In this document: positions 1 through 64,000 of the stretch, piece after piece
Numbering within the stretch: position 1 is the first letter of the stretch
How the letters are laid out: each line of letters begins with the position of its first letter
Assembly: GCA_963749445.1 (NCBI GenBank)
Contig: CAVVMJ010000006.1
Location: 10,979 to 74,978, forward strand
Source: an uncultured bacterium
GTDB lineage: Bacteria; Patescibacteriota; Doudnabacteria; UBA920
Direction: 5' to 3'
DNA length: 64,000 bases
Notes under the pieces: model-generated
The model's input: the letters and a program-made list of their open reading frames with translations, nothing else
Databases searched by the model: none
What the model was told of the DNA's origin: nothing
Program-made: the position numbers and the translations under genes

Positions 1-404
1 AGGACATTAAGGAGCTGTTCCGGGATTTGTTCACGCACACGGAATATAAGATGTTCGCGAAAAGGCTGGAAATTGCCAGGCGCTTGCTCTATCGGGAAAA
101 TTATAAAGACATCCAGAACGCCCTGAACGTGACGTCCAATACCATTTCCCGAATCAATAATGTTTTAAGCGAAAAGGGCGGCGGCTTAAGAAAGGCGCAT
201 AAAAAGTTGGAACAGCTGGAAGAAAAGCACAGGGAAAAGCAAAAAGAGACGATCAAAAATTTGGAGAACCCTTTCCGGGCCAAAATTAGACATCATGGCC
301 AGACAGTGCTTGGGCAGGCGATTAAAGCCGGCGCAATACAATTGGACAAAGTTATATCCCAAAAATTAAAGCAGCGAACGGCTCGTAAAAATTTGCCTGT
401 TTAA
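1..404 (+). CDS. YerC/YecD-like TrpR-related HTH protein. The 5' end runs off the window: the frame stays open upstream of the TTG at 27.
   Basis: Translation DIKELFRDLF..FAKRLEIARRLL..NALNVTSNTISRINNVL matches the YerC/YecD pattern (..MA.RLEVAR.L...TG.S.ATISRV). Confidence 0.55.
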   Translation, partial: DIKELFRDLFTHTEYKMFAKRLEIARRLLYRENYKDIQNALNVTSNTISRINNVLSEKGGGLRKAHKKLEQLEEKHREKQKETIKNLENPFRAKIRHHGQTVLGQAIKAGAIQLDKVISQKLKQRTARKNLPV

Positions 405-492
405 GTTTGCTATCATACACTCCCGTATGATAGTGTTTTGTTTTTTTGACGGGGGTGGACAAATAGTGGAAAATAGGGGGAAAAACAGGCAT

Positions 493-520
493 TTGACATC
501 CTGCGTGGAAAGTCTACAAT
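493..520 (+). promoter_or_regulatory. Sigma70-like promoter, TTGACA-N16-TACAAT
   Basis: TTGACA at 493-498 and TACAAT at 515-520. There is no ORF downstream before a hairpin terminator at 679-716. Confidence 0.4.
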
Positions 521-535
521 ACAGTTAAACGCTTA

Positions 536-716
536 AATAAACAGGAAAAGAAAAACAAAAAAGCCATCTTATAGGAATTTCCCAGGGATGACTTTTTATT
601 TGTCGTCTTGAGCGGCTTATGACTGCCATTAAGACCAATGTCGCAAAATACACCACAAGCGAATTATTTAACAGCCACCCCAAAAAAGGGCGTCCTTTTT
701 TGGAATTTTTTTAATG
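536..716 (+). ncRNA. Candidate small RNA of about 180 nt, bracketed by a promoter and an intrinsic terminator. Its family is unknown.
   Basis: A promoter at 493-520 and the hairpin CCCAAAAAAGGGCGTCCTTTTTTGG plus a T-run at 679-716 enclose a stretch with no credible ORF. Confidence 0.25.
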
Positions 717-1136
717 TTTTAATTTAGAATATAGGCCTAAAACCGGCATTAAATTCTACTGCTGATTCGGGGTTTATATTTTAAAAGGTCGAGCGTTCCG
801 ATTTATCGGGACGGGAAAATATAAAGAGCCCCGCGTTTGCTTGTAACAAACGCAGAGCCCAAACTTTAGAGCAGCGCCGCTATAAACTTTCGTGGTTTTT
901 AGTATGCGCGTCTCTATAAAGTAATACGCAAAAAGCGTATAAAACGGTTCAAACAAAAATTCGCCTGCGTTAGGCCCCCAAAATGGGGCCGAGCACAATC
1001 ATATTTAATGATAGTGGTTGCTCCACATTGGGGGCTTTGAAAAAAGTTCCCCAAATAATCAAAAAAATTATTCGGAGGTTTAGGCAGGCAAACAGGATAA
1101 CGATTAATAATTCACAATTAACGATTAACAACAATT

Positions 1137-2114
1137 ATGAAAAAAATCTTAATCAGCTTTAGTACAATTGCTTTGGTCGCAATACTGGCCGTCGGCGCCA
1201 CCAGGTCATACTTCAGCGCCACCCAGACTTCCACCGGCAATACCATTACCGCTGGAACAATTGCTATTTCTGTTGATGACCAAAATCCCTGGACTAAAAC
1301 TTACTCCCAGAACTTACTGGATATGAAGCCAGGGATGACCAGAACGATTACTTTTGTGGTTAAAAACACAGGTACAAACCCGGTTGTTTTAAGAAAACAA
1401 GTCGGCGGATTTGAATTGGGTGGTACGTTGACTTCAGGTTATTGCACTGCAAACGGTGGTATCACGAGTGGGTCTGCTTGTCTTAATGCAAGCACGACTC
1501 CACCTCAAGATTTATCCAATGTCATGACTTACGACATGACTGTTACTTCAGCTAGTGGCACAACCGTAATGATCCCAGATTCGTGGAATGTAAAAATGAG
1601 CGATATCAAAGATCTTTGGATTCCATTGGGCACACTTCAACCTAACGATACGCTTTCTGTTACACAGAGCTATCATTTTGACGAAGCAACAGGCAACTGG
1701 GCACAGGGCGACACCTTGGCCTTCAATATCAGCTTGTATGCTGAACAAGTAGGTGGAGTTGGTCCTAACACAATCGCTGGTGTAGTATTGGACAACAAAG
1801 ATACTACTTCCTGGGCTTCTTTAGTTGACGGAACACTGGGTATTTTGAGATGGGATGCTACTACTGGAGCTTACACACTGAAAGCGTTCGGCCTAACTAA
1901 CGGCTTAACTTATGGAGTGGCTTATTGGAACGGTTCAACCGAAACTCTCATCGACGCCGTCTCCGGAGCACCCACTAGCGGCCAACTGACTCTTTCAGGA
2001 ACTTATGCCGCGTTCAACACTAATTCCAAGGCTAAATATTGGCTAAGACCTATTCCTTGGACATCAACTAGCGACGTAAACACTCTTTGGGAAGATAACT
2101 TAGTCCATCAATAA
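1137..2114 (+). CDS. TasA/camelysin-like secreted protein with a SipW-cognate signal peptide
   Basis: N-terminal hydrophobic segment followed by TRSYFSATQTSTGNTITAGT, the signature motif of SipW-cognate signal peptides. Confidence 0.6.
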   Translation: MKKILISFSTIALVAILAVGATRSYFSATQTSTGNTITAGTIAISVDDQNPWTKTYSQNLLDMKPGMTRTITFVVKNTGTNPVVLRKQVGGFELGGTLTSGYCTANGGITSGSACLNASTTPPQDLSNVMTYDMTVTSASGTTVMIPDSWNVKMSDIKDLWIPLGTLQPNDTLSVTQSYHFDEATGNWAQGDTLAFNISLYAEQVGGVGPNTIAGVVLDNKDTTSWASLVDGTLGILRWDATTGAYTLKAFGLTNGLTYGVAYWNGSTETLIDAVSGAPTSGQLTLSGTYAAFNTNSKAKYWLRPIPWTSTSDVNTLWEDNLVHQ

Positions 2115-2182
2115 TTATCTGATTTAAGTTCTTTCCACCCAGCCCCTGCGCGCAAGGGCTGGGGAATAAGCACTTAAAAAAT

Positions 2183-2773
2183 TTGATAATGGCAAATAAA
2201 TTCTTTAAAGTTTTATATTGCGTATTTTTTACCGTTATTGGAGTAATCGCTTTAATCCTGATTTTATCCGCCGTACCGGGCAAGAATATGCCCAAGACTT
2301 TTGTGGTTTTGTCTGGGTCTATGCAGCCGGCCATTAAGACGGGAAGCGTGGTGTTGGTCTGGCCGGTGAGCCAATATAAAATCGGGGATGTTATTACTTT
2401 TGGCCCCAATACCGGCACGCAAATCCCGACCACGCACCGGATTGTGGAAATGCGGGCGCAAACCGGCCAGCCGGTTTATGTAACCAGGGGCGATGCCAAT
2501 AACGCGGTTGACCAAAGGGAAGTGTCCGGCAAAGACATTTTAGGCAAAGTCCATTTGGCGGTCCCTTATATCGGTTATGCCGTAGATTTTGCCAAAAAGC
2601 CGGTTGGGCTTATGTTGATAATTATTGTTCCGGCCGTGATTATTATTTATGATGAATTAAGGAAAATAGTCGAGGAAGCCGCGAGAATAAAGAAAAAGAA
2701 AAAAGCAGGCGCTTTAGGCATGCCGGAAGAAATGCTACCGGCAGGATTAAAGCCGGAAGATAAAAAAGAGTAA
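2183..2773 (+). CDS. sipW: Signal peptidase I, SipW type (S26B, archaeal/ER-like)
   Basis: An N-terminal TM helix followed by VLSGSMQPAIKTGSVVLV, which carries the catalytic Ser. It sits between two SipW-cognate substrate genes. Confidence 0.7.
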   Translation: MIMANKFFKVLYCVFFTVIGVIALILILSAVPGKNMPKTFVVLSGSMQPAIKTGSVVLVWPVSQYKIGDVITFGPNTGTQIPTTHRIVEMRAQTGQPVYVTRGDANNAVDQREVSGKDILGKVHLAVPYIGYAVDFAKKPVGLMLIIIVPAVIIIYDELRKIVEEAARIKKKKKAGALGMPEEMLPAGLKPEDKKE

Positions 2774-2779
2774 ATTTTT

Positions 2780-5041
2780 ATGCGAGTTAAGATCAGAAAA
2801 TATAACCGTGACAAATTAGGGCGATTTAAGGCTGTTCGGCCCATGCGTTTGGATTTTAATTTTGCCAAAAAATTCGCGGTAGCGGTTTTGGTTTTTGGCC
2901 TGATGCTGCAGGGCGGCGGTTTTGCTATATTAAAAACTTCTGCCTATTTTAGCGACAGCGCGACATCTTCCGCCAATACTTTAACCGCCGGGACTTTGCA
3001 GTACGTTTTGTCTGGTTCGGATTTTTCACCGGCGACAATTAAAAAGGGCGAAACATCCGCCCGGGTAGTGGATATTTCCAATACCGGCAGTTTGGGTTTT
3101 AAATATGTAGCCAGCGCGGCCGATTTTGGCGCAGATACGGACTTATGCGATGCGCTGACGTTGCAGGCCGATTTGGCGACTACAACGGTGTACAGCGGAT
3201 TGTTGCAGAATTTTGTCGCCGCCACCACGACTTTTGACAACCTGTCGCCGGATTGGCATTTTACTGTCAGCTTGCCGGCGTCGGCTTCCGATTCTTTGCA
3301 AGACAAATCCTGCGGTTTTAAATTTATTTACAGCGGCTGGCAGGAAAATTTTTCCGGCCCGGCATCGGGTTTTACCGACGTGCAGGAAACTTCCAGCGTC
3401 ATAAATTCCGGGCATTGGGTAACGCCCCAGCCGGGCGATATTGACCCGTCGCCGATTATTGACGCCACCGTGAACCAGGCGAATCCGGCCAATAATTACG
3501 GCAGTATTTGCCACCTGAGCGTCGAGTCGCGAAACACCAACAAGAACCAACGCAGTTTTATCCGTTTTAATTTTAATTTGCCTGTTACCACAACCATCAA
3601 CTCCGCAAGCCTGGATTTGTTCATGAGTTCCGCCCCCGCGAGCTCGCGTACCTACCAATTAAAGCGGGCTTTAAGTTCCTGGGATGAATTGGGTATTACT
3701 TGGGATAACCAGCCGGCATCCGGCACAGTTGTGTCAAGCGCCACGACCGGAACCGCTGACAATCAATTGCTGGCTTGGGATGTTAAGACCGACGTGCAAA
3801 ATTTTGTAACTTCCCCGTCCGACAATTACGGCTGGGTTATCGGCGAAAGCAGCGAAGATGCAGGCGGCACCGGTTTTAACGCTTCCTTTGTCTCCCGCAA
3901 TGCCGCAGCGACCAATCCCGATCATCGGCCGCTGCTGCAAATCAACTTTACCGTTCCTCCGGCCGCTACCGATCATATGGTCATCAACGAAGTTTATCCC
4001 AATATCGGCCCGGGCAAAGGCAACGACCCGCGCGATGAGTGGGTGGAAATTTATAATCCCACTGCCGCGCCCCTGACCATGGCAGACTGGAAAATTTGCG
4101 ATAATACCAGTTGTGACGCTTTGCCGACCACCACTTTGCCTTCGTTAGGCTTTGGGGTAATCATTACCAGCACCTCGCAAGTTACCGGCAATTGGTCAAT
4201 CCCAAGCGGCGCCGCAATTATATATTTGGACAATACCACCATCGGTAACGGGTTGAGCAATACCGGTGATCGCGTGGAATTAAAAGATGCGGGCGGTAAT
4301 TTGGTTGACGCCATGAGTTATGGTACGGACCACACTTATTTTTCCACTTTAGCTGCGCCGCAGAGCGGAAATTCTTTGGCCCGTGTTGTCAAAGGCTATG
4401 ATACGGACAGCGCGGTAGACTGGGTGGAGAGCGCCACGCCCAATCCAGGGACTAATCCGGGTTTAATCGCAAGCGGTGACGGCAGCGAAGTTATCCGTTT
4501 TACTTCGGATGGGATTATGATAGCGGCCAATCAAAGCGATTTGCCTGCGATTGACGCCGGCACGGATCAGGCGCAAAATGCGCCGTCTTTGGACGAACCG
4601 GATGGTTCTTCCGTTTTGCCTGCAGCGGTTTCGGCAGATATGTCGGGATCGGGTGATAATGCGTTGTGTTCGGGAGGCACGCCTTCCGCAGACGATTTAC
4701 CTGTAAGCCCATCGCCAAGCGCTGTTCCTGATACCGCCGGCGGCCAAGGCCAAGATATCGTTGCGCCGCCTGGAGATCCTGTTTCGCCGGCTTCGGACGC
4801 GCCTGATCAAAAAAGCGGTTCAAACACCGGCGATGCAAATAACACGCCGCAAACCGATCAGTCTCCGGCCGTTGAACCTCCGGCGCAGGACATTGTTTCT
4901 CCGGACCCGCCTGCTGTTGTAACGGCATCCCCATCAGCCGAACCTGAGCAAATAATTCTCGCTCCGGCGGCAGTAGAACCCCTGGCCGCACCGGCGCCAG
5001 CACAGCCGGAGCTGCAGACGACTTCGGGAGGAGATGAATAA
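2780..5041 (+). CDS. Large secreted protein with a SipW-cognate signal (LKTSAYFSDSATSSANTLTAGTL), a DNRLRE-like region, a lamin-tail domain and a Pro/Ala-rich C-terminal tail. The true start is probably the internal Met near 2843.
   Basis: Lamin-tail domain signature MVINEVYPN..DEWVEIYNPT..GDRVELKDAGGNLVD. Low-complexity PAxxP tail. Confidence 0.55.
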   Translation: MRVKIRKYNRDKLGRFKAVRPMRLDFNFAKKFAVAVLVFGLMLQGGGFAILKTSAYFSDSATSSANTLTAGTLQYVLSGSDFSPATIKKGETSARVVDISNTGSLGFKYVASAADFGADTDLCDALTLQADLATTTVYSGLLQNFVAATTTFDNLSPDWHFTVSLPASASDSLQDKSCGFKFIYSGWQENFSGPASGFTDVQETSSVINSGHWVTPQPGDIDPSPIIDATVNQANPANNYGSICHLSVESRNTNKNQRSFIRFNFNLPVTTTINSASLDLFMSSAPASSRTYQLKRALSSWDELGITWDNQPASGTVVSSATTGTADNQLLAWDVKTDVQNFVTSPSDNYGWVIGESSEDAGGTGFNASFVSRNAAATNPDHRPLLQINFTVPPAATDHMVINEVYPNIGPGKGNDPRDEWVEIYNPTAAPLTMADWKICDNTSCDALPTTTLPSLGFGVIITSTSQVTGNWSIPSGAAIIYLDNTTIGNGLSNTGDRVELKDAGGNLVDAMSYGTDHTYFSTLAAPQSGNSLARVVKGYDTDSAVDWVESATPNPGTNPGLIASGDGSEVIRFTSDGIMIAANQSDLPAIDAGTDQAQNAPSLDEPDGSSVLPAAVSADMSGSGDNALCSGGTPSADDLPVSPSPSAVPDTAGGQGQDIVAPPGDPVSPASDAPDQKSGSNTGDANNTPQTDQSPAVEPPAQDIVSPDPPAVVTASPSAEPEQIILAPAAVEPLAAPAPAQPELQTTSGGDE

Positions 5042-6365
5042 TATGAAGCTATTATTTATTAAAAAAGTATTATTCGGCGCGGCAGTTGCAGGCGGTTTAA
5101 TGCTTGCGTTGCCGGCTTTGGCCCAAACGCCCCCACCGGATTTGCAAGTGGTGTTTAACCCGAATCCGTTGTTCAGCCAGGTGAATTTCGCGCCCGGGCA
5201 GACTACGACCGGCAGTATCCATGTAACAAACAATACCGCGCAGACGCAAAAAGCGCAGATTGAAGCCGTCAATCAAATCAATGCCGGCGGTTTGGCCGAA
5301 CAGTTTGATTTTGTCGTCAAGCTGAACGGGAATACTTTGTATGAAAAAACTTTAAAGGAATTTTTTGACGCCGGGCAGGTGTATTTGTCCGATGTGGCGA
5401 GCGGCGCGACCGTGCAATACGACCTTAGCGTGACTTTTAAGCCCGAAGCCAATAATGATTTTCAGGGAAAGACAGTCGGTTTTGATTTGGATGCGGGCTT
5501 TTTGGGTCAGGAGGGCATAACGCCGCCGACTAATCCTGGTTCTTACGGCGGCGGCGGGGGAGTGTCCGGCGGTCTGCCGCAAGGGCTTTCTATTTACGAA
5601 GATAAAATTATAGCTACGGTAACCGGCCCGACCACGGCAACCATCAGCTGGACCACCAGCTACGATTCCACCAGCCAGGTGGTTTACGCTTCCGACGCCG
5701 AGTTTCCCTCCGTAACTTTTGTGGTCAGTCCTCCGGATTTTGGTTATCCGCATTATACTGCGGATGATTTAACCAAGGTAACGTCGCATATCGTATTTTT
5801 GACCGGTTTGATTCCAAGCACGCATTATCATTTTCGCGTAATTTCCCACGCCTCGCCTCCCACGGTCAGTTTTGACCACTCTTTTACCACCTGGCCGGTG
5901 GGGCTTACCGTACCCAACCCAACCGTGGCCGGAGCGGAAACCGCCGCGCCCCCTTTGGGACAGATTGACGGAGCCGCGTCCACCAGGGGAAATTTATTAG
6001 CCGCGGCCGGCGGAAACGGCGGGCAGGCATCGCAGCCGTCCGGCGAAGTCTTGGGAGTGGCAACTGCACCGCCGGCCAATCCGGCTTCCGAAATTTGCAT
6101 TAAAAATCCGCTATGGGATTTTGGTTATTTGGTTTACGCCCTGTTGCTGTTAATCGGCTTGGCGTTTTATAAAAAATTGAGTTTCAAAAATTATTCTTCG
6201 GGCGCCGCCGCAGCCGCCTTAGCCGCGCTGCTTTGGTGGTGGTTTGAGCCGTGTCCGCGGCACTTGTGGTTGTGGCCGGCGGCCATATTAGCCGCAGCCG
6301 TGATTGCCGTTTTTATGGCGTGGCTGCTGGCAAAAAAAATCGCGCCCAACCCACCCCCAACATAA
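5034..6365 (+). CDS. Secreted protein with a signal peptide, an FN3/Ig-like region and a C-terminal TM anchor. It overlaps the upstream gene by 8 nt, suggesting an operon.
   Basis: N-terminal AVAGGLMLALPALAQ and C-terminal hydrophobic helices. Confidence 0.45.
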   Translation: MNNMKLLFIKKVLFGAAVAGGLMLALPALAQTPPPDLQVVFNPNPLFSQVNFAPGQTTTGSIHVTNNTAQTQKAQIEAVNQINAGGLAEQFDFVVKLNGNTLYEKTLKEFFDAGQVYLSDVASGATVQYDLSVTFKPEANNDFQGKTVGFDLDAGFLGQEGITPPTNPGSYGGGGGVSGGLPQGLSIYEDKIIATVTGPTTATISWTTSYDSTSQVVYASDAEFPSVTFVVSPPDFGYPHYTADDLTKVTSHIVFLTGLIPSTHYHFRVISHASPPTVSFDHSFTTWPVGLTVPNPTVAGAETAAPPLGQIDGAASTRGNLLAAAGGNGGQASQPSGEVLGVATAPPANPASEICIKNPLWDFGYLVYALLLLIGLAFYKKLSFKNYSSGAAAAALAALLWWWFEPCPRHLWLWPAAILAAAVIAVFMAWLLAKKIAPNPPPT

Positions 6366-6407
6366 TAGACCCAGGACACCTTCCTATTGGATATTAAACC
6401 TCTTAAA

Positions 6408-6436
6408 ATCTCCCTTATAAAAGGGAGATTTTATTA
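6408..6436 (+). terminator. Intrinsic terminator hairpin
   Basis: ATCTCCCTT-ATAAA-AGGGAGAT followed by TTTATT. Confidence 0.5.
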
Positions 6437-6446
6437 TGCTGATTAT

Positions 6447-6475
6447 TTGACATAGTATATAGTTTATGCTATACT
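6447..6475 (+). promoter_or_regulatory. Promoter, TTGACA-N17-TATACT. The promoter at 13986 shares its extended -10 region, TATACTAGTAGTAA.
   Basis: Read directly from the sequence; it lies upstream of the 6571 gene. Confidence 0.45.
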
Positions 6476-6570
6476 AGTAGTAATTAAATTTCCTAGCTAA
6501 ATTTTACCCTTCGACTCCGGCCTGCCAAACAGGCCTACGCTCAGGGTGAATTTATTTAAAAAATAAATTC

Positions 6571-7659
6571 ATGGGCATTTTAGATACCATCATTCATACC
6601 AAACAAAGCGAATCCCGGGCGGATTTTAAAGCCGCGGACATCGTTAAGGAATTGCTGGCCCAGCTTAAGGAGCGCGACCGGCAGATTTTGCTTAACCGCT
6701 ATGGCTTGGAAGGCAATTCCACCAAAACTTTGGCTGCCATAGGCTCAGAGCAAAACCTCACCCGCGAGCGCGTCCGCCAGATTGAAAAGGATTTGCTCAA
6801 ACACTTAAGGAAAGGCGGCGGCGCCGTGCCGGCTTTTAAGCAGGCCAAAGACTTTTTATTGGACATCATTACGGAACACGGCCGGATTATTGCCGAGGAA
6901 AATTTGCTTTTGTATTTAAACGTCCAGGATGAAAGGGAAAAGAACGCCGTGATTTTTTTGCTGCACTTGATTGAGGAACTGGAACATTTTATCCACGACA
7001 ACTACAAAAAGAGCTGGGTGGCAACGCTGTTTAATCAACAGCTGCTCCACGATTTTACCTCCGAAAGCAAAAAAATCCTGGACGAACACAAACTGCCTTT
7101 GGCCACGGAACAATTCCTGGAGCATTTTAAGCAAACCGAGTTTTACCGCCAAAACAGTTCGGAGCTCAGTGATAAAGTTATTTTGAACTTTTTGGATTTG
7201 GCGATTGATATTGAAAAAAACGTTTTTGGCGCCTGGGGACTGGCTTATTGGAAGGAAATCACGCCCAAGGATGTCGGCGACAAAGCTTATTTGGTGATGA
7301 AGCACCACGGCAAGCCGGAGCATTATTCCGGCATTACCGGGATGATCAACAAGTATAAATTTGACGGCCGCACGGCCTACAAAGAAACCGTGCATAACGA
7401 GCTGATTAAGGACAAACGGTTCATTTTAATCGGCCGCGGCATTTACGCCTTGGCGGAATGGGGCTATAAGCCCGGCGTGGTCTCCGACGTCATTGCCGAA
7501 GTCCTCAAAACCGCCGGCAAGCCCTTAAGCCGCGACCAGATCATTGACGAAGTGCTGAAAAAGCGCATGGTCAAAAAAAATACCATTTTGGTCGGCCTGT
7601 CCAACAAGAAATTATTCCGCAAAGCCGCCAAAAACGTTTACGCTTTAGCGGCAGATTAA
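6571..7659 (+). CDS. Sigma-70 region-4-like HTH domain protein
   Basis: LLNRYGLEG..KTLAAIGSEQNLTRERVRQIEKDLLKHLR matches the sigma70 region 4 pattern. Confidence 0.5.
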   Translation: MGILDTIIHTKQSESRADFKAADIVKELLAQLKERDRQILLNRYGLEGNSTKTLAAIGSEQNLTRERVRQIEKDLLKHLRKGGGAVPAFKQAKDFLLDIITEHGRIIAEENLLLYLNVQDEREKNAVIFLLHLIEELEHFIHDNYKKSWVATLFNQQLLHDFTSESKKILDEHKLPLATEQFLEHFKQTEFYRQNSSELSDKVILNFLDLAIDIEKNVFGAWGLAYWKEITPKDVGDKAYLVMKHHGKPEHYSGITGMINKYKFDGRTAYKETVHNELIKDKRFILIGRGIYALAEWGYKPGVVSDVIAEVLKTAGKPLSRDQIIDEVLKKRMVKKNTILVGLSNKKLFRKAAKNVYALAAD

Positions 7660-7676
7660 GTATCCCCAGTTTACAA

Positions 7677-7760
7677 TCGTATTTCAACTTTATTTCTATC
7701 ATATTTCAACCGTATTTTCTGATATACGATAGAAATACAATGGAAATATTAAATTACCAT
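7677..7760. repeat. Array of TAGAAATA/TATTTCTA-type inverted repeats (member A). Related copies sit at 9244, 25820 and 26236.
   Basis: cgtatttcaactttatttctatcatatttcaaccgtatt ... atacgatagaaatacaatggaaata. Confidence 0.5.
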
Positions 7761-7884
7761 TGAGACAAAAAGTAAATTCACCCGCCAAAACTTTGCGAAA
7801 AATGTTTTTGAATCTGAATACTAAATTGCATCCGTTAAAAATTAACTACGCCCAAAATAACTGGGCAAAGTTTAAGGCGGGTAA

Positions 7885-9231
7885 ATGAGCGGATTGTTTC
7901 CCGATTTTTCAGTGATTTTTAAAATTTTCAGCCAGTTCCTGGTATTTTACTACGGCTGGGTGTTTTTTGTTTTAGGCTTGGTTTACATGCTCTGGCGCCT
8001 TTACCGCACGGAAATTATGATGCAGCACTGGCGCAAACAAAAATGGGTTTTTTTAAGCATCAAAGTGCCCAGGGACAACCGCGTCAGCACCGTTGGCGTA
8101 GACAACATTTTTTCCCAGCTGCATTCTTTGCAGGTCAACAAAACTTTTATGGAAAAATACGTGGAAGGGCAATTATTCCAGCTGTGGTACAGTTTTGAGC
8201 TGGTCAGCATGGGCGGCAAAATTTCGTTTATCATCCGTTCCCCGGAACGGATGCGGCACAACGTGGAAGCGGCGATTTATTCCCAATACCCGACGGCCGA
8301 AATCAGCGAAGTCGCCGATTATATGGAAAACATTAACTACAATCCGGACAAGCCCGGGGACTTTGACATTTTCGGCACGGAATGGAAATTGGACCAGAGC
8401 GACGTCATTCCCATAAAAACCTACACGGATTTTGAGCACCCCGCGGCCGACGAAAAAATCCTGGATCCGCTCAGCCACATGTTTGAAAGTTTGGCCAAAA
8501 TGGAACCACACGAATTTTTCGGCGTGCAAATTCTTGCCATGCCCCTGGCCGACGAGGAGTGGAAACTCAAGTCCGAAACGAAAATTAAGGAACTGACCGG
8601 GGAAGAAATGCCCCATCAGCGCACCCTTGCCGGCGTGCTTTTGGCGCCGTTCGGAATCCTCGGAGGCAAGACCGCCATCCAGGCTTTCCGCGGCGGCGAC
8701 AGCCACGGCCACGGCCCGCATCCCAACGAGCAGCAAAACAAGCCGCGCAACAACTGGCTGTCCATGACCGAAGCGGAAAAAATGCGCGTGACTTTAATAG
8801 AAAATAAAGCCAATAAACCCGGCTACCGGACTAAAATCAGATTTCTGTATATTGCCCCCAAAGACAGGTTTGACCGGAGCAAGCCGTTTATGGTGGTGGG
8901 CGCTTATCGGCCCTTTTCCGCGCCGATGTACAATAAAGTCAAACCGGACATCCACACCACCTGGACGCACATTGACGCTTACATTTCCCCAACCCTGGAA
9001 AGGCCGGTTTTGGAATGGAAGCTCAAATACAAAAAACGCTGGCTGTTCAAGGGTTATAAAAAACGCGACTGGGATGTTGGCAGTCCGCTGTTTATTTTAA
9101 ATACGGAAGAATTGGCCACGCTTTACCATTTCCCGATTACCACGGAAACCACGACCGTGCATCCGGCCATTGAACAGACCTTAAGCAAGACCAGCCAGCC
9201 GCCGGCCAACTTGCCGATTGCGGAAATGTAG
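7885..9231 (+). CDS. Membrane protein with an N-terminal TM helix, encoded immediately upstream of the T4CP-like ATPase. Function unknown.
   Basis: 448-aa ORF bracketed by the TAGAAATA repeat arrays. Confidence 0.4.
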   Translation: MSGLFPDFSVIFKIFSQFLVFYYGWVFFVLGLVYMLWRLYRTEIMMQHWRKQKWVFLSIKVPRDNRVSTVGVDNIFSQLHSLQVNKTFMEKYVEGQLFQLWYSFELVSMGGKISFIIRSPERMRHNVEAAIYSQYPTAEISEVADYMENINYNPDKPGDFDIFGTEWKLDQSDVIPIKTYTDFEHPAADEKILDPLSHMFESLAKMEPHEFFGVQILAMPLADEEWKLKSETKIKELTGEEMPHQRTLAGVLLAPFGILGGKTAIQAFRGGDSHGHGPHPNEQQNKPRNNWLSMTEAEKMRVTLIENKANKPGYRTKIRFLYIAPKDRFDRSKPFMVVGAYRPFSAPMYNKVKPDIHTTWTHIDAYISPTLERPVLEWKLKYKKRWLFKGYKKRDWDVGSPLFILNTEELATLYHFPITTETTTVHPAIEQTLSKTSQPPANLPIAEM

Positions 9232-9243
9232 TTAATATCAACC

Positions 9244-9331
9244 TTATTTCTACTTATTTCGCGAAGCGTATTTCTATTGTGTTTCTGAAATACGGTTGAA
9301 ATAGAGTAGAAATAAAATAGAAATATATTGC
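9244..9331. repeat. TAGAAATA-type inverted-repeat array (member B). It ends in the conserved block ATACGGTTGAAATA..AAATAGAAATATATTGCATGC, which directly abuts the ATG at 9332.
   Basis: The same block precedes the ATG of the four-helix-bundle gene at 25853. Confidence 0.55.
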
Positions 9332-11246
9332 ATGCCCACCGATAATCAAATTACAGTTTTCGCCAAAACCAACTTCCGAGGCAGAGAAGCGCCTTTTGGC
9401 ATTAAAGCCGACGACCGGCGCCGCCACATGTACATTATCGGCAAGACCGGCATGGGTAAAACCACGCTCATGGAAAACATGGTCATTCAGGACATCCGTA
9501 ACGGTCACGGCGTGGCGTTTTTGGATCCGCACGGCGACTCTGTCCAGCGGATTTTGGATTCCGTGCCCTCCGGCCGCGTCAATGACGTCATTTATTTTAA
9601 CCCGGCGGATTTGGACTTTCCGGTTGCTTTTAACATTTTGGAATCCGTGGACCCCAAGTATAAGCACTTGGTGGCTTCGGGTTTGATGGGCGTGTTTACC
9701 AAAATTTGGGCGAATTTGTGGTCGGCCAGGATGGAATACATTTTGAATAACACGATTTTGGCTTTGCTGGACAGCCCGGGCAACACCCTTTTGGGCATTA
9801 CCCGGATGTACGTGGACAAAAAATACCGCAAACGGATTGTGGACAACGTCAAAGACCCAATGGTCCGCGCTTTTTGGGTGGATGAGTTCGCCAATTACAA
9901 CGAAAAGTACCGCACCGAAGCCATCGCGCCCATCCAAAACAAAGTCGGCCAATTTTTATCCAGCGCTATTATCCGCAACATTGTGGGCCAGCCCAAGAGC
10001 ACCATTGACTTGCGCGAAATTATGGACCAGCGCAAAATTTTGATTATGGATTTGTCCAAAGGCCGGATGGGCGAGGACAACTCGGCGCTGCTTGGCGCCA
10101 TGCTGGTGACCAAGCTGCAGCTGGCCGCCATGTCGCGCACCGACGTTGGAGGAAAAAGACCGCGAAGATTTTTACTTTTACGTGGACGAATTCCAGAATT
10201 TTGCCACGGAAAGCTTTGCCACAATTTTGAGCGAAGCGCGCAAATACCGCTTGAACCTGATTGTCGGCCACCAATATATTGCCCAGCTGGAGCAGGACAA
10301 GAGCACCAAAGTCCGCGACGCGATTTTCGGCAACGTCGGCACTATAGTAATTTTCCGCATCGGCGCCGAGGACGCGGAATTTTTGGTAAACGGAATTTGA
10401 GCCGGTCTTTACCCCCGTCTGATTTGGTGAACTTGCCCAAATACCAAATTATTTTAAAATTGATGATTAACGGCGTGGCTTCCGAGCCGTTTTCCGCCAC
10501 GACTTTGGCGCCCAAGCCCGAGCACAACACGGGCAACATCGGACAAAGTCATCAAGGTCTCGCGCGAGCGCTATAGCAATCCGGCCGCGGAAGTGGAAGA
10601 AAAAATTTCCCGCTGGATGGGCGCGGAATACCACCAGGAGTCGGCTTTGCAAATTGGCTCCGGGCAGACGGCGGAGCACCAGGAAGAGGAATCTTCTGAT
10701 AATTCAGTCAGCCCACCCGTTCCGGCGCCGCAAATTAAAAGTCCTGATATCAAAAAAGAAATGCCCGCGCCCCAACTATCAAATGAACTTGAATTTACCG
10801 ACGTAGGGGAGGGTTTAAAACCCTCCCCTACGGGGACGCAAAAAAATCAGGAACCCAAGCCCCAAAACCAGCAACGCGCCGATCGTCGTCCGGACCAACA
10901 TCGTAGCCAGCGCCAAGACCAACATAATCCCCATCGCGATAGAGAGAATCGCCGCCAATCGGATAACCGCCATCAGCAAAGCGGACAAAAGCCCAAACAA
11001 CCCGAACGCAAAGAAAACCCCATTTGGCAAACCGTACACGACATCCACAGCCAAAAACAAAAGCAAAATTCTGAGCAGACAAACCGCGCGGTGGCAAAAA
11101 TTTTCAAACCCGCAGAGCAGGTAAAAAACCCATCGGCTGATGAATTTTCGCGGCAAGATCTGTCTCCAGTTGTCCCACAACCCCCAACCCCTCCCAAACC
11201 CGCCGAGCGCACCGTCCTCAAACCCAACCAGCAATATAAAATTTAG
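9332..11246 (+). pseudogene. TraD/VirD4/TraG-family type IV coupling-protein-like P-loop ATPase. As written the gene is disrupted by four +1 frame changes at roughly 10143, 10392, 10416 and 10541. It ends in a long disordered Gln/Arg/Pro-rich tail.
   Basis: Walker A HMYIIGKTGMGKTTL..FLDPHGD in frame 2. Walker B YFYVDEFQNF and LIVGHQYIAQL in frame 0 (ORF 10146..10400). EFEPVFTP is in frame 1. SDLVNLPKYQIILKLMINGVASEPFSATTLAPKPEH is back in frame 2. DKVIKVSRERYSNPAAEVEEKISRWM is in frame 0 (ORF 10593..11246). Every shift sits at a homopolymer. Confidence 0.55.
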
Positions 11247-11567
11247 CTGGCGGGTTTGGAACGGTTTGACCAAAAATAAACCGTGGCATAAAATAGGTAA
11301 ACAACAATAACAAATATATGTTATCCACAGACGATATCAAAAAACTGACAGATTATCAAATCGAGGTTTTTAAAGATGTTTTTGCCACACAAAAAAATGG
11401 CTGATCTCCAATATTCCGTGGATTCTTTTGCCAAGGATAAGCGGACCAAAGACCAAGAAATCCCCGTCCCCGGCCGCAGAATTAAGGACGTGGGGAATTG
11501 GATAGACAAAGCCGCGCTCACAAAGTGGGCGTAAGCTTTGAACATTTTTGAACATTAGCGTTAGTTT

Positions 11568-11600
11568 TAAAAACCGCTGCCCCGAGCAGCGGTTTTTTGT
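11568..11600 (+). terminator. Intrinsic terminator AAAACCGCTGCCCCGAGCAGCGGTTTTTTG. A near-identical copy sits at 13616.
   Basis: GC stem followed by a T-run. Both copies are preceded by the identical string ttgaacattagcgttagtttt. Confidence 0.6.
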
Positions 11601-11679
11601 AAACGCGTGCGTGTGTATTATTAAATAGGTGATAGTCGGGGGAGGGCAGGGATTTTTACATTTCAGTATTCAAAAAAAT

Positions 11680-11713
11680 GTTACATTTGCGCGTACGTAC
11701 TCGCAAATGTAAC
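11680..11713. repeat. Palindrome TTACATTTGCGCGTACGTACTCGCAAATGTAA, an operator-like inverted repeat. A degenerate copy sits at 13720-13753.
   Basis: Perfect 11-bp arms around a CGTACGTAC centre. Confidence 0.5.
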
Positions 11714-11744
11714 AAAAAAAGGCTTTCAATAACGATAACAAAAT

Positions 11745-11768
11745 AATGGGTCATGTCCCCATTTGTCC
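11745..11768. repeat. Hairpin repeat AATGGGTCATGTCCCCATTTG. Further copies at 12726-12748 and 13926-13970.
   Basis: Three copies, each 100-250 nt upstream of a toxin-antitoxin cassette. Confidence 0.45.
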
Positions 11769-11874
11769 TATAAAGGTCTTGCCCAAAAAAACCGTTACTT
11801 CGGTAACGGGTTTTTTGTATTTAAAAAATTGGTGACAAATTTATGGGAATACGGGAAAGAAACTTTTGGCAAAA

Positions 11875-11919
11875 GTTGATGGCTTGTGCAAAATGCCAAA
11901 TGTCCAGACTTGACCCCCC
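11875..11919. repeat. About 50-nt repeat GTTGATGGCTTGTGCAAAATGCCAAATGTCCAGACTTGACCCCCC (rep50 copy 1 of 4). Other copies at 12895, 13791 and 14701. Its GTCAAGACTTGACCCC core is REP-like and also forms the terminal repeats of the Y1 transposase.
   Basis: Found by direct sequence comparison. Confidence 0.6.
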
Positions 11920-11994
11920 TTTCCTATCCTTTCCCAAGAAAACAGAGTTTACGCCGGACTTTTCAAAATCGCCATTTTATGATACCATACGGGT

Positions 11995-12276
11995 ATGAAT
12001 ATAGAAGAAATTAAAGTTAAAATTACCCCGATACTTTTAAGGCACGGGGTCAAGCGTGCCGCGGTTTTTGGCAGTGTGGCCAGGGGAGAGGAGCGGCCGG
12101 ACAGCGATGTTGATGTGGTTATAGAAATATCCAGACCGTACGGATTGTTTGAGTTTGTGGAGATAAAGCACGGTATGGAAGATACTTTGGGCAAAAAAGT
12201 TGACTTAGTTGAGTATAGTTCCATTAAACCCAGAATCAAAGATAATATCATCAAAGACCAAGTGCGGATATTATGA
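11995..12276 (+). CDS. Nucleotidyltransferase (MntA-type antitoxin of an MNT/HepT pair)
   Basis: GS..RG....SD.D sequence AAVFGSVARGEERPDSDVDVVI. Confidence 0.7.
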   Translation: MNIEEIKVKITPILLRHGVKRAAVFGSVARGEERPDSDVDVVIEISRPYGLFEFVEIKHGMEDTLGKKVDLVEYSSIKPRIKDNIIKDQVRIL

Positions 12277-12617
12277 TTAATCCGGGCGCGAGAGGATACC
12301 TTGAAGATATTTTGGAAGCTTTGGAAAAAATCCAAAGATATGTCTTTGGTATGTCCCTGGAACAGTTTAGGAATGATGAAAAGACGCAAGATTCAGTTAT
12401 TCGGAATTTTGAAATCATCGGCGAGGCGGTTAAGCGCATTTCAGAGGAATTTAAGAACAGCCACCCCGAAGTTCCATGGCGCTCCGCCGCGGGGATGAGA
12501 GACGCTTTGATTCATGATTATCCTAATATTGTGGCGGATGTTGTCTGGAAAACTGCGGTGGAAGATTTGCCGGTATTTAAAAAACAGATTACCGGATTAC
12601 TGAAGGATAATCCGTAA
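12273..12617 (+). CDS. HepT-like (DUF86) toxin
   Basis: It overlaps the MNT gene by 4 nt. RNFEIIGEAVKRISEEFK..PEVPW..GMRDALIHDY matches the HepT/DUF86 pattern. Confidence 0.7.
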   Translation: MINPGARGYLEDILEALEKIQRYVFGMSLEQFRNDEKTQDSVIRNFEIIGEAVKRISEEFKNSHPEVPWRSAAGMRDALIHDYPNIVADVVWKTAVEDLPVFKKQITGLLKDNP

Positions 12618-12894
12618 GGTTGGCGATTATTGTAAAATATCAAATGTCAAAATTTGACCCCCTGACGTTTAAGATTTGACCCCTGACGATGGGCGGTAAG
12701 ATATCCCGGCAAGCCAAAAGCTAAATAATGGGCCATGTCCCCATTTGCATTTGTCATCTTTGAGCATTAATATCACTTTTAAGAACCGCTTCTTATAGGG
12801 CGGTTTTTTGTTTTTGTCCAATTTTGAAATAACGCGCAGCCGAGCGTAAAGTCAACAAGGGTAATTTAGTGGGGGACGCATTATTTAAAACAAG

Positions 12895-12950
12895 ATGGTA
12901 AAAGCTGATGGCTTGTGCAAAATGTCAAAAATTCGGACTTGGCCCCCTGA
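12895..12950. repeat. rep50 copy 2
   Basis: GCTGATGGCTTGTGCAAAATGTCAAAAATTCGGACTTGGCCCCCTGACC. Confidence 0.55.
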
Positions 12951-12997
12951 CCTTGATACTTCCAGAAGTTCTGCTATAATACCACCAATAAACCTTT

Positions 12998-13288
12998 ATG
13001 AATTTAGAACAAATCAAGAAAAAAGTCAGCCCTGTGCTTCGCAAATACCGAGTGGAATACGCGGGTGTTTTTGGTTCGGTTGCCAGAGGCCAGGCGCGGC
13101 CGGACAGCGACGTGGATCTTTTGGTCAGGTTTGAAAAGGTTCCGAGCTTAGTGCAGTTTATCCGAATGGAAAACGAGCTTAAAGAAACATTGCGGACTAA
13201 AGTTGATGTGGTGGTGCAGGGTTCGGAAAAATTTCTTATTAAGCCCGGCATTGAAAAAGACTTAGCTTTACTTTATGGACAGAGATGA
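12998..13288 (+). CDS. Nucleotidyltransferase (MntA-type antitoxin), a paralog of the 11995 gene
   Basis: GVFGSVARGQARPDSDVDLLV. Confidence 0.7.
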   Translation: MNLEQIKKKVSPVLRKYRVEYAGVFGSVARGQARPDSDVDLLVRFEKVPSLVQFIRMENELKETLRTKVDVVVQGSEKFLIKPGIEKDLALLYGQR

Positions 13289-13598
13289 ACAATACAAACA
13301 GGATATTTTGGAAGCGATTTCCAAAATTGAGCAATCCGCGGCAGACTTGACTTATGAAAGTTTTGTAAACGATGCCGATACCTTTGACGCCTGTGTCAGG
13401 CGCTTGGAGATTATAGGAGAAGCAGTTAAGCGTTTATCCGGCGACATTAAAGACAAGGCACCGGACGTTCCCTGGAAAGAAATCGCGGGCTTTCGGGATA
13501 AAGCGATCCATGATTATGCGAGTTTAAATGCCGCCATTGTATGGGAAACTATCCGCACCGACGTACCGCAACTTAAAGCGGCTTTGTTGAAGCTTTGA
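13275..13598 (+). CDS. HepT-like (DUF86) toxin, a paralog of the 12273 gene
   Basis: RRLEIIGEAVKRLSGDIKDKAPDVPWKEIAGFRDKAIHDY. Confidence 0.7.
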   Translation: MDRDEQYKQDILEAISKIEQSAADLTYESFVNDADTFDACVRRLEIIGEAVKRLSGDIKDKAPDVPWKEIAGFRDKAIHDYASLNAAIVWETIRTDVPQLKAALLKL

Positions 13599-13615
13599 AC
13601 ATTAGCGTTAGTTTT

Positions 13616-13648
13616 AAAAATCGCTGCACCAAGCAGCGGTTTTTTGTA
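13616..13648 (+). terminator. Intrinsic terminator, a copy of the one at 11568
   Basis: AAATCGCTGCACCAAGCAGCGGTTTTTTG. Confidence 0.6.
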
Positions 13649-13790
13649 AAAATGCCGGTTGTTTAATATACGCGAGGTATTTCAGCGGAAAGTGCTCTTC
13701 TTGGGATGTGCAAAATATTGTTACATTTGCGCGTACGTACGCGAAAACGCAACAAAGGGGAAAAAGATTTGTAACGGATTTATTTTGAAA

Positions 13791-13836
13791 GTTGATGGCT
13801 TGTGCAAAAATGTCCAATGTCAAGACTTGACCCTCT
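13791..13836. repeat. rep50 copy 3. Its core contains the perfect palindrome GTCAAGACTTGAC.
   Basis: GTTGATGGCTTGTGCAAAAATGTCCAATGTCAAGACTTGACCCTCTG. Confidence 0.55.
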
Positions 13837-13847
13837 GTTTATTTAAT

Positions 13848-13920
13848 GGCGACAAAGTTAGGCTTAAATTCCACTTTAAGACGTCGCGGTGACCTAAAAA
13901 AGGTTCCTGACACCTTTTTC
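13848..13920. repeat. About 70-nt repeat GGCGACAAAGTTAGGCTTAAATTCCACTTTAAGACGTCGCGGTGACCTAAAAAAGGTTCCTGACACC (rep70 copy 1). Copy 2 is at 14804-14878.
   Basis: Two near-identical copies flank the HigBA cassette. Confidence 0.6.
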
Positions 13921-13985
13921 TTCCTAATGGGTCATGTCCCATTTGTCCTCCTTTGTCCCATTTGTCATTCCTGCTTTTTGCCCAC

Positions 13986-14013
13986 TTGACAGGCATATCT
14001 TATATGATATACT
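13986..14013 (+). promoter_or_regulatory. Promoter TTGACA-N16-TATACT with the TATACTAGTAGTAA extension
   Basis: Shares its extended -10 with the 6447 promoter. It lies 20 nt upstream of the higB-like start. Confidence 0.45.
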
Positions 14014-14032
14014 AGTAGTAAAATAAACACTT

Positions 14033-14398
14033 ATGGACGAATATAAAATTACGTTTTTTTATAATCCGGATACGGGGAAAATTCCGGTTCGGGAGTACTT
14101 GGACGGCATCGCCCAAAAGGAAAGGGCTAAAATTTTAAAGTACATTGAATTTTTAAGGGAACACAAAGGCGTACTTGATGAGCCATATGCCAAGCATATT
14201 CGGGATAAAATCAGGGAATTGCGCGTGGATTTTGGCGGAAACAGGCATCGAGTTTTCTTTTTTACTTTTGTCGGAAAAAATATTATTCTGCTCCACGCTT
14301 TTCTTAAAAAAACCACGGCAACTCCGGAATCGGAAATAGGCAAAGCGTTAAACAATTACCATCAAATTATTAATAACCCAAAGCTTTATGAAAACTAG
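14033..14398 (+). CDS. HigB-like toxin (Gp49/RelE-ParE superfamily)
   Basis: Pattern ..REYLD..KERAKIL..I..L..LRVDFGGN.HRVFF..GKNIILLHAFLKKT..TP..EI, followed by a 3'-overlapping HTH antitoxin gene. Confidence 0.6.
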   Translation: MDEYKITFFYNPDTGKIPVREYLDGIAQKERAKILKYIEFLREHKGVLDEPYAKHIRDKIRELRVDFGGNRHRVFFFTFVGKNIILLHAFLKKTTATPESEIGKALNNYHQIINNPKLYEN

Positions 14399-14687
14399 AA
14401 TAAGTCTAAAAAAATCAATAAGCTTTCAGGCTTACTTAAAAGCCCAGCTTAAAAATCCGCAAGTTAAAAAACATTACGATGAAGCCGGCAAGCGCTTAGA
14501 AATCGCTTATCAAGTGATTCAGTTGCGCAAGGAGGGAGGGGTATCCCAGTCGCAATTGGCGAAAAAACTGGGTACAACGCAAAGTAATGTTGCCCGCATA
14601 GAAGCCGGACAGCAAAATTTTACCGCAGAAACTTTGCAGAAAATCGCAAAAGCATTCCGGCGCGATTTGCGCATTGAATTTGTCTAG
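14388..14687 (+). CDS. XRE-family HTH antitoxin (HigA-like)
   Basis: LRKEGGVSQSQLAKKLGTTQSNVARIE helix-turn-helix. Confidence 0.6.
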   Translation: MKTRISLKKSISFQAYLKAQLKNPQVKKHYDEAGKRLEIAYQVIQLRKEGGVSQSQLAKKLGTTQSNVARIEAGQQNFTAETLQKIAKAFRRDLRIEFV

Positions 14688-14700
14688 AAGCGGTTAAAAA

Positions 14701-14746
14701 GCTGATGATTTATGTAAACTGTTCAATGTCTAGACTTGGCCCCCTA
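14701..14746. repeat. rep50 copy 4 (degenerate)
   Basis: GCTGATGATTTATGTAAACTGTTCAATGTCTAGACTTGGCCCCCTATCGC. Confidence 0.45.
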
Positions 14747-14803
14747 TCGCTTCTCTATGAAAAGAGGTGGCCCACTAGGAAAAGATTCCTGGGTAACTGT
14801 GAT

Positions 14804-14878
14804 GGCGACAAAGTTAGGCTTAAATTTCACTTTAAGACGTCGCGGTAGACCTAAAAAAGGTTCCTGACACCTTTTCTT
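14804..14878. repeat. rep70 copy 2
   Basis: GGCGACAAAGTTAGGCTTAAATTTCACTTTAAGACGTCGCGGTAGACCTAAAAAAGGTTCCTGACACC. Confidence 0.6.
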
Positions 14879-15102
14879 TGTCCAAAAAAAACAGGACCGG
14901 CGTTCCACAGGGGGAACGTCGGTCCGCGAGTTTGCCAGTTATTTGTGCCTGCGTTGGGCGCACCCGCTGGAACGGGGCTAGTAGGAGGCGACATACAGCG
15001 TCCCTCCGCTGACAGCCAGGTAAATGTTGTCGGAGAGCCGGGCAGTGCCCAGGTCAACTTGGCTCATTGCGCCGGCTGATAATGAGATACGATATACGAT
15101 AC

Positions 15103-16186
15103 GGGGTCAAGTCTATATTCTTGACAAAATATATTTGAGTTGATATTGTTTGATTATGGCCAGACCATTAAGAATAGAATACGAAGGTGCTTTTTATCAT
15201 GTTATTAATCGTGGTCTGGAACGCCGGGAAATATTCCGCCAGCCTAAAGACTACGAATATTTTTTAGGGCTGCTCGAATATATATACGAGAAATACGGAG
15301 TTATCGTTTACGCCTTTTGCCTAATGCCTAATCACTACCATCTATACCTCCAAACTCCCCAGGGAAACTTAAGCAAAGCCATGCGCCAGTTAGATGGCAA
15401 CCATACTCAGAAATTTAATAAACGCTATAAGAGAGTAGGCCCGCTGTTTCAAGGGCGTTACAAGGCAGTTTTAGTAGACAGCGACAGTTATTCCCTGCAA
15501 TTGGCCAAATATATCCATTTAAATCCTGTCAAAGCCAAACTAATACAAAAGCCCGAAGATTATCAACATTCCAGCTACTCCTCATATATCGGTAAAACCA
15601 AAGCCCCGATATTTCTTAACACTAAATGGGTGCTTTCTCAATACGCCAAGTCAAAAGGTAAAGCTGTTAAAGAGTTAAAAAAGCATACACTCGAAGCCCA
15701 AGAGGAAGATTGGGAGCCCGAAAAAGATACTTTTAAGAGCTTGATTTTAGGTGGCAGTGATTTTGTTAACCAAATACAGGAAGAATTTTTACAGGGAAAA
15801 GAAAATTTTGAAATTCCTAAGCTTAAAGCTGTTCAAAAAGTTTTATCCGCGCATGAAATAATTGCTAAAATTGACAGGCTTAAATTGGGTGAAAATGACA
15901 AGACCAAAATTATTGTTTACGCGTTAAAGAGGTACAGTCCGTTGACCTTAAAAGAGATAGGGGAGCAGTTTAATAATTTGCATTATTCCGCTGTCGCACA
16001 GATACTCATCCGACTGCAAAAGAAATTATCTACAGATAAACAGCTTGCAAAAACTGTCATTGAGGTTGATAAACTGTTTAACAATAAGTTAAAAATATAG
16101 ACTTGACCCCATATTCATATTCAAAAACTGTCATTGAGGTTGATAAACTGTTTAATAAGTTAAAAATATAGACTTGACCCCATATT
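15103..16186 (+). mobile_element. IS200-like / REP-associated-type Y1 (HuH) transposase element. Left terminal repeat GGGGTCAAGTCTATA at 15103-15117, right terminal repeat TATAGACTTGACCCC at 16096-16110, and a 62-67-nt tandem duplication of the right end (16050-16116 and 16125-16186).
   Basis: The terminal repeats are exact reverse complements of each other. The same core occurs in the rep50 copies scattered upstream. Confidence 0.6.
15150..16100 (+). CDS. Y1 HuH transposase (IS200/IS605-type or REP-associated tyrosine-transposase-like) with a roughly 170-aa C-terminal extension
   Basis: YHVINRG..ERREIF..DYEYFL..YAFCLMPNHYHLYL (the HuH motif) ..GPLFQGRYKAVLV..YIHLNPVKA..HSSYSSY. Confidence 0.7.
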   Translation: MIMARPLRIEYEGAFYHVINRGLERREIFRQPKDYEYFLGLLEYIYEKYGVIVYAFCLMPNHYHLYLQTPQGNLSKAMRQLDGNHTQKFNKRYKRVGPLFQGRYKAVLVDSDSYSLQLAKYIHLNPVKAKLIQKPEDYQHSSYSSYIGKTKAPIFLNTKWVLSQYAKSKGKAVKELKKHTLEAQEEDWEPEKDTFKSLILGGSDFVNQIQEEFLQGKENFEIPKLKAVQKVLSAHEIIAKIDRLKLGENDKTKIIVYALKRYSPLTLKEIGEQFNNLHYSAVAQILIRLQKKLSTDKQLAKTVIEVDKLFNNKLKI

Positions 16187-16354
16187 GACTATAACCGGCG
16201 GGGGCGGATAAATCAGCTTTAAACTTTTCCCGCCAAAATTTAAATTTAAGTTTTAGCGGAAAATGTGCTAAAATATAATCCCTATTGAATAGGGATTTAA
16301 ATATTTTGATGATATTTTTGGCTTAAGTAAAAGTAATTTTAAATTGAGGGGTTA

Positions 16355-16383
16355 TTGACAAAACTGTTTTAAAGTAGTATAAT
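16355..16383 (+). promoter_or_regulatory. Strong consensus promoter TTGACA-N17-TATAAT
   Basis: Read from the sequence; about 290 nt upstream of the 16671 gene. Confidence 0.4.
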
Positions 16384-16670
16384 ATAAAGTTAAATTGTAA
16401 AAAAATCTTTTATTAACTCTTATTAACTTTAGGATTTTTACGCCGGATAAATTTTAGATGGATATTTTTCAAACTCACGGCAGGCGAACTTAAATAAGGT
16501 TGAGGAGTAACGGATAGTTTTGTTTTCCTGCCATGCGTTTGATGATAGCAATTAGTTTGGCTTATTGTTAAAGCGCTAAAAATCAAGGAGGCCTATTGCG
16601 GGCTCAATATTCTGAGTGATTTGGGTATAATTTTTGTACCCGGTTCGCTCAGAAGTATTGGGCAAATAGT

Positions 16671-17429
16671 TTGCAAGGGAGTATTCAAATGATGAAGACG
16701 TTTTCCCTCGCGGTGCTCACCGCGATTCTCGCGCTGGCTGTTATGCCAAGCGCTTCCGCTCAGGGCTTCAGCGCTGTGACGCTGGACGCTTCGGCCGTAA
16801 GTTCTCACGGCGCGTGCCTGGTCGGGCAGATTGTGCCCAAGCCTGGCGCGTCAGTGGCAGGGGCCACACCGTATACGCAATTCGTTTACAACCCGGACTC
16901 GCCGCCGACGCCGAGTAATGGCGTAGGCGCCCCGTATGTCAGTCAATATGCACCCTCCGACGGGACAGGCCCGGTCGTGATGGATGTGGTTTCTTGCATC
17001 GGTCCGATTTTGCCAACGACCACGTATTATTTCAAGCTGACGGGCTCAACTAATTTCTACGTGGCCGGCAACGTGGTGACGTTCACAACCCTCGATGAGG
17101 GAGCTCCCTTCATCGATCCGGGATATGGCACCAAGCCCATCCCCGGATCCGGCAATCTCAAGGGTTGCGCGGGCTGTCAGGTCGCCGTGGTCGGGGAGAA
17201 CTTTGGGCCCTTGACCCAAGTTTACTTCAACGACACGCCGATCGATCCTAGCCTCGTATATGTCACCTTTGACCGACTACTCACCTTCCAACTTCCCGAC
17301 CGGCTTCCAGTCGGCTCGGTGTGGACCGTCCGGGTCGTGAACAACGGCCTAAGGTCAAACAGCGTCCCGCTCGTGGTCATCCCGGCGTCGGTCGCAAACG
17401 CGACCCCGAACCCCCCGAACACGAGGTGA
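16671..17429 (+). CDS. Secreted protein with a signal peptide and a C-terminal IPT/TIG-like domain. GC-rich relative to its flanks.
   Basis: Signal LAVLTAILALAVMPSASAQG. C-terminal VAVVGENFGP..VYFNDTPI..VTFDRLLTFQLP..VWTVRVVNNGLRSNSVPLVV. Confidence 0.45.
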   Translation: MQGSIQMMKTFSLAVLTAILALAVMPSASAQGFSAVTLDASAVSSHGACLVGQIVPKPGASVAGATPYTQFVYNPDSPPTPSNGVGAPYVSQYAPSDGTGPVVMDVVSCIGPILPTTTYYFKLTGSTNFYVAGNVVTFTTLDEGAPFIDPGYGTKPIPGSGNLKGCAGCQVAVVGENFGPLTQVYFNDTPIDPSLVYVTFDRLLTFQLPDRLPVGSVWTVRVVNNGLRSNSVPLVVIPASVANATPNPPNTR

Positions 17430-17700
17430 CGCCGCCATGCCACTTCGCCATCAACCTCGGGCGTGCCCCCGCATGCACGTCCGAGCGCAACACAGAGGGC
17501 CACCACCCAAGTATTTCTCGGTGGCCCTCTTTTTTTGTTTAAAAATATGTTAATTGCATCAATCAGGCCGAATATTTGCGATAATTGACAGGTGGATTGA
17601 TTTACGATTATACTATAAATACCATTCTTTTCCAGACTTTTCAATAGCTTGATTTTGTTCTATAATAAATTATACACATTAAGTTCCATGTTTTATCTCC

Positions 17701-18291
17701 ATGGACCAAAATTTAGAAACAAACCCACAACCAAATAATCTTAATACCGCCCCGAATGTCGGTGGCGGCAATTATCCTGTCCCTCCGGTTCCCATCCCCA
17801 GTAGCCACCACAGGAAAATCTGGATTATTATAGTTATAATAATTTTGGCTGTTTTGGCAGTCGCGATTTTTGCAGCAGTAAATAAAAAATATCAATGGGG
17901 AATAAATAACTTCGCAGTTAATTCCCCGCAAACCCTTAAAAATTTAGTAATCCCGGTTTCGTCGGACGAAGTCAGAAGATATTTTTTCACAGCAGGATCG
18001 GGTACTTTATTGTTACACGAAGACAGTCAGCAACAAGGGAATGTGGCTAGTTTCATTTTAAATTTTGTGAGTGGGCTGACGGTAACCGAGGCCGTGACCA
18101 GTTATGAGAACCTTTTTAAGAACAGCGACTGGACGTATACATTGAATAAAAATAATACCGACCTACTTGTGTCAATGCATGCGACTAATAAAGATGGAAC
18201 ACAGGGGGCTATTATAAGACTTGCGAAAAATGGCGCGGACAAAGAAGCCAATATATTAGTAATTTATTATATCGCAAAGAAAGGGAGTTAA
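17701..18291 (+). CDS. Membrane-anchored hypothetical protein
   Basis: Pro-rich N-terminus, then a TM helix IWIIIVIIILAVLAVAIFAAV. Confidence 0.35.
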   Translation: MDQNLETNPQPNNLNTAPNVGGGNYPVPPVPIPSSHHRKIWIIIVIIILAVLAVAIFAAVNKKYQWGINNFAVNSPQTLKNLVIPVSSDEVRRYFFTAGSGTLLLHEDSQQQGNVASFILNFVSGLTVTEAVTSYENLFKNSDWTYTLNKNNTDLLVSMHATNKDGTQGAIIRLAKNGADKEANILVIYYIAKKGS

Positions 18292-18295
18292 TAAT

Positions 18296-21200
18296 ATGGC
18301 AACACCCAAAACAAAATTTGCTTTGTTCACTTTCGTTATTGTGATGGGCTTGTTTTTATTTATTCCCTTTGCGTACGGTTGCACTGAAGGGGACAGTTGT
18401 ATCTATGCTAGCGACCCGCCGCCAGTAATGTATGGGATTTGTCTGTCAGGATCGTGCGTTTGGAACGGCCCCGCCCCAGCTCCTACTGGGGACGGTTGTC
18501 ACTCTGATGCAGATTGCCAAGCTTTGGATCCATATCCCGCATCTTGCTCCGACAGTTATTGCATGCCCCCTGATTGTCACTTTTATATAACAGGCGACTG
18601 CGGAGGGACTACTCCACCTCCTCCTTCCTGCACCGGCGATTCTGATTGCACCGGCGGCGCGCGTTGCCGAAACGGAGTTTGCACCACTGCTTGCACCATA
18701 GCCTGCAACAGCAATTCGGATTGCGGGACGGATGAGTGGTGCGACGTCCCGGGTTCTTGCGGTTCCTATTGCGTGTCTGATTTTACGCACAGCGTATGTG
18801 AAGGCTCTTCCTGTAGGACATATTCAGGCCCCGGCAGCCAAGACTGTAATTCCGAGGCCGACTGCGTCCCCACTCAAACCTGCGTCAACGACGGCATTTG
18901 CCACAGCGGGGAAACCTGCAGTCTTTGCCCCGTTGATTGCGGCGCCTGCATTGTTAACGGAGCCTGCCAAAATCCTCCCAACGGCAACATCTATGTTACG
19001 GCTCCGACCGGCACTTTATGCAGTAGCGGCATCGCTAGCCCTTCCACCCTTAGCGGCAGCGGCCCCTGGTCTTGGCAATGTACCAGCCCTAACGGTGGCA
19101 CCACTGCTTCCTGTTCCGCCTCCGTTCCCAATCAGCCCACGGCCCACATTACCGCTACCCCCGACTTCCTGCCAAGCCCAGGAGGCCCCACCCAACTTTA
19201 TGCGACTTTTACCAATGCCAATAATTGTTATGTGACTTCCAGCCCCACTGTGGACGCGGGGTTCTGGACAACGCTTGGGCCATACACATACAATCCTTAC
19301 ATAAACATCTCCGATGTAACCCAAACTACCGTTTTTACCGAAACCTGCACCTATAACAGCCCGGCTTATCCCTACTACATTCTTGGCCCCGTGACCAGTT
19401 CCGTGACGGTCAGTGTCGGTACAATCATTGGAACTTTAACCCCCTGCGAAACCGATATGTGTGCCATGACTTATTATGGCGACGGGACAAATCCGGCCAA
19501 CGCCACCTATCTTTACTATCCGTCCCATGATCAAATGATTTCCAGTTATTGTATTCCAGTATACGACAATTGCAGCAGCCCGGCTTACAACATCAACGGC
19601 ACGAATTATTGGATTAGGGAAGGCGGCAAAGACACATCAACCTGCTTAAATTTGCGAGCATCGCCTCCGGCCTGCGCTCCTGCCACCGCCAGTTTGACGG
19701 TTAACACGGCTTATGGTTCGGCCAGCAACAGCGGCAGCGTTTACACCCACGGCTACAACGACACCCCGACCCTGACCTGGTCATCCACCAACGCCAATTC
19801 TTGTACCTTAACCAGCAACAACAGTGACAGTAAAGCCGGCACCAACGGCACCAATGTGCCGGCCAATAGTTTAGGCAACGACAGCGGATCCGGACATGTT
19901 TGGACTTACACGCTAAGCTGCACCGGCAACGGCGGCAGCGGCAGCGCTTCCGTTAATGTTATTATCCCGCCCGCCCCGACTAACGTTATTATGATCACTC
20001 CCTCCGGATGCGGAACCAACGGCACCACTTTGGGTTTTCACTGGACCCTGCCGCTTGGCTACAGCACTTCTTATGTCAGGGTACACGACGACACCGCCGG
20101 CACCTATTTAGCTCTTAGTGATTCAACTTATGCCTCCACCAACTGGAGCGGCACCTCTGTTCCCGGACACACCTATTCCGACTGGTTCCACACCTCGGTT
20201 CCTTCCGGCGCCTACAGTATGGCAGCTTCCGGTCCGGCGGTTACCTGTAACAATCCTGGACCCAGTGTTACGCTTGCGGCCAATCCAAACCCCGTAAACT
20301 ACAACAGCCCGGCGACTTTAAGCTGGACTATATCTAACGCCACTGCCTGTACCGACGTCAACGGCAATATGCCGGCGGGCAACTGGAGCAGCGGCCAAAG
20401 CGGCAGCGCCTCTACCGGAAATTTGACGGCTTCCCAAACCGATGTGTTAACCTGCACCGGTCCCGGAGGCAGCGACACCAATGGCGTGGTGGTTAATGTT
20501 CTCCCTCCCGCCCCTACTCTTTCCGCCGCCACCTCCGGCGCCTGCGGCGGCAAGATCAGCGTATCCTGGAACAATGCTGCGGGCGCCACCAGCTATAACC
20601 TCTACCGCGACGGCTCTTCTATCAATTCCAACGCGACCAGTACTTATATAGATAGCGGTTTGGTTTTTGGTAGTTCCCACAACTACAAGGTGGTTGCCGT
20701 AAATTCCGCGGGCAATTCCCCTGATTCCAACACAGCCTCGGCCACCGCTTCGGCCGCCTGCGCGGTTAACAGCCCTCCGGTGGCCGTTGCCACCATTTCC
20801 AAAGACGGTTCAACTTACGCCAACAGCATTACTGTGGCTCAAGGCGTTTCAACCCACGTCTATTTGGCGGCCAGCAAAGGCGCGGGCAGTTCCGATCCCG
20901 ACGGCTGGGCCGATGCCAACTTTGGCGTCTCAAGCGGCGGCAAATGCGACTGGAACAGTGACCTTAACCAGGGCGCGCCGACTTACGAAACTACCGTTAA
21001 CAGCCCGGCCTCGGCCGCGGCTTGCGACATTGATTTGGGCAATAAAACCTTTAACGACACCGTTGGCACCTACACCTATTCCGTCCTGAGGATTACGGAC
21101 AAGCCGGGCGCGGTTTCCAACATCGCCACCGTGCAGGTGACGGTAGTCGCCGGCCCTCCGGGCGGCGGCGGCGGCGGTTCGTTGACCGCGACGGCAGGAG

Positions 21201-22393
21201 TTGCCATTTGTCCTAAAACAGGAATTAATCTTTACTGGCAGGCGGGCAGCGGCGCTACGACTTATAATGTTTATCGCAATACCGTAAACAACAGCCATAC
21301 TCCTGCCGACGTTCCGTCCGGCACGGCTCAAAAAATCGTTTCCGGCGTTCCTCAAGCGACCGTGGGTTCTCCGTATAACGATGTCATTACCACCGGCGGC
21401 CCTTACTACTATTGGGTGGAAAGCGTGGGCGGCGACGGCACGAGGGTTCCGGCCGACCAAAATACCGGTTCCCCGGCCGGCGTAATGCCCAATACCAGCT
21501 GTGCCACGGCTCCGAATCCGCCCACCGGCGGCGGCACCTGCAACTCCGATACCGGCACCATCTGCCCCGGCGGCGTGGGCAACCCGCCGGCTTGCCTCAA
21601 CTATGTCCGCCTGACTTGGACTGATAACTCCGACAACGAAACCGGCTTTAAGATTTATATGGACGGCATCTATCAGGTGACCGCCCCGGCCAGCAGCCCC
21701 GCCTCTTTAACCGGCGAAGAACTCTATTATGACTTCACGACTCCGGACAACAATATCCACAGCTATAGTATTGCGGCCACCAATGCTGTCGGCGATTCGG
21801 CCCACGTCCCGGAAACCAACACCATCGCTTCTTATGCCTGCGGGGCCAACCTCATCGGCTCGGACAAGGAAACCATCGCGGTCAATGGCGCTCTGGTGGA
21901 CAGCGCGAATATGGTCAGCAAAATGTGCAACGACGTCGGCAACCCCCTGCCCAGCTACGTTTCGCTCAAGTCCGGCGATATTCTGACTTTCTCGGTGGAT
22001 ATTTGCAACAAGGCCGGCACGAGCGACATGAAAAATATCAGCGTGGTTGACACCCTGGCTAACCTGCAAATCCCCGGCAGCGACTGGAAGATGTGTTACA
22101 GCACTACGCCGGATGTTCCCTGCGCCGGCAACACACTTAACCCCAGTCTGGCTGGCAGCCCGCCCAACCAGACGCTGACGGTTAATTTGACGGGCGTGAC
22201 CATTCCCGCCGGCCAGAACGGCTATCTGGTGTTTAACGCCATGATCCAGCCGGCCAGCTCCACCGGCTCAGCCAGCCGCCTGTTCCAGAATAGGGCTGTA
22301 ATAAGTTCCAACGCCGGTATCAAAAGTGTCTTCACGCCGCTGCAGCAGTTCCTAAACGGCAATAACGCGCCGATTATTCAGGAACGGCCGTAA
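18296..22393 (+). CDS. Giant (1365 aa) cysteine-rich secreted surface protein with multiple FN3/Ig-like repeats and a C-terminal DUF11-like repeat domain
   Basis: Signal anchor, then more than 40 Cys in the first 250 aa (..C..DSC, CxxxxDC patterns). FN3-like SWNNAAGATSYNLYRDG..YKVVAVNSAGNS. Confidence 0.5.
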   Translation: MATPKTKFALFTFVIVMGLFLFIPFAYGCTEGDSCIYASDPPPVMYGICLSGSCVWNGPAPAPTGDGCHSDADCQALDPYPASCSDSYCMPPDCHFYITGDCGGTTPPPPSCTGDSDCTGGARCRNGVCTTACTIACNSNSDCGTDEWCDVPGSCGSYCVSDFTHSVCEGSSCRTYSGPGSQDCNSEADCVPTQTCVNDGICHSGETCSLCPVDCGACIVNGACQNPPNGNIYVTAPTGTLCSSGIASPSTLSGSGPWSWQCTSPNGGTTASCSASVPNQPTAHITATPDFLPSPGGPTQLYATFTNANNCYVTSSPTVDAGFWTTLGPYTYNPYINISDVTQTTVFTETCTYNSPAYPYYILGPVTSSVTVSVGTIIGTLTPCETDMCAMTYYGDGTNPANATYLYYPSHDQMISSYCIPVYDNCSSPAYNINGTNYWIREGGKDTSTCLNLRASPPACAPATASLTVNTAYGSASNSGSVYTHGYNDTPTLTWSSTNANSCTLTSNNSDSKAGTNGTNVPANSLGNDSGSGHVWTYTLSCTGNGGSGSASVNVIIPPAPTNVIMITPSGCGTNGTTLGFHWTLPLGYSTSYVRVHDDTAGTYLALSDSTYASTNWSGTSVPGHTYSDWFHTSVPSGAYSMAASGPAVTCNNPGPSVTLAANPNPVNYNSPATLSWTISNATACTDVNGNMPAGNWSSGQSGSASTGNLTASQTDVLTCTGPGGSDTNGVVVNVLPPAPTLSAATSGACGGKISVSWNNAAGATSYNLYRDGSSINSNATSTYIDSGLVFGSSHNYKVVAVNSAGNSPDSNTASATASAACAVNSPPVAVATISKDGSTYANSITVAQGVSTHVYLAASKGAGSSDPDGWADANFGVSSGGKCDWNSDLNQGAPTYETTVNSPASAAACDIDLGNKTFNDTVGTYTYSVLRITDKPGAVSNIATVQVTVVAGPPGGGGGGSLTATAGVAICPKTGINLYWQAGSGATTYNVYRNTVNNSHTPADVPSGTAQKIVSGVPQATVGSPYNDVITTGGPYYYWVESVGGDGTRVPADQNTGSPAGVMPNTSCATAPNPPTGGGTCNSDTGTICPGGVGNPPACLNYVRLTWTDNSDNETGFKIYMDGIYQVTAPASSPASLTGEELYYDFTTPDNNIHSYSIAATNAVGDSAHVPETNTIASYACGANLIGSDKETIAVNGALVDSANMVSKMCNDVGNPLPSYVSLKSGDILTFSVDICNKAGTSDMKNISVVDTLANLQIPGSDWKMCYSTTPDVPCAGNTLNPSLAGSPPNQTLTVNLTGVTIPAGQNGYLVFNAMIQPASSTGSASRLFQNRAVISSNAGIKSVFTPLQQFLNGNNAPIIQERP

Positions 22394-22489
22394 AATAATT
22401 GACATAATTTAAAAGATTGACATAATTGACAAGAATGTCGGCAAAGGCGGATTCGCCTTATCGTTAAAATAATCAATGACTAAAAGATT

Positions 22490-22996
22490 ATGCACAGAAA
22501 CAAAATTATGATCAAAAAATATTGGGCGCCCCTGCTAATTCTGGTTTTGCTGGTTATTATCACAGTCGCGGCCAAAGTCCTGCCCAAGCGGCAAGCTGTG
22601 CCCAATTCTGCTTCCAAGCCTTCGGCCAGTTCTCAAGCCCAAACCCCTCCCCCGATGCCCCAGGTGGCGGCTGTGCCTCCGGCCAAGGTGCCGCCGGGCC
22701 TGCCTGCCAACCTGCCCTGGGAAAAAGGCGCCACTATCCTTCAGAACTTCACGGCCAAAGACCCTGTCTCCGGCAAAACCCAGTCCACGCGGGAGTACGT
22801 TAGCGCCAAGAGCCTGGATGACAATTTTAGCGTTTACCAAAAGTATCTAAAGGATAACGGCTGGACCGTGGTCTCCGGCATTAGCCAGCCCACCATCAAG
22901 AACCTTTCCGCCGCCAAAGCCGGTGCCCGCCTGGACGTGACCATATCCAAAACCCCGGACAACAAAGTTACGGTCATTGTCAGCTACGTGGATTAA
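22490..22996 (+). CDS. Membrane-anchored hypothetical protein with a Pro/Ala-rich linker
   Basis: N-terminal TM helix ILVLLVIITVAA. No recognisable domain. Confidence 0.35.
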   Translation: MHRNKIMIKKYWAPLLILVLLVIITVAAKVLPKRQAVPNSASKPSASSQAQTPPPMPQVAAVPPAKVPPGLPANLPWEKGATILQNFTAKDPVSGKTQSTREYVSAKSLDDNFSVYQKYLKDNGWTVVSGISQPTIKNLSAAKAGARLDVTISKTPDNKVTVIVSYVD

Positions 22997-23045
22997 CGAA
23001 AATTAAAATCCCTCGGAGAAATCCGAGGGATTTTAAAATATTTGT

Positions 23046-23366
23046 TTATAAGATAGTATTCAACTGCGCGACTATCGTCGCTTTGGGAGCCGCGCCGATA
23101 AGTTCGCTCACCAGTTTCCCGTTTTTGAAAAATTTCAGCGTCGGAATGCTCATCACGTTGTACTTCATCGCGAGATTATTGTTCTCATCCACGTTGACCT
23201 TGCCGACTTTGAGCTTGCCCGCGTATTCTTTGGCCAATTCTTCCACCAGCGGGCTCAAAACCTTGCACGGGCCGCACCAGACCGCCCAAAAATCCACCAG
23301 CACCGGCAAATCGGAAGCCAAAACTTCTTTGTCAAAATTTTTTTCGTTTAGCACAACTTCGGACAT
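23046..23366 (-). CDS. trxA: Thioredoxin. The start is assigned to the internal Met MSEVVLNEK, which has an upstream purine-rich site. The listed ORF extends further upstream.
   Basis: WAVWCGPCK active site with a thioredoxin fold. Confidence 0.8.
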   Translation of the reverse strand: MSEVVLNEKNFDKEVLASDLPVLVDFWAVWCGPCKVLSPLVEELAKEYAGKLKVGKVNVDENNNLAMKYNVMSIPTLKFFKNGKLVSELIGAAPKATIVAQLNTIL

Positions 23367-23619
23367 AAGTTTTTTTGTTACTTTTAAAGTGATACTAATA
23401 TACCCGTCTCGGTTGAAGGCACAAACCGAGGTCGGACGAATGGCATAGTAATGATACGAATTCGTGTCATTCGCGAGTATTCGTGAATTAGCGTCGCCAT
23501 TAAATCTTATCCACAATCGGAATCTTTGTCAACCCGGAAACCCAACATTTAATATGATATAATTATAAGGGAAATTAACTTTTATCCATAGCAAAATTTA
23601 TCGAAAAACCAAAACCCAG

Positions 23620-24603
23620 TTGTTTGAATTTTTAAAACACAAGCAAACCGCAATAGGCTACGGGATGTTGCTGCCGGCGTTTTTGGTCTTGGTGCAAGCC
23701 GCCGCGTATGTGTATTTTCCGCCCGTGCCGGCAAACGGCAGCGGCCGGCCTATCGCGGCTGACAAAGTTCCGCCAAACGGAACAGTCCTGGGCGCCAGTA
23801 CCGATCTTCGTAGCCGGGCGCCGGCCGCGGCCATGCCCACGCCGCCGGTTTTGAGCGTAGATGAACTGGCCCGCATCTCGGCTAAAAGTTTTTTAGTTTA
23901 CGACAAATCCGGCGGCGGCCAAATTCTGGCTGAGCGCCAAGGCCATCTTAAACTCGGCATCGCCAGCCTGACTAAATTGATGACCGGCCTTTTAGCCTAT
24001 GAATACTTGGATTTTGCCAAGCCTATCGCCATTGATAAAACAGGTTTGACGGCAGTCCGCCCCATAGTCAATTTTTCAGCAGGCGATGAAGTTTTGGCTG
24101 GGGATGTTTTTGATGCCATGATTGTGGGCTCGTGCAACGACGCGGCGCAGGTTTTGGCGCGGGCCGTGGAAAACGCCAGCGACAAAAAAATCGTTGACTT
24201 AATGAACCAAAAAGCCCAAGACCTGGGCATGATTGATACCAGTTTTGCCAATCCGGTGGGATTTGACAACGTCGGCAATTATTCCACGGCGACTGATTTG
24301 GAAAAGCTGATAACTGAAACCCAAACCTTGGCCGCGTTTGCCAACTTGGGCAAAACCGCGGCTGTGGATTTTTCCGGCTCGGCGGGAATTAATTATGAGG
24401 TGCCTGCCACCAATACGCTGCTGAAGCACCATTCGGATTTATTGGCGATCAAAACCGGGTTTACGGCGGGCTCGCAAGGCGCCATGGCCACCAAGGTGCT
24501 GGAAAACAATCACGAGATCATTATTTTAGTCCTGGGCAGTGCTGACCGCGAACAGGACACACTGACTTTAAAGCAGCTGGTTGCCGACCGGCTTTCGTGG
24601 TAA
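23620..24603 (+). CDS. Serine-type D-Ala-D-Ala carboxypeptidase (S11, PBP5/6 family)
   Basis: The three motifs are SLTKLMT (SxxK), GSCND (SxN) and KTGFTAGS (KTG). Confidence 0.7.
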   Translation: MFEFLKHKQTAIGYGMLLPAFLVLVQAAAYVYFPPVPANGSGRPIAADKVPPNGTVLGASTDLRSRAPAAAMPTPPVLSVDELARISAKSFLVYDKSGGGQILAERQGHLKLGIASLTKLMTGLLAYEYLDFAKPIAIDKTGLTAVRPIVNFSAGDEVLAGDVFDAMIVGSCNDAAQVLARAVENASDKKIVDLMNQKAQDLGMIDTSFANPVGFDNVGNYSTATDLEKLITETQTLAAFANLGKTAAVDFSGSAGINYEVPATNTLLKHHSDLLAIKTGFTAGSQGAMATKVLENNHEIIILVLGSADREQDTLTLKQLVADRLSW

Positions 24604-24620
24604 ATCAAAGCCGTTTAAAA

Positions 24621-24720
24621 TTGATGGGCATCTTCCAGCGGCTGTAAAAGTTAGCTGACATTCATAGGCAAACTGGCTCGTTACCGCCGGCTATAATCCG
24701 ATCCCGAAGATGCCCATCAA
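24621..24720. repeat. 100-nt element bounded by 15-bp inverted termini TTGATGGGCATCTTC / GAAGATGCCCATCAA. A second 100-nt member lies at 39588-39687.
   Basis: Identical terminal inverted repeats and identical length. Interiors partly related, both containing CGGCTG. Confidence 0.55.
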
Positions 24721-24773
24721 TCAATTCGCCAAATTTTAAAAAATTTGGCATATATCCATATTTGTGGTAAAAT

Positions 24774-25817
24774 TTGATTATGGCGTTTTCCCAGCTGACC
24801 AAAATTTTCATTCTGGTTTCCCTGGCGTTCATTACCGCTTTGGCTTTTACCCCAATATTGCTGGAGTTTTTGAGCCGCTACAAACTGGGCAAACAAATTC
24901 GCGACGACGGCGACACGCCGCTGTATTCTAAAATGCACGCGGCCAAAGCCGGCACTCCGAGCATGGGCGGCATTCTGGTCTGGGGGACGCTGGCCGTGTT
25001 ATTCGGGTTGTTCTGGTTTTTGAACCGGGTCGCGCATATCCCGTTCTTTTCCAACCTGGATTTTTACTCGCGGCGCGAAACTTTGCTGCCTTTTGGGGCG
25101 CTACTCGGCGCTTCCATCGTCGGTTTAATTGATGATTGGCTGGACATTAAACAGCTCGGCCACAAAGGGCGGGGGTTCCGTTTTAGGTTTAAATTTATTT
25201 TATACGCATTAGTCGCGATCATTGGCGCCTGGTGGTTTTATTTCAAACTCGGTTTTGCCGACGTCCACGTACCTTTTTACGGGGCATGGCATATGGGAAT
25301 CTGGTTTTTGCCGTTTTTCGTGCTCGCCGTGGTTTCCACGAGTTTCGCGGTAAACGAGGCCGACGGCCTGGACGGGCTGGCCGGCGGGACATTGCTGTTG
25401 GCATTTTTTGCCTATGGGTTAATCGCTTTTTTACAGGGCAAGCACGATCTGGCGGCTTTTTTGGCGGCCATTTGCGGCGCGCTGCTGGCATTTTTGTGGT
25501 TTAACGTGCACCCGGCCAAATTTATTATGGGCGATACCGGTTCCATGGGCCTGGGCGTGCTGCTGGCCGTGGTAGCTTTTTTAACGAATTCCATTTTTTT
25601 GCTGGCTTTAATCGGGTTTATTTTTTTGCTGGAGGCGGTGTCGGTGATTTTACAATTATTCTGGAAAAGATATTTTAAAAAGAAATTATTTTTGTCCGCG
25701 CCTGTCCACCACCATTTGCAGGCGCTCGGCTGGCCGGAATCGCAAATCACCATGCGCTTTTGGATTATTTCCGCGGTGATGTGTATTCTTGGAGTGGTTG
25801 TATACTTCATTGGTTAA
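24774..25817 (+). CDS. mraY: Phospho-N-acetylmuramoyl-pentapeptide transferase
   Basis: Ten predicted TM helices. NEADGLDGLAGG and FIMGDTGSMGLG motifs. Confidence 0.85.
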   Translation: MIMAFSQLTKIFILVSLAFITALAFTPILLEFLSRYKLGKQIRDDGDTPLYSKMHAAKAGTPSMGGILVWGTLAVLFGLFWFLNRVAHIPFFSNLDFYSRRETLLPFGALLGASIVGLIDDWLDIKQLGHKGRGFRFRFKFILYALVAIIGAWWFYFKLGFADVHVPFYGAWHMGIWFLPFFVLAVVSTSFAVNEADGLDGLAGGTLLLAFFAYGLIAFLQGKHDLAAFLAAICGALLAFLWFNVHPAKFIMGDTGSMGLGVLLAVVAFLTNSIFLLALIGFIFLLEAVSVILQLFWKRYFKKKLFLSAPVHHHLQALGWPESQITMRFWIISAVMCILGVVVYFIG

Positions 25818-25819
25818 AG

Positions 25820-25858
25820 ATATACGGTTGAAATAAAATAGAAATAAATTGTATGCAG
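25820..25858. repeat. TAGAAATA-type block ATACGGTTGAAATAAAATAGAAATAAATTGTATGC abutting the 25853 start codon (member C)
   Basis: Near-identical to the block upstream of the T4CP-like gene at 9332. Confidence 0.55.
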
Positions 25859-26236
25859 GAAAGCCCTTATATCAACCTTTATGAACTTGAGGTTTATAAG
25901 ATGTCCCGTGAGCTATCAAAGCTTGCATGGGAAATGTACGAACCATTGGACTGGAGGCTGAAAAAAATCAACGGCGACCAATTTATTGAGTCAACCGATT
26001 CCACCGGAGCCAATATAGCCGAAGGCTACGGACGATTCCACTATTTAGACCGGATTAAATTCTATTATAATTCCCGTGCTTCCTTGTTTGAATGCTGGCT
26101 ACATTGGTTAGATTTAATGGAAGAAAGAAGCATGGTTGATAAGGACAAGGCGGCCAAATTCAGGGAAATAGCCAAACAATTTTCTATCAAACTTAACAAC
26201 TTTATAACCGTAACGTATAAGAACCGCGACAAGTAG
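25853..26236 (+). CDS. Four-helix-bundle protein (TIGR02436-like, the 23S rRNA intervening-sequence protein family)
   Basis: MSRELSKLAWEMY..GANIAEGYGRFHYLDRIKFYYNSRASLFECWLHWLDLMEER is typical of the family. Confidence 0.6.
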   Translation: MQESPYINLYELEVYKMSRELSKLAWEMYEPLDWRLKKINGDQFIESTDSTGANIAEGYGRFHYLDRIKFYYNSRASLFECWLHWLDLMEERSMVDKDKAAKFREIAKQFSIKLNNFITVTYKNRDK

Positions 26237-26284
26237 CGCAATTTTATTTCTACATATTTCTACTATTTCTATCGTATTTCTTTT
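26236..26284. repeat. Inverted partner of the 25820 block (member D): GCAATTTTATTTCTACATATTTCTACTATTTCTATCGTATTTC
   Basis: Reverse complement resembles the upstream block. The pair brackets the four-helix-bundle gene. Confidence 0.5.
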
Positions 26285-27850
26285 ATGTACTCGCTACTCA
26301 TCAAGAACTCAAAACTGATTGACGGCATATCGGATAACCCGATAGTTGCCGACGTCGCCGTGCAGGGCGACGAGATTGTCAACATTGCGCCAAAAATTAA
26401 TATGCCGGCGGAAACCGTTTTGGACGCCTCGGGAAAAATTTTGGCTCCCGGCTTTATTGATTTGCAAAACCACAGCGACAGCTACTGGCAAATTTTTGAC
26501 AATCCCTCTTTGGACAGTTTAATCAGCCAAGGCTACACTACCATATTACTCGGCAACTGCGGGGCCAGTTTGGCGCCTCTTTTGAGCCCCGAGTCCCTTA
26601 AATCCATCCAAAAATGGCATAATTTGGAAGCGACCAACGTTAACTGGCAATCGTTTTCCGAATACATAGAGGAAATGTCCAAACAGCGCCTCGGCTGCAA
26701 CGTCGCCAGCCTGGTCGGCTATTCCACTTTGCGGCGCGGCCTGGTCGGCGACCAAATCCGGGGACTTACGCCCCAAGAGCTTAACGCGCTCAAACGCATT
26801 CTCAAAGAAAGCCTGGAAGCCGGGGCGTTCGGTTTGTCCAGCGGGCTGTCTTACGCGCACGAAATCATTATTTCGGAACTGGAACTTTTTGAGTTGGCCA
26901 AAATCGTCAAGCAGGACAAGGCTATGTTCTCCGTGCATTTGCGCAACGAAAGCGGGGAAGTCGTGGAAGCTTTGGATGAAGTTTTAGACATTGCGGCCAA
27001 TACCGGAGTCAATTTAAAAATTTCCCACTTTAAAGTCCGCGGCCGGGACCACTGGTCCAAATTGCCCGAAGCTTTAAATAAATTGGAAAGCGCCTACCAC
27101 CGCGGGACCAACGTGCATTTTGACGTTTATCCTTACGACACGGTCTGGCAGGTCTTGTACAGCTATTTACCCAAGTGGGCCGTGGAAGGCGGAAGAATCC
27201 TAATGCTTAAACATTTTGCCGACCCCACCCAAAAGAATAAAGTTTTGACGTACTTGAACAACAGCAACAACAAATTTCCGGCCATGATGGTGGCCTCCAC
27301 TTCCAACAAACTCAATTTTGCCGGCAAAACCATTGGCCAAATTGCCAAGAACATGGAATGCTCCAGCGAACAGGCGGTGCTGAACATCATTGAAAACGGC
27401 GGCAGCGAAGTTATGGTGTTTGATAAAAATTTGGATATGGACCAAGTCAACCAATTAGCCGCTCATCCATTGTCTTTTATCGGCACGGACGGCGCGGGTT
27501 TTGGACTTGATGTTAAGCACCGCCTGGTGCACCCGCGCTGTTTCGGCAGCGCCACCAAATTTTTGAAGCAGATGATAAATGGCGGCGGCTTGAGTTTGCC
27601 GCAGGCGATTAAAAAACTCACCTCCGGTCCGGCCAAAAAAGTCGGCTTTAAAAAACGCGGGGAAATTAAAACCGGGAGCTTTGCCGATTTGGTAATTTTT
27701 GATGAAAACGTTATCGCCGACAAAGCGACTTACGAAAATCCCTACCAATTTTCCAGTGGCATTGAACACGTCTTCGTCAACGGCAAGGAAGTTTTTACTA
27801 ACGGCCAACCGACCGGCAAGCTGCCGGGGTATGTGCTGAGAAAAAACTGA
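26285..27850 (+). CDS. Metal-dependent amidohydrolase, N-acyl-D-amino-acid deacylase (D-aminoacylase)-like
   Basis: IKNSKLIDG..ADVAVQGDEIVNI..VLDASGKILAPGFIDLQNHSD matches the N-terminal pattern of that family. Confidence 0.55.
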   Translation: MYSLLIKNSKLIDGISDNPIVADVAVQGDEIVNIAPKINMPAETVLDASGKILAPGFIDLQNHSDSYWQIFDNPSLDSLISQGYTTILLGNCGASLAPLLSPESLKSIQKWHNLEATNVNWQSFSEYIEEMSKQRLGCNVASLVGYSTLRRGLVGDQIRGLTPQELNALKRILKESLEAGAFGLSSGLSYAHEIIISELELFELAKIVKQDKAMFSVHLRNESGEVVEALDEVLDIAANTGVNLKISHFKVRGRDHWSKLPEALNKLESAYHRGTNVHFDVYPYDTVWQVLYSYLPKWAVEGGRILMLKHFADPTQKNKVLTYLNNSNNKFPAMMVASTSNKLNFAGKTIGQIAKNMECSSEQAVLNIIENGGSEVMVFDKNLDMDQVNQLAAHPLSFIGTDGAGFGLDVKHRLVHPRCFGSATKFLKQMINGGGLSLPQAIKKLTSGPAKKVGFKKRGEIKTGSFADLVIFDENVIADKATYENPYQFSSGIEHVFVNGKEVFTNGQPTGKLPGYVLRKN

Positions 27851-27906
27851 TTTTTTATATCAGATGTCCATTTCTCTGCAAAGCCGATTGATTAAAGTTT
27901 TATTCG

Positions 27907-29400
27907 ATGGAAATTGAAGATTTGCAAAATAAACTAATCGCCATTTTGGGGTATGGGCGGGAAGGCAAAGCGGTGACGAAGTATCTATTAAAGCACGGCA
28001 TAAAACCCGTGCTGTTTGATCAAAGGCCTTGGGAAGACTGGGATGAAATTGAGAAATCGGAAATTAGGAAATTGGGGTTAAATTTTATTTTTGGGCCGGA
28101 TGTTTTAAGGAGTTGATAGGGTTTGACGTGGCGTTTAGGAGTCCGGGGATTAGATTATCTGATATTGATCAGATGATGCCCCTCGGCTCAAGTGCGGCCC
28201 GTGCCCGAGGGGCATCATCGGCAGGCTTGGCCATAACATCTCAAACCAAATGGTTTTTTGAGCATTGCCCGTGCAAAATTATCGGTGTCACGGGAACAAA
28301 GGGAAAGGGGACGACAGTAAGTTTGATATATCAAATTTTAAGCTGTAGCGCGCCCATTTATCGGCTTCCAAGGTCGCCGATAAATCGGCACGCTAAACCG
28401 GGGAAACATTATCTCACCGGCAATATCGGCAAAGATTCAGCCTCTGGAGATTCTGGATGATTTGAAGACAGATGATTGGGTGGTTTACGAGCTGTCCAGT
28501 TTTCAACTGCAGGATTTGGACCGCAGCCCTCACGTCGGAGTTGTTCTGATGGTCACGAGCGAGCATTTGGATTATCACGCGAGCCAAAAAGAATACGTTG
28601 AAGCCAAATCGGCAATAACAAAATTCCAAACCGCTGATGATTTTGCCGTAGTGAACGCGGATTTTGAAAATTCAATAAAAATCGGCGAGCTGGGAAAAGG
28701 CAAAAAAATTTATTTCAGCAGACAAAAACTTTTAGGAGAGGGATGTTTTATAAAAGATGACAGCGTTTACTGTAGCGGCACGCCGTGGCGTGCCGAAGAA
28801 AAAGGCATGCCGCGGCATGCCCCTACAAGAGTATGTAACATTCTTGAAATAAAAAACCTACAACTCCGTGGAGCACACAATCTGGAAAACGTCTGCGCCG
28901 CGACCTGCGTCGGCAAGATTTTAAACATCGATGACAAAACCATCACCCAAGCCGTAACGGGATTCAAAGGTTTGGAACATCGCCTGGAATTCGTGACCGA
29001 AAAACAAGGTATAAAATTTTACAATGACTCCTTTTCTACCACGCCGGAAACCGCCATTGCAGCAATAAAATCTTTCGATGAACCATTGATTGTTATTTTA
29101 GGCGGCTCTTCCAAGCACGCAGACTTTACGGACCTGGGACGGACAATTACGGAAAGTAAAAATGTTAAAAGCGTAATTTTGATCGGCCAGGAGGCGGCCA
29201 AAATCAAGTCTGCGATAAATATCGGTAAAATAAAAACCCTGGAAGGCGCAAAAAATATGGCGGAAATTTTTTTCCAAATCAAATCCGTTGCAGCAGCGGG
29301 CGACGTGGTGCTGTTCAGCCCGGCTTGCGCCAGTTTTGATATGTTTAAAAATTACGCGGACCGGGGAAAGCAGTTTAAGTTACACGCTACATCTTTTTAA
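27907..29400 (+). CDS. murD: UDP-N-acetylmuramoylalanine--D-glutamate ligase. It is split into three ORFs by two frame changes (about 28102 in a TTTT run, about 28431 in an AAA run). It also carries three in-frame palindromic insertions.
   Basis: [11 protein letters not shown].., [16 protein letters not shown]-loop, [21 protein letters not shown] and the C-terminal ligase domain, read across frames 1, 0 and 1. Confidence 0.7.
28172..28219. repeat. In-frame palindromic insertion in murD: GATGATGCCCCTCGG..CCGAGGGGCATCATC. It encodes [16 protein letters not shown].
   Basis: Perfect 15-bp arms, absent from canonical MurD proteins. Confidence 0.6.
28344..28395. repeat. Family R2 palindromic element TGTAGCGCGCC-ATTTATCGGC..GCCGATAAATCGGCACGCTA, inserted in frame in murD. 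Intergenic copies at 45962-46011 and 47311-47370.
   Basis: Three copies by direct comparison. This copy encodes [19 protein letters not shown]. Confidence 0.65.
28777..28822. repeat. Family R3 double-hairpin element GGCACGCC-N-GGCGTGCC..GGCATGCC-N-GGCATGCC, inserted in frame in murD. Second copy in the helicase at 59953-59998.
   Basis: Two copies. They encode [16 protein letters not shown] in murD and KARLGVPDKNGMPRHATT in the helicase. Confidence 0.65.
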
Positions 29401-29495
29401 AATTTTTCTATCTTTACTAACTACTAATCAATACTAATATACGAATAGTGCGCTTGTATTAGTATATTCGTAAAAATTAGTAGTTAGTAAAGCCA

Positions 29496-30595
29496 GTGAA
29501 TAAACTTAGCATGATCAAAAAAAAGAAAACCAAGGGCGATTTTAACTGGCCGCTGTTTACCACCCTGATTCTGCTGCTGCTCTACGGGCTGGCGGCGCTG
29601 TATTCGGCTTCCACAGTGCAGTCCTACCAAAACTTCGGCACCACCACTTATTACATTTACCACCAGGTGCTTTACGGCGGCGCGCTTGGGTTGCTTGCGC
29701 TGCTGATTTTTTCTAAGGCCGATTACCACATCTGGCAAAAATATTTACCGGTTTTGCTGATTGTATCGCTGCTGCTTCTGGCCATGGTAAAAATCAGCGC
29801 GTTCGGCTTCAGCTCCGGCGGCGCCGAGCGCTGGCTGCATTTTGGGGCACTGTCCTTCCAGCCTTCGGAGCTGGCCAAGCTGGTGATTATTTTTTACATC
29901 GCCTCCTGGGTAGACAAAAAACGCCGGGCGCTGAACAATTTTTATTTCGGCTTGCTCCCGTCTTTAGTGATTGTGGCTCTGTTTGCCGCTTTGATTTTGT
30001 GGCAGCCGGACTTGGGCACCATGCTGGTTTTGGTGGGCGTGGCCTTAGGCATGCTGTTTGAAGCCGGTGTGGATTTTAAAATTTTTTTTGGCATCGTTTT
30101 GGCCGGCCTGCTGTTGCTGTTTGTGTTTGTCCGGCTGGAACCGTACCGCGCCCAGCGCCTGACCAGCTTTTTTAACCCTTCGGTCGACAAACAAAACGCC
30201 AGCTACCAGATCAACCAATCGCTTTTAGCCATCGGCTCCGGGGAAGTCTGGGGTTACGGCTACGGCCTGTCACGCCAAAAACACAATTATTTGCCGGAAG
30301 CAATGAACGATTCCATTTTTGCCGTGACCTCGGAAGAGCTCGGCTTTGCCCGCGTAATTTTTATTTTGGGCCTGTTCGGCCTGCTGGCGGTCCAGGGTTT
30401 TTTGGTCAGTAGGCGCGCGCCCGACATGTTCGGCAAGCTGGCCGCCGGAGGCATTACCTTATGGATAATTTTACAGGCAGTTGTCAACATCGGCGCCATG
30501 GTTGGTTTGCTGCCGCTTACCGGCATCCCGCTGCCGTTTTCAGTTACGGCAGCACCGCTCTGCTGATTAATCTTGCCGCTATGGGGATTGTGTTT
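29496..30595 (+). CDS. ftsW: Peptidoglycan glycosyltransferase / lipid II flippase of the SEDS family (FtsW/RodA). There is a frame change near 30535 in a TTTT run. The listed ORF stops at 30566, but the true C-terminus reads ..PFVSYGSTALLINLAAMGIVFNISRQGS.
   Basis: Ten TM helices and SEDS motifs. The C-terminal SYGSTALL continues in the adjacent frame. Confidence 0.7.
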
Positions 30596-30629
30596 AATAT
30601 TTCAAGACAGGGGAGTTGATAGAACCTTA

Positions 30630-30745
30630 GGACTATGCTGCCGACGTTCCATTTCGAGCCCAAGGACATAGGGCGAGAAATCTGTGATTAAACAGATCCC
30701 TCCCGCCTCCGCCAAGGCTACGGCGGGCAAGCCACTTGCCAGCGT
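30630..30745 (+). ncRNA. Conserved motif of about 90-115 nt of unknown class, CCATTTCGAGCCCAAGGACATAGGGCGAGAAATCT...CAGATCCCTCC...GGCTACGG (copy 1). Copy 2 is at 34822-34935, upstream of lepA. Possibly a structured RNA or leader.
   Basis: The two copies share a 35-nt near-identical core plus a downstream CCTCC..GGCTACG block. Neither can be coding. Confidence 0.3.
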
Positions 30746-30888
30746 CGGCTTTGCCCGACGAACCCCGGATCTCAGTCCGGGGGAAGTCGGGTCGGGATGG
30801 AGAAACCTCGAGACTAAAATCCATTTATCATGAACATCGGCCAAACTTAGTTTATGGCTTCCTGGTCATACCTGTCTAAAAATAGCAT

Positions 30889-33057
30889 ATGAAGCAACAA
30901 AAATTTAAATTTTACACCCAAAAAGGCCGTTACTTAAATTTTGTCGGGGAGCGGCAAAATTTGACCTGGAAAACCGCGCTGAAAACCTTGCCAAAATTTA
31001 TTTGGGCAATTGTTGTCGGCGTATGCTTTCGCTTCGGCAGCGCGGTCTACGGGTTTTTCAGTCGGTCGCTGGCGTTCATCCAAAAACAGCTTGCCGCGAC
31101 AGCCGCAGCGGCGCGGCAAAGATTAGCCTTGATAAAAAACGGTCATCTGGGTAAAACCCTGGCCACCTTTCTGGTTATCGCGCTTTTGAGTTATGGCGGA
31201 CTGGCCGCGTTTCATTTATTGGCCAAAGGACTGGAGCTCAAAAATCGCCTCGTGAACGTGGCCCTGCTCGGCAGCCAGGATTTAGCTGATGCCAAAAATG
31301 CTTTACAAGATCAAAATTTTAGCGAAGCCGGGGCAAAATTTCAACAGGCTTATCAGGCCTTTGCCACCGGACAAAAACAGTTGGCGGATGAAAACCGCGG
31401 ACTCAACGATTTGCTGAATTTGCTGCCGCAAAAACAGGATTCCGACAAATTGTTCGCGGCCGCGGCGCTGTTGTCGGGCGCGGGCGAGAATTTTACCAAA
31501 GCCTGCCAAAATTTCGGCAGTTTGAGCATTACGGCCGTTGGCCTTTCCGGCAATGGACAAAATAATCCCGATTTAGCCGCTTCCAAAACGCTCATCGATA
31601 CAGCTTTGGCTCAAATTAACCAAGCCGGGAACTTGGTTCAAAGCGTCAACTCCAATTTGCTGCCCGGAGCTTATCGCGAAAAACTGGCGGCCCTGCAGCA
31701 AAATTACGTCATTATCCAGCGGGCTTTTGAGGATTTGCGCGATACCGTAAATTTGGCTTTTGGCCTGTTAAACGGCGACAAGCGCGTACTGCTTTTAATG
31801 GAAAACAATAACGAACTCCGGCCGACCGGCGGCTTTATGGGCACTTTTGGCGATGCCCATATTGTTAATGGCAACCTCCTATCCTTAAACGTCAGCAGTA
31901 TTTACGATTTAGACGGTCAGCTGTCCCAAAAAATCCAGCCGCCGTTTCCGATTTACGCGGTCAATGACCGCTGGTTTTTACGCGATGCCAACTGGTTCGC
32001 GGATTTTCCGTCCACGGCCCAAAAAATCACCCACTTCTACGAACAGGAGGGCGGCCAGACTCCGGACGAGATTGTCGCGTTAACGCCCACGGTTTTACAA
32101 AATCTGCTGGCCCTCACCGGGCCAATCCAACTGCCGCGCTACGGCGTCACTTTGACGCCTGACAATTTTATTGAAACTATTCAAATCCAGTCTTCGATTT
32201 ATTACAATGGCTCGGACAACAAGCCCAAACAAATTTTGGCTGATTTGTTTCCGGTTTTGCTCACGCGGCTCGGCAGCCTGCCCAAAGAACAATTTCCACA
32301 GCTACTGCAGATTATCCAAGACAGCTTTAACCAAAAACAGCTGGTTTTATACGCGCGCGACAACCCAACCGAAACCCAAATCAAAGCCTACAACTGGGGC
32401 GGCGGGATTTTGGACGCTGACCGTGACTATTTAAATATTATCAGCGCCAATTTAAACGGCAGCAAAACCGATTTGTATTTAAAACAAAGCCTTAACCTAA
32501 AAACATCGATTGCCAAAGACGGCCAGCTCACCGACCAGCTCATTATCACGCGCACCAACACCATGCCCGACCTTCCGGGCACGGCCAACGCCAGCTTTAT
32601 CAGGATCATGGTGCCGCAGGGCTCTACGCTCGTCAGCAACGCGGGTTTTGACTATAATACCGGCACGCCTCCGGACACTGCCGGATACCAAACCGACCCA
32701 GATGTTGCGGTCTGGGAACAAAGTATTGTCAAGGATTTTGTCTCCGGCACCAGCATCGGCCGCGAGGCGGGCAAAACTTTTTTCGGCAACTGGCTCACGG
32801 TCAAAGGCGGCCAAACCAAGACCGTGACATTGACCTATAGGTTGCCGTTCAAACTGGCAAGCCTTGATCATTTTAGCCTCTTGGCGCAAAAGCAAATCGG
32901 CGCCCTGCCCGCGGATTTTTCCTACAGCCTGGATTTTCCGGCGCGGCATTTGCTCTGGCAGAATTTTTCGCCGGATAATTTACAGGCTGACCATTTCACT
33001 TATAATTTCAGTTTGGATAAAGACACTTTGCTTGGGGAAGTGTTTGGTGGGTATTAA
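30889..33057 (+). CDS. DUF4012 domain envelope protein
   Basis: N-terminal TM helix and the signature LLLMENNNELRPTGGFMGTFG. Confidence 0.6.
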   Translation: MKQQKFKFYTQKGRYLNFVGERQNLTWKTALKTLPKFIWAIVVGVCFRFGSAVYGFFSRSLAFIQKQLAATAAAARQRLALIKNGHLGKTLATFLVIALLSYGGLAAFHLLAKGLELKNRLVNVALLGSQDLADAKNALQDQNFSEAGAKFQQAYQAFATGQKQLADENRGLNDLLNLLPQKQDSDKLFAAAALLSGAGENFTKACQNFGSLSITAVGLSGNGQNNPDLAASKTLIDTALAQINQAGNLVQSVNSNLLPGAYREKLAALQQNYVIIQRAFEDLRDTVNLAFGLLNGDKRVLLLMENNNELRPTGGFMGTFGDAHIVNGNLLSLNVSSIYDLDGQLSQKIQPPFPIYAVNDRWFLRDANWFADFPSTAQKITHFYEQEGGQTPDEIVALTPTVLQNLLALTGPIQLPRYGVTLTPDNFIETIQIQSSIYYNGSDNKPKQILADLFPVLLTRLGSLPKEQFPQLLQIIQDSFNQKQLVLYARDNPTETQIKAYNWGGGILDADRDYLNIISANLNGSKTDLYLKQSLNLKTSIAKDGQLTDQLIITRTNTMPDLPGTANASFIRIMVPQGSTLVSNAGFDYNTGTPPDTAGYQTDPDVAVWEQSIVKDFVSGTSIGREAGKTFFGNWLTVKGGQTKTVTLTYRLPFKLASLDHFSLLAQKQIGALPADFSYSLDFPARHLLWQNFSPDNLQADHFTYNFSLDKDTLLGEVFGGY

Positions 33058-33073
33058 TCATAAGCTTTACTGC

Positions 33074-33148
33074 CATCCCGGAATTTTTTGCGCAGATGGT
33101 TATCGCAAGCCGCAAAAAATATCCGGGATCCAGATTCTGGATCCCGCA
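33074..33148. repeat. Family R-hp intergenic hairpin element CATCCCGGAATTTTTTGCGCAGATGGTTATCGCAAGCCGCAAAAAATATCCGGGATC (copy 1 of 3). Others at 44583-44668 and 49318-49400.
   Basis: Three near-identical copies, all just 3' of genes. Arms CCCGGAATTTTTTGCG / CGCAAAAAATATCCGGG. Confidence 0.65.
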
Positions 33149-33216
33149 ATTTTTCAGGACCGATAAAATCCCAAAACCTGAAAAATTGCGGGATGACACC
33201 TAAATAAAAATTCATT

Positions 33217-34800
33217 ATGAAATCCTTCTCATCCCTCGAAAACGAATTCACCGTCGGCAAAGCCGCCTTTATTATCGGCATTTTTACTTTGCTGGCCAAG
33301 CTGGTGGCGCTGTTCCGCGACCCGCTGATAATTGCCAAAATCGGGGTGGGGGATTTGTCCGACATTTATTTTTCCGCCTTCCGAGTGCCGGATTTTATTT
33401 TTAATTTGCTGGTTTTAGGCACGCTATCGGTTGCTTTAATCCCCATAATCAGCGAATGGCTGCTAAAAGACAAGGCACGGGCTTACCGGATTGCTAATTC
33501 CGTTCTGAATTTGTCTTTTTTAGTGATGGCCGGAATTTGCCTGCTGCTATTCTTTTTTGCGCCGAACCTCACCAAACTTTTAGTGCCGGGATTTTCCGGT
33601 GAAAAACTTCTCCGCACCACCCAAATGATGCGCCTGTTTTTGCTGTCGCCGGTTATATTTACCTTATCCAACACCTTTAGCAGCATTTTAACTTCCCACA
33701 AAAAATTCCTGATCTTAAGCCTGGCGCCGGTGCTTTATAATCTCGGGATTATTTTGGACTTGTGGTATTTTACCCGCATTTTGGGCTCACTGGCCTGGGC
33801 TGGGGCGTGATTTTAGGCGCGCTTTTACACATGTTTGTCCAATTTTTGGAAAGCCGCCGCCTCGGCTTTGTCTGGCAGCCGATTATAGACTGGCACAGTC
33901 CGGAGCTAAAAAAAATCTTTAAACTGTTTTTGCCCCGCGTCATCGGTATGGATATTTCCCAGGTCAGTTTGATAATTGCCACCACGGTCGGCTCCATTTT
34001 AACCGCGGGTTCGGTCACGATTTTTACCGCGGCCAACAATTTGGCGGCCGTGCCTTTCGGGGATTTTTGCGCTATCCGTAGCCACCGCTTCCTTCCCGCT
34101 GCTGTCGGAATATTTTGCGGCCAAAAACCAAACCGGTTTTTTGGAAACACTCGGCAAAAACATTACCGACGTGCTGTTTTTTATGGTGCCCCTGTCCGTG
34201 TTAATGATTATTTTCCGCGCCTTCATTGTGCGCGTAATTTACGGGCACGGCAATTTTAACTGGGACAACACGATTGCCCTGTTTACGGTATTCGGAATTT
34301 TGACTTTGTCCTTGGTAAGCCAATCGCTAAGTCCGCTGTTTTCGCGCAGCTTTTACGCGCGGCAGAACACCATAATTCCGGTTCGGTCAACGTCTGTTCC
34401 ATTATTTTGAACGGCGGTTTTGGCTTATGTTAGGCAAACGTTTTGGCCTGATGGGCATTGCTTGGGGTTTTGCCATTGCCTGCAGCGTTTGACTCTTTAT
34501 TGATGTTTATTTGTTTGCGCTACCGGCTAAATTAAAGAAGGTTTGTCTTTGATTGATTTTGACAGAACGATAATGGTGTTTATCGGCAAAATTTTGGCCG
34601 CCTCGGTTTTGATGGGTTTTGCTGGCTACGGCGCTCTGTATTTTCTGGCTTCCCGCCTGCAAACCGATACCACAATAGGGAGTTTAATTCAGTCGGCCAT
34701 AGCCGGAATTTTCGCAATTTTGGTTTTTCTGTTCTGCGCCAACAGTCTGGGCTTAAAACAGGCCAAAACCGCCATGGATTTTTTCCGCCGATTAATGTAG
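33217..34800 (+). CDS. murJ: Lipid II flippase MurJ/MviN. It is fragmented into at least four ORFs by five or more frame changes (about 33790, 34075, 34385, 34440-34540).
   Basis: N-terminal motif FIIGIFTLLAKLVALFRDPLIIAKIGVGDLSDIYFSAFRVP. Successive ORFs at 33762, 34141 and 34543 continue the MurJ TM topology. Confidence 0.6.
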
Positions 34801-34821
34801 ACTAGATAAACTATAATTTAC

Positions 34822-34935
34822 CATTTCGAGCCCAATGACCAAGGGCGAGAAATCTATCGTTCCCTGACGTTTCAAATACAGATTCCTCCACTCCTCGCCC
34901 ATTCGGCTACGCTCAGGGCGACCCTGAGTTCAACC
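34822..34935 (+). ncRNA. Copy 2 of the conserved CCATTTCGAGCCCAA-GACCAAGGGCGAGAAATCT motif, in the lepA 5' region
   Basis: See the 30630 entry. GGCTACGCTCAGGGCGA also resembles GGCCTACGCTCAGGGTGA in the 5' region of the 6571 gene at 6527-6544. Confidence 0.3.
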
Positions 34936-34977
34936 GAAAGGGTCGGATGCACTCGTCGGTCGGAATGGAAAAAGATT

Positions 34978-36824
34978 ATGCCCCAAGAAAACATTCGAAA
35001 CTTCTGCATCATCGCCCATATCGACCATGGCAAATCCACTTTGGCTGACCGGCTTTTGGAAATTACCCATACCGTGAGCAGAGGGATATGAAAGACCAGC
35101 TTTTGGACCAGATGGATTTGGAAAGAGAGCGGGGAATTACCATAAAGCTGCAGCCGGTCAGGATGGAATATCGTTTGCCGGATGTAGGGGCGGATACCCT
35201 CCGCCCGAACAATGGGAAGATAATATCTTCCCCTACGCCTTACATCTTGAATCTGATTGATACCCCGGGACACGTTGATTTCACCTATGAAGTCATCCAG
35301 ATCATTAGCCTGCTGTGAAGGCGCGATTTTGGTGGTGGACACCACCCAGGGCATAGAAGCGCAAACTTTGGCTAACGTGCACTTGGCAATGGAGCATAAT
35401 TTGACGTTAATTCCCGTCGTCAATAAAATTGATTTGCCCAATTCCAACCGCAAAAAAACCGCGGAGGAACTAAAAGCCGCCTTTGGGTTTACGGAAGATG
35501 AAATTTTGTACGCATCCGGCAAAACCGGCGAAGGCGTGGAGGAAATTATTAAAGGAAGTCATAGAAAAAGTGCCGCCGCCCAAGGGCGACGAGCAAAAGC
35601 CTTTTAGAGGATTAATTTTTGACTCGCTGTATGATATTCATCGGGGAGTGATAGTATACGTGCGCTGTTTTGAAGGCGAGCTGAAGGCGCGGCAAAAAAT
35701 CTTTGCCATTGGCAGCCAAACCGAGGCGGAAAGTTTGGAGGTCGGCTATTTCCACCCCAAAATGGAAAAACAGCGATGGAATTAAAACCGGCGAAGTCGG
35801 CTATATTGTCACCGGGCTTCGCGACGTGTCAAAGGCGCGGGTAGGCGACACCATTACACTGTTTGACCGCAAAACCGAGTCCAGCAGCTTCCAGGCTACA
35901 AACATATAAAGCCAATGGTTTACGCCACCATTTTCCCGGTATCCGGCGATGATTATCCTATTTTAAGGGACGCGATGAATAAACTAAAGTTCAGCGACGC
36001 ATCCTTGGACTTTGAGCCGATAAACATCCCGTCAATCGGTTTTGGCTTCCGGACCGGTTTCTTCGGCCTTTTCATATGGACATTGTGCAGGAGCGGCTTA
36101 ACGCGCGAATATAATTTAGATTTGGTGCTCACCGCGCCGTCCGTCGCATATCGCATTATTAAAACCAACAACGAAGAACTCTACATCCACAACCCGGCCG
36201 AAATGCCCGATCCCAGCGTCATCAAAGAAATGTACGAGCCGTGGATGACCGTTAACATTTTGACGCCCGCCGAATACATCGGGCCGGTTATGGAAATCGC
36301 CACCCAGCGCCGCGCCATTTCCAAAGACATTAAATACATCGGAAGCTCCCGCGTGGATATGCATTTTGAAATGCCGCTTTCCAACATTATTATAGATTTT
36401 TATGATAAATTAAAATCCGTCTCTTCACGGATACGCCTCGCTCAATTATGAATTTATAGAGGAGCGACTAGGGGATTTGGTTAAAGTGGATATTTTGGTG
36501 GCCGGCGAGCCGGTGCCGGCCTTGGCCGCGCTGATGTACCGCGGCACCGCTGCCAATGACGGCAAAGAACTCGTGGAGAAATTAAAAAAACTGATTCCGC
36601 GCCACCAGTTTGAAATCGCCATCCAAGCCGCCATCGGCGGCAAAATCATCGCCCGCGAAACCATTTCCGCCCTCCGCAAAGACGTCACCGGCTATTTCTA
36701 TGGCGGCGACGTCACCCGCAAAATGAAACTTTTGCAAAAACAAAAAAAGGGAAAGAAACGGATGAAAAGGATTGGAAAAGTTGATATACCTCAAGAGGCG
36801 TTCTTGGCTGTTTTGAAAAAATAA
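34978..36824 (+). CDS. lepA: Translation elongation factor 4 (LepA). It is fragmented into about seven ORFs by frame changes. It also contains an in-frame palindromic insertion at 35184-35236.
   Basis: [75 protein letters not shown], and the C-terminal [40 protein letters not shown]. Confidence 0.7.
35184..35236. repeat. In-frame nested palindromic insertion in lepA: GTAGGGGCGGATACCCTCCGCCC..GGGAAGATAATATCTTCCCCTAC. It encodes [22 protein letters not shown].
   Basis: GTAGGGG/CCCCTAC outer arms and GGGAAGATA/TATCTTCCC inner arms. Absent from canonical LepA G-domains. Confidence 0.55.
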
Positions 36825-36931
36825 CCAATAATGGTATACTTAGGTTGATCAGCCAGAATATAAATTGAAACAAACCTACTTGACATACGTTACAAATTAT
36901 GATAGAGTTAATTTTCATTTAATCATTATCA

Positions 36932-37258
36932 TTGCGTATGTTTAATAACCCTTTCAAACAAATTGACCCAGAAGTGGCAACGGCGTTAAAATACAAATTT
37001 CCGGAAAGACTGGTAGTCAATATCAAACCGTCACAAGACGGCGGTTTTGTGGTATTCGTAGAGAACTTACCCGGCTGCATGACCCAAGCAGAGAACGGGA
37101 AAGAAATTTTTGAAATGGTGAACGACGCCGTTTATACATATCTGAATATTCCAAGACAATATCAAGCCTATATGCCTGCGTTTTTGCCAAATGACGAACA
37201 AAAAGAAAGATTTAAAATTTCCATCCCTGAAACTAAAATCCTGCTACAAAGAGTCTGA
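36932..37258 (+). CDS. HicB-like antitoxin (UPF0150 fold)
   Basis: GGFVVFVENLPGCMTQAENGKEIFEMVNDAV. The stop overlaps the start of the next gene (ATGA). Confidence 0.5.
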   Translation: MRMFNNPFKQIDPEVATALKYKFPERLVVNIKPSQDGGFVVFVENLPGCMTQAENGKEIFEMVNDAVYTYLNIPRQYQAYMPAFLPNDEQKERFKISIPETKILLQRV

Positions 37259-37491
37259 TGAGTGAATTTTACTTTCCAGTCAAAAGAAGAAAACTGCTGA
37301 AAACCCTAAAAAAGTTAGGGCTTTCAATAATTGGAGGCGGCAAACATGACCGAGCCGCTTGCTTAAAAAATGGGGGAACAACAACAGTTCCCAGACATGC
37401 CGAAATTAAAAGGGAAATAGTTGACAGTATTGCAAAATTTTTACTTGATAAGGAATACGATCGCGAACAGCTAATTAAATTGCTTAGATAA
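37258..37491 (+). CDS. HicA-like toxin (YcfA family)
   Basis: LLKTLKKLGLSIIGGGKHD..LKNGGTTTVPRHAEIKREIVDSIAKFL matches K..L...GW......GSHH......G...T.P.H. Confidence 0.45.
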   Translation: MSEFYFPVKRRKLLKTLKKLGLSIIGGGKHDRAACLKNGGTTTVPRHAEIKREIVDSIAKFLLDKEYDREQLIKLLR

Positions 37492-37520
37492 AATCGGCAA
37501 AAGGCCGGTTTTTTGCTAAA
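37492..37520 (+). terminator. Terminator-type hairpin AATCGGCAAAAGGCCGGTTTTTTGC. Related copies at about 37938 and 38500.
   Basis: Three copies of ATCGGCAAAAGGCCGATTTTTTG after consecutive small genes. Confidence 0.5.
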
Positions 37521-37543
37521 ATGCAAATCGAATAAATAAACTT

Positions 37544-37864
37544 ATGGAATTACTGGACCAAAACCCAAGCCCAACCTTGTTTGAACTCGGCAAACCGGAA
37601 CGAACCCACCACCATTGGACAGCCGATGATAAGCGTATTATGGAAACCGCCCGTTACAATTTAGACGAGTTTCTGAGGATTTTACAGCAAAAAGGCGACT
37701 GGCAAACATTTGCCGCCGACTTGGTAAAAAACGATATCCCGACATTGGCGAGGCTCTTAGAAATTAAAGGTTTAATCGAGACGCAAAAGGAAGAAATTAG
37801 AGGTCTCATCACGGAAATTAATGAAGCGGTTCCGGAGTCGTTTGAGTTGCCTGAAAAAAGTTAA
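37544..37864 (+). CDS. Hypothetical protein
   Basis: ORF with an upstream purine-rich site and a terminator-like hairpin after it. Confidence 0.3.
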   Translation: MELLDQNPSPTLFELGKPERTHHHWTADDKRIMETARYNLDEFLRILQQKGDWQTFAADLVKNDIPTLARLLEIKGLIETQKEEIRGLITEINEAVPESFELPEKS

Positions 37865-38001
37865 GAAAAAAGGCTGCAGTAAAATCTTTAATCCAACATG
37901 GTAACTATTCGCACGAATAGTTACCGGATTTGAATTAATCGGCAAAAAGCCGATTTTTTGCTATAGTAAAGGTACGGTTTCACAAAGGAGGAACCGTTCT
38001 T

Positions 38002-38382
38002 ATGGGCACCGCACAATTGGACGTTTTGAATGCCAACGCAAGGCTGCACGACGCAATCTTCACGGTTTTAAATACAGAAGAACTGAGGCCAGAGGTAGTG
38101 GCCATCAATTACTTCTTAATAGAACCGGACGAATTCCTGCCGTGCAAACCCAAGCTAATAGGAACTTGGACGGACAATGAGCTGCCAGAACAGTTTCAGG
38201 TCACTTTCAATGGCAAATGGAAAGAACCGGGTAAGATCATTTACTTCTGTACGCCCGTACCTTCAACCCCGCACTTGGAAAACGTCGACTTGAGGCTGGA
38301 GTACGACACTCGTTCACACCAGATGACCGGACACTGCATCAATCCGTTCAAACCGGACGACCATGTCGTAAGAGCTGGCTAG
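38002..38382 (+). CDS. Hypothetical protein
   Basis: ORF preceded by AAGGAGG. Confidence 0.3.
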   Translation: MGTAQLDVLNANARLHDAIFTVLNTEELRPEVVAINYFLIEPDEFLPCKPKLIGTWTDNELPEQFQVTFNGKWKEPGKIIYFCTPVPSTPHLENVDLRLEYDTRSHQMTGHCINPFKPDDHVVRAG

Positions 38383-38703
38383 TGCCGCCTGCCCGGACAC
38401 GGCAGCGCCGCCTGCCGCACCCAAACGCTCCCCCAAACGTGGCGGCGCGAGACCAGACCCCTCCGCCGCCACAAAACTTAATTAGCATTTTTACAATATC
38501 GGCAAAAGGCCGATTTTTTGTTTTTTGCCCAAAGTGTGATAAAATACTGCCAGAATGTCCATATTCAGAAACCGAAAATATCTTAATAAAGTCATGGCCA
38601 TTGTGATGGTGGTCGTGGTAACAAGCATGGTGGTGGCGCTGTTTGGTGCGGCGTTTATTAACGGCCGGCATTAAAAATTGGCTTTACCGGTAACCAAACG
38701 ATT

Positions 38704-39189
38704 ATGTTCTCCCTAGACCTCCAGCCGAACGAAAAAGTTTTCCGGATTTACCGGCAGACGGAATGGGCGCTCGGCAAGCCCATTCTGATTATTTTTGTTT
38801 TGCTCTACGTGCCCTGGTTTTTGCTGGCGCGCGCCGGGCTGTTCGCGGATTTTGGCAAATGGTTTTTGGTTTGGACTTTGCTTTTACTTTTGTACGGCGT
38901 ATACCGTTACCTGCTGTGGCTGGCCAATTCCTACGTGGTCACGGACCAAAGGCTGATTGTTGTCCGCTATGTGTCATTATTCAAAAAACAGGTTACCGAA
39001 TCGCCGCTTAACCGTATCCAAAACATCAGCTATTCCACCACCGGCTTTTTTTCGTCCTTGCTGAATTACGGCAACGTCCAGGTCCGCGTGGCCGGGCTGG
39101 ACCAGCCGCTGCTTTTGGAACGCCTGCGCGAGCCGGAAAATTTGAAAACTTTTTTGTGGGCTTTACAATCGCATCAACCTAAAGTTTAA
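38704..39189 (+). CDS. Bacterial PH-domain (bPH_2/YdbT-like) membrane protein
   Basis: Two TM helices, then VVTDQRLIVVRYVSLFKKQVTESPLNRIQNISY. Confidence 0.5.
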   Translation: MFSLDLQPNEKVFRIYRQTEWALGKPILIIFVLLYVPWFLLARAGLFADFGKWFLVWTLLLLLYGVYRYLLWLANSYVVTDQRLIVVRYVSLFKKQVTESPLNRIQNISYSTTGFFSSLLNYGNVQVRVAGLDQPLLLERLREPENLKTFLWALQSHQPKV

Positions 39190-39195
39190 AAATTT

Positions 39196-39567
39196 ATGGC
39201 GCTTAAACTTAAATTATCGTCCAAGCTGACTTTACTGCTTTTGCTCGGCCTGTTTTTGTTTTTAGCGTATTTGCGCTACGGCCAATGGAAAAACCAGCTG
39301 GCCATAGACAAAGAGAGAAAAAAATTGCAGGACCAGATTACGGCGCTGAACGGGAAAAATCAGAGCCTCACCCAGTCTTTGTCATACCTCGGCTCCAGCG
39401 ATTTTAAGGAGCGCGCGGCGCGGGAGCAGCTTAACCTAAAACGCAACGGCGAAGTGGTGTTCGGTTTTACTGACGCGCCGCCAACGGTGGCGGCTGAAGC
39501 TGCCGGCCAAACCGATAACGCGCCGAATTATGAAAAATGGATTGAATATTTTTTCGGCAGTGATTGA
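39196..39567 (+). CDS. Septum formation initiator (FtsB/DivIC-like)
   Basis: TM helix followed by a coiled coil QLAIDKERKKLQDQITALNGKNQSLTQSL. Confidence 0.5.
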   Translation: MALKLKLSSKLTLLLLLGLFLFLAYLRYGQWKNQLAIDKERKKLQDQITALNGKNQSLTQSLSYLGSSDFKERAAREQLNLKRNGEVVFGFTDAPPTVAAEAAGQTDNAPNYEKWIEYFFGSD

Positions 39568-39587
39568 TTACTGTTATCCGTTTTTAG

Positions 39588-39687
39588 TTGATGGGCACTT
39601 TCCTGGTTCCACAAGCGCCGGCTGATAATTATCAGTTAACGATAAATAACGGCCAGGGCTTGTCTTGTCAGCGAAGGTGCCCATCAA
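39588..39687. repeat. Second 100-nt element with termini TTGATGGGCAC / GTGCCCATCAA
   Basis: See the 24621 entry. Confidence 0.55.
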
Positions 39688-39716
39688 TCATAAACAAATA
39701 TTGAATACACAGCCCG

Positions 39717-40583
39717 ATGAAACCAATTTTAAAAAAACTCCTGAAGTCCGCCATTATAGTTATTGCAATAGTTATCGTTTTTCTCATCGGCTCCTGGGCT
39801 TGGCTGTCGTACGGCTCCTTAACCCCGGCCAAAGAAAAGGTCTTCAGCGTCTTGCCGTTTCCGGCCGCGCTGGTGGGCGGGCGGCCCGTGACCGTCAAAG
39901 CTTTTATTGGGCGATACAATCTGGCACAAAATTTTGCCGGGCAAAATACGGATAACCTCAAGGCCTCCGTCTTTGACCGCCTCATCGCGGAAAAAAAACT
40001 GGAAATCGTAGCCGCGGAAAAACACGCCAGCCCGACATCCGGCCAAATTGACCGGGAATTCAACAGCTTAAAGACCCAAAACCAAACAAACCTCAGCGCG
40101 CAATTGTCCCAATACGGCCTCACAGAATCAAACTACAAAAGCGAAGTATTAAGCGCGCAAGTCACGGCCGCCAATGTAACGGCGTGGTTTTACGGCCAGC
40201 GCGCGCTGAACAACCAAGCTTACACCCAAGCGGACCAAATTGTAAATCAATTTAACAACGGCGCATCCTTTGCCGAGCTGGCGCAAAACTTCAGCCAGGA
40301 CCAATCAACCAAAAATCTGGGAGGCGACCTGGGTTTTGTGGAGCCGGATAAAATCCTGCCGGAAGTGGCCAACGCCTTAAACAACGCCGCGGCCGGACAA
40401 ATCAAAATTATCCCAACGCGCTACGGCATTGAGTTGGTTTTTGTGGAAGACAAAGACAACCACGGCCCAAACGGTGGGCTTCGGCTCCATTTGCGGCAAA
40501 TTTTTTTGGCAGGCGGGGATTTTAACGCCTGGTACCAGCAGGAGACACAAAACCTTAAAGTCATAAAAATCGTCAATTTATAA
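39717..40583 (+). CDS. Parvulin-type peptidyl-prolyl isomerase (PrsA/SurA-like)
   Basis: ASFAELAQNFSQDQSTKNLGGDLGFVEPDKILPEV rotamase motif. Confidence 0.6.
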   Translation: MKPILKKLLKSAIIVIAIVIVFLIGSWAWLSYGSLTPAKEKVFSVLPFPAALVGGRPVTVKAFIGRYNLAQNFAGQNTDNLKASVFDRLIAEKKLEIVAAEKHASPTSGQIDREFNSLKTQNQTNLSAQLSQYGLTESNYKSEVLSAQVTAANVTAWFYGQRALNNQAYTQADQIVNQFNNGASFAELAQNFSQDQSTKNLGGDLGFVEPDKILPEVANALNNAAAGQIKIIPTRYGIELVFVEDKDNHGPNGGLRLHLRQIFLAGGDFNAWYQQETQNLKVIKIVNL

Positions 40584-40661
40584 AATTTTGGCTTGTGGAT
40601 TAGTAAAATTCAAAATAGGTGTATAATTATTAAGGCTAATACCCTAATTAAAATAAAAACC

Positions 40662-43019
40662 ATGGAAATAGAAATTGTCAGCTACATTAAGGAAGCCCGG
40701 CAGCACGGGCTGCAAGATCAGGAAATTAAACAAAATCTGCTGGATGTCGGGTGGAATTCCGGCGAAGTGGAAGACAGTTTTTCCTACGCGCGCCTGGAAA
40801 GCAGCCCGCCGCAGCAGCGCGGGCCGTTGCCCGCCGTCGGCAATTTACCGGTTCAGCCGAGCAATGCGGCAACGCAATTTTCCCCGGCCGCAACCCAAAC
40901 CGCCAAACCGGCGGCGCAACCGGCCGGCCAAAGGCCCGCGGTTTTTCCGGCCCAGACTGCCCCGGCGGTTATGCACGTCCATTTTGCTGAACAGGATCTT
41001 AATTCCAAAGCCGGGCCCGCTGACCAACTTCAAACCCAACCGCCGGCTACGCCAAAATTTCCCGGACAACCGGCCGGTCAAACACCAAGGGAAGCGGCTT
41101 TGCCGCCGGGAACAGCTTTAAGCGACACCCATTTCGGCGGGACCAAGCCGGCCAAAAAAATTATTTTGGCGGCTATTGGAGTCATCATTCTGGCGGCGCT
41201 TGGGGCAGGCGGCTACTTTGCCTACGCCAATTTTATCAACCCCTCGCCGGCCAAAATCTGGAATAATTTTGCTGCGGCCAAAAAAAATCCCATCGGCAAA
41301 TCCGCTTTTAACATCAACTACAGCGACCCCGGGGTCGCCGATTCTTCCGGCAAAACCCAACCTTTCACTTTTTCCCTAAAAGGCACGGCCTATTCCGACA
41401 CAACCAATGCCTCCACAACGGTTGGAAATTCCGACCTCACCTTGGGTTACCAAATCCCCCAAAGTTCGCTGAGCGCCGCCCAGTCGGGCAGCGTGGAGTT
41501 TAAGCTTATGGTTTTGGGCAAGGTAATTTATGCCGATTTAAGCAACATTCCGGGAATAAGCCAGGCGGCCGGCCAGCAGATAAATTGGATAAAACTAGAT
41601 CTTGACGAGGCCGAAAAATTCGCTTCGTCCTCGCCTTTAACCGCCAGTTACAGCGCGCAATTTGACCGGCAAAAGCAGATTCAGGCCAAAATGCAGGCTG
41701 ACCTTGCCAACATTTTAAAGAACAAACAGGTGGTTACGCCGACAAAAATGCTCGGCAGCGAAACCGTCAGCGGCGTGGCGACCTACCATCTGCAAAACCA
41801 AGTGGACAAATCAGTCTTAAAAACGGCCGTCGGCGTGATTTTTGACGATGCTTACGCCTCCTCAACGCTTGCGCAAACCGCCGAAGCCGGGGCCGTCAAA
41901 CAAGTCATGATTTCGGCCATAGACAAAATCACCATCGCCGATTTTGAAACCTGGACCGGCAAAAAAGATTCCCAACTCTACAAAATCCACCTTGACCTAA
42001 AATTTCCCGGAGTGGCTTCCTGGGCCGACGGCGCCGGCAACCCTTTGGGTATTGCCCGCTCGGATTCCCGCGACGCCAAAAGAATCGCCGATGTCAGGCA
42101 AATGGCCGCGGCACTGGAGCTCTACTACAATGACCACAACGGCTATCCTGCCTCCCAAAACGGCCAGGCAATCGGCATTGCGCCAAAATACATCGGTTCC
42201 CAGCCTGTCGCGCCACAGCCTAGCGACGGGGACTGCAGCGACTATTATAACGCCTACTGGTACTTGGCCGGCGGCACACCAACGACCAATAACGGTTTAC
42301 TGGTTTATCCATCCTATACTTTGACATTCTGCCTGGGCGGCGCGACCGGCAGCTATCCGCCCGGGCTGGCCAAACTTACGCCTGAAGGCATACAGGGCGG
42401 CGTCGTTTGCAATGACACTCCGGCCAACTGCCACAAACAGGCCGATGTCCAGCAACCGGCGCCCGATAACAAGCCCGCGCCGCAGGCTGACTTGACTTTT
42501 GACGCCACCTACTCGGACTACGGCAAAAAAGAAACCGTAACCGCCCCGGCCAACGCGCTTGACCTTATCCAATACATCCAACAACAAATGGGGTCGGGAA
42601 TGTCGGCCCTGACGCCGACAGGCAGTTTGCCGAACCAGGGGATTGACGATTCAAAACTGGAAGGGCAAAGCCAGTCTCTAGATAGCAAACGGCTAGCCGA
42701 TATGGAACAGCTTGCGAGTGCTTTGGAACTTTATTATAACGATAAAAATCAATACCCGAATTCTTTGAACGATTTAGTTCCAAAATACATAGCTCAAGTC
42801 CCGACTGCACCGGTGCCGCCAGGGGGAAATTGCAATGCTACGCAAAACAGTTACAATTATTCGGTTTCCGATCACTATACGACTACAGGACCAACCGGAA
42901 AAACAATAAATTCCAACCCCTCCCCAAACAGCAACTACGAAATATCTTTTTGTTTAGGCGGCCCAACCAGCAGTTACAACCCGGGTATACACTCGGTAAG
43001 CCCGTTTGGCATAAAGTAG
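40662..43019 (+). CDS. Large secreted protein with a Pro-rich N-terminus, a TM anchor and two type IV pilin / T2SS-pseudopilin-like globular domains. These domains lack the N-terminal pilin helix.
   Basis: RDAKRIADVRQMAAALELYYNDHNGYP and DSKRLADMEQLASALELYYNDKNQYP..KYIAQVPTAP. The start is assigned to the Met at 40662. Confidence 0.5.
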   Translation: MEIEIVSYIKEARQHGLQDQEIKQNLLDVGWNSGEVEDSFSYARLESSPPQQRGPLPAVGNLPVQPSNAATQFSPAATQTAKPAAQPAGQRPAVFPAQTAPAVMHVHFAEQDLNSKAGPADQLQTQPPATPKFPGQPAGQTPREAALPPGTALSDTHFGGTKPAKKIILAAIGVIILAALGAGGYFAYANFINPSPAKIWNNFAAAKKNPIGKSAFNINYSDPGVADSSGKTQPFTFSLKGTAYSDTTNASTTVGNSDLTLGYQIPQSSLSAAQSGSVEFKLMVLGKVIYADLSNIPGISQAAGQQINWIKLDLDEAEKFASSSPLTASYSAQFDRQKQIQAKMQADLANILKNKQVVTPTKMLGSETVSGVATYHLQNQVDKSVLKTAVGVIFDDAYASSTLAQTAEAGAVKQVMISAIDKITIADFETWTGKKDSQLYKIHLDLKFPGVASWADGAGNPLGIARSDSRDAKRIADVRQMAAALELYYNDHNGYPASQNGQAIGIAPKYIGSQPVAPQPSDGDCSDYYNAYWYLAGGTPTTNNGLLVYPSYTLTFCLGGATGSYPPGLAKLTPEGIQGGVVCNDTPANCHKQADVQQPAPDNKPAPQADLTFDATYSDYGKKETVTAPANALDLIQYIQQQMGSGMSALTPTGSLPNQGIDDSKLEGQSQSLDSKRLADMEQLASALELYYNDKNQYPNSLNDLVPKYIAQVPTAPVPPGGNCNATQNSYNYSVSDHYTTTGPTGKTINSNPSPNSNYEISFCLGGPTSSYNPGIHSVSPFGIK

Positions 43020-43093
43020 ACATCATCTAAAGGACCGCCCTTACAGCAAGGGCGGTCCTTTCTGATTGAGCGGATTTCAGCTATAATAAACTT

Positions 43094-43996
43094 ATGAAAA
43101 TCGGAATTTTTGACTCCGGCCTAGGCGGGTTGGTAATTGCCAAAGCTATTTTTTCCGCCAAAGGCTCGCCTCGCATTCGCGAGAGCGAAGCGGGCGGACC
43201 CGCCTCTCATTCGAGTCCGAGCGATGCTCGTCCCTCAGAGTCGAGGACCGGCGGGAAAAACTTATCCGCCTATGATTACATCTACTTGGGCGACACCAAG
43301 CGCCTGCCATACGGCAACCGGTCGGCGGATGAAGTTTATAAATTTACCCGCAACGCGGTTAAGTATCTTTTTGACCGTAATTGCCAGCTGGTAATTTTAG
43401 CCTGCAACACAGCCTCGGCTTTGGCATTGCGGAAAATCCAGCAGGAATTTTTGCCCAAGTTTTATCCTGAAAGGCGCGTGCTGGGCGTAGTCATTCCGAC
43501 TTTGGAAGAAGCGGATAAAAATCACAAACAAAAAATCATCGGGGTAATCGGCACGGCAGCAACTATCCGCTCCCATATATATAAGAAAGAACTGATGAAA
43601 ATTGACCCCAACGCAAAAATTATTGAGCTGGCAACGCCAAAATTAGTGCCACTAATTGAACAAAATGCTTTACAAAAGGCAGAAAATGCCTTAAAATTAT
43701 ACTTAAAGCCGCTTCAAAAACAGGGGATTGGAGCGCTGATTTTAGGTTGTACCCATTACCCGATTTTAGCGCGGCAGATAAAAAAAATCGTCGGCAAAAA
43801 AATTAAAGTCGTTTCGCAAACCGACTTTCTTCCAAACAAACTCGGCGACTATTTAAAACGGCATCCGGAAATAAACAGCAAGCTGTCAAAAAGCCGTAAG
43901 CGACTATTTTTGGTAACCAATTATAATCACAAATTCGGCGAAGTGGCAAAGAGGTTATTTGGAAGAAGTTTGGAGTTTAAGGTTGTAAGTTTATAA
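43094..43996 (+). CDS. murI: Glutamate racemase carrying an in-frame, roughly 30-aa GC-rich insertion at about 43163-43255
   Basis: IGIFDSGLGG, ACNTASA and GCTHYP motifs. The insertion is GSPRIRESEAGGPASHSSPSDARPSESRTGG. Confidence 0.8.
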   Translation: MKIGIFDSGLGGLVIAKAIFSAKGSPRIRESEAGGPASHSSPSDARPSESRTGGKNLSAYDYIYLGDTKRLPYGNRSADEVYKFTRNAVKYLFDRNCQLVILACNTASALALRKIQQEFLPKFYPERRVLGVVIPTLEEADKNHKQKIIGVIGTAATIRSHIYKKELMKIDPNAKIIELATPKLVPLIEQNALQKAENALKLYLKPLQKQGIGALILGCTHYPILARQIKKIVGKKIKVVSQTDFLPNKLGDYLKRHPEINSKLSKSRKRLFLVTNYNHKFGEVAKRLFGRSLEFKVVSL

Positions 43997-44004
43997 GTTT
44001 AACC

Positions 44005-44125
44005 GCAGAGCTCTCTCCTCTTGAGGAGAGATGTCCCGACTTCAGTCGGGACAGAGAGGTTGCAGTAATCGGCGATGGATACAACCTCTCCCCAACCCTC
44101 CCCTCAGGAGGGGAGGGGGCTCCGA
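44005..44125. repeat. Multi-hairpin GC-rich element, a variant of the R4 family: CTCTCCTCTTGAGGAGAG / GTCCCGACTTCAGTCGGGAC / CCCTCCCCTCAGGAGGGGAGGG
   Basis: Four consecutive perfect hairpins immediately upstream of the tRNA-Thr. Confidence 0.5.
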
Positions 44126-44142
44126 GATTTTGCAAATAACAC

Positions 44143-44218
44143 GCCGACGTAGCTCAATTGGTAGAGCAACGGTATCGTAAACCGTAGGTTATCGGTTCAA
44201 TTCCGATCGTCGGCTCCA
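44143..44218 (+). tRNA. tRNA-Thr (anticodon CGT), CCA encoded
   Basis: Cloverleaf GCCGACG/CGTCGGC acceptor, anticodon loop ATCGTAA, T-arm GGTTCAATTCC. Confidence 0.8.
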
Positions 44219-44306
44219 TAAGTGATTGATATCAAAATGTCAAGCCACTCAATTTTAACCGGTCTTGACAAGACCGTCTATTTCCAACATCATTAAAACA
44301 GTTTGA

Positions 44307-44567
44307 ATGGAAAATTCGCCAAAAGAACCGGACAAACCTCCTAAGAACCCCGAGCAAAAACTGGTCGGCATACTAATGCTGGAAGCGGGGATAGAGTTTG
44401 CCTTTTTAATTGCCGCGCCGCTTTTGGCCGGAGTGCTGGTTGGCAAATGGCTAGATGACAAATATCATCATAATTTCTTCGTGATTATCGGGATTTTAGC
44501 CGGATTAGCCATAACCTGCTTTGCGATTTACAAAAGAATTATTGATTACAAAAAGATGCTTAAATGA
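44307..44567 (+). CDS. AtpZ/AtpI-like small membrane protein preceding atpB
   Basis: Two TM helices. Position and pattern LIAAPLLAGVLVGKWLDDKY. Confidence 0.45.
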   Translation: MENSPKEPDKPPKNPEQKLVGILMLEAGIEFAFLIAAPLLAGVLVGKWLDDKYHHNFFVIIGILAGLAITCFAIYKRIIDYKKMLK

Positions 44568-44582
44568 CCGCCCTGCGGCGGT

Positions 44583-44668
44583 CATCCCGGATTTTTTTGC
44601 GCTGATGATTATCGCAAGCCGCAAAAAATATCCGGGATCGAAAAAATAGATTCCGGATATTTTGCAAA
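44583..44668. repeat. R-hp hairpin element copy 2
   Basis: GTCATCCCGGATTTTTTTGCGCTGATGATTATCGCAAGCCGCAAAAAATATCCGGGATCG. Confidence 0.65.
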
Positions 44669-44699
44669 ACATGGCAAAATTCCGGAATGACAAAAGCCT

Positions 44700-45563
44700 A
44701 TGTTAAACCTCCCGCCGCTCGCGGCTGAACCCATCTTCAATCTCTTGGGCCTGCCCGTAACCAACGCCATGATCAATGCCGTGGCGGCTTTGGCAATTTT
44801 CGTGATATTTGCTTTTTTCCTCAACCGCGGCATCAAAAAATATTATGCCGATGATCGCGCGCCCAAAGGTTTGGTGAATTTTTTTGAAACCATTTTGGAA
44901 GTTTTGCTGGCGCAAATAGATAACGTTACCAAGGACCGCAAAAAAACCCTAAAGTTCCTGCCCATTGTCGGCGGAATCTTTTTATTTATTCTGACTTCCA
45001 ACTGGCTGGGAATTTTTCCGGGGATAAGCAGCATTGTGGTCCAGCGCGGCGGCGAAGCCGTGCCGCTGCTGCGTTCGGCCAATACTGATCTCAATTTGAC
45101 TCTGGCTATGGCCGTATTTGCCGTAGTCTTGTCACATTTTGCGGGGATTATTACTATCGGCTTTTTTAAATATGCCAACAAGTTTATAAAGCTGGGCGAT
45201 ATCTACCGGGCCGTAAAATCCTTAAGCCCGATGAACATTTTGGTCGCGATAATTGAATTTTTTGTGGGACTTTTGGAAATTATTTCCGAAATTGCCAAAA
45301 TGGTTTCTTTGTCACTCCGGTTATTCGGCAACATTTTCGCCGGCGAGGTTTTACTCACGGTCATCGGGTCCTTGATTGCCGGCTATGGTGCCTTTTTTAT
45401 TCCGCTGCCATTTATGGCTTTGGAGCTGTTAGTCGGCATCATTCAAGCTATGGTATTTTCCATTTTGACCCTAGTCTATTTAACCATTGCCACGGCCCAA
45501 ATCCAGGAGCATACCGAAATTAACCATCACGAAATTGAAGTTGACGAGGTGGAAGCGATATAG
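44700..45563 (+). CDS. atpB: F0F1 ATP synthase subunit a
   Basis: SLSLRLFGNIFAGE arginine motif and multiple TM helices. Confidence 0.85.
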   Translation: MLNLPPLAAEPIFNLLGLPVTNAMINAVAALAIFVIFAFFLNRGIKKYYADDRAPKGLVNFFETILEVLLAQIDNVTKDRKKTLKFLPIVGGIFLFILTSNWLGIFPGISSIVVQRGGEAVPLLRSANTDLNLTLAMAVFAVVLSHFAGIITIGFFKYANKFIKLGDIYRAVKSLSPMNILVAIIEFFVGLLEIISEIAKMVSLSLRLFGNIFAGEVLLTVIGSLIAGYGAFFIPLPFMALELLVGIIQAMVFSILTLVYLTIATAQIQEHTEINHHEIEVDEVEAI

Positions 45564-45737
45564 GTAAATGGTTATAGGTTATAGAAACCAGTATAGTTGT
45601 AAGTAGTAAGTTATAGGTTACTTAAACCCATAAACTTATTACCAAACTGGTTTCCATAACTTATAACTATTAACTCACACAAGGCGACATTAAACAATAA
45701 TATAAACTGTCGACCAACTGTGAAAAGAAGGAAACTT

Positions 45738-45959
45738 ATGGAACCGCAAGCAGTGCTTAACCTGGCCAAAGCTTTGGCCATTGCCGTCGGCGGATTCGCG
45801 CCGGCCTTAGCCATCGGCCGCATCGCCGGCAAAGCCATGGAAAGCATCGGCCGCAACCCCGAAAGCACGGACAAAATCTTTGTCCCGATGCTGCTCGGTA
45901 TGGCGTTTGCCGAAGCCATCGCGATTTATGCGCTAGTCGTCACCTTTACATTAAAATAG
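45738..45959 (+). CDS. atpE: F0F1 ATP synthase subunit c. The start is assigned to the ATG at 45738, which follows AAGGAAA.
   Basis: Two-helix proteolipid with the GxGxGxG-like AIAVGGFAPALAIG and the conserved acidic residue in helix 2 (MAFAEAIAIYALV). Confidence 0.8.
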   Translation: MEPQAVLNLAKALAIAVGGFAPALAIGRIAGKAMESIGRNPESTDKIFVPMLLGMAFAEAIAIYALVVTFTLK

Positions 45960-45961
45960 CG

Positions 45962-46011
45962 TGTAGCGCGCCCAATTTATTGGGCTGCAGCCGATAAATC
46001 GGCACGCTACA
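45962..46011. repeat. R2 palindromic element, intergenic copy
   Basis: TGTAGCGCGCCCAATTTATTGGGCTGCAGCCGATAAATCGGCACGCTACA. Confidence 0.65.
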
Positions 46012-46183
46012 TTAGGTTTTAGAACTGATGATTGTCGCTTTGACGATCATCAGGATTTACAACTTAAAATACCTCTACTAAATACTAAAGTATACTAAAA
46101 GTACGAAATACGAAACAGAAGTTAGCTAGTTTAGTATTTAGTATATTTAGTACCTTTTAGTATTTAGTAGAAGAATATAACCC

Positions 46184-46738
46184 ATGAACATGCTTGATAT
46201 TCTCATCCCCATTGCCCGCGCCGCGGACGAAGCCGCCAACTCCGGCAGTCCGGTCGCGGTGCTGGGGCTGAACGCAAAACTGTTTATTGCCCAGCTGATT
46301 AACTTTGGCGTGGTTTTGTTTGTCTTATGGAAATGGGTGTTCACGCCGGTGGCCAAAAAACTGCAAGAGCGCACCGACCGGATTGAAAAAGCGATGAAGA
46401 ACGCGGCCTCCACGGAAAAAGAAAAACAAGAATTCGGCAAATGGAAAGAGCTGGAAATGGTTAAAGTCCGCAGCCAGTCTACGGCCATTGTTACGGCCGC
46501 GCAAAACGAAGCCGGCAAAGCCAAACAGGCAATAATGGACCAAACTAAACAAGATCAGCAAAAACTCGTTGACCAAGCCAAAGCGCAAATTGAATCGGAA
46601 AAGAATAAGTCAGTAATGGAGGCCAAAACTGAACTGGCGGATTTGGTGACGAACGCGACGGAGAAGATATTAAGGCATAAGCTGGACGCCAAGACAGATC
46701 AGCAGTTAATAAAAGAATCGTTAGCAGATGTGAAATAA
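46184..46738 (+). CDS. atpF: F0F1 ATP synthase subunit b
   Basis: N-terminal TM helix, a long charged helix, and operon position. Confidence 0.7.
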   Translation: MNMLDILIPIARAADEAANSGSPVAVLGLNAKLFIAQLINFGVVLFVLWKWVFTPVAKKLQERTDRIEKAMKNAASTEKEKQEFGKWKELEMVKVRSQSTAIVTAAQNEAGKAKQAIMDQTKQDQQKLVDQAKAQIESEKNKSVMEAKTELADLVTNATEKILRHKLDAKTDQQLIKESLADVK

Positions 46739-46744
46739 GCAACG

Positions 46745-46884
46745 CCACGGAGTTTCTCCTCCTTTCAAAGGAGGAGTACCCGCCACAGGCGGGGGAGGTG
46801 GTGAAATAAAACGCAGGCCAAACTCCAACCACCCCGTCGGCTATCGCCGCCACCCCTCCTCAGCAAGGAGGGAAGCTCCGCAGT
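46745..46884. repeat. R4 composite multi-hairpin element, intergenic copy A (module order 2-1)
   Basis: ..GAGTTTCTCCTCCTTTCAAAGGAGGAG..GGGGGAGGTGGTG...CTCCAACCACCCCGTCGGCTATCGCCGCCACCCCTCCTCAGCAAGGAGGGAAGCTCCGCAG. Confidence 0.65.
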
Positions 46885-46904
46885 AAGTCCTTGATGAAAT
46901 TCCT

Positions 46905-47315
46905 ATGCCCAAACTTACCTCAAACCAATACGCCCAAGCGCTGTTTGAAGCAGTTACGGAAACCCATCCCAAAGACCACGACGCGGTTTTAGATAATTTT
47001 GTGCGGATTTTGGCGCAAAACGGGGATTTGGGAAAATACGATGAAATAGACGCCGAATTCCGTAAATTAAAATTATCATCCGAAGGTATAAAAGAAGCCA
47101 AAGTGACCGTTGCAAGGGAAGCCGAGTTGAACCATCAGATCATCCAAGAATTAAACGCTGTAGTGCAGGCCACCGGCCTGCCCGCCAAGCTGGAAATCAA
47201 GCAAAAAATTGACCAATCCATAATCGGCGGCGTGGTAGTACGAGTGGACGACACGCTGATTGACGCGAGCGTAAGAACGCAGTTGAATAATTTAAATAGA
47301 GAATTAAAACTGTAG
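46905..47315 (+). CDS. atpH: F0F1 ATP synthase subunit delta (short, 136 aa)
   Basis: Operon position and the C-terminal pattern IIGGVVVRVDDTLIDASVRTQL. Confidence 0.6.
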   Translation: MPKLTSNQYAQALFEAVTETHPKDHDAVLDNFVRILAQNGDLGKYDEIDAEFRKLKLSSEGIKEAKVTVAREAELNHQIIQELNAVVQATGLPAKLEIKQKIDQSIIGGVVVRVDDTLIDASVRTQLNNLNRELKL

Positions 47316-47370
47316 CGCGCCGATTTATCGGCTGGATTTATTACTGCAGCCCATAAATGGGTACGCTACA
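47311..47370. repeat. R2 palindromic element, rearranged intergenic copy
   Basis: TGTAGCGCGCCGATTTATCGGC..GCAGCCCATAAATGGGTACGCTACA. Confidence 0.6.
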
Positions 47371-47397
47371 AAAACATAGATTCCCGCCCTTGCGGGA

Positions 47398-47796
47398 ATG
47401 ACAAGAAAGGAAAATATGTTTGATAATAGAAATGAAAGAGGGCTGTCCCCGGTCGATAAAATTTCGTTTGAGGCCAAAAACGGCGTTCTAAGTGGAGTAG
47501 CAAAATTTTATACAGAATGGAGAAGCCAGAGATATGGCAATCCTGGAGCAAACATACCGGAAAATCCTGATATGCCAAATTGGAAAAAGTATGCAGATAC
47601 CCAAAGAAATAAAATTGTAAATTCCATTTTAAATGAGCCAGAAACACAAAAATACACCGCAGATCCTAATTTTGATGTTTCGGATAATCAAAAGAGAGTT
47701 CGGCAGGTTATAGAAGCCATAGACTTTGAAATACAAACAGGTGTTGTTCAAAAATACGATAACCCCGAAGCTGCAAGGACAGCGAAAGGAAAATAA
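47398..47796 (+). CDS. Small AT-rich hypothetical ORF inserted between atpH and atpA
   Basis: 132-aa ORF with lower GC than the flanking atp genes and no recognisable domain. Confidence 0.3.
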   Translation: MTRKENMFDNRNERGLSPVDKISFEAKNGVLSGVAKFYTEWRSQRYGNPGANIPENPDMPNWKKYADTQRNKIVNSILNEPETQKYTADPNFDVSDNQKRVRQVIEAIDFEIQTGVVQKYDNPEAARTAKGK

Positions 47797-47802
47797 TATT
47801 TT

Positions 47803-49302
47803 ATGGCCTCAACAAACATAGTAGAACAACTAAAAAATAAAATCGCCGCGTTCCAGGCGGACGTGAGGGTAGAAAAAGTCGGGACAGTTTTGGAGGTGGG
47901 GGACGGCGTGGCACGCGTGAGCGGGCTTAAGGATGCCGCCAGTATGGAAATGTTGGATTTCGGAAACGGAGTTTTTGGCGTGGCGCTGAACCTGGAAGAA
48001 AGCGTTATCGGCTCCATCATCTTGGGCGATTATACGCATATTAAAGTCGGGGACACGGTACGTTTGACAGGAAAAATTTTGTCCGTGCCTGTCGGCGAAG
48101 CGGTTGTCGGCCGCACCGTAAGCGCGCTTGGCGAACCTAAGGATGGTAAGGGGCCGATTAAATCAGACAAATTTTATCCGACAGAAAAAATCGCGCCGGG
48201 CGTAATCACGCGCCAAAAAGTCAGCCAGCCGGTGCAAACCGGCATCAAAACCATTGACTCGCTTATTCCAATCGGCCGCGGCCAGCGAGAACTGATTATC
48301 GGCGACCGCCAAACCGGCAAGACCGCCATTGCCATAGACACCATCATCAACCAAAAAGGCCAGAATATGATTTGCGTTTACGTAGCTATTGGCCAAAAAG
48401 AAAGCAAGGTTGCCAAAATTGTCGCGGAACTGGAAAAGCACGGCGCCATGGAATACACCATTGTGGTCTCGGCTTCGGCTTCGGATCCGGCCGCTTTGTC
48501 TTATATTGCGCCGTACGCGGGTTGCGCGATGGGCGAATATTTTATGGACCAGGGTAAGGACGTGTTGGTGGTTTATGATGACCTGTCCAAGCAAGCGGTT
48601 GCTTATCGTGAGATATCACTTTTGCTCCGCCGCCCGCCGGGACGCGAAGCTTATCCCGGTGATGTGTTTTATTTACATTCCCGATTGTTGGAACGCGCCG
48701 CAAGATTAAATAAAGATTTTGGCGGCGGGTCATTAACGGCTTTGCCGATTGTGGAAACCCAGGCCGGCGACGTTACCGCTTACATTCCCACTAATGTGAT
48801 TTCAATTACTGATGGACAGATATTTTTGGAAACCGATTTATTCTATAAAGGCATCCGCCCGGCATTAAACGTCGGCATTTCCGTTTCGCGCGTCGGCGCA
48901 GCCGCGCAGACAAAAGCGATGAAGAAAGTCGCCGGCAAATTAAAACTACAATTGGCGCAATTCCGCGAATTGGAAGCCTTTGCGCAGTTTGGCTCCGATC
49001 TAGACCCCGAAACCCAAAGGCAACTTGACCTTGGCCGCCGCATGACCGAAGTCCTAAAACAGCCGCAATACACGCCTTTTGCCTTGGAAAAAGAAGTTAC
49101 AGTCCTTTACGCGGTCAACAACGGCTACTTTAATCCAATTCCCGTTGAAAAAATGGCGGAAACCGAGAGCAAATTTCACCAGTATATGTCCACCCAAGCC
49201 AAAGACGTCCTGGAAGAAATCCGCACCACCCGCGAACTCTCCGACTCCACGGAAGCCAAATTAAAAAAGGCAATTGAACAGTTTGTGCAGACGGTAAAAT
49301 AA
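47803..49302 (+). CDS. atpA: F0F1 ATP synthase subunit alpha
   Basis: [16 protein letters not shown]-loop and alpha-type flanking motifs. Confidence 0.9.
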
Positions 49303-49317
49303 CCCGCCCGACGTGTC

Positions 49318-49400
49318 CATCCCGGAATTTTTTGCGCAGATGGTTATCGTGAGCCGCAAAAAATATCCGGGATCCAGACTTAAGCTCGTCTCTGGATCCC
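49318..49400. repeat. R-hp hairpin element copy 3
   Basis: CATCCCGGAATTTTTTGCGCAGATGGTTATCGTGAGCCGCAAAAAATATCCGGGATCCAGACTTAAGCTCGTCTCTGGATCCCGG. Confidence 0.65.
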
Positions 49401-49415
49401 GGCTCTCGGCTGCAC

Positions 49416-49715
49416 TTGGCCGGGATGGAACGATTAAGATTTAAAAATATGTCGGAAGACTTTAGGAAAAAACTATCAAGCGCATCAAAGGAGTTGGGGA
49501 TAGAACCAACACCAGAAGGCCAAGAACCGATTATTGGAATTGGTAATAGAATTAGTTTTTTTATTTCCGCCCCAACAGGTGCCGGACGTTATCAAGAACA
49601 TGGAATTATTACAAGCAAACGAACAGATGAAAACGGAACTTTTATTACCCTGGATGATAGGAAGCAGATAGAATTTAGGGTAGAATCAATGGAAGAACTA
49701 AAAAAGATTCAATAA
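49416..49715 (+). CDS. Small hypothetical ORF inserted between atpA and atpG
   Basis: 99-aa AT-rich ORF that ends 2 nt before the atpG start. Confidence 0.3.
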   Translation: MAGMERLRFKNMSEDFRKKLSSASKELGIEPTPEGQEPIIGIGNRISFFISAPTGAGRYQEHGIITSKRTDENGTFITLDDRKQIEFRVESMEELKKIQ

Positions 49716-49717
49716 TT

Positions 49718-50765
49718 ATGCCAGGTATTAAAGAACTTAAAACCCGAATAAAGTCCATTAGCGGCACGCGCAAGGTGACGCGGGCTATGCAAATGGTGAG
49801 CGCGGCCAAGATGCGCAAGAGCCAGGACGCTACTTTACGCAGCCGATCGTACGCGAGTTTGGCGTGGGAGCTGATTGGGAATTTGTCATCATTTAGTGAA
49901 ATTGCGAGGAGTGCACCCGACGAAGCAATCCCATCAGATGACGAGACTGCTTCGGCTGCACTCGCAGTTTCCGACTTGCTTAAAATCCACCCCAAAGCCA
50001 CCAAAATCGCGGTTTTAATCCTCACAACCAACAGGGGAATGGTGGGAAGTTTGAATACGAATTTAATAAATTTAGTCCAAAAAACCATCAACGAATCAAC
50101 ACTTAGCCCTAACACCTTAGCCCTTAGCCCTGACTACATCACCTACGGCCGCAAAGGCCGCGACGTCATGGTTCGCAGCCACAAAGAAGTCCTGGCAGAC
50201 TTTGAAAAATTTGACCGCACAATTTCCACGGAAGATATTTTTCCAATTTCAAAACTTATTACCGAATTATATTCTTCGGACAAATACCAAAAAGTTTTGA
50301 TTTTTTATAACCATTTTGTGTCCACGTTAACGCAAAAACCGACGGTAAAGCAGTTGCTGCCATTTACTCCAACCACCCCGTCGGCTAACGCCGCCACCCC
50401 TCCTCTGCAAGGAGGGAAAGCTCCGCGGTTATCCCGCAATACCGCGGAGCCTCTCCCCCTGCCAAGGGGGAGTACCGCCGAAGCGCGGGGAGGGGGTTGG
50501 AGAAGCAACCGATTATCTTTTTGAACCAAATCCTAAAGAAGTTTTTGAGCACCTCTTGCCCCGCATCATCGAATCCCAAATTTACCAAACCATCCTGGAA
50601 TCCGAAGCCTCCGAGCAATCCGCCCGCATGGTCATGATGAAAAACGCCACCGAAGCCGCCGGAGATTTAATATCCGATCTGACTTTAACCTACAACAAAT
50701 TAAGGCAGAATAAAATAACCACCGAGCTTGCCGAGATAACAGCAGGTAAGATCGCTTTGGAATAA
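49718..50765 (+). CDS. atpG: F0F1 ATP synthase subunit gamma. It contains an in-frame TTAGCCC-type insertion at 50102-50132 and an R4 composite element at 50367-50502. The frame changes within the R4 element, so the listed ORFs split at 50524 and 50556.
   Basis: N-terminal ELKTRIKSISGTRKVTRAMQMVSAAKMRKSQ. C-terminal DYLFEPNPKEVFEHLLPRIIESQIYQTILESEASEQSARMVMMKNAT is readable only in the second frame. Confidence 0.75.
50367..50502. repeat. R4 composite element, copy B, inside atpG (module order 1-2)
   Basis: CTCCAACCACCCCGTCGGCTAACGCCGCCACCCCTCCTCTGCAAGGAGGGAAAGCTCCGCGG..CCGCGGAGCCTCTCCCCCTGCCAAGGGGGAGTACCGCCGAAGCGCGGGGAGGGGGTTGGAG. Confidence 0.7.
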
Positions 50766-50768
50766 TTT

Positions 50769-51143
50769 ATGAAAAATAGATCTGATTACAGCGACCCCGA
50801 AAAAATCAAGGCAAGCACAACTTACAAAAATAGTTTACTAATGCGTCTTGCAGGGGGAATATGGAATAAACTTTACGGCTCAACGCCAGACGGGGCAAAA
50901 CAATTTTCTCAAGATCGGAGAAATCAATCGGGAAAATTTAAAGAAGCTTCAGGCCATCTACAGTCACCAGAAACAGCACTAGAGTATGCAAGACAACTTG
51001 GAATCGAAAATGAGGAATTAGCAAAGATACAATACGAGGCATTAAATGACGCATCACGGTTAGGGGATATTTACGTGGCAGGATCACCCGAAGAACTTGG
51101 TCAAATAGTCAAAGATTTATCCAAAAAGAAGCCAGTTAGTTAA
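50769..51143 (+). CDS. Small hypothetical ORF inserted between atpG and atpD
   Basis: 124-aa ORF with no recognisable domain. Confidence 0.3.
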   Translation: MKNRSDYSDPEKIKASTTYKNSLLMRLAGGIWNKLYGSTPDGAKQFSQDRRNQSGKFKEASGHLQSPETALEYARQLGIENEELAKIQYEALNDASRLGDIYVAGSPEELGQIVKDLSKKKPVS

Positions 51144-52712
<1,569 letters not shown>

Positions 52713-52724
52713 AATCTAAACCTT

Positions 52725-53024
52725 ATGGTAAGTAGACAAGAAATGATAAATTTTGGTCAAGACTCCATAGGGAGGGAAAACCCACCCTTGCCTTATGATA
52801 TGGAAAAATTAGAGACTAGATTTAATATGCTTAGCAAGTCACCCCGAAAATTAGAAATAGCCGGTTTATGGGCGCAAAATCTGACAGCGCCTAAAATTGC
52901 TCAGATCACCGGTTTAACTAAGCATATGGTCGAATCACACATACACGAGATTTACGCCCATTTTTTAATTCACTCAAAGCGAGAGTTACAGGATGTCTGG
53001 AAACTCCTGCACCAAAATTCTTAG
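52725..53024 (+). CDS. Small LuxR/GerE-type HTH protein inserted between atpD and atpC
   Basis: LSKSPRKLEIAGLWAQNLTAPKIAQITGLTKHMVESHIHEIYAHF matches LuxR-family HTH spacing. Confidence 0.4.
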   Translation: MVSRQEMINFGQDSIGRENPPLPYDMEKLETRFNMLSKSPRKLEIAGLWAQNLTAPKIAQITGLTKHMVESHIHEIYAHFLIHSKRELQDVWKLLHQNS

Positions 53025-53034
53025 AATTTCGGTT

Positions 53035-53490
53035 ATGCCCAAACTCCATTTTCAACTCGTCACTCCGGAACGCACGGTTCTACACGAAGAACTGGATTCT
53101 TTGTCGTGCCCTACGACCTTGGGACAAATTACCATTTTGCCCGGACACATCCCTTTGGTAGCGACTTTAACGGCAGGGGAGTTGATTGCCAGAACGGGAG
53201 GGAAAGAGGAAAATATAGCGGTTACAGGCGGTTTTATTGAGGTTCGGGCCAATAATGAGGTAGTCGCGCTGGCTGACGCGGCCGAGCATTCTTACGAAAT
53301 TGACGTCCATAAAACCGAAGAGGCGGTCAAGCGCGCGCAAACCGCGATGAAAGAAACAAAAATGTCTTCCGAAGAATACGCCCGCGTCGCGGCCAGCCTA
53401 AACCAAAGCCTGACCAAACTGAATATCGCGCGCAAGCATTCCCACCGCCTTGGCGAGCCGATAACGGGCGAAGGAGTCTTCAAGGAATAA
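53035..53490 (+). CDS. atpC: F0F1 ATP synthase subunit epsilon. The start is assigned to the ATG at 53035; the listed ORF begins upstream, inside the preceding gene.
   Basis: LHFQLVTPERTVLHEELDSLSCPTTLGQITILPGHIPLVATL pattern of epsilon's N-terminal beta sandwich. Confidence 0.7.
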   Translation: MPKLHFQLVTPERTVLHEELDSLSCPTTLGQITILPGHIPLVATLTAGELIARTGGKEENIAVTGGFIEVRANNEVVALADAAEHSYEIDVHKTEEAVKRAQTAMKETKMSSEEYARVAASLNQSLTKLNIARKHSHRLGEPITGEGVFKE

Positions 53491-53497
53491 ACAAAAC

Positions 53498-53637
53498 GCG
53501 GAGCCTCTCCTCCTTCTCAAGGAGGAGTACCGCCCGCAGGGCGGGGAGGTGGTTGGAGTTGCTGACGGTAATACTCCAACCCTTCCGTCTCGCTGCGCGA
53601 TCCACCTTCCCTTTTTAAGGGAAGGAAGCTCCGCGGA
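53498..53637. repeat. R4 composite element, intergenic copy D (module order 2-1)
   Basis: CGCGGAGCCTCTCCTCCTTCTCAAGGAGGAGTACCGCCCGCAGGGCGGGGAGGTGGTTGGAG...CTCCAACCCTTCCGTCTCGCTGCGCGATCCACCTTCCCTTTTTAAGGGAAGGAAGCTCCGCGG. Confidence 0.65.
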
Positions 53638-53643
53638 TGTGCT

Positions 53644-54339
53644 ATGATATACCATCCAAAAACCAATCTTGAAAAATTTGGATTTAAAATCTACAATTTG
53701 CTTGTGGAAAACTTTCCGCAAACTTTCTACGTCGGCGGCATGGTAAGAGATCTTCTGCTGCGCAAAACCGTAACCGATATTGACATCGCGACAGAGGCCG
53801 GGCCCGAACAGGTGGCCGGCCTTTTGTCGTCTGCCGGCGTTTCCGCTGACCGGGCGCACCAAAATTTTGGAATCATTATTGCGAAAAATTCCAAACACAA
53901 AATCGAAATCGCAACCTTTCGTCGCGACTCCTACGGCAAAACGCGCTATCCTAAAGTAACTTTTGTCAAAAATCCCAAAACCGACAGCATGCGGCGCGAC
54001 TTTACCGTAAATGCCTTATACTTTAGCCCAAAAAACGGCAAAATCCTTGATTTCCACGGGGGATTGAAAGATTTAAAATTGAAAAATTTAAAATTCATCG
54101 GCGATCCGGCTAAGCGAATCAAAGAAGACCCGCTAAGGATAATCAGGGCAATCCGCTTCGCCCTGCAATTAAATTTTAAATTTGAAAATAAAACCAAGCT
54201 TGGCCTGGAAAAAAACTTTGGGATGATAAACCAGTTGACTGCCGCGCGGGTCAAGTCGGAATTGGACAAAATTTTAGATACCCGGAAAAAACAAATCGCC
54301 CGCGCGGTCATCAATCATAAAAAATTTCTTGACAAATAA
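53644..54339 (+). CDS. tRNA nucleotidyltransferase (CCA-adding enzyme or poly(A) polymerase family, short form)
   Basis: FYVGGMVRDLLL..DIDIAT and RRDFTVNALY head-domain motifs. Confidence 0.65.
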   Translation: MIYHPKTNLEKFGFKIYNLLVENFPQTFYVGGMVRDLLLRKTVTDIDIATEAGPEQVAGLLSSAGVSADRAHQNFGIIIAKNSKHKIEIATFRRDSYGKTRYPKVTFVKNPKTDSMRRDFTVNALYFSPKNGKILDFHGGLKDLKLKNLKFIGDPAKRIKEDPLRIIRAIRFALQLNFKFENKTKLGLEKNFGMINQLTAARVKSELDKILDTRKKQIARAVINHKKFLDK

Positions 54340-54639
54340 AATTTTTCCGCGTAAAATGATATTGACGGCTGACGGAGGCAGAAAGAAAATCCAGAGTGAC
54401 CAGCGTTTGGATCCGCGCCACGATTTGTTTTCCGGTTGGCGAACCGCGCGATCCGCGTTTTACTACTCAACCCGGGATCAAATTTAGTCCCGAGATACCG
54501 GAGTAGAAATTAATCAAGGGCGGCCAAAATCAGTCGCGCTTGAGGGAGACTAGCCCACATGGCTAAGAAAAAGAAGAAAGCGGCAAAAAGGAAGAAGCGC
54601 CGCTAGTCTTTGCTTCCCGATTGCATCGGGATAAACAAG

Positions 54640-54673
54640 ACCACCCCAAAATTTAGGGTGGTTTTGTTGTTTT
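54640..54673. terminator. Bidirectional intrinsic terminator hairpin ACCACCC-CAAAATTTA-GGGTGGT with T-runs on both strands
   Basis: Located at the 3' side of the minus-strand tRNA cluster. Confidence 0.5.
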
Positions 54674-54681
54674 ATATAAAC

Positions 54682-54759
54682 TGGCGGACCGGACGGGATT
54701 CGAACCCGCGATCTCCTCCGTGACAGGGAGGCGTGTTAACCAGGCTACACTACCGATCC
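54682..54759 (-). tRNA. tRNA-Asp (anticodon GTC)
   Basis: Reverse complement GGATCGGTAGTGTAGCCTGGTTAACACGCCTCCCTGTCACGGAGGAGATCGCGGGTTCGAATCCCGTCCGGTCCGCCA. Confidence 0.8.
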
Positions 54760-54768
54760 AGAAAAATT

Positions 54769-54845
54769 TGGTGCCGAGGAGAGGAATTGCACCTCTGACC
54801 TTGGGCTTATGAGTCCCACGCTCTAACTAACTGAGCTACCCCGGC
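54769..54845 (-). tRNA. tRNA-Met (anticodon CAT; elongator, or possibly the Ile2 type)
   Basis: Reverse complement GCCGGGGTAGCTCAGTTAGTTAGAGCGTGGGACTCATAAGCCCAAGGTCAGAGGTGCAATTCCTCTCCTCGGCACCA. Acceptor stem fully paired. Confidence 0.7.
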
Positions 54846-54991
54846 ATGAATGCAAACAATTAACAATTGACGATTAACTGTTGACTAACCAAAAAACCTC
54901 CGGACAGAAGGCTTTAAAATCTGTCACGATTTTTAGGTTATTCGATATTTAACCCGGTCAGTTTTCCATCAATAAAGATGAAAAACTAGCT

Positions 54992-55067
54992 TGGTTGCGG
55001 GACCCGGACTCGAACCGGGAACCTCAAGGTTATGAGCCTTGCGAGCTGCCAATTGCTCTATCCCGCG
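54992..55067 (-). tRNA. Initiator tRNA-fMet (anticodon CAT)
   Basis: Reverse complement CGCGGGATAGAGCAATTGGCAGCTCGCAAGGCTCATAACCTTGAGGTTCCCGGTTCGAGTCCGGGTCCCGCAACCA. It has the C1-A72 mismatch and closely resembles E. coli tRNA-fMet. Confidence 0.75.
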
Positions 55068-55135
55068 ATAAGCAGACATTATTATACATTAAAACGTTAA
55101 TTGATGCAAATCAAATTTAATGCTAACATACACTC

Positions 55136-56149
55136 ATGCAAAACACTATTCTTCTTATTATAATTTTAGTACTGTTGGCTGGTTTTGGTGTGCTTTTGTA
55201 TTTTTTGATAGACCTCAAAAAACGCTCGGAAAAACCACAGGACGACCAAGGTATGAAGGTTATGATGGAGTGGATGAAGGAAATCAAGCAGGGGACGGAC
55301 CAAACCAGGGTGGGCATGCAAAAATCCATTGACGATACTAACAAGGCCATTAACGAGCGCCTCGATAATGCCGGGCGGGTAATAGCGGCTTTGACAAAAG
55401 AACTTGGCGGAATATCGCAAGTAGGACCGGATATTAGACGGTTGACAGAAACCCTAGCCAGCCCAAAACTCCGCGGCAACTTTGGTGAAGAGATGTTGGA
55501 AAATATGCTTAGCCAGGCGTTACCAAAAAGCGGGTATCAAATCCAGTATAAATTTAAGAACGGAGAAGTGGTAGATGCCATAATTTATGTGGGCGAAAAA
55601 ATTCTGCCGATTGACAGCAAGTTTAGTATGGAAAATTTCCGTCTCTATAAAGAAGCCACAACTGACGAAGCCAAAGAAGCGCTCAAAAAAACTTTTCTAA
55701 AAGACGTCAAAAAACGCGTGGACGAAATCCATAAAAAATACATTTTGCCGCAGGAAAATACTTTTGACTTCGCGCTGATGTATATCCCTTCCGAGGGCGT
55801 GTTTAGCGAAGTGCTGGATGACACGCCAACGTTGGGCTATGGCCGCGAAAAGAAAGTTTACTTTGTCAGCCCGAACACGCTTTATCATCACCTGCAAATA
55901 ATTCTCCTGTCGCTCCGCGGCCAAAAAGTCAACGAAGCCGCCCAGCAAATTTTAGCGATGATAGCCGGCATTAAACAGGAATCCGATAAATTCGGGCGCA
56001 ACCTTGACGTCTTAGGCAACCATATCAAGAATGCCGGAAATACGATGGGCACCGTCACCAACGACTTTGCCAAACTCAAAACCAGCATCACCAACGCCTC
56101 ATCGCTTAAATTGGACGAACAAAAGGAAGACCAAAAATTATTGGAATAA
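55136..56149 (+). CDS. rmuC: DNA recombination protein RmuC
   Basis: N-terminal TM helix, coiled coil, then RGNFGEEMLENML..ILPIDSKF..YIPSEGVF. Confidence 0.7.
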   Translation: MQNTILLIIILVLLAGFGVLLYFLIDLKKRSEKPQDDQGMKVMMEWMKEIKQGTDQTRVGMQKSIDDTNKAINERLDNAGRVIAALTKELGGISQVGPDIRRLTETLASPKLRGNFGEEMLENMLSQALPKSGYQIQYKFKNGEVVDAIIYVGEKILPIDSKFSMENFRLYKEATTDEAKEALKKTFLKDVKKRVDEIHKKYILPQENTFDFALMYIPSEGVFSEVLDDTPTLGYGREKKVYFVSPNTLYHHLQIILLSLRGQKVNEAAQQILAMIAGIKQESDKFGRNLDVLGNHIKNAGNTMGTVTNDFAKLKTSITNASSLKLDEQKEDQKLLE

Positions 56150-56151
56150 CT

Positions 56152-56706
56152 ATGAGAAGATATGCCAAAGGCGAACAAATCGGAACTGGGGCACACAAAG
56201 ACGTTTTTGACGCCGCCGAAAACCCAAAACGTGTTGTCGCAGAATACAAAAAAAATGAAACTTTATCGGATGACCAAATTAAAAACGCTTATTATTTACA
56301 AAAAATTGCGCACATTTTTTTCCCAAAAAATATTCCTGATATAGAAGCGGCTTTTAATTATCCCGCAAACCCCAATGACCTAAACCCTGATACTAACAAA
56401 AAAACAAAAACTGGCCCAAGTTCTTTATATATTGAAAAGGGTTTTAGGGATGAAGGGCATGATTTAATTAATAAACACTTCGTTAAGTTATTTAGAAACG
56501 GTTTTCGACAAGGTTTTCCTGCAACTTCAGAGCATCAATCAGCCAAGATGCTTATAAGACTAAACGAGGATGATCCTGATGTGATTGATCTAATAAAATT
56601 TGCTAAGGAACGTGGCATAATCCTAGACAGAGGGGGACAAAATTTTTCACGGGACCCCGAAGCGAAACATTGTGTACCTAGAAACGAACCCCGCATGGAC
56701 CATTAA
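56152..56706 (+). CDS. Hypothetical protein
   Basis: 184-aa ORF with no recognisable domain. Confidence 0.3.
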   Translation: MRRYAKGEQIGTGAHKDVFDAAENPKRVVAEYKKNETLSDDQIKNAYYLQKIAHIFFPKNIPDIEAAFNYPANPNDLNPDTNKKTKTGPSSLYIEKGFRDEGHDLINKHFVKLFRNGFRQGFPATSEHQSAKMLIRLNEDDPDVIDLIKFAKERGIILDRGGQNFSRDPEAKHCVPRNEPRMDH

Positions 56707-56840
56707 GGATGACCGCAGTATATTTTATTATGCTGAACCAAATAAACTTAGGGACGCGATAATAAATTTAAAAAATCCCGACGAAAGAGACCAAGCCATT
56801 AAATACTATCAAAGATTAATAGAATTAATGCCAAAATAAT

Positions 56841-57359
56841 ATGTCTATAAGAAACCCGGACCAGCGTGTCGGCGTGTTCGTGGATGTGCAAAATTTGTAC
56901 TATTCCGCGCGCAATATGTATAACGCCAGAGTCAAGTTTAACGAAGTGTTGGAAGCGGCCGTGGGCGGCAGAAGGCTAATCCGCGCCATTGCTTACTGCG
57001 TCAAAGCCGATATGCCCGAAGAGCATACTTTTTTTGAAGCTTTGGAAAAGGCCGGCTTTGAAGTTAAAATTAAAGAGCTGCAGACGTTTGCCGGCGGGCA
57101 CCAAAAAGGGGATTGGGATGTCGGGATCGCCATGGATATTATTAAGCTGATGAACAAGCTGGACGTAATTGTCCTGTGCAGCGGCGACGGCGACTATCTC
57201 CCGCTTTTGGAATACCTGCAAATGTCCGGTCAATTTACTGAAACCCTAGCCTTTGGCAAATCCTGCTCGGGCAAAGTCAAGGAAGTTACTGACTTTTTCA
57301 TTGACCTAGATGAAAATCCGCGCAAATTTTTAATGCCCATAAAAAATGCGCGAAAATAA
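56841..57359 (+). CDS. NYN-domain (LabA/DUF88-like) protein
   Basis: RVGVFVDVQNLYYSAR..IRAIAYC..DVIVLCSGDGDYLPLLEYLQ. Confidence 0.6.
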   Translation: MSIRNPDQRVGVFVDVQNLYYSARNMYNARVKFNEVLEAAVGGRRLIRAIAYCVKADMPEEHTFFEALEKAGFEVKIKELQTFAGGHQKGDWDVGIAMDIIKLMNKLDVIVLCSGDGDYLPLLEYLQMSGQFTETLAFGKSCSGKVKEVTDFFIDLDENPRKFLMPIKNARK

Positions 57360-57642
57360 CACTCCAAGCACTGAGTCAAAAAGAGGTGTTTTGCCCGAAA
57401 GATTAACTGTCGGGGATCATATTCTACGGGCGGGCTTGAGCCAAAATGAATCTGACTTACACACCGGTTTCCTTAAACAGGCAAGCGAGGTTGGCTCAAG
57501 AACAATTCTCGTCCAAGCTCCGCCCAAGACACCGCATAATGAGTTTGCGGTATCCTTAAATCGTTTGCAAAAATTGGGCTTTATTTCGTACGTTAGAGAT
57601 GAGTCTGGTAAAAATTTTAAGATTACCATTATTAAAGAATAA
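57346..57642 (+). CDS. Hypothetical protein overlapping the 3' end of the NYN gene
   Basis: 98-aa ORF. Confidence 0.25.
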   Translation: MRENNTPSTESKRGVLPERLTVGDHILRAGLSQNESDLHTGFLKQASEVGSRTILVQAPPKTPHNEFAVSLNRLQKLGFISYVRDESGKNFKITIIKE

Positions 57643-57680
57643 GAAATTTGATGCCAATTAAAGCCGGAAGGAAATAATTT

Positions 57681-57926
57681 ATGGGCGAAACAAAATTTAA
57701 AGGCGAAAGAGCCAGTTTGTCACCATCGGCCATCCGAATGTGCGAACAAATTTTAAAATTTTTTCCTGATCAAGAATTCTCAATGGCACAGCTAAAAAGC
57801 AAACTGGGCAATCCACCCGATTTTACAATGGTTTTTAATGAATTGATTGGAAATAAAGTTAGCATGTCGGGTACAAGAGATACTGGGCCGCAAAAATCTG
57901 TTGTGGTTTTTAAGCTGAATAAATAA
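57681..57926 (+). CDS. Small protein, putative antitoxin partner of the downstream PIN gene (stop and start abut as TAAATG)
   Basis: Position and size only. Confidence 0.25.
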   Translation: MGETKFKGERASLSPSAIRMCEQILKFFPDQEFSMAQLKSKLGNPPDFTMVFNELIGNKVSMSGTRDTGPQKSVVVFKLNK

Positions 57927-58373
57927 ATGAAAATCGTACTTGATACCAACGTTTTAATCAACGGCTTTAAGGACGAATATTTCTACGAAAAAAAGATTAT
58001 TGACGCCGTGATTGCCGGGGAAATAGAGGCTTTTGCCAATAAACAGACCTTGCGGGAGAATAAGCTAATTAGCTCGCAACTGATTGACAACGACGAGTAC
58101 AAAAACCAACTCAACGATTTATTTGCGCAAATTAATTGGGTCGAAAATCATCGGAACATCCGCATAGTCTCCGACCCCGAAGACAATAAAATTCTGGAAA
58201 GCGCGGTAGAGGCGGAAGCGGATTTTTTGATAACATCCGATAACGCGCTTTTGGGCATCGGCAAATATCAAAGCGTAAAAATCACCACCCCGGCGCAGTT
58301 TTGGGCAAACTACAAGGATGAGGGGATGGACTTGTGGAAGCAATGGACAAATTTTATTTCCAAAGACAAATAA
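57927..58373 (+). CDS. PIN-domain nuclease (putative toxin)
   Basis: MKIVLDTNVLI..DPEDNKILESAVEAEADFLITSDNALL matches the PIN acidic triad spacing. Confidence 0.55.
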   Translation: MKIVLDTNVLINGFKDEYFYEKKIIDAVIAGEIEAFANKQTLRENKLISSQLIDNDEYKNQLNDLFAQINWVENHRNIRIVSDPEDNKILESAVEAEADFLITSDNALLGIGKYQSVKITTPAQFWANYKDEGMDLWKQWTNFISKDK

Positions 58374-58374
58374 T

Positions 58375-58430
58375 CCGAAACTTCGAAAGGCAATGCGAAA
58401 CTGCGAAAATAAATACGAAACTTCAAACCG
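58375..58430. repeat. CGAAA-motif inverted repeat flanking the GxxExxY gene: GAAACTTCGAAAGGCAATGCGAAACTGCGAAAATAAATACGAAACTTC. Its partner lies at 58812-58865.
   Basis: The right-flank reverse complement is AAATGCGAAACTTCGAAATAAAACTGAAACTACGAAAAAATCTACGAAAG. Confidence 0.5.
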
Positions 58431-58432
58431 GT

Positions 58433-58813
58433 ATGGCAAATCCAAAATTAATAAGAAACGACATTCTTTACCCTGACTTATCTTACAAAATTACTGGGCT
58501 TTGTTTGGAGGTTAAAAAAGAATTGGGACGTTTTGCCAGAGAAAAACAGTTTTGTGACAGGTTGGAACAAAAATTTAAAGAAAACGACATGAACTACGTC
58601 AGGGAGTTTATTATAAAGGGAACCGGCAATCGGGTTGACTTTATCGTTGAAGACTCAATCTTGCTTGAGATAAAGACAAAACCCTTTATCGAAAAAGCCG
58701 ATTACTTCCAGACCCAAAGATACTTAAAAGTACTGAATTTAAAACTTGGCCTAATTGTGAATTTTCAAAGTATTTACCTAAAACCCCAGAGAGTGATTAA
58801 TTTCCAAAGTTAA
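58433..58813 (+). CDS. GxxExxY protein (PD-(D/E)XK-like, TIGR04256-type). The start is assigned to the ATG at 58433.
   Basis: LSYKITGLCLEVKKELG..GNRVDFIVEDSILLEIKTK..QRYLKVLNLKLGLIVNF. Confidence 0.6.
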   Translation: MANPKLIRNDILYPDLSYKITGLCLEVKKELGRFAREKQFCDRLEQKFKENDMNYVREFIIKGTGNRVDFIVEDSILLEIKTKPFIEKADYFQTQRYLKVLNLKLGLIVNFQSIYLKPQRVINFQS

Positions 58814-58867
58814 CTTTCGTAGATTTTTTCGTAGTTTCAGTTTTATTTCGAAGTTTCGCATTTATAA

Positions 58868-61800
58868 ATGAACAAACTTCTTGAGAACTTAAATGACGAA
58901 CAAAAACAGGCGGTCACGCATGGCGGCGGGCCGCTTTTGATTGTGGCCGGGGCGGGAACGGGGAAGACGACCGTGATAACAAGGCGGATTGCTTATCTGA
59001 TTGAACAGGGTTTGGCAAAACCTGATGAGATTCTGGCGCTGACGTTTACCGACAAAGCGGCCGGGGAAATGCGGGAACGCGCCGATTTATTACTGCCTTT
59101 GGGCTACTACGATATGTGGATTTCCACTTTCCACAGCTTTTGCCAGCGGGTTTTGGAACAGCACGGCCTGGACATTGGTTTACCCGGGGATTTTAAACTG
59201 CTTAACGAAACCCAAGGCTGGATACTTATCCACAACAATCTGAACAAGTTTAATTTGGATTATTACCGGCCTTTGGGCAATCCCAAAAAGTTCATTTCAG
59301 CTTTGCTAAAACATTTTTCGCGATGTAAAGATGAATTGATTACGCCACAAAGCTATCTGGAATATGCGCAGGGTTTGAGGCTGCAAACGGACATCCCAAC
59401 AAGGGCTAAGCGTGTAGGGCTAAGCGCTAAGTCGCAAAACCTTAGCCCTAGCCCCTTAGCCCTTAGCCCTGAAACTGAAATCTCCCGCCTGGAAGAAATC
59501 GCCAACGCTTTCCATGTTTACCAAAAGCTGCTGCTGGACAATAATTTTTTGGATTTTGGAGATCTGATAAATTACACCTTAGACTTGTTCAACAAGCGCC
59601 CCAAAATTTTGCAATTTTATCAGGAAAAATTTAAATACATTTTGGTGGACGAATTCCAGGACACCAATTACGCCCAATACCAGCTGGTAAAACTATTGGC
59701 GGCTGATGACAAAAATCTTGCCGTCGTCGGCGACGACGACCAGTCCATTTATAAATTCCGCGGCGCCTCAGTTTCCAACATTTTAAAATTTAAGGATGAT
59801 TTTCCCCGGCTCAAACAGATTACCCTTACGGAAAATTACCGCAGCGGGCAAAAAATTCTAGACTTGGCCTATGATTTTATCCAGGCCAACAACCCCGACC
59901 GGCTGGAGGTGAAATTAGGCATTAATAAAAGATTGCGTTCAAATAATGTAAAGGCACGCCTCGGCGTGCCTGATAAAAACGGCATGCCACGGCATGCCAC
60001 TACAAGGACAATCGAGGTACTGGAAGGCAAGGATTTAAGCGAAGAATTAAACCTAATCGCAACCACCACCAATCGGCTCAAATCGGAAAATCCCGATTCA
60101 ACCTGGAACGATTTTGCAATACTGCTTCGCAGCAACGCCGCGGCACTGGAAATTTTGCCGGTGCTGTCCCAGCACAACATTCCGCACACCTTTGTGGCCA
60201 ATACCGGCCTATACCAAAAGCCGCTGGTTGCCGATCTCATCGCGTATTTGCGCTGCCTGAATAATTTCCACGATTCCTTCGCGCTTTACCGCGTTCTGTC
60301 TTTTCCGGTCTTTCAATTTCCGTCCCGGGATTTAGCCACACTTTTGGCCAACTCGGATAAAAGAACTTTGTCGCTTTATGAAATGCTCAACGCGGCCAAA
60401 ACTTTGACCGCCATAGGCCAAGGCAGCCAAAAAACAATAGAAACAGTTTTGGCGTCTTTGCATCGGCACGCCAAACTGGCACAGGAGAAATCGGCTAACG
60501 AGGCTTTTGTGGAGATTGCCCGCGATTTGCAAATCCAAAAAATGCTGGAGGCAGACAATCTGGAAAACGCGGAAAACCGCGAACTGTTGGAGCAATTTTA
60601 CAAAAAAATTGAAAGCTTCGTGCAAGAGAACGCCGACAAAAGCCTGCACCATTTTTTGCATCTGCTGGAGCTGGAACAGGAAGCGGGGGACGAAGGGCAG
60701 ATTAAATTTGACCCGAATCTTGGGCCGGAATGCTTAAAAGTCCTGACTGTGCATTCGGCCAAAGGTTTGGAGTTTGAAAACGTCTTCATCCCAAACCTTG
60801 TGGAACAGCGTTTTCCCACCCGGGCCAGGGGCGAGCAAATCGAAATCCCAACCCCGCTGATTAAAGACATTCTACCGGAAGGGGACTTTCATTTGCAGGA
60901 AGAACGAAGACTATTTTACGTCGGCCTGACCCGCGCCAAAAGCCGCCTTTATTTGTCCTGGGGCAAAGATTACGGCGGAGCCAAAACCAAACGCCCATCG
61001 CTTTTTTTGCAGGAAACCAAATTGGTGCCCGGGCCGCACACCACCGAGGCCACCGGCAAGGTAATTTTTTCCCAGCCCGTTAAAAAAACCCAAAGCGATG
61101 TCATGCTGCCGGCTTCTTTTTCCTTTTCCGGCATCAAAGCCTTCCAAACCTGCCCCCTGCAGTATAAGTATCAATATTATCTCAAATTACCCCTGCCCGG
61201 CAGCAGCTACTTCAGCTTCGGACAGACCATGCATAAAGTTTTTGAGTTGTATTTAAAGGATTACCAATCGCGCAAAAATCAAAACCAGCAAGACCTGTTT
61301 GGCAAAAACCCAAAACAAATTGCGCCCGGGGATTTTAAGCTGCTTGAAGAACTTTATGAAAAATATTGGATTGATGAGTGGTATAAAGATAAAAAACAAA
61401 AAGAAGATTACCGAAAAAAAGGCAGGGAAATTTTAAAAATCTTTTATGATTACACCGCCGCCCATCCGCCGCGTCCAAAATATCTGGAGCAGTTTTTCTC
61501 TTTGCCTTTGGGCGGCTATAAATTCGTAGGCAAAATTGACCGGGCCGACGAAAGCCAAGGCGGCTTGGAAATTATCGATTACAAAACCGGCGAAAACATC
61601 CCGGCCAAAAACGACAAGGACGGCTTGGACCAGCTGCACGTTTACCAGTGGGCCGCCGAAGAGTATTTAAAGGAAAAAGTCTCGGGGTTAAATTACTGGT
61701 ATTTGCAAAACCATAAATTTTTGCCCGAACAAACTGCCGACGCCAAAGAGATTAATGGATTGAAAAATCGGCTTTTGGAAACAATTGAACTTATTGTCCA

Positions 61801-61879
61801 AACCGTCAAATCCGATAACTTTAAAAACCTGCACCGGCAGACCCGCGGCCACAACTGCCAGTTTGAAGGCTTGGGATAG
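58868..61879 (+). CDS. UvrD/PcrA-family SF1 helicase fused to a C-terminal PD-(D/E)XK (RecB/Cas4-like) nuclease domain. It carries in-frame insertions at 59401-59470 and 59953-59998.
   Basis: GPLLIVAGAGTGKTTV Walker A, VDEFQDTN, and YRSGQ. C-terminal FQTCPLQYKY, IDYKTG and a terminal Cys/His cluster. Confidence 0.75.
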   Translation: MNKLLENLNDEQKQAVTHGGGPLLIVAGAGTGKTTVITRRIAYLIEQGLAKPDEILALTFTDKAAGEMRERADLLLPLGYYDMWISTFHSFCQRVLEQHGLDIGLPGDFKLLNETQGWILIHNNLNKFNLDYYRPLGNPKKFISALLKHFSRCKDELITPQSYLEYAQGLRLQTDIPTRAKRVGLSAKSQNLSPSPLALSPETEISRLEEIANAFHVYQKLLLDNNFLDFGDLINYTLDLFNKRPKILQFYQEKFKYILVDEFQDTNYAQYQLVKLLAADDKNLAVVGDDDQSIYKFRGASVSNILKFKDDFPRLKQITLTENYRSGQKILDLAYDFIQANNPDRLEVKLGINKRLRSNNVKARLGVPDKNGMPRHATTRTIEVLEGKDLSEELNLIATTTNRLKSENPDSTWNDFAILLRSNAAALEILPVLSQHNIPHTFVANTGLYQKPLVADLIAYLRCLNNFHDSFALYRVLSFPVFQFPSRDLATLLANSDKRTLSLYEMLNAAKTLTAIGQGSQKTIETVLASLHRHAKLAQEKSANEAFVEIARDLQIQKMLEADNLENAENRELLEQFYKKIESFVQENADKSLHHFLHLLELEQEAGDEGQIKFDPNLGPECLKVLTVHSAKGLEFENVFIPNLVEQRFPTRARGEQIEIPTPLIKDILPEGDFHLQEERRLFYVGLTRAKSRLYLSWGKDYGGAKTKRPSLFLQETKLVPGPHTTEATGKVIFSQPVKKTQSDVMLPASFSFSGIKAFQTCPLQYKYQYYLKLPLPGSSYFSFGQTMHKVFELYLKDYQSRKNQNQQDLFGKNPKQIAPGDFKLLEELYEKYWIDEWYKDKKQKEDYRKKGREILKIFYDYTAAHPPRPKYLEQFFSLPLGGYKFVGKIDRADESQGGLEIIDYKTGENIPAKNDKDGLDQLHVYQWAAEEYLKEKVSGLNYWYLQNHKFLPEQTADAKEINGLKNRLLETIELIVQTVKSDNFKNLHRQTRGHNCQFEGLG
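59401..59470. repeat. In-frame insertion of GGGCTAAG / CTTAGCCC repeats in the helicase. A related CTTAGCCCTAACACCTTAGCCCTTAGCCCTGA insert lies in atpG at 50102-50132.
   Basis: AGGGCTAAGCGTGTAGGGCTAAGCGCTAAG..CCTTAGCCCTAGCCCCTTAGCCCTTAGCCCTG. It encodes ..LSPSPLALSP. The atpG insert encodes LSPNTLALSP. Confidence 0.55.
59953..59998. repeat. R3 double-hairpin element, copy in the helicase
   Basis: GGCACGCCTCGGCGTGCCTGATAAAAACGGCATGCCACGGCATGCC. Confidence 0.65.
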
Positions 61880-62116
61880 ATATATTGCCATAAATGACAT
61901 AATTTACCTGCCCGCCAATGCCGTTTGTCATATTTTGAAGGGGATTGATTATTTCATCCGACTTCACTCTTTATCTAAATTGGACAATTGGCGTAGGCAG
62001 GCGGGAATAATTGACAAACTATAATTTATTGATATAGCTGTCATCCCGAGCGAGCAAAGCGAGCCGAGGGATCCCTCACTTCGTTCGGGACGGCCCAAGG
62101 GCCGTTTTGCTCAATT

Positions 62117-62533
62117 ATGCTCAATTTTGTCAATATTGATATTTGTGGTATAATCAAAATGTTGAAATCCGCAAAAGAACAAATCACTTTTATCAGCGCC
62201 TCAATAATTTTGACGGGTTTTGCGCTGGCTGCCATCGTCAATTTTACCGACCCCAAGACCGCCTCCCGCCTTACCCACGTGTTTTTCTACCTTAGCCTCT
62301 TCCTGTTTATTCTGGGGGTATTCACTTTAATCGGCTTGGGGCTCCGCCTGTGGCTGTCGGATAAAATTTACGTCGTCAATTTGGCCGCCAGCTTTCGCCA
62401 GGGTTTACTTTTAGCCCTGCTGACAACCGCTTCCTTTCTGCTTTTGGCGGGCCGTTTGCTGTTTTGGTGGGTGGAGGCCGCCCTGATTCTGTTCTTTTTG
62501 TGCGTTGAAGTTTTTTTGAACCTGAAAATTTGA
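62117..62533 (+). CDS. Membrane protein with four predicted TM helices, hypothetical
   Basis: Hydrophobic 138-aa ORF. Confidence 0.35.
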   Translation: MLNFVNIDICGIIKMLKSAKEQITFISASIILTGFALAAIVNFTDPKTASRLTHVFFYLSLFLFILGVFTLIGLGLRLWLSDKIYVVNLAASFRQGLLLALLTTASFLLLAGRLLFWWVEAALILFFLCVEVFLNLKI

Positions 62534-62550
62534 AGAATTTGTCCGCAATT

Positions 62551-64000
62551 ATGGACCCAAGCCTTTCGGAAAACCAAAAACCAACCAGCGCGGAGCAGCC
62601 AAAACCCGGCAGCAGCCAGGCGCCTTCACGGTATTCCCAGTTCGACCCGCCCAACGCGACCGATGACAGCTACCTATTTTTTAACGTTATGCCTAAAGCC
62701 AATTCCGCCGCGGACAGCCTGGTGCAACCGACCATAAAAGTAGTCGAGCAATCGGGCCAGGAGAAGCCTTCAGGCGGCAAACTGCCGGATTTTATAAAAA
62801 AATACCGGCGGTACATTTTAATTTCGGTAGGTGCTTTGATTTTGCTGGGCATCGGTTATTTCGCCTTTGTCAAACTCACCGCGGTCAAACAGGAAAATAT
62901 CCTAAACAACTCCACGACCAAAACTACCCCGGCGCCGGCCGCGACCAGCAGCAGCCCATCCGTGGTGACCACCTCGGCCGCGTGGCAGCAAAAATACTTT
63001 AACAATTCCGCTTGCCAAGACCCGGCGATTTGCGGCGACGCCGCCGACCCGGACCGCGACGGCCTAACCAATAAGGAAGAATTCGCCCTAGGGACGGATC
63101 CCAACAATCCGGATTCAGACGGCGACGGTTTGGCTGACGGCGACGAAGTCCATGTTTTTGGCAGTAATCCTCTGAGCAACCACACGGGCCATGACCAAAA
63201 ATACACGGACAGCGACTACGTTAAGGGCGGCTACGACTTTAAAACCGACCAAAAACTGACTGCGGACCAGCTGAACCAAATTACCAATAAAATGAAGCAG
63301 TACGGCCTGCACGAACCGACCATTTCCACCCTGGGCAACTTGTTAATCAGCTTGTATAACTTTACCAACTGGACAATCAGCAATCCTGTTTCCGCTTCCT
63401 CCACCGCGAGCAGCACTTTGCCGACGATAGCTTCCACCACCCCGGCTTCCACTTCGCCCTTAAGCGGTCTGGATACCTCTGTTTCAGCCGAACAGGACCG
63501 CGACGCCCAAAGAAGCAGCGCCATCCAAAACATCGGCATGGCTTTGCTAAAATACCACGCCGACACCAACAGCTATCCGCAAACCTCTTCGTTTACCGAT
63601 ATGTATACCGCCGTCAAACCGTACATCAAAGTCGCTACCCGGCCTGACGATCCGGTCAACAAAGACCCGTATGTTTATACCTACCAAGCCAGCCCGGACG
63701 GCAAGGATTTTACGCTGTCCTTTTACAGCGAAGTGGCAGACCAGGTAATTAAAAAGCACGCGGCCGACGCGCAAAAAGACGCTGATAATTTGCAAGCCGG
63801 CATTTACGACGACCAGCGCAAGACCGATTTGGAAATGATTAAAACCGCTTTGCTGCTTTATTCCAACAAAAATGTGGCCGGCAACCAGGTTTACGTTTTC
63901 CCGACCGAAGACAAATACAAAACCGATTTGGTGCCCGAATTTATCCCGCAGCTTCCGAAAGATCCCAAAACCGGCGATGATTATGAATACGCCGTGTCCG
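62551..64000 (+). CDS. Large secreted or anchored protein. The 3' end runs off the window. It has an N-terminal TM anchor, thrombospondin type-3-like Ca-binding repeats and two pilin-like globular domains.
   Basis: Frame open from the ATG at 62551 to the window end. DPDRDGLTNKEEFALGTDPNNPDSDGDGLADGDE, RDAQRSSAIQNIGMALLKYHADTNSYP, and RKTDLEMIKTALLLYSNKNVAGNQVYVFP..FIPQLPKDP. Confidence 0.5.
   Translation, partial: MDPSLSENQKPTSAEQPKPGSSQAPSRYSQFDPPNATDDSYLFFNVMPKANSAADSLVQPTIKVVEQSGQEKPSGGKLPDFIKKYRRYILISVGALILLGIGYFAFVKLTAVKQENILNNSTTKTTPAPAATSSSPSVVTTSAAWQQKYFNNSACQDPAICGDAADPDRDGLTNKEEFALGTDPNNPDSDGDGLADGDEVHVFGSNPLSNHTGHDQKYTDSDYVKGGYDFKTDQKLTADQLNQITNKMKQYGLHEPTISTLGNLLISLYNFTNWTISNPVSASSTASSTLPTIASTTPASTSPLSGLDTSVSAEQDRDAQRSSAIQNIGMALLKYHADTNSYPQTSSFTDMYTAVKPYIKVATRPDDPVNKDPYVYTYQASPDGKDFTLSFYSEVADQVIKKHAADAQKDADNLQAGIYDDQRKTDLEMIKTALLLYSNKNVAGNQVYVFPTEDKYKTDLVPEFIPQLPKDPKTGDDYEYAVS

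Follow-up and report, generated by a model that had tools for sequence, protein, structure and literature searches.

A candidate TasA-type donor-strand fibre locus with a putative strand-less membrane anchor in a Doudnabacteria genome

How the ultra-small CPR/Patescibacteria attach to a host, and how they choose it, is a central question, and to our knowledge only type IV pili have so far been experimentally implicated in this attachment. The locus described here, in which a signal peptidase gene lies between the genes of two TasA-like proteins, raises the question of what its products might assemble outside the cell. It belongs to the window, i.e., the whole stretch of 64,000 nucleotides that was analysed, and comprises four co-oriented genes (P1 to P4) at positions 1137–6365 of the plus strand, with all ORFs present at the coordinates listed in Table 1. 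The original prediction had recognized a TasA/SipW-type cluster at this place, which was confirmed, with every domain claim exceeding its curated cut-off.

Layout of the locus and its four products

The spacing of the genes, with gaps of 68 nt between P1 and P2 and of 6 nt between P2 and P3 and an overlap of 8 nt between P3 and P4, is compatible with a single operon, and the P4 start at 5034 is preceded by a ribosome-binding site (GGGAGGAG). The best promoter match upstream of P1 can only be assigned tentatively because it is located 617 nt ahead of the start codon, and promoter-like sites in the region (13, against 8.7 ± 2.6 in shuffled sequence) showed no clear excess. The terminator scan yielded nothing clearly beyond the shuffled expectation, nor any internal terminator that could set subunit stoichiometry. 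A second 196-aa ORF accompanied by a 1365-aa ORF (17701–22393) was rejected as another copy of the module, with zero matches to the module HMMs and no Pfam match passing the curated cut-off.

Table 1. Features of the P1–P4 locus (positions in the window)
Feature	Position	Strand	Description or basis
Candidate sigma-70-like promoter	493..520	+	TTGACA-16-TACAAT, 11/12; best match upstream of P1
P1	1137..2114	+	325 aa; putative major subunit of the fibre, TasA/CalY family
P1 residues 25-46 (YFSATQTSTGNTITAGTIAISV)	1209..1274	+	Predicted mature N-terminus and donor strand; TIGR04088 match
P2	2183..2773	+	196 aa (194 aa from ATG at 2189); ER/archaeal/SipW-type signal peptidase I
P3	2780..5041	+	753 aa; minor subunit bearing the strand and adhesin-type modules; would start the fibre and form its tip
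P3 residues 31-216	2870..3427	+	TasA-like jelly-roll domain; PF12389 23.1 bits (cut-off 22.5), family HMM E 2.6e-61
P3 residues 56-72 (YFSDSATSSANTLTAGT)	2945..2995	+	SipW-cognate/putative donor-strand motif; TIGR04088
P3 residues 224-388	3449..3943	+	DNRLRE/CBM96 carbohydrate-binding-type module; profile matches
P3 residues 394-515	3959..4324	+	Lamin-tail domain (LTD); PF00932 49.3 bits (cut-off 34.3)
P3 residues 521-753	4340..5038	+	Low-complexity acidic Ala/Pro/Ser-rich tail; composition
P4	5034..6365	+	443 aa; TasA-like subunit without the strand, with membrane anchor; would end the fibre and form its base
P4 residues 31-166	5124..5531	+	TasA-like jelly-roll body; hhalign, HMM and structure match
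P4 residues 187-289	5592..5900	+	fn3-like (Pur_ac_phosph_N) spacer domain; 37.9 bits (cut-off 30)
P4 residues 359-438	6108..6347	+	Three predicted C-terminal helices/hydrophobic segments, membrane anchor; model and hydropathy

The anticipated TasA/camelysin-like character of P1 was borne out by Peptidase_M73 (PF12389; 32.1 bits, cut-off 22.5) and by the SipW-cognate signal model TIGR04088 (20.3, cut-off 19), which P3 exceeded as well (23.2). The Peptidase_M73 matches of P1 and P3 span only the N-terminal ~80 residues, and the fold of P1 is backed separately by structure prediction. The AF2 model (mean pLDDT 86.9) had the TasA fibre subunit 8aur_A as its best PDB match (E 4.6e-6, probability 1.00, TM 0.46 normalised to target), and a jelly-roll was thus found where the original prediction had suggested looking for one. 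P1 is laid out as a signal peptide (1–24), a strand segment (25–46), the jelly-roll (to ~208) and an extra beta-sandwich domain (211–325), the sole disordered stretch of the model being residues 24–37. The P1 family profile matched TasA 8aur and 5of1, no other PDB chain giving a detectable sequence match with P1–P4. The search returned 152 homologues of P1, some named 'TasA family' or 'CalY family' in their source, and it is the labels of homologues that place the locus in Patescibacteria. The B. subtilis TasA equivalog model NF046066, on the other hand, gave no match to P1 at E ≤ 0.1 and weak matches to 23 of 56 members of its family (best E 6.1e-7); judged by sequence, P1 is a TasA-family member and not a TasA equivalog.

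The motif SYFS..T.TS..NT.TAGT, which had been noted in both neighbours of the peptidase, is literally present in P1 (from residue 25) and P3 (from residue 56). In P1 it begins (YFSATQTSTGNTITAGT) immediately behind the hydrophobic segment, with the predicted cleavage point at TRS/YF (~S24/Y25), whereas in P3 it directly follows a basic N-region and a hydrophobic segment (31–52), with cleavage predicted at TSA/YF (~A55/Y56). Relatives share the motif AYFNDTE.S..N...AG.LDF behind a Lys/Arg-rich N-region. Residues 25–46 of P1 are the position-for-position equivalent of TasA residues 28–47 (PMC9674648), including residues 28–38, which after cleavage constitute the donor strand of TasA (PMC9674648). 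It is therefore likely that the SipW-cognate 'signal' segment doubles as a donor strand. Several near-invariant acidic residues of this segment are lost in P1 (D28A, E30Q and D43A) and in P3 (E61A and D74Q), and P1 additionally lacks an EPE loop, in view of which the system in the window may work differently or less well than that of its relatives.

P2 scored 113.3 bits with the signal peptidase I model TIGR02228 (cut-off 51.85), as expected for the SipW-type peptidase proposed between P1 and P3, but it remained under the cut-off of the Bacillus SipW equivalog NF046067 (115.7 against 190) and is therefore not the equivalog of B. subtilis SipW. The Ser/His dyad was found as S46 (SGSM) and H85 (THR), which, along with D104/D110 (GDANNAVD), fall on the SGSM, HR and GDxNxxxD blocks in an alignment with human SEC11A (7p2p_A), blocks that we take to contain the catalytic residues of SEC11A. 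All four positions are invariant in 60/60 relatives, and hydropathy indicated N- and C-terminal TM segments (4–37 and 134–163). The two checks that the original prediction had named as possible refutations, on the Ser/His dyad and on the SipW-cognate signal HMM, both came out in its favour. On this sequence basis, P2 is assigned to the TIGR02228/MEROPS S26B class, with a Ser-His(-Asp) catalytic set rather than a LepB-type Ser-Lys dyad. Gene adjacency and two natural peptidase–substrate fusions, in L009 (a curated complete WWE3 genome) and in L079, suggest that P2 would cleave P1 and P3; where the two parts of these fusions join, another hydrophobic segment and the cleavage/strand motif are retained.

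In P3, an N-terminal domain closely related to that of P1 (hhalign 99.8%) is followed by the DNRLRE-like region, lamin-tail domain and Pro/Ala-rich tail that had been predicted, although at 753 aa the protein does not deserve the label 'giant'. The first of these modules passed both DNRLRE (NF033679; 95 bits, cut-off 34) and CBM96 (PF24517; 90.7, cut-off 26), and the tail (A 15%, P 14%, S 12%, D 10%) harbors neither a TM segment nor an LPXTG motif. Of the adhesin modules, the LTD is the constant accessory domain (36/40 third-gene products), whereas DNRLRE/CBM96 is idiosyncratic to the window (1/40) and occupies a variable slot, with Laminin_G_3, sialidase-N lectin, fn3 and other modules present in other third-gene products. 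The Pfam and NCBIfam scans of P3 revealed neither a catalytic domain nor, at E ≤ 0.1, a match to a TapA-family model.

The fourth protein had been described as a further secreted protein with a C-terminal TM anchor. Its signal peptide and C-terminal hydrophobic helices were indeed found, but P4 is not just another secreted protein, since its N-domain is TasA-like. This domain starts right behind an ordinary Sec signal peptide with an AxA cleavage site (ALPALA/QT) and was linked by hhalign to the N-domains of P3 (98.8%, E 1.2e-16) and P1 (98.0%, E 1.8e-13), compared with at most 0.4% for beta-sandwich controls. Reciprocal HMM cross-matches with the P1/P3 domains reached about 5e-9 (4.7e-9 for the P4 N-domain). 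Taken as a whole, the model of P4 is of low confidence (mean pLDDT 60.9, from a 12-sequence alignment) and usable only for the N-domain (75–90) and the fn3 domain; with this lower-confidence model, the N-domain matched 8aur_A with E 9.4e-6 and an rmsd of 5.1 Å, the lowest among the 50 matches listed. P1, P3 and P4 thus possess homologous TasA-like jelly-roll domains, P4 being tied to the TasA/CalY/camelysin family only by profile–profile comparison and not by a PF12389 sequence match.

P4 does not contain the N-terminal 'YFS...NT.TAGT' segment of ~15 residues; its mature form begins 4 residues before the equivalent of P3 G71 and therefore lacks exactly the strand. The segment YF(S/N)D.E...N..(T/S)AG, found directly behind the signal-anchor in P1 and P3, is accordingly missing from P4. 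The C-terminal helices of the model comprise residues 360–381, 384–404 and 411–435, and most P4 relatives terminate in a TM segment with an RKRK-type basic cluster. P4 is most likely a strand-less TasA-like subunit serving as membrane anchor. Export of these proteins by the Tat route was rejected, as the N-terminal 45 residues of P1, P3 and P4 contain no twin-arginine (RR) motif.

Distribution of the module across genomes

As the original prediction had proposed, the cluster was looked for in related genomes, where it recurs across many CPR lineages. With gene letters T for P1-like, S for peptidase, L for P3-like and A for P4-like, the full order T-S-L-A (T-S-x-A) was present in 36 of the 48 S-carrying loci that are labelled as CPR or have no label, and many of the remaining ones break off at or near a contig end, compared with 0/12 complete arrangements in non-CPR loci. 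The A gene is located directly behind the L gene in 36/48 of the CPR or unlabelled loci, while the genes flanking the module vary from locus to locus. Three relatives have no L gene (T-S-A), which counts against the fibre model discussed below.

The strand motif was counted with TIGR04088 scans, a regular expression being too crude for this purpose (84/126 T proteins, and two false calls in A proteins, one of them a misclassified T protein). TIGR04088 matched 56/56 members of the P1 family and 19/40 of the P3 family, and in the P4 family both TIGR04088 and PF12389 matched 0/41. The fn3-like domain was present in 30/41 P4-family members. Exhaustive HMMER searches recovered the P4-type domain in 1097 cluster representatives, where it almost always follows directly on a signal peptide; these searches, together with ORFs from fetched loci, replaced the word-indexed search with full-length P4, whose 12 matches were swamped by low-complexity words. 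The N-domain alone as a query found no homologues in the word-indexed database. The P4 family appears as a large, previously unannotated family of strand-less TasA-like anchors, with zero members matching PF12389. In three relatives, RTX repeats take the place of the TM anchor at the end of the A protein, which also counts against the fibre model.

In one Microgenomates relative, a sortase gene adjoins the A gene. Covalent wall anchoring is unsupported in the window, which holds no TLxTC-type ORF, and P1, P3 and P4 have no LPXTG. Likewise, an occurrence in DPANN is not claimed: the label 'Nanoarchaeia' of one relative (L006/L014) is doubtful because its neighbours are a bacterial-type rpoB (with Rpb2_45) and a single rpoC of 1260 aa.

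Proposed assembly and competing explanations

We consider it fairly probable, and hold with moderate confidence, that P1–P4 would form a self-contained, membrane-anchored TasA-type fibre built by donor-strand exchange, with P3 as starter and tip, P1 as shaft and P4 as terminator and anchor. After Sec export, P1 and P3 would be retained in the membrane through their signal-anchors until P2 cuts near TRS/YF and TSA/YF, setting free an N-terminal strand equivalent to TasA 28–38. P3 would be the source of the first strand, as proposed for TapA and TafC, and would therefore come to lie at the distal tip, with its CBM96/DNRLRE and lamin-tail modules on display as adhesins. P1 subunits would join sequentially, each taking the strand of the previous subunit into its groove and releasing its own, until P4, which would offer a groove but no donor strand and be fixed in the membrane by its C-terminal helices, takes the last free strand, ending growth and anchoring the fibre. 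A likely role would be attachment to surfaces or host-cell glycans in an episymbiotic lifestyle. Two features fit less well. With a complete jelly-roll of its own, P3 could occupy any position in the fibre and not just the tip, and the C-terminal domain of P1 is absent from TasA, whose C-terminus contributes to the subunit interface, which counts against the fibre model.

Other explanations account for parts of these data. P1 could form fibres that are released into an extracellular matrix, where they would make up an unanchored biofilm scaffold like that of Bacillus subtilis, with P3 as TapA-like nucleator and P4 as an unrelated, co-transcribed membrane protein; the TasA-family membership of P1 with an adjoining SipW-type peptidase would suit this, given that the main fibre of the biofilm matrix consists of TasA, to which TapA contributes an N-terminal strand (PMC9674648, PMC10151520). 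We regard it as rather unlikely, since the homology of the P4 N-domain to the P1/P3 jelly-roll, the constant placement of A behind L while the flanks differ, and the specific lack of the strand are hard to explain unless P4 has a part in assembly. That no polymer is formed, the cluster being a secretion cassette whose peptidase matures independent exoproteins, with P3 as a glycan-binding or -degrading accessory and P4 as a membrane-bound receptor, is unlikely in our judgement. DNRLRE/CBM96, LTD, Laminin_G_3 and sialidase-N modules do occur in enzymes as well as in adhesins, and polymerisation is here proposed from monomer models and by analogy. Such a cassette would, however, leave unexplained why three proteins have one fold in common, why the strand segment is found in all 56 P1-family members yet in none of the 41 of the P4 family, and why it is the only unplaced element of the P1 model; nor does P3 show a detected catalytic domain.

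A sheath had been named in the original prediction next to a fibre, and it could take the form of an S-layer-like two-dimensional coat of TasA-like jelly-rolls, tethered by P4 and decorated by P3 as a lectin. CPR cells are reported to carry surface layers, and the second beta-sandwich domain of P1 could provide lateral contacts. The structurally characterised relatives considered here (TasA, ABP and Tafi) are nonetheless all linear donor-strand filaments, the pairing of one strand with one groove, in a set with one member that has no strand, suits a linear, polar polymer closed by one terminator, and the Pfam and NCBIfam scans gave no S-layer domain match, which makes such a coat quite improbable. 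Of the original proposal, a fibre with an attached adhesin is thus the best-supported reading, whereas the sheath has no specific support. Finally, the family name Peptidase_M73 and one homologue named 'M73 family metallopeptidase' in its source would suggest that P1 is a camelysin-type (MEROPS M73) metalloprotease. This identity was rejected as highly improbable: HExxH is absent from P1, P3, P4 and all 56 P1-family members, P1 has only two histidines, and its nearest solved structure is the TasA fibre subunit.

If the membrane-anchored donor-strand fibre is correct, a compact and self-contained four-gene system conserved across many CPR lineages would represent a second filament system and offer concrete candidates for experiments. 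A wider proposal, which we put forward only tentatively and find doubtful as yet, is a CPR-wide, TasA-derived, membrane-anchored pilus, the bacterial counterpart of Tafi, acting as second organelle for host or surface attachment of these episymbionts beside type IV pili, with a swappable tip lectin setting the host glycans and the P4 family as a new class of terminator. Were this true, the tip module (CBM96/DNRLRE here; laminin-G, sialidase-N lectin, fn3 or others elsewhere) would govern host-glycan recognition, and the P4 family, with >1000 sequence clusters, would represent an unrecognised class of bacterial pilus terminator.

Comparison with known systems

A close likeness exists to the biofilm fibre operon tapA-sipW-tasA of Bacillus subtilis (PDB 8aur, 5of1), which shares a homologous major subunit (PF12389, TIGR04088 and best structural match), a dedicated ER-type Ser-His signal peptidase gene between subunit genes, an accessory protein with an N-terminus resembling the strand motif of the major subunit, and a post-cleavage N-terminus that coincides with the donor strand, as predicted for P1. 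TapA has been proposed to supply the first strand to TasA (PMC9674648, PMC10151520). The gene order differs, being here tasA-like, sipW-like, accessory and anchor, and P3 is not a TapA homologue; it shares only the strand-motif feature and has a full TasA-like jelly-roll with CBM96/DNRLRE and LTD. Furthermore, P1 has its extra C-terminal domain, P2 lies under the SipW equivalog cut-off, and the three-gene Bacillus operon has no counterpart of P4, the TasA-like protein without a strand but with a C-terminal membrane anchor. The TasA scheme, hitherto that of a matrix-fibre operon of three genes, would thereby be extended to a polar pilus with tip, shaft and anchor.

In the ABP system of Pyrobaculum calidifontis, the TasA-related jelly-roll pilin AbpA polymerises via donor-strand insertion, AbpB is proposed as assembly initiator with distal adhesin domains, and membrane proteins of the operon are suspected anchors (PMC9245690). 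This operon has no dedicated signal peptidase, AbpB is TapA-like and not TasA-like, and AbpA is only remotely similar in sequence, in contrast to P1 as a direct PF12389 member. Chaperone-usher (type 1/P) pili are likewise polar donor-strand polymers, in which the shaft bears an adhesin at its tip and is ended by a dedicated terminator, PapH. They show no homology to the locus, which has no chaperone or usher, belongs to a monoderm setting and would expose its strand by signal-peptide cleavage.

The proposed roles of P1, P2, P3 and P4 resemble those of TafA/E, TafD, TafC and TafF, respectively, in Tafi, the haloarchaeal Tat-fimbriae or bundling pilus encoded by tafA-G (Galeva 2025, PMC11821415; Sonani 2025, PMC12337348). 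In the Tafi model, the tip protein TafC combines a pilin-like N-domain with one that is laminin-G-like, and TafA forms the shaft; deletion of the Ser/His peptidase TafD leads to the loss of fibres; and the anchor TafF has a Sec and not a Tat signal, three C-terminal TM helices and a pilin-like N-domain that accepts the TafA strand in the model (PMC11821415, PMC12337348). Tafi is, however, archaeal and Tat-dependent, whereas P1 and P3 have no twin-arginine motif, and TafD, with four TM segments and an extra domain, differs from P2. Among the window ORFs scanned, there was no TafG (DUF5305) or TafB partner. P1–P4 showed no detectable match to Taf models (e.g., NCBIfam NF052521 for TafC). The TafC model was matched by 6/40 third-gene relatives with 35–56 bits against a cut-off of 410, confined to model positions ~170–373, the laminin-G-like half. 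Moreover, Sonani et al. view Tafi pilins as structurally distinct from ABP/thread-like and CanA-like filaments (PMC12337348). The likeness is therefore architectural, in the sense of 'works like', rather than one of demonstrated membership. The locus would offer a bacterial arrangement that matches the recently proposed archaeal model and bears on how donor-strand pili may start and stop without a chaperone or usher.

TasA-like subunits and their putative signal peptidase

The cluster under study comprises four adjacent genes, P1 to P4, spaced by 68 nt (P1/P2) and 6 nt (P2/P3) and ending in an 8-nt overlap (P3/P4). The 194-aa form of P2 is the product called in the public contig of identical sequence. 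With regard to P4, we favoured the 443-aa form over the 421-aa form of public collections because a ribosome-binding site, GGGAGGAG, precedes its start.

Features of the P1-P4 cluster and its surroundings (positions in the window)
Feature	Position	Orientation	Description
Non-coding stretch	404-1136		unusually long, about 730 nt, upstream of P1
Promoter-like site	493-520		best site within 404-1136
Inverted repeat	680-703		strong
Inverted repeat	826-860	minus strand	strong, 16-bp stem
P1	1137-2114	co-oriented with P2-P4	ORF, 325 aa
P1 strand segment	1209-1274		residues 25-46
P1 loop	1434-1466		residues 100-110
P2	2183-2773	co-oriented	ORF, 196 aa from TTG start; 194 aa from ATG at 2189
P3	2780-5041	co-oriented	ORF, 753 aa
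P3 segment	2960-3001		residues 61-74
P4	5034-6365	co-oriented	ORF, 443 aa
Promoter-like site	6447-6475		strong, 11/12 with TG extension
Sigma-70 region 4 protein	6571-7659		362 aa
Membrane protein	7885-9231		448 aa, no family match; upstream of the ATPase
Coupling-protein-like ATPase	9332-10576		type IV secretion
Charged ORF	10593-11246		217 aa, highly charged, Gln/His/Arg/Pro-rich; after the ATPase
Toxin-antitoxin region	11995-14687 and 15150-16100		assigned by eye
Secreted/membrane protein run	16671-22393		unrelated to the module

P1 matched Peptidase_M73 with 32.1 bits (cut-off 22.5) and had 152 homologues at E <= 1e-3; few of these were source-named, mostly from Patescibacteria MAGs, and several carried the pipeline names "TasA family", "CalY family" or "M73 family". 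Since the HExxH motif was found in none of the 56 P1-family members, the "metallopeptidase" label is nominal only. An AlphaFold2 model built from an alignment of these 56 sequences reached a mean pLDDT of 86.9, with residues 24-37 as the sole disordered stretch. The original prediction had called for a search for a TasA-like jelly-roll, and the model indeed matched no PDB entry better than the TasA fibre solved by cryo-EM (8aur_A; E 4.6e-6, probability 1.00). The P1-family profile also reached TasA by sequence (8aur, E 0.002; 5of1, E 0.004), and profile and model alike place P1 in the TasA family.

P3, a candidate tip subunit, matched Peptidase_M73 with 23.1 bits, followed by a DNRLRE/CBM96 region (residues 224-388; 95 and 90.7 bits), a lamin-tail domain (LTD; residues 394-515; 49.3 bits, cut-off 34.3) and a tail rich in Ala, Pro, Ser and Asp (residues 521-753). 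All domains originally named in P1 to P3 were thus recovered as curated HMM matches above cut-off, and only the description of P3 as "giant" was dropped, the protein having just 753 aa. Among 40 third-gene products, the LTD is the constant feature (36/40) and a lectin-type module the variable one (six have Laminin_G_3 and three sialidase-N; fn3 and other modules also occur), CBM96/DNRLRE being restricted to this window.

A shared motif follows the hydrophobic segment in both P1 (25-YFSATQTSTGNTITAGT) and P3 (56-YFSDSATSSANTLTAGT). It had been proposed as a SipW-cognate signal, with a mismatch to the corresponding model, TIGR04088, named as the refuting outcome; both proteins scored above the cut-off of 19 bits (20.3 and 23.2, respectively). 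By family, this model matched 56/56 P1, 19/40 P3 and 0/41 P4 sequences. In TasA, residues 28-38, directly after the SipW cut, are the donor strand that completes the beta-sandwich of the next subunit, and the N-terminus of TapA, the proposed fibre nucleator, mimics this strand (PMC9674648; PMC10151520). Since the P1 and P3 motifs sit exactly at the TasA donor-strand position, the "SipW-cognate signal" is best read, by analogy, as a cleavage site joined to a donor strand. That the P1 monomer model leaves residues 24-37 unplaced would fit a strand without its partner.

P2 matched the signal peptidase I model TIGR02228 with 113.3 bits (curated cut-off 51.85), and hydropathy placed membrane segments at its N- and C-terminus. 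It aligned with human SEC11A (7p2p_A, E 1e-10) over the SGSM, HR and GDxNNAVD blocks, which we take to be the site of the catalytic Ser, His and Asp of that enzyme, and residues S46, H85, R86, D104 and D110 were invariant in 60/60 relatives. The Ser/His dyad, whose absence had been regarded as fatal to the proposal, is therefore present as S46 and H85. The alignment and the invariant residues mark P2 as a Ser-His enzyme of the ER/archaeal/SipW type. With a score of 115.7 against NF046067 (cut-off 190), it does not qualify as an equivalog of B. subtilis SipW.

In two genomes, the peptidase and the P3-like protein are fused in one ORF, namely in a curated complete genome of candidate division WWE3 (L009 10048-12114, 688 aa) and in L079 (1920-5438, 1172 aa). 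Both fusions retain a second hydrophobic segment, and their junction still carries the cleavage/strand motif, so that they would be cleaved there, by the enzyme itself or in trans. Such fusions are Rosetta-stone-type evidence, at the sequence level, that the P3-like protein is a substrate of the peptidase.

P4, a strand-less TasA-like protein

The only curated HMM match of P4 was an fn3-like domain (Pur_ac_phosph_N, residues 191-286). We compared profiles of alignments made from ORFs of related loci, and the P4 N-domain matched that of P3 with 98.8% probability (E 1.2e-16) and that of P1 with 98.0% (E 1.8e-13), whereas the fn3 and LTD beta-sandwiches, taken from these proteins as controls, gave at most 0.4%. 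Within the window, P4 matched the P3 N-domain model (4.7e-9) and P3 the P4 one (4.9e-9). The alignment starts with P4 residue 35 opposite P3 residue 71. What is missing from mature P4 (after ALA/QT) is thus precisely the strand segment of about 15 residues. PF12389 matched 0/41 members of the P4 family.

A P4 model from a 12-sequence alignment (mean pLDDT 60.9; 75-90 in the N-domain) comprised a beta-sandwich N-domain, the fn3 domain and three C-terminal helices (360-435), and the TasA fibre 8aur matched it with a probability of 1.00 and an rmsd of 5.1 A, lower than for any other of the 50 matches listed. Profiles and model thus identify P4 as a third, strand-less TasA-like protein. The original prediction of a fourth secreted, C-terminally anchored protein agrees with the three helices, but had overlooked the TasA-like N-domain, which standard annotation also misses. 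The P4 family is large, with 1097 cluster representatives (50% identity) at E <= 1e-3, and the domain begins about 25-35 residues from the N-terminus in almost every one of the 150 listed.

The P4-family profile (alignment A4, positions 110-159, the C-terminal strands of the N-domain) also weakly matched Gram-positive pilus-base proteins in the PDB, i.e., a "putative pilus anchoring protein" (3klq_A, E 0.012) and FctB3 (8k6t_A, E 0.014), as well as the pilin isopeptide-linkage domain 5ttd (E 0.19). These matches are marginal and may be due to chance, although they are worth noting for the proposed anchor role.

Conservation of the module and features particular to the window

The original prediction had also recommended looking for the cluster in related genomes. 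Neighbourhood look-ups and 79 loci from species-representative genomes were scored with family HMMs for P1-like (T), peptidase (S), LTD-bearing P3-like (L) and P4-like (A) genes. The complete order T(1-3)-S-L-A was found in 36 of the 48 S-containing loci that were CPR or unlabelled, with T-S-A in 3 more, and many of the remaining 9 break off at the end of a contig or close to it. Complete modules occur, among other lineages, in WWE3, CPR3, Parcubacteria, Paceibacterota and Moranii-, Nealson-, Campbell-, Roizman- and Woykebacteria; some MAGs auto-labelled "Gammaproteobacteria" or similar are probably mislabelled. S-x-A was found in 0/12 S-containing loci of Chloroflexota, Bacillota and methanogens.

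Some relatives vary at the P4-like end. In a Microgenomates 753-kb contig (L002 12305-12904), a sortase gene directly follows the P4-like gene, and a Dehalococcoidia P4-like protein (L066 4802-5680) ends in a sortase-type sorting signal made up of "...VPATGLPWYYW...", a TM segment and RRRRK. Judging from these sequences, the base subunit may be covalently wall-anchored in some lineages; neither sortase nor LPXTG was found in the window. In the P4-like proteins of L006/L014, L015 and L059, RTX calcium-binding repeats take the place of the C-terminal TM anchor. The contig of L006/L014 (DASVHF010000072.1), labelled Candidatus Nanoarchaeia, carries a bacterial-type rpoB (Rpb2_45) and a single 1260-aa rpoC as neighbours, and its archaeal label is probably wrong.

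Alone among 56 family members, the window P1 has all of the following acidic residues neutralised: D28, E30, D43, E100 and E102 are replaced by A, Q, A, S and Y. Among the others, D28 and E30 are kept in 55/55, D43 in 53/55, and E100 and E102, of the lost EPE loop (SGY in the window P1), in 51/54 and 49/54, respectively. P3 has lost the equivalent E61 (kept in 38/39) and D74 (33/38), and P4 showed no comparable changes. Because the loss is coordinated in both strand-bearing subunits, it suggests a cation site formed by strand and loop and dispensed with in this organism, and would indirectly support strand-body coupling. The system of this window may thus differ from those of its relatives.

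Flanking genes vary among loci, and the conserved unit is therefore the four genes. In the window, the stretch upstream of P1, without an Rfam match, could serve as a long leader or encode a small RNA missed by annotation. Directly downstream of the module, a gene with its own promoter-like site, not conserved beside the module in relatives, encodes a protein that contains region 4 of sigma-70 (residues 28-81) and a HARE-HTH domain (238-297) and lacks region 2. The ATPase (DUF87/TrwB_AAD_bind over residues 18-244) turns Arg/Pro-rich and frame-shifted-looking from about residue 270 and then protein-like again; the region 9332-11246 may reflect gene disruption or faulty sequencing. By eye, 11995-14687 and 15150-16100 resemble a small islet, mobile or defensive, that lies between the T4SS-like genes and the large surface protein; they contain two nucleotidyltransferase/HEPN(DUF86)-like toxin-antitoxin pairs in tandem, a RelE-like and HTH pair and a REP-associated tyrosine-transposase-like ORF. 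The run beyond comprises proteins of 252 aa (with signal peptide), 196 aa (single TM) and 1365 aa (Cys-rich, many Ser/Thr/Gly-rich repeats), with no module HMM match and no Pfam match above curated cut-off.

Proposed assembly and known systems

The P1-P4 data fit a polar donor-strand polymer, a mechanism that we infer and consider somewhat more probable than its absence. At the membrane surface, P2 would cleave P1 at S24/Y25 and P3 at A55/Y56 and thereby release their N-terminal strands. The first strand would come from P3, leaving it distal and displaying CBM96/DNRLRE and LTD, and P1 subunits would be added at the cell-proximal end. P4, with a groove, no strand and its C-terminal helices as fixation, would capture the last strand and so terminate and anchor the fibre.

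The TasA and SipW components are already auto-annotated, and one sentence in Wang et al. 2022 (PMC9245690) lists Patescibacteria among phyla with PF12389 homologues; the searchable literature, incomplete in coverage, contained no other link between the family and CPR. Nor were the T-S-L-A module, its LTD-bearing subunit or its strand-less anchor found described there, which amounts to absence of evidence only. Neither the P4 family nor the anchored tip-shaft-base organisation proposed here for bacteria is auto-annotated. The B. subtilis tapA-sipW-tasA operon shares a homologous subunit and peptidase with P1 and P2, whereas TapA is not homologous to P3 and the operon has no anchor gene.

Membership in the haloarchaeal Tat-fimbriae (Tafi) is unsupported because P1, P3 and P4 have no Tat motifs, P1-P4 match no Taf model and the P1 profile reached no Tafi chain in the PDB; six CPR third-gene products matched NCBIfam TafC, in its laminin-G-like half only and far below cut-off. 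According to the published Tafi model, the tip/initiator TafC combines a pilin-like N-domain with a laminin-G-like one, and the shaft consists of TafA/E. The Ser/His signal peptidase is TafD, without which (in a deletion mutant) no fibres form, while the anchor TafF has a Sec instead of a Tat signal, three C-terminal TM helices and an N-terminal pilin-like domain modelled as accepting the TafA strand (PMC11821415; PMC12337348). By analogy, the Tafi pilus would be the closest functional parallel of P1-P4, the architecture of TafC, TafA, TafD and TafF matching that proposed for P3, P1, P2 and P4 point for point.

Follow-up and report, generated by a model that had tools for sequence, protein, structure and literature searches.

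The arrays of TAGAAATA and of the mirrored unit TATTTCTA found in the 64,000-nt stretch of uncultured bacterial DNA analyzed here (the window) are probably the arms of small, transposase-less and apparently mobile cassettes, whose design is related to that of the intervening sequences (IVS) of 23S rRNA. This reading rests on the membership of the arrays in one repeat family, on an insertion polymorphism, on recurrence across gene contexts and phyla, and on the co-variation of the two arms. A full element would be composed of a forward arm of 8- to 11-nt units with the core GAAAY, a four-helix-bundle (4HB) ORF from ATG to stop, and a reverse arm of mirrored units. It would lie co-oriented in operon spacers, its ends abutting the stop and start codons of its neighbours. 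On these terms, arrays C and D with the 4HB gene between them (25818–26280) may represent one full element, and arrays A and B may be gene-less arm pairs of the same family that landed, or grew, in two spacers of a conserved Patescibacteria operon.

The gene-bearing cassette lies on the plus strand between an MraY-like gene and an amidohydrolase gene. Its 5′ forward arm (array C, 25818–25852) reads ATACGGTTGAAATAaaaTAGAAATAaattgt and is directly followed by the ATG of a gene (25853–26236) for a 127-aa protein of the 23S rRNA intervening-sequence family (PF05635 at 2.2e-16, TIGR02436 at ~8e-16). The 3′ reverse arm (array D, 26237–26280) is made of four TATTTCTA-type units, and its last base is 4 nt ahead of the amidohydrolase ATG; TRF detects it as a period-10 array of 3.8 copies at 26245–26281, so that the inverted partner announced behind the 4HB gene in the original prediction does exist there. 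The GC content of the 4HB gene is 0.406 versus 0.49–0.50 in the flanking genes. In the relative L004, the same MraY/amidohydrolase junction is empty and reads GGTTAA/TTTTATGTAC (GGTTAA/TTTTATG, the stroke marking the junction). Compared with this site, which defines the insert boundary, the window carries a 463-bp insert exactly at the junction. A third state is found in L003, where the same junction harbours a GAAATA-type hairpin without a gene. No target-site duplication was detected between empty and filled sites, which is a weak test since it relies on a single pair. In the predicted RNA fold of 25810–26290, C pairs with D and the ORF is looped out in both the MFE and the centroid structures; the fold of the whole cassette is not unusually stable (z = −1.6).

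A second cassette of the same design, also on the plus strand, is located at 58366–58865, flanked by genes for a PIN protein and a UvrD/AddA-like helicase. Five CGAAA(C) units precede a GxxExxY/PDDEXK_3 gene (58433–58813) and five (G)TTTCG units follow it, with a GC content of 0.344 versus 0.42–0.47 in the flanks. Spacer palindromes built from other tandem units are seen at 29412–29492, 45564–45674 and 46069–46176 in the window, and also in the relatives L002, L003 and L110.

Arrays A and B, to which no strand is assigned, are built from an 11-nt unit with the core GAAATA. The reverse arm of array A (7677–7720) starts 20 nt past the stop codon of the HARE-HTH gene and displays TATTTC[AT]A at 7680, 7691 and 7702, with a further, degenerate copy near 7712, and includes ATACGGTTGAAATAtgaTAGAAATA in reverse complement. 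Its forward arm (7721–7760) shows TAGAAATA at 7730 and TGGAAATA at 7741, with GAAATA units at 7732 and 7743, and both arms together form a local hairpin (RNA fold of 7671–7760: −17.3 kcal/mol, z = −4.6). Between array A and the ATG of the DUF8128 gene, some 125–135 nt of native leader are found, and the 3′ portion of this spacer also occurs in L110. The reverse arm of array B (9235–9286) starts 13 nt past the DUF8128 stop codon and contains four TATTTC-type units (9245, 9255, 9269 and 9279) with a TATTTCGCGAAGCGTATTTC segment, a GCGAAGC mini-hairpin; the GCGAAGC-containing segment is also found in the Bacteroidota loci L007, L015, L020 and L023. In the forward arm (9287–9331), four GAAATA units at an 11-nt period (9287, 9298, 9309 and 9320) are followed by TATTGC directly before the ATPase ATG; the hairpin (9240–9331) is predicted at −24.7 kcal/mol (z = −4.1), and z-scores of the folds of both arrays range from −4.1 to −6.3.

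The existence of these arrays beyond chance, as originally predicted, is well supported. TRF reports period-11 arrays at 7674–7717 (4.0 copies), 7724–7748 (2.3) and 9286–9325 (3.6). When up to two mismatches are allowed, ATACGGTTGAAATA has 6 matches versus 0.67 expected, a count reached in 0 of 100 shuffles, and 14 of the 24 T[AT]GAAATA/TATTTC[AT]A 8-mers of the window fall within 250 nt (binomial P ~4e-28). Arrays A and B are no product of misassembly, since positions 7255–9781 are matched at 100% identity by a contig of an independent Logan assembly (ERR10755942). All four arm sets A–D of the window have GA[AT]ATACGGTTGAAATAnnnTAGAAATA in common. The recurrence of the block abutting the ATPase ATG at the 4HB ATG (25853) was likewise borne out: the copy preceding 25853 (C) corresponds to the copy preceding 9332 (B) minus exactly one 11-nt unit, the two being otherwise near-identical through ATTG[C/T]ATGC and abutting their start codons at the same 6-nt spacing. 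A mere AT-rich promoter or RBS context typical of the lineage was rejected for this block, as it belongs to a specific repeat family. In a census of 501 kb, 43 occurrences of the order forward-gene-reverse and 23 of forward-loop-reverse were counted, whereas reverse-forward was limited to two cases, namely arrays A and B. This unusual order cannot result from loss of the ORF alone and counts against the reading proposed above.

In other genomes, the same architecture surrounds 4HB genes in varied contexts. Across 63 non-redundant loci, forward GAAAY units lead up to the ATG and mirrored units run from the stop codon on, with 3.46 forward versus 0.22 reverse cores in the 66 nt upstream and 3.10 reverse versus 0.54 forward cores in the 66 nt downstream. 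At least three forward cores upstream combined with at least three reverse cores downstream are present in 34 of the 63 loci; the last forward unit lies 1–12 nt ahead of the ATG in most loci, and the reverse arm starts at the stop codon in 18 loci. The arms of one locus are more complementary to each other (33.7) than to those of other loci (21.7) or to shuffled sequences (16.4; Wilcoxon p = 5e-7), and the unit variants GAAATA, GAAACT, GATATT and GATACT change together in both arms. The 4HB gene has the orientation of its upstream neighbour in 48 of 51 cases and of its downstream neighbour in 44 of 49. The homologues P0122 (locus L024) and P0130 (L026–L028) have other gene neighbours and the same arms, including ...TAGAAATAcaATTGTATG, and in a Ca. 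Anammoxibacter (Planctomycetota) MAG the cassette resides within an antiporter operon.

Arms without a gene are also found outside the window. A 25-mer with 22 specified bases, for which we estimate ~0.07 chance matches under uniform composition and ~1 under strongly AT-rich composition, matches 18 intergenic gene-less arrays in Bacteroidota and one Omnitrophota genome, 13 of which show the two arms in the order forward-reverse around a short loop. Such arrays are present without an adjacent 4HB gene and are kept at orthologous junctions across Bacteroidota species (e.g. L014/L017 and L007/L010/L020), and the unit sequence GAAATAcggtTGAAATA is exactly common to Patescibacteria, Bacteroidota and Omnitrophota.

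The genes next to arrays A and B belong to a conserved three-gene module located between secDF and cell-wall/division genes, all on the plus strand. The first encodes a Sigma70_r4 + HARE-HTH protein (6571–7659; synteny seen in L002, L003, L004 and L110), and the operon has a near-consensus promoter (TTGACA-N17-TATACT) at 6447–6475. The second (7885–9231) encodes a 448-aa membrane protein with an N-terminal hydrophobic segment according to hydropathy, assigned to DUF8128 (PF26449) by precomputed annotation, a separate Pfam profile search giving no match. Its AF2 model (pLDDT 77) has TrwK/VirB4 chains as all of its top 13 Foldseek PDB matches (E from 1.5e-5), and the predicted fold thus resembles the N-terminal half of VirB4/TrwK. 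The third (9332–11246) codes for a T4CP-like ATPase of the VirD4/TraD/TrwB type and, contrary to the original prediction, is not a single ORF here: single-base insertions near 10148, 10392, 10414 and 10541 cause four +1 shifts of the frame, and only their removal gives a 636-aa T4CP-like protein. As the Mur ligase (two shifts) and FtsW (one shift) genes are also frameshifted when measured against a relative's proteins, assembly indel errors are likelier than a true pseudogene and probably account for the ATPase frameshifts; intact orthologues of 587–635 aa exist in relatives (L002–L004). The corrected protein contains TrwB_AAD_bind (9.4e-16), T4SS-DNA_transf (6.8e-5) and TraG-D_C (1.3e-7) domains, together with DUF87, and has DotL and TrwB as best PDB sequence matches. 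Unlike VirD4/TraD/TrwB/DotL coupling proteins, it lacks a transmembrane domain of its own: no hydrophobic 19-residue window was found, Walker A starts near residue 37, and the membrane segment of the module is carried by the adjacent DUF8128 protein. A further difference is that no relaxase or T4SS (VirB4) gene was found in the gene tables of L002–L004 or in the subset of window ORFs scanned. The supposition that a lone T4CP is unusual is not supported: DUF8128 has 1,777 homologues, and a published survey of 2,918 Patescibacteria genomes, which agrees with the lack of such genes nearby, counted 5,713 VirD4-like T4CPs with only 148 near virB4, lone T4CPs of this kind being already reported as the rule in this group (PMC12102498).

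The search for the membrane protein/T4CP pair in other genomes was fruitful, as five relatives (L002, L003, L004, L109 and L110) keep it in synteny with the HARE-HTH gene, their DUF8128 proteins being 63–79% identical to that of the window. None has GAAATA arrays there: the junctions of L004 and L109 are tight and devoid of arrays, and those of L002, L003 and L110 contain palindromes of other units. As far as sequence comparison tells, arrays A and B have no specific relation to the HARE-HTH/DUF8128/T4CP-like ATPase module. The gene pair is not even bracketed as described, since A lies upstream of the membrane protein gene, B between the two genes, and no array past the ATPase. For the 4HB gene, the data support the suggestion that the arrays delimit a small mobile unit, as its C/D insert is absent from a relative and recurs in other contexts and phyla.

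Among alternative explanations, the arrays could act at the DNA level, their units being putative sites for a sequence-specific protein, either the encoded 4HB pentamer or a host factor. By covering both arms, this protein would serve autoregulation, maintenance or mobility, as omega-protein heptads, ParR/parC or the transposase sites of terminal repeats do, and the two arms would be complementary only because the same unit stands in them in opposite orientations. We consider this possible, if rather unlikely. It would agree with the absence of a G:U excess between arms, with the 10–11-nt period of most arrays (about one helical turn), with the exact sharing of GAAATAcggtTGAAATA between phyla and with the joint change of unit variants in both arms. 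It would also suit the nucleic-acid binding of Avd-type 4HB proteins, known from the Avd of diversity-generating retroelements (DGR). However, the period varies between 8 and 11 nt among loci, and helical phasing is therefore not conserved. Moreover, an unrelated cargo (GxxExxY/PD-(D/E)XK) displays the same architecture with other units, and gene-less arrays persist without an adjacent 4HB gene.

It is improbable, in our opinion, that the arms are the multi-site terminal inverted repeats of a MITE-like element mobilized by a transposase or recombinase encoded elsewhere, with the 4HB and GxxExxY genes as passengers and A and B as non-autonomous copies or footprints. Terminal inverted repeats in multiple copies are present (four arm sets of one family in 64 kb), and the filled versus empty site, the gene-less copies with the same ends, the GC-poor cargo and the fast turnover among close relatives would all suit such an origin. 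Yet no target-site duplication was seen at the single site with an empty allele, and the scan of window ORFs identified no transposase. In addition, different Bacteroidota species retain the array at orthologous junctions, and the many different unit sequences would call for as many cognate enzymes, an implausible load for genomes of ~1 Mb. The cassettes share with REP/BIME, Correia, RUP and MITE-like elements the presence of short AT- or GC-rich palindromes in spacers and within operons, the hairpin folds and the variable occurrence among relatives. They differ by arms made of tandem short-unit arrays instead of a single imperfect palindrome, by the conserved small ORF placed exactly between the arms of the full-length form and by the failure to identify a RAYT/transposase or a target-site duplication. 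Integron cassettes (ORF + attC) similarly consist of promoterless small ORFs inserted co-directionally with imperfect palindromes between genes, and adjacent ones would give a reverse-then-forward junction like that of array B; but each ORF here has two arms instead of one attC, no integrase or attI was evident in the general scan of a subset of window ORFs, and the flanks are conserved syntenic housekeeping genes.

A neutral origin, in which AT-rich quasi-palindromes grow in spacers by replication slippage and intrastrand template switching, have neither function nor mobility, and merely tend to receive the 4HB gene in their hairpin loops, is very doubtful. The many spacer palindromes of other tandem units in the window and in L002, L003 and L110, the differing unit copy number between copies and the mismatch symmetry at the DNA level would agree with it; the exact 25-mers common across phyla, the tight and consistent bracketing of the ORF from ATG to stop in 63 loci and the recurrence of the cassette, arms included, in different contexts speak against it.

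Finally, the shared operator, promoter, iteron or partition site initially proposed to control the T4CP/membrane protein pair and co-regulate the 4HB gene is largely refuted by the comparative data and retains next to no credit: the two forward arms abut start codons at identical 6-nt spacing and TTGAAA-N16-TAGAAA pairs occur inside array B, but 5 of 5 relatives keeping the module either lack the arrays at the junctions or have different ones there, the operon has its own promoter, and the same arms are found around 4HB genes in dozens of unrelated settings. Nor was the idea of a block driving both genes sustained, as sigma-70 consensus scans of the arrays gave 3 and 7 promoter-like sites versus ~2.7 ± 1.5 in shuffles (no excess), none using array units in sense orientation with good hexamers, and the near-consensus promoters of the window (TTGACA-N17-TATACT) are unlike the arrays. 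An iteron, replication or partition site was rejected because no GC-skew switch and no replication/partition genes were found nearby and the arrays are not kept with the module. Iterons, R1 parC/ParR and omega-protein heptads do resemble the arrays in their short direct and inverted repeats of about one helical turn by gene starts, whereas here the period varies among loci (8–11 nt), the location is not conserved in relatives, and many genomes have the same arrays on either side of an unrelated small gene.

The closest precedent for apparently mobile cassettes with paired arms is the S23p IVS of Coxiella and Leptospira. In Coxiella, 28-bp terminal repeats form a stem that is cut by RNase III and has an S23p (4HB) ORF in its loop, and tandem heptamers, strain-variable in copy number, directly precede the ATG of this ORF (PMC4990558). 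The cassettes likewise have a PF05635/TIGR02436 cargo, an ORF enclosed by complementary stem-forming termini, tandem direct repeats of varying number just before the ATG (B and C differ by one unit) and a poor or absent Shine-Dalgarno sequence, and the IVS is similarly regarded as a selfish element. In contrast, the cassettes occupy spacers of protein operons instead of helix 25 or 45 of 23S rRNA; none of 40 related 4HB loci lies within an rRNA gene (Rfam), and they are therefore not IVS in the strict sense. Their arms are also long arrays of 8- to 11-nt GAAAY units on both sides, and identical unit sequences recur in gene-less copies from different phyla.

On the model of the Coxiella and Leptospira IVS, the arms could pair in the operon transcript as an imperfect stem of ~25–30 bp with the ORF looped out, and RNase III could cut this stem, a cleavage established for the IVS and only proposed here. 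Arm–arm mismatches on the sense strand are of the G:U type in 85 cases versus 114 of the A:C type, and this wobble test thus gives no support to the RNA-stem step; copying or recognition at the DNA level would explain the pattern no less well than RNA pairing. The exact units common across phyla, which a mere stem does not need, were also counted against it. In the RNA-stem reading, arrays A and B would only be intercistronic hairpins, serving as processing or stability sites, or would be neutral. If the stem of a full cassette is cut by RNase III, its insertion would be harmless to the flanking genes and the expression of its cargo would be controlled.

The GAAATA-type repeats next to the T4CP-like ATPase gene (T4CP, VirD4/TraD-type coupling protein) are genuine, as originally predicted, since TRF arrays, unit clustering and an independent assembly all agree. 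TRF detects period-11 arrays at 7674-7717, 7724-7748 and 9286-9325 and a period-10 array at 26245-26281, the unit being an 11-mer with a GAAATA core and a linker close to nnGT[T/A]. Within 250 nt are found 14 of the window's 24 unit 8-mers (P ~4e-28), the 14-mer ATACGGTTGAAATA occurs in three exact copies and six times at two mismatches or fewer (0.67 expected), and a contig of an independent short-read assembly matches 7255-9781 identically. Array A, upstream of the DUF8128 membrane protein gene, consists of three to four reverse units (TATTTC...) followed by two forward units, and array B, between this gene and the ATPase gene, of four reverse and then four forward units; both fold as hairpins on either strand (z -4.1 to -6.3). 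Two further arrays surround the gene of a four-helix-bundle protein (4HB; 127 aa, 25853-26236): array C (25818-25852) contains two forward units ending 6 nt upstream of the ATG, and array D (26237-26280) four reverse units beginning 8 nt past the stop codon. The recurrence of the ATPase-start block at the 4HB start holds good save for one extra 11-nt unit in array B. No array was found past the ATPase gene, so that the membrane protein and ATPase genes are not bracketed as a pair.

In the case of the 4HB gene, whose product belongs to PF05635 and TIGR02436 (23S rRNA-intervening-sequence/four-helix-bundle protein), the suggestion that such arrays delimit a small mobile unit is right. In the related contig L004, the empty junction reads GGTTAA/TTTTATGTAC, and the window carries there a 463-bp insert (25818-26280) whose ends are the outermost units of arrays C and D. 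The arms of this cassette, i.e. forward units, ORF and mirrored reverse units, carry TAGAAATA, and the cargo has a GC content of 0.406 versus 0.49-0.50 in the flanks. At the same MraY-like/amidohydrolase junction, a second relative (L003) displays a gene-less hairpin of the GAAATA type.

This architecture is shared by 4HB genes well beyond the window. The searches listed 1,192 relatives of the window's 4HB protein at E <= 1e-5. On other contigs and in other gene contexts, homologues are flanked likewise: in L024, the upstream flank is TAGAAATAcagTAGAAATAcaaTTGAAATAaaTAGAAATAcaATTGTATG and mirrored TATTTCTA-type units reach the ATG of the next gene, and L026-28, whose units are more degenerate, lie between genes for a Peptidase_S24-like and an LTD protein. 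Scanning metagenomes with an alignment of 37 4HB sequences yielded 80 loci, of which 63 non-redundant ones with at least 100 nt on each side were used for arm statistics (forward core GAWAY, 66 nt per flank). Upstream flanks contain on average 3.46 forward versus 0.22 reverse cores and downstream flanks 3.10 reverse versus 0.54 forward cores, with at least three cores on both sides in 34 of the 63 loci; the forward arm mostly ends no more than 12 nt from the ATG, and 18 loci have a reverse arm that starts at the stop codon. The unit varies from locus to locus (GAAATA, GAAACT, GAAATT, GATATT, GATACT; period 8-11 nt) but within a locus one arm matches the other, complementarity being 33.7 within loci, 21.7 across loci and 16.4 in shuffles (p = 5e-7). 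The 4HB gene is co-oriented with its upstream neighbour in 48 of 51 cases and with its downstream neighbour in 44 of 49, across short gaps. The same cassette, with six units per arm and a protein 63% identical, resides in an antiporter operon of a Ca. Anammoxibacter (Planctomycetota) MAG. A plasmid search for 4HB relatives returned a single distant match.

The design is also found with another cargo and another unit. At 58366-58865, with a PIN gene on one side and a UvrD/AddA-like helicase gene on the other, a GC-poor (0.344) GxxExxY/PDDEXK_3 gene (58433-58813; TIGR04256, PF13366) is preceded by five CGAAA(C) units and followed by five mirrored ones. GxxExxY genes of two fetched loci (L059 and L031) are likewise bracketed by their own units, CGCTGATA and CACTAAAT; no GxxExxY relative was found in viral contigs. 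Tandem-unit palindromes devoid of any ORF occupy the Mur ligase/FtsW junction (29412-29492, ACTAA; z -6.4) and the atpB/atpF junctions (45564-45674, GGTTATA; 46069-46176, ACTAAAT/ACGAAAT, z -7.1 for the latter). Structured repeats between genes are unusually abundant in this genome. Window spacers also harbor GC-rich, REP-like hairpin repeats of at least four families, e.g. CATCCCGGAATTTTTTGCGC...GCAAAAAATATCCGGGAT and TTGATGGGCA...TGCCCATCAA, at 33058-33216, 44568-44699 and 49303-49415; at 24604-24773 and 39568-39716; at 28346-28395, 45960-46010 and 47316-47360; and at 43997-44120, 46739-46904 and 53491-53643. A CTTAGCC/AGGGCTAAG heptamer palindrome lies inside the helicase ORF (59401-59470), a similar heptamer run at 50098-50131 within ORF 49718-50524, and about four copies of a tandem ATAATTGAC/ATTGACATAATTGAAAAG repeat at 22395-22434, in the spacer upstream of the gene at 22490.

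Gene-less copies of the GAAATA-type arms extend to other phyla. The 25-mer ATACGGTTGAAATAnnnTAGAAATA, which matches arrays A (reverse complement), B and C, is expected by chance ~0.07 times in 596 Gb at uniform composition and ~1 time at strongly AT-rich composition according to our own estimate. It matched 18 loci in a species-representative genome set, none of them from Patescibacteria; they come from Algoriphagus, Cyclobacteriaceae, Spirosoma, Saprospiraceae, Sphingobacteriales, Mongoliibacter and one Omnitrophota. Each of the 18 is an intergenic array with three to seven forward units, and 13 go on with a short loop followed by mirrored reverse units. Their cores are often separated by small GC-rich hairpins (GCGAAGC among them), a feature shared with array B and with the arms of several 4HB cassettes. 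The arrays are retained at orthologous junctions across species with changing unit number and loop (e.g. L014/L017 and L007/L010/L020). No 4HB ORF was detected by tblastn in or beside the 18 arrays, and the loops of those of Bacteroidota are too short for an ORF. A phage vector was dismissed, the 25-mer having no match in IMG/VR, and a generic pattern of four GAAATA at 11-nt spacing proved unspecific, its 51 viral loci being nearly all perfect tandem repeats in AT-rich giant-virus MAGs. Among these viral loci (L111-L161, IMG/VR), AT-rich giant-virus MAG contigs commonly carry perfect 11-nt tandem repeats with GAAATA inside, which have no mirrored arm and bear no relation to the element. Forward GAAATA units followed by reverse ones of the GATTTCTT type do occur in a few phage contigs (L112/L130/L155, L114/L138, L126).

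Arrays A and B stand apart by the order of their arms. Across the 501 kb formed by the window and the fetched loci, 43 arm pairs are of the forward-gene-reverse type and 23 of the forward-loop-reverse type, versus only two reverse-forward pairs, namely A and B. Array B opens with its reverse arm after the DUF8128 stop codon and runs with its forward arm up to the ATPase ATG, the start spacing (6 nt) and the ATTG[C/T]ATG motif being those of 4HB cassettes. The arrangement looks as though the host genes had taken the place of the cargo in adjacent cassettes. A reverse-forward order cannot result from simple deletion of an ORF, and none of the deletion, inversion and tandem-cassette scenarios considered fits unless host genes lie between the arms.

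The closest documented system is the S23p-type 23S rRNA intervening sequence (IVS). The Coxiella version has its S23p ORF in the loop of a 28-bp terminal-repeat stem cut by RNase III, with two or three tandem heptamers, varying between strains, immediately before the ATG (PMC4990558). The cassettes described here are alike in cargo, in ORF-in-loop design and in the tandem units at the ATG, whereas they are located in mRNA operon spacers: residence in rRNA was rejected for all 40 related 4HB loci considered (0/40). Given this likeness, the pairing of array C with array D in both the MFE and centroid structures of 25810-26290 and the hairpins of arrays A and B, we favor an IVS-like mechanism. 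The arms would pair in the operon transcript and RNase III would remove or process the cassette, leaving the flanking cistrons intact, while A and B would be mere intercistronic hairpins.

Arm mismatches speak against the RNA-stem step, as they display no G:U excess on the sense strand (85 G:U versus 114 A:C), and RNA-level selection on the stem was thus discarded. Their pattern agrees with one arm being copied from the other at the DNA level, or with a protein that recognizes the unit as DNA. In addition, the identity of the unit across phyla asks for more than a stem. On these two grounds, unit-specific protein binding, possibly by the 4HB pentamer itself, is the main rival of the IVS-like mechanism. 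A transposase acting in trans and neutral growth of palindromes are lesser rivals.

Regulatory readings of the arrays fare worse. Arrays and 4HB gene are both missing from L004, where the three junctions are tight (33, 3 and 4 nt); in L109 (79% identity), site 1 has a 23-nt spacer and site 2 a 90-nt spacer without GAAATA units; and L002, L003 and L110 contain palindromes of other units at equivalent junctions (ATATACAAAT, ATACGGA, TAGGTCT, ACTAAA, CAGATAC). As judged from these comparisons, the spacers of this operon thus turn over quickly while the proteins stay, including the DNA-binding HARE-HTH protein. Since the HARE-HTH/sigma-r4 protein adjoining array A is 80% identical in array-free L004, the arrays are not considered as its binding sites. 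Consensus-like promoters (TTGACA-N17-TATACT) are located at 6447-6475, 13986-14013 and 17585-17614 and do not resemble the arrays, in which sigma-70 scans revealed no excess of sigma-70-like sites; a promoter role is therefore rejected. Near-consensus sites (TTGACA-N16-18-TATACT/TATAAT/TACAAT) stand upstream of several genes, at these positions and at 16355-16383 and 493-520, and a conventional sigma-70-type promoter is suggested for this organism. A replication origin was rejected for want of a skew switch. The predicted operator or iteron-like function is thus abandoned, and the promoter positions, together with the two negative scans, suggest that arrays A and B lie inside a transcription unit starting at ~6475. 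Finally, a search of 7500-9500 against Rfam (E <= 10) gave only chance-level microRNA/sRNA matches, which discards a known RNA family.

The gene module itself is an ordinary, conserved one of Patescibacteria. Its three co-directional genes encode a Sigma70_r4 + HARE-HTH protein (6571-7659), the DUF8128 membrane protein (7885-9231; 448 aa, PF26449) and the T4CP-like ATPase (start at 9332). The order is kept in five related contigs (63-79% identity), in which the ATPase is intact (587-635 aa) where the contig extends far enough; the pair singled out by the original prediction is thus present in other genomes, and its neighbours in the longer contigs are secD-secF on one side and thioredoxin, Peptidase_S11, MraY-like, amidohydrolase, Mur ligase and FtsW genes on the other. 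The pair is always preceded by the Sigma70_r4 + HARE-HTH gene. DUF8128 has 1,777 homologues at E <= 1e-5, the source-named ones coming from Patescibacteria-type MAGs. A lone T4CP had been held to be unusual; a published survey establishes it as the rule in this lineage (PMC12102498).

The ATPase cannot be read as the single ORF initially proposed (9332-11246), its frame being broken by four single-base insertions near 10148, 10392, 10414 and 10541, each doubling a base or lengthening a C run (10140-10545). Since the Mur ligase (two) and the FtsW C-terminus (one) also display single-base frameshifts compared with the proteins of a relative (27907-29385; 30527-30616), these point to assembly indel errors rather than to a pseudogene or gene decay. 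Once corrected, the ATPase matches TrwB_AAD_bind (9e-16), DUF87 and TraG-D_C, with DotL and TrwB as nearest solved relatives by sequence. A hydrophobic segment is found in DUF8128 (residues 14-37) and none in the ATPase. The top 13 PDB matches of the DUF8128 AlphaFold model (pLDDT 77) are all TrwK/VirB4 chains (E 1.5e-5 to 1.7e-3, TM 0.33-0.37) and, as DUF8128 has no P-loop, point to the VirB4 N-terminal half. Together, the two proteins may form a split, membrane-anchored VirB4/T4CP-like machine, which these data only suggest. Between the ATPase and Peptidase_S11 genes, ~12 kb (11247-23619) including a nucleotidyltransferase (11995-12276) and a 1,365-aa ORF (18296-22393) are probably an insertion or variable region, L003 and L004 holding only the thioredoxin gene there.

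These elements are best classed as IVS-like cassettes that lie outside rRNA, have arms of tandem units and share gene-less derivatives across phyla. In open-access PubMed Central and bioRxiv, from which subscription journals are largely absent, we found no description of operon-resident cassettes or of the shared unit, which is not proof of novelty. A broader reading, to which we lend rather little credence, is that the IVS is only the rRNA-resident part of a much larger class of transposase-less cassettes that spans phyla. In this class, co-evolving arrays of 8-11-nt units would enclose a short ORF (4HB or GxxExxY nuclease) from ATG to stop, and the ORF product would recognize the units of its own arms, thereby driving copying, excision or maintenance of the cassette. 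Gene-less arm pairs like A and B would in that case be non-autonomous derivatives, and their reverse-forward order could mean that host genes can come to lie between arms.

Small genes for 4HB (TIGR02436) and GxxExxY (TIGR04256) proteins, whose function is unknown, are very common. How the 23S rRNA IVS arose and how it moves was still called unclear in 2016, more than 25 years after its discovery (PMC4990558). If such genes generally travel as arm-bracketed ORFs in operons, the arms would offer a simple search key for these elements, which would gain a testable model opposing an RNase III-cut stem to protein-bound arms. Many AT-rich "iteron-like" intergenic arrays, like the two beside this ATPase, would also be explained, and annotators should refrain from reading such arrays as regulators of whichever gene they abut.

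Follow-up and report, generated by a model that had tools for sequence, protein, structure and literature searches.

Between 11.5 and 16.2 kb of the 64-kb window (the whole stretch of DNA analysed), three toxin-antitoxin (TA) operons of the MNT/HepT, MNT/HepT and HigB/HigA types alternate with repeated modules whose order differs between units, far beyond chance expectation. All three cassettes had been proposed in a first-pass annotation and were recovered by Pfam. The first comprises an MntA-like nucleotidyltransferase antitoxin (MNT1; 11995..12276, + strand; NTP_transf_2/Polbeta, PF01909/PF18765; 53.8 bits against NCBIfam MntA, below the cutoff of 60) and the HEPN RNase toxin HepT1 (12273..12617, +; PF01934, E = 1.6e-29; motif RDALIHDY). 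It is followed by MNT2 (12998..13288, +; NTP_transf_2/Polbeta) with HepT2 (13275..13598, +; motif RDKAIHDY; Pfam), and by a HigB-like toxin of the RelE/ParE superfamily (14033..14398, +; Gp49/DUF891, PF05973, E = 1.3e-21) with a HigA-like HTH_3 antitoxin (14388..14687, +; PF01381). The Y1 transposase element reported to adjoin the island was likewise found, as a Y1_Tnp gene next to it (Pfam, 15150-16100). The GC profile gave 29-44% across the island, except for 14.6-15.2 kb (~48%), versus 50-60% in the flanks. The profile set off 14880..15098 (− strand) as a stretch where G+C exceeds that of the island otherwise; read directly from the sequence, it has at 14885-14925 a minus-strand terminator-like inverted repeat followed by T8, which is absent from the terminator-scan list. 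This stretch is probably the relic of a minus-strand gene end.

The modules other than the repeat rep50 would each be expected 0.00-0.08 times by chance, and neither they nor rep50 occur again in the 64 kb outside the island. Module T(a) (11536..11603, +; alignment and terminator scan) joins a HepT2-like 3′-end relic (AGCTTTGA, in which 10 nt, TTTGAACATT, are duplicated at the junction) to an intrinsic-terminator hairpin, and T(c) (13588..13650, +; repeat comparison, terminator scan and alignment) overlaps the HepT2 stop codon. These copies, described earlier at 11568 and 13616 as identical and as including the last 20 nt of the upstream gene, proved to be 95% identical (11547-11603 versus 13594-13650) and to share no more than about 8-11 nt at the 3′ end of HepT2. 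Repeat comparison and terminator scan added two more terminator-like copies, namely the hairpin T′ (11787..11819, no strand assigned) and the diverged module T(b) (12759..12815, +; 61%). The other recurrent elements stood up as described: a palindrome in two copies that are 87% identical, P(a) (11671..11716; 18-nt arms, folding at −13.9 kcal/mol, z = −6.1) and P(b) (13711..13756; repeat comparison; right arm decayed), neither assigned to a strand; a hairpin in three, all on the + strand and found by repeat comparison, H(a) (11741..11765), H(b) (12723..12747; 96% identical to H(a)) and H(c) (13922..13946; 1-nt deletion); and rep70 in two, rep70(a) (13846..13922, +; two hairpins, folding z = −2.4) and rep70(b) (14802..14878, +; repeat comparison), which are ~97% identical with one indel. 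The 3′ hairpin of rep70(a) (AAAAAGGTTCCTGACACCTTTT, named hp27) recurs at cassette junctions of the related contigs L001 and L002.

Promoter candidates matching 11 of 12 positions precede MNT2 (TTGATA-16-TATAAT, 12953-12980) and HigBA (13986..14013, +). The latter is overlapped by a palindrome (TTGACAGGCATATCTTATATGATATACT), and both promoter and palindrome are kept in HigBA homologues of other Patescibacteria (L109, L111 and L113); the palindrome is likely the HigA operator. For MNT1, the promoter scan returned no strong match; a weak one (9/12) lies within the first rep50 copy.

The gene at the right of the island (15156..16100, +; PF01797) encodes a TIRYT/RAYT-like Y1 (HUH) transposase with its HUH motif (NHYHLYL) and tyrosine motif (AKYIHLNP) both intact, a C-terminal HTH tail that is weakly DnaA-like (E = 0.004), a score of 79.6 bits against NCBIfam REP_Tyr_transpos (cutoff 80) and more than 6500 homologues. 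A repeat/core search delimited its terminal inverted repeats: the left one (GGGGTCAAGTCTATATTCTTGAC; 15099..15125, −), within which the Y1 promoter TTGACA-17-TATTGT begins, and the right one (16083..16121, +), which overlaps the Y1 stop codon and is followed by the flank (CATATT)x2. Repeat comparison identified a second, solo copy at 16122..16192 (+), repeating the final 71 nt of the Y1 gene along with the right end and matching the 313-aa Y1 allele of other strains. TIRYT elements, or TIRtrons, carry the TIR motif GGGGWSAS, with TIRs that are single, dimeric or grouped (PMC3733652), and transposases of TnpA_REP subclass 2.1 have a C-terminal Bac_DnaA_C-like or HTH domain (PMC6006769). The element in the window shares with TIRtrons the terminal inverted repeats (GGGGTCAAGTCT...AGACTTGACCCC) bounding a RAYT-like Y1 gene and this gene belongs to the described TIRYT/TIRtron class (RAYT-like, TnpA_REP subclass 2.1). 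The ~25-nt end is conserved over more than ten phyla: genomes from across this range yielded 84 stretches matching the pattern MTRYYMAATGTCNARAYTTGRCCC, against ~4 expected by chance (hand arithmetic), many of the matches being inverted doublets ~75 nt apart. Contigs L107 and L108 encode an identical Y1 protein in differing flanks, indicating recent mobility. The first-pass annotation had advised looking elsewhere in the genome for an associated recombinase; the candidate for cassette movement is the adjacent Y1 gene.

The rep50 core, AGACTTGRCCCC, matched eight times in the window (0.59 expected). Five copies lie in the island, at 11867, 12611, 12896, 13784 and 14693; the others flank the Y1 gene, at 15103 (−) and at 16099 and 16170 (+), so that the core brackets this gene as inverted repeats with GGGG outward, as it does in 10 other genomes and in close relatives. 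Thus, the repeat noted in the first-pass annotation is real, but rather than three copies, one before each cassette, there are five, two of which directly follow the HepT1 and HigA stops. Alignment with intact Y1 3′ ends from the window, L062, L080, L102, L105 and L107 matched rep50, in register, to the final ~50-75 nt of Y1 genes, i.e. their last ~10 codons (...VDxLCKMSNVKT*) and the terminal repeat ...AGACTTGACCCC. Read in frame, the copies give (LA)KVDGLCKM(P/S)NV(Q/K)T*, and the C-termini of family members ...CKMSNVKT*. The alignment identifies rep50 as a TIRYT-type Y1 right end, made up of the ~25-nt terminal repeat and the ~25-50 nt ahead of it, which code for the C-terminal tail of the transposase. 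It is neither an attC-like site nor a promoter, and it formed no significant hairpin in the folding test.

All five island copies are solo right ends on the + strand, resembling at least three different Y1 lineages. In rep50-1 (11851..11918) the frame ..LAKVDGLCKMPNVQT* runs into the terminus AGACTTGACCCC; rep50-2 (12611..12664) begins at the HepT1 stop codon; rep50-3 (12896..12947) is of the L107 type (..KADGLCKMSKIRT..); rep50-4 (13784..13835) is of the L080/L062 type; and rep50-5 (14690..14744), of the L102 type (GCGGTTAAA..GATGATTTATGTAAA..), starts 3 nt past the HigA stop. With the sixth solo end directly behind the intact Y1 gene and the end of that gene's own element, right ends in the region point the same way in seven of seven cases. 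The five island copies are of similar length (about 55-75 nt), and this uniformity, along with the two that begin 0-3 nt past TA stop codons, is tidier than random decay predicts; it gives a hint that a definite breakpoint or cis-acting unit is involved. Next to rep50-2, the end/flank junction is duplicated in tandem (12665..12690, +; TTGACCCC(C)TGACG twice, read from the sequence). Such junction-spanning duplications occur at 15 of 226 ends of the rep50/TIRYT family versus 0.33 expected, an enrichment that suggests enzymatic nicking at the ends.

Comparison of related strains, as the first-pass annotation had advised, revealed that cassette content indeed differs. The block 12665-13806, including MNT2/HepT2, is missing from five of six informative related metagenome contigs (L001, L002, L004, L007 and L008), in which a HepT1-type cassette is joined via one rep50 to the rep70-HigBA block. 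This junction falls mid-rep50: in the middle of rep50-2 on one side and, on the other, mid-rep50-4, where a 99%-conserved cross-strain block begins at 13807. L001, which also places the left boundary of the MNT1 cassette at ~11959, has an island 94-99% identical to that of the window, yet the gene beside it matches window positions 22673-22952 at just 76% identity, and on the same contig a Y1 right end is fused to the rep70 3′ part that is normally upstream. In L002, HepT1 is truncated and there is a different HEPN cassette (PF05168), whose boundary lies at the rep70 3′ hairpin. Acquisition of cassettes by recombination at shared sites is borne out insofar as junctions lie in shared modules, whereas the analogy to integrons fails.

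A mid-rep50 junction is nevertheless also the expected trace of site-specific recombination between two ends. In a Y1-driven integron-like system, a cassette plus its right end would be excised as a single-stranded circle from between two direct right ends; the neighbouring TIRYT transposase would then place it at a further right end, so that units accumulate head to tail. The co-orientation of all seven right ends, with one terminating each array unit, their consistent length and the nicking suggested by junction duplications would suit such a system, as would the location of close Y1 relatives within toxin/immunity cassette arrays; the segment distinguishing the window from L001 runs from a 3′ half-repeat to a 5′ half-repeat, exactly as circle integration leaves, and the fusion in L001 fits a tandem or circular form. 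We nonetheless consider this system unlikely. HigBA homologues (~80% aa identity) at five other loci carry no rep50-type repeat behind HigA, which means that cassette and end do not form a conserved unit; the toxin/immunity arrays of L102 and L105 contain no solo ends; and the solo ends of L080 are oriented against the gene they enclose. Across other phyla the neighbours of the repeat, judged by eye, resemble ordinary genes of the chromosome, save for one that looks ParE-like, and no general link with TA genes was seen in these genomes. Moreover, just one kind of cassette junction was observed, and rep50 lacks the hairpin of a structured single-stranded site.

Quite unlikely, too, is an origin of the TA operons as cargo of decayed TIRtron derivatives, in which each would have taken the place of a transposase gene, with a left end before it and the final ~55 nt of a right end behind it, and the left ends would later have been lost. 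The HepT1 and HigA stops lie 0-3 nt from the start of a Y1 3′ remnant, four units are bounded by the rep70 3′ hairpin on the left and a right end on the right, and L002 resembles an adjacent deletion beginning exactly at that hairpin. However, 11.3-15.0 kb holds no inverted (left-end) terminus copies, right ends do not flank the HigBA relatives at other loci, and MNT1 and MNT2 of the window lack the hairpin boundary.

The first-pass annotation had weighed its proposal against one ancestral tandem duplication, here of a TA unit with promoter and terminator, followed by divergence. While the two tandem MNT/HepT pairs and the duplicated T-P block would agree with it, this course of events is highly improbable: proteins that are 45% (MNT1/MNT2) and 46% (HepT1/HepT2) identical versus modules at 87-97% nucleotide identity, together with the differing module order, exclude a single old duplication, and rep50 copies of differing Y1 lineages and strain-variable cassette content speak against it as well. 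Equally hard to credit is rep50 as a common promoter/operator co-regulating the operons, for although three copies precede operons by 50-200 nt and rep50-1 holds the 9/12 match, two lie downstream, MNT2/HepT2 and HigBA have better promoter matches of their own (11/12), that of HigBA is conserved with its palindrome in homologues without rep50, and the motif is a mobile-element end present in many phyla.

Starting from what was directly observed—the identity of rep50, the TIRYT membership of the Y1 gene, presence or absence of cassettes among strains with a junction in rep50, and non-uniform divergence of genes and modules—we favour, with moderate confidence, the view that an A+T-rich island of variable content has built up around a TIRtron at 11.3-16.6 kb and that this region is a hotspot of accretion and recombination with no dedicated cassette-exchange system. 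TIRYT elements would land and decay at this locus repeatedly, leaving solo right ends, between which lie three self-contained TA operons and what may be relics of older cassettes (T, P, H and rep70). Gene content would turn over by recombination at short common sequences (mid-rep50, the rep70 3′ hairpin), yielding strain-specific cassette sets. Exchange would be passive, through recombination at short homologies or by replication slippage, and nicking of the ends by Y1 might stimulate it; it counts against this view that continuous identity between rep50 copies is too short for ordinary RecA-dependent recombination. The TA operons may be retained because they are addictive. With rep50 being the right end of the neighbouring Y1 element, left several times, the locus would represent a variable island grown about a mobile element of an already described type rather than a new integron-like system.

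All repeat modules named in the first-pass annotation were recovered by a repeat finder, well beyond chance level and with no further copies in the 64 kb: the terminator T (11547-11603 and 13594-13650; 95% identity), the palindrome P (11671-11716 and 13711-13756; 87%), the hairpin H (11741, 12723 and 13922; copies a and b 96% identical, copy c with a 1-nt deletion), rep70 (13846-13922 and 14802-14878; about 97%, one indel) and rep50 (11867, 12611, 12896, 13784 and 14693; 62-85%). Their initial description had to be amended, as the terminators are not identical and share just ~8-11 nt from the 3′ terminus of HepT2 instead of including the last 20 nt of the upstream gene, and as rep50 is present in five copies rather than in three that each precede a cassette, two of the five coming after the stop codons of HepT1 and HigA. 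Searching Rfam with the whole window at the gathering threshold returned 4 tRNAs only, and in E-value mode the region at 11.3-16.7 kb gave solely sub-threshold, chance-level matches, none of the modules corresponding to a known RNA family. Sought in all fetched loci, H, P and the rep70 hairpin were present solely in the same-lineage metagenome contigs (L001-L009). G+C content is 29-44% over most of the island, ~48% at 14.6-15.2 kb and 50-60% in the flanks. The stretch between the second rep70 copy and the left end of the Y1 element (14880-15098) is richer in G+C than the remaining island, carries on its minus strand a terminator-like inverted repeat followed by T8, and yielded no Rfam match and no convincing ORF; it is 99% conserved in all related contigs, and its start recurs after the Y1 gene in L001.

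Upstream of the island, a small ORF (11319-11534) seems, by eye, to be frameshifted in an A7 run at ~11390-11398, its halves reading MLSTDDIKKLTDYQIEVFKDVFATQKNG up to a stop and then ..ADLQYSVDSF.., and a gene for a HerA/TrwB-type (type IV coupling-protein-like) ATPase (9332-10576 with 10146-10400) appears disrupted, its middle part continuing in another frame before returning, which would reflect either a pseudogene or a sequencing error. Elsewhere in the window, an unrelated 86-nt repeat family (33045-33130, 44554-44639 and 49289-49374; 72-80% identical) ends in CATCCCGGAATTTTTTGCGCAGATGGTTATCGCAAGCCGCAAAAAATATCCGGGATC, an inverted repeat, with each copy just past a gene end. G+C-rich hairpin repeat families (e.g. 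CCTCTCCCCCTGCCAAGGGGGAG and CACCCCTCCTCAGCAAGGAGGG) are clustered in 46.7-53.6 kb (46748-46874, 50366-50476, 51316-51417 and 53495-53553), and long A+T-rich inverted repeats with 36-48-nt arms and TACTAA/TAGTA-like words occupy intergenic positions at 46069-46176 and 29412-29492.

The three toxin-antitoxin (TA) operons proposed for the plus strand are backed by reading of the sequence at 10.8-15.8 kb, by the ORF list and by Pfam. In the first two, an MNT gene precedes a HepT gene (MNT1, 11995-12276, and HepT1, 12273-12617; MNT2, 12998-13288, and HepT2, 13275-13598), and both pairs matched PF01909/PF18765 (MNT) and PF01934 (HepT). The catalytic motif GSxxRG..DSDVD is present in MNT, and the HepT proteins display the Rx4HxY motif as RDALIHDY and RDKAIHDY. 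By these domains and motifs, both pairs are predicted type VII TA systems, resembling MntA/HepT in domain content and in the order MNT before HepT with a 4-nt overlap (MNT1/HepT1). They score below the equivalog cutoffs of their nearest NCBIfam models (MntA, 53.8 against 60; HepT, 49.1 against 60) and are divergent Patescibacterial representatives. In the third operon, a HigB-like Gp49/RelE-ParE toxin gene (14033-14398; PF05973), whose homologues NCBI names RelE/ParE family toxin, overlaps by 11 nt with a gene for an HTH_3 antitoxin, HigA (14388-14687; PF01381). With a RelE/ParE-fold toxin gene upstream of an HTH-XRE antitoxin, HigB before HigA, this pair is a predicted type II TA system of the HigBA kind.

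A promoter scan matched 11/12 consensus positions each for MNT2 and HigB. The HigBA promoter (13986-14013) is overlapped by a palindrome, ATATC-N-TATATGATAT (13997-14013); both are kept upstream of HigB at three homologue loci (L109, L111 and L113), and it is likely this conserved palindrome, not palindrome P, that serves as the HigA operator. Since MNT2 and HigB each come with their own promoter, and since HigBA homologues of other Patescibacteria keep the promoter and palindrome without rep50, a role of rep50 as a regulatory element was excluded.

The Y1 transposase element does adjoin the island, as first described: the Y1_Tnp gene follows HigA on the plus strand (15150-16100; PF01797, E = 1.3e-15). 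It encodes a 314-aa protein with the HUH motif NHYHLYL and the tyrosine motif AKYIHLNP, which scored 79.6 bits with the NCBIfam model REP_Tyr_transpos (cutoff 80) and gave a weak DnaA match only (residues 251-305, E = 0.0039; NCBIfam). It has >6500 homologues; homologues bear the JGI label "REP element-mobilizing transposase RayT", and one of them, P0035, contains PF08299; a PDB sequence search with the Y1 protein returned nothing at E <= 0.01. Terminal inverted repeats (TIRs) with 89% complementary arms (15099-15125 and 16088-16114) bound the gene, the stop codon lies inside the right TIR, and extra TIR copies, five solo and one duplicate, occur within 4.3 kb. The closest Patescibacterial Y1 relatives were observed within polymorphic-toxin loci (L080, 4874-7969; L102, 1-9988; L105, 66-8173) that comprise orphan cassettes, EndoU toxin tips, a SpvB-containing RHS/YD protein, and a DUF4265 immunity protein paired with an HNH toxin tip. 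Taken with the TA island, this small sample hints that the Y1 element may tend to sit in toxin-cassette regions.

The 3′ core of rep50, AGACTTGRCCCC, also flanks the Y1 gene (15103 on the minus strand; 16099 and 16170 on the plus strand), the flanking cores forming inverted repeats with GGGG pointing outward. Run against species-representative genomes, a degenerate pattern of the rep50 3′ half matched 84 stretches, with ~4 expected by chance by our own arithmetic, across Stahlbacteria, WOR-3, Gammaproteobacteria (including Coxiellaceae and Legionella), Saccharibacteria, Doudnabacteria and other Patescibacteria, Omnitrophota, Elusimicrobiota, Syntrophobacteria, Bacteroidota and Planctomycetia. 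The aligned matches have ATGTC(C/A)AATGTC(N)AGA(C/T)TTGACCCC in common and diverge right after CCCC; the ~25-nt element end (window 11890-11918 and the other rep50 cores) is nearly base-for-base conserved in >10 bacterial phyla (L010-L093, the genome contigs matching the pattern). Many matches are inverted doublets ~75 nt apart, MITE- or REPIN-like, around which no target-site duplications were seen by eye, and copies per genome amount to ~20 loci in MFD12922_ilm_asm_bin33 and to at least 10 in OZ257143.1, a complete chromosome. A metagenome scan with the lineage-specific 5′ half of rep50, AGYTGATGGCTTGTGCAAAA, returned 8 loci, all unrelated chance matches.

In 10 of the 84 loci, the motif bounds a homologue of the window Y1 protein. 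At L062 this protein ends in LILEVDHLCKMSNVKT and at L080 in KVDGLCKM, the codons being the motif itself in both cases; most of 120 homologues terminate in MSNVKT, MSKVKT or CKM directly before the stop, and part of the element end codes for the tail MSNVKT. When aligned with intact Y1 genes (window, L062, L080, L102, L105 and L107), the five rep50 units were in register with the 3′ ends of these genes from A(A/G)GTTGAT to GACCCC. Because of this alignment, we identify rep50 as the right end of Y1 elements, made up of the terminal repeat and the last transposase codons. While rep50-1 and rep50-4 are L080/L062-like, rep50-3 is L107-like and rep50-5 L102-like; none copies the resident gene's own end, which is more diverged. 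By resemblance, the copies would derive from at least three Y1 lineages. On neither strand does rep50 fold better than shuffled sequence (z -0.03 to +0.70). A candidate hairpin, GTCAAG-A-CTTGAC with the apparent compensatory variant GTCAAA-A-TTTGAC, was discarded, its loop being too short and its fold not significant.

RAYT-like genes with flanking TIRs in place of REPs were defined as TIRYTs, and the elements as TIRtrons, by Di Nocera et al. 2013 (PMC3733652), according to whom the motif GGGGWSAS is common to many TIRtrons, an overlap between the gene and its 3′ repeat is possible, and repeats are single, dimeric or grouped. An excerpt of Quentin et al. 2018 (PMC6006769) places most TIRYTs in TnpA_REP subclass 2.1, with a C-terminal Bac_DnaA_C-like or HTH domain; the excerpts of both papers report no biochemical activity for the class. 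Judged by sequence, the window Y1 gene and its TIRs belong to this already described class: the transposase is a RAYT-related Y1 HUH enzyme of ~310 aa, whose C-terminal tail may be an HTH resembling DnaA, the gene-flanking TIRs begin with GGGGTCAA, which agrees with the published motif at 7/8 positions, the 3′ repeat overlaps the gene end, and additional copies are single, dimeric or grouped. In contrast to published TIRtrons, the grouped solo repeats of the island are right ends only, and each includes ~25-50 nt coding for the 3′ part of the transposase; they represent several lineages and alternate with TA operons that vary between strains. Conservation of the end in >10 phyla extends over 25 nt, further than the 8-nt motif that was published.

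REPtrons pair a RAYT gene with REP/REPIN sequences, reportedly in work by Nunvar in 2010, Bertels & Rainey in 2011 and Ton-Hoang in 2012. The window likewise has a lone Y1 gene between inverted copies of a short repeat, further copies of which lie dispersed in the genome, and in other phyla this repeat forms the REPIN-like doublets; however, rep50 is no G+C-rich palindromic hairpin, lacks a GTAG or CGTC tag and has no significant fold, and the REP_Tyr_transpos score falls just below the cutoff. IS200/IS605 elements have a TnpA of ~130-150 aa and subterminal hairpins without terminal inverted repeats; this affiliation was rejected given the length of the Y1 protein, its score of 20 bits with the IS200 model NF033573 (cutoff 55) and the presence of inverted repeats. 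In E. coli strains, a TA operon can occupy the place of a REPtron locus (excerpt of PMC6006769).

In line with the initial proposal that cassettes are acquired by recombination at shared sites, cassette content varied between strains, with the junction inside rep50. Thirteen contigs of peat and wetland metagenomes encode the exact HigB protein, and samples with this lineage include ERR10755942, ERZ28656093/ERZ28655897 (WOOD18), JGI 3300014839, 3300037090 and 3300036885, and SRR23247741; exact-protein look-ups gave contigs for HigB and HepT2 only, with no match for Y1 (ATG start), HepT1, MNT1 or MNT2. Contigs were compared to the window by BLAST, sequence reading and junction alignment. From 13807, in the middle of rep50-4, through HigBA and Y1, all contigs are 99.2-99.9% identical, and L003 agrees with the window. 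In L001, L002, L004, L007 and L008, the 1.14-kb segment at 12665-13806 (H, T, rep50-3, MNT2/HepT2, T and P) is missing, and a single rep50 links a HepT1-type cassette to the HigBA-Y1 block; these cassettes are 83-94% identical to that of the window, the two lowest values stemming from 55- and 73-nt fragments. The linking rep50 combines a rep50-2-like 5′ half with a rep50-4-like 3′ half, which meet between GATTAT and TGTCCAATGTC. As this junction type was independently assembled in five samples, it is not an assembly artefact. L002 has an extra HEPN (PF05168) cassette, and its HepT1 is reduced to the final ~100 nt, with a breakpoint exactly at the rep70 3′ hairpin AAAAAGGTTCCTGACACCTTTTCTTTG, a variant of which precedes the MNT1 cassette in L001. 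Since the gene upstream of the island in L001 has just 76% identity to window 22673-22952, the island either moves as a block or has been duplicated at a paralogous location.

It is conceivable, if improbable, that the HUH Y1 enzyme itself drives cassette exchange in the island in the manner of an integron. All right ends of the island are co-oriented and its solo ends similar in length (~55-75 nt), including a 71-nt copy (16122-16192) right behind the intact Y1 gene that carries a 313-aa Y1 allele found in other strains; at L080, however, two solo ends surround a gene in opposite orientation, and at L102 and L105 the Y1 element has its two ends only. The HepT1 and HigA stop codons lie 0-3 nt ahead of a solo end, yet in other loci a cassette and a right end do not make up a conserved unit: HigBA homologue loci led us to reject a conserved HigBA-right end unit, and a general association of the motif with TA genes was likewise rejected, as phmmer searches with the window TA proteins against all ORFs of the 84 loci yielded just a HepT and a HigBA pair, each lying >2.9 kb away from the motif. 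By eye, the neighbours of the repeat in other phyla resemble ordinary chromosomal genes, with one ParE-like exception. In favor of enzymatic exchange, the segment by which the window and L001 differ has a half-repeat at either end, and contiguous identity among rep50 copies is too low for ordinary homologous recombination. Tandem duplications across the end/flank junction were found at 15 of 226 ends (one at 12665-12690), against 0.33 in a permutation control, and may be the footprint of nicking at the element end. Each covers the terminal 5-12 nt of the repeat and 5-10 nt of adjoining flank, and they were observed at window 12655-12690 and 16099-16192 as well as at L062, L066, L055, L078, L079, L107 and others. 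After the Y1 right end (window 16111-16121), the hexamer CATATT is present in 1, 2 or 3 copies among strains (including L002, L004 and L006). In L001 (3403-3457), the Y1 right end and CATATTCATATT are joined directly to the rep70 3′ part, which in the window sits upstream of the Y1 gene (compare window 14842-14896 and 16121), and this suggests that a 1.28-kb unit is tandemly duplicated or occurs as a circle. Finally, L107 and L108 encode an identical Y1 protein in different flanks, so that relatives of the element have recently been mobile.

Integrons have an IntI tyrosine recombinase with attI and Pc beside the array; their attC sites are imperfect palindromes that fold as single-strand hairpins (R''-L''/L'-R'), and their cassettes are mostly promoterless and read from Pc, some chromosomal arrays being TA-rich. 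What holds of the likeness drawn at first pass is that co-oriented small units, TA operons among them, each end in a ~50-nt repeat beside a recombinase gene, and that their content is strain-variable with the junction inside the repeat. What does not hold is the machinery: IntI, attI and Pc are lacking, Y1_Tnp being the sole recombinase among the ORFs of 9.3-17.4 kb and an HUH enzyme at the downstream end; rep50 is neither an imperfect palindrome of the attC type nor an attC-like hairpin; and at least two cassettes (MNT2 and HigB) are not promoterless. The analogy is thus only formal. Extended to the family, active exchange would make TIRYT Y1 (HUH) transposases cassette recombinases that use the ~55-75-nt right end as an attC-like site and build or reshuffle TA or toxin/immunity arrays in Patescibacteria, which we regard as unlikely; that the units excised and re-inserted at other right ends would each consist of a toxin operon and one right end is, to our mind, just as doubtful. 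If true, such a system would amount to a counterpart of the integron that is HUH-based and works on single-strand DNA.

The pdif modules of Acinetobacter plasmids are bounded by 28-bp XerC/XerD sites in alternating orientation that host Xer recombinases use. They, too, are small modules, often TA operons, shuffled between replicons at short recombination sites, but nothing comparable to XerC/XerD sites was noted in the island. A single old tandem duplication, the alternative origin considered at first pass, is excluded because the genes are only 45% (MNT1/MNT2) and 46% (HepT1/HepT2) identical in amino acids as against 87-97% nucleotide identity of the modules.

Our preferred reading of the island is a hotspot of accretion and recombination that surrounds a TIRtron. 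Several lineages of TIRYT elements would have landed or decayed at the locus and left right-end stubs, between which self-contained TA operons and relics (T, P, H and rep70) would have gathered; recombination at short shared sequences would then have changed the cassette content. As such, the island adds one more example to a known kind of element, unusual in how it is arranged. Its key repeat, seemingly a mysterious shared site, is the right end of a described yet little-studied class of RAYT-like transposons, and in strain comparisons TIRtron ends mark the points at which an uncultivated lineage of Patescibacteria gained or lost TA cassettes. With its six co-oriented right ends, its duplicated junctions and alleles that naturally differ in cassette presence/absence, the locus offers a test case for whether TIRYT enzymes nick and recombine such ends. 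If they do not, the island would be an ordinary hotspot in which selfish elements, transposon relics and addictive TA operons accumulate side by side.
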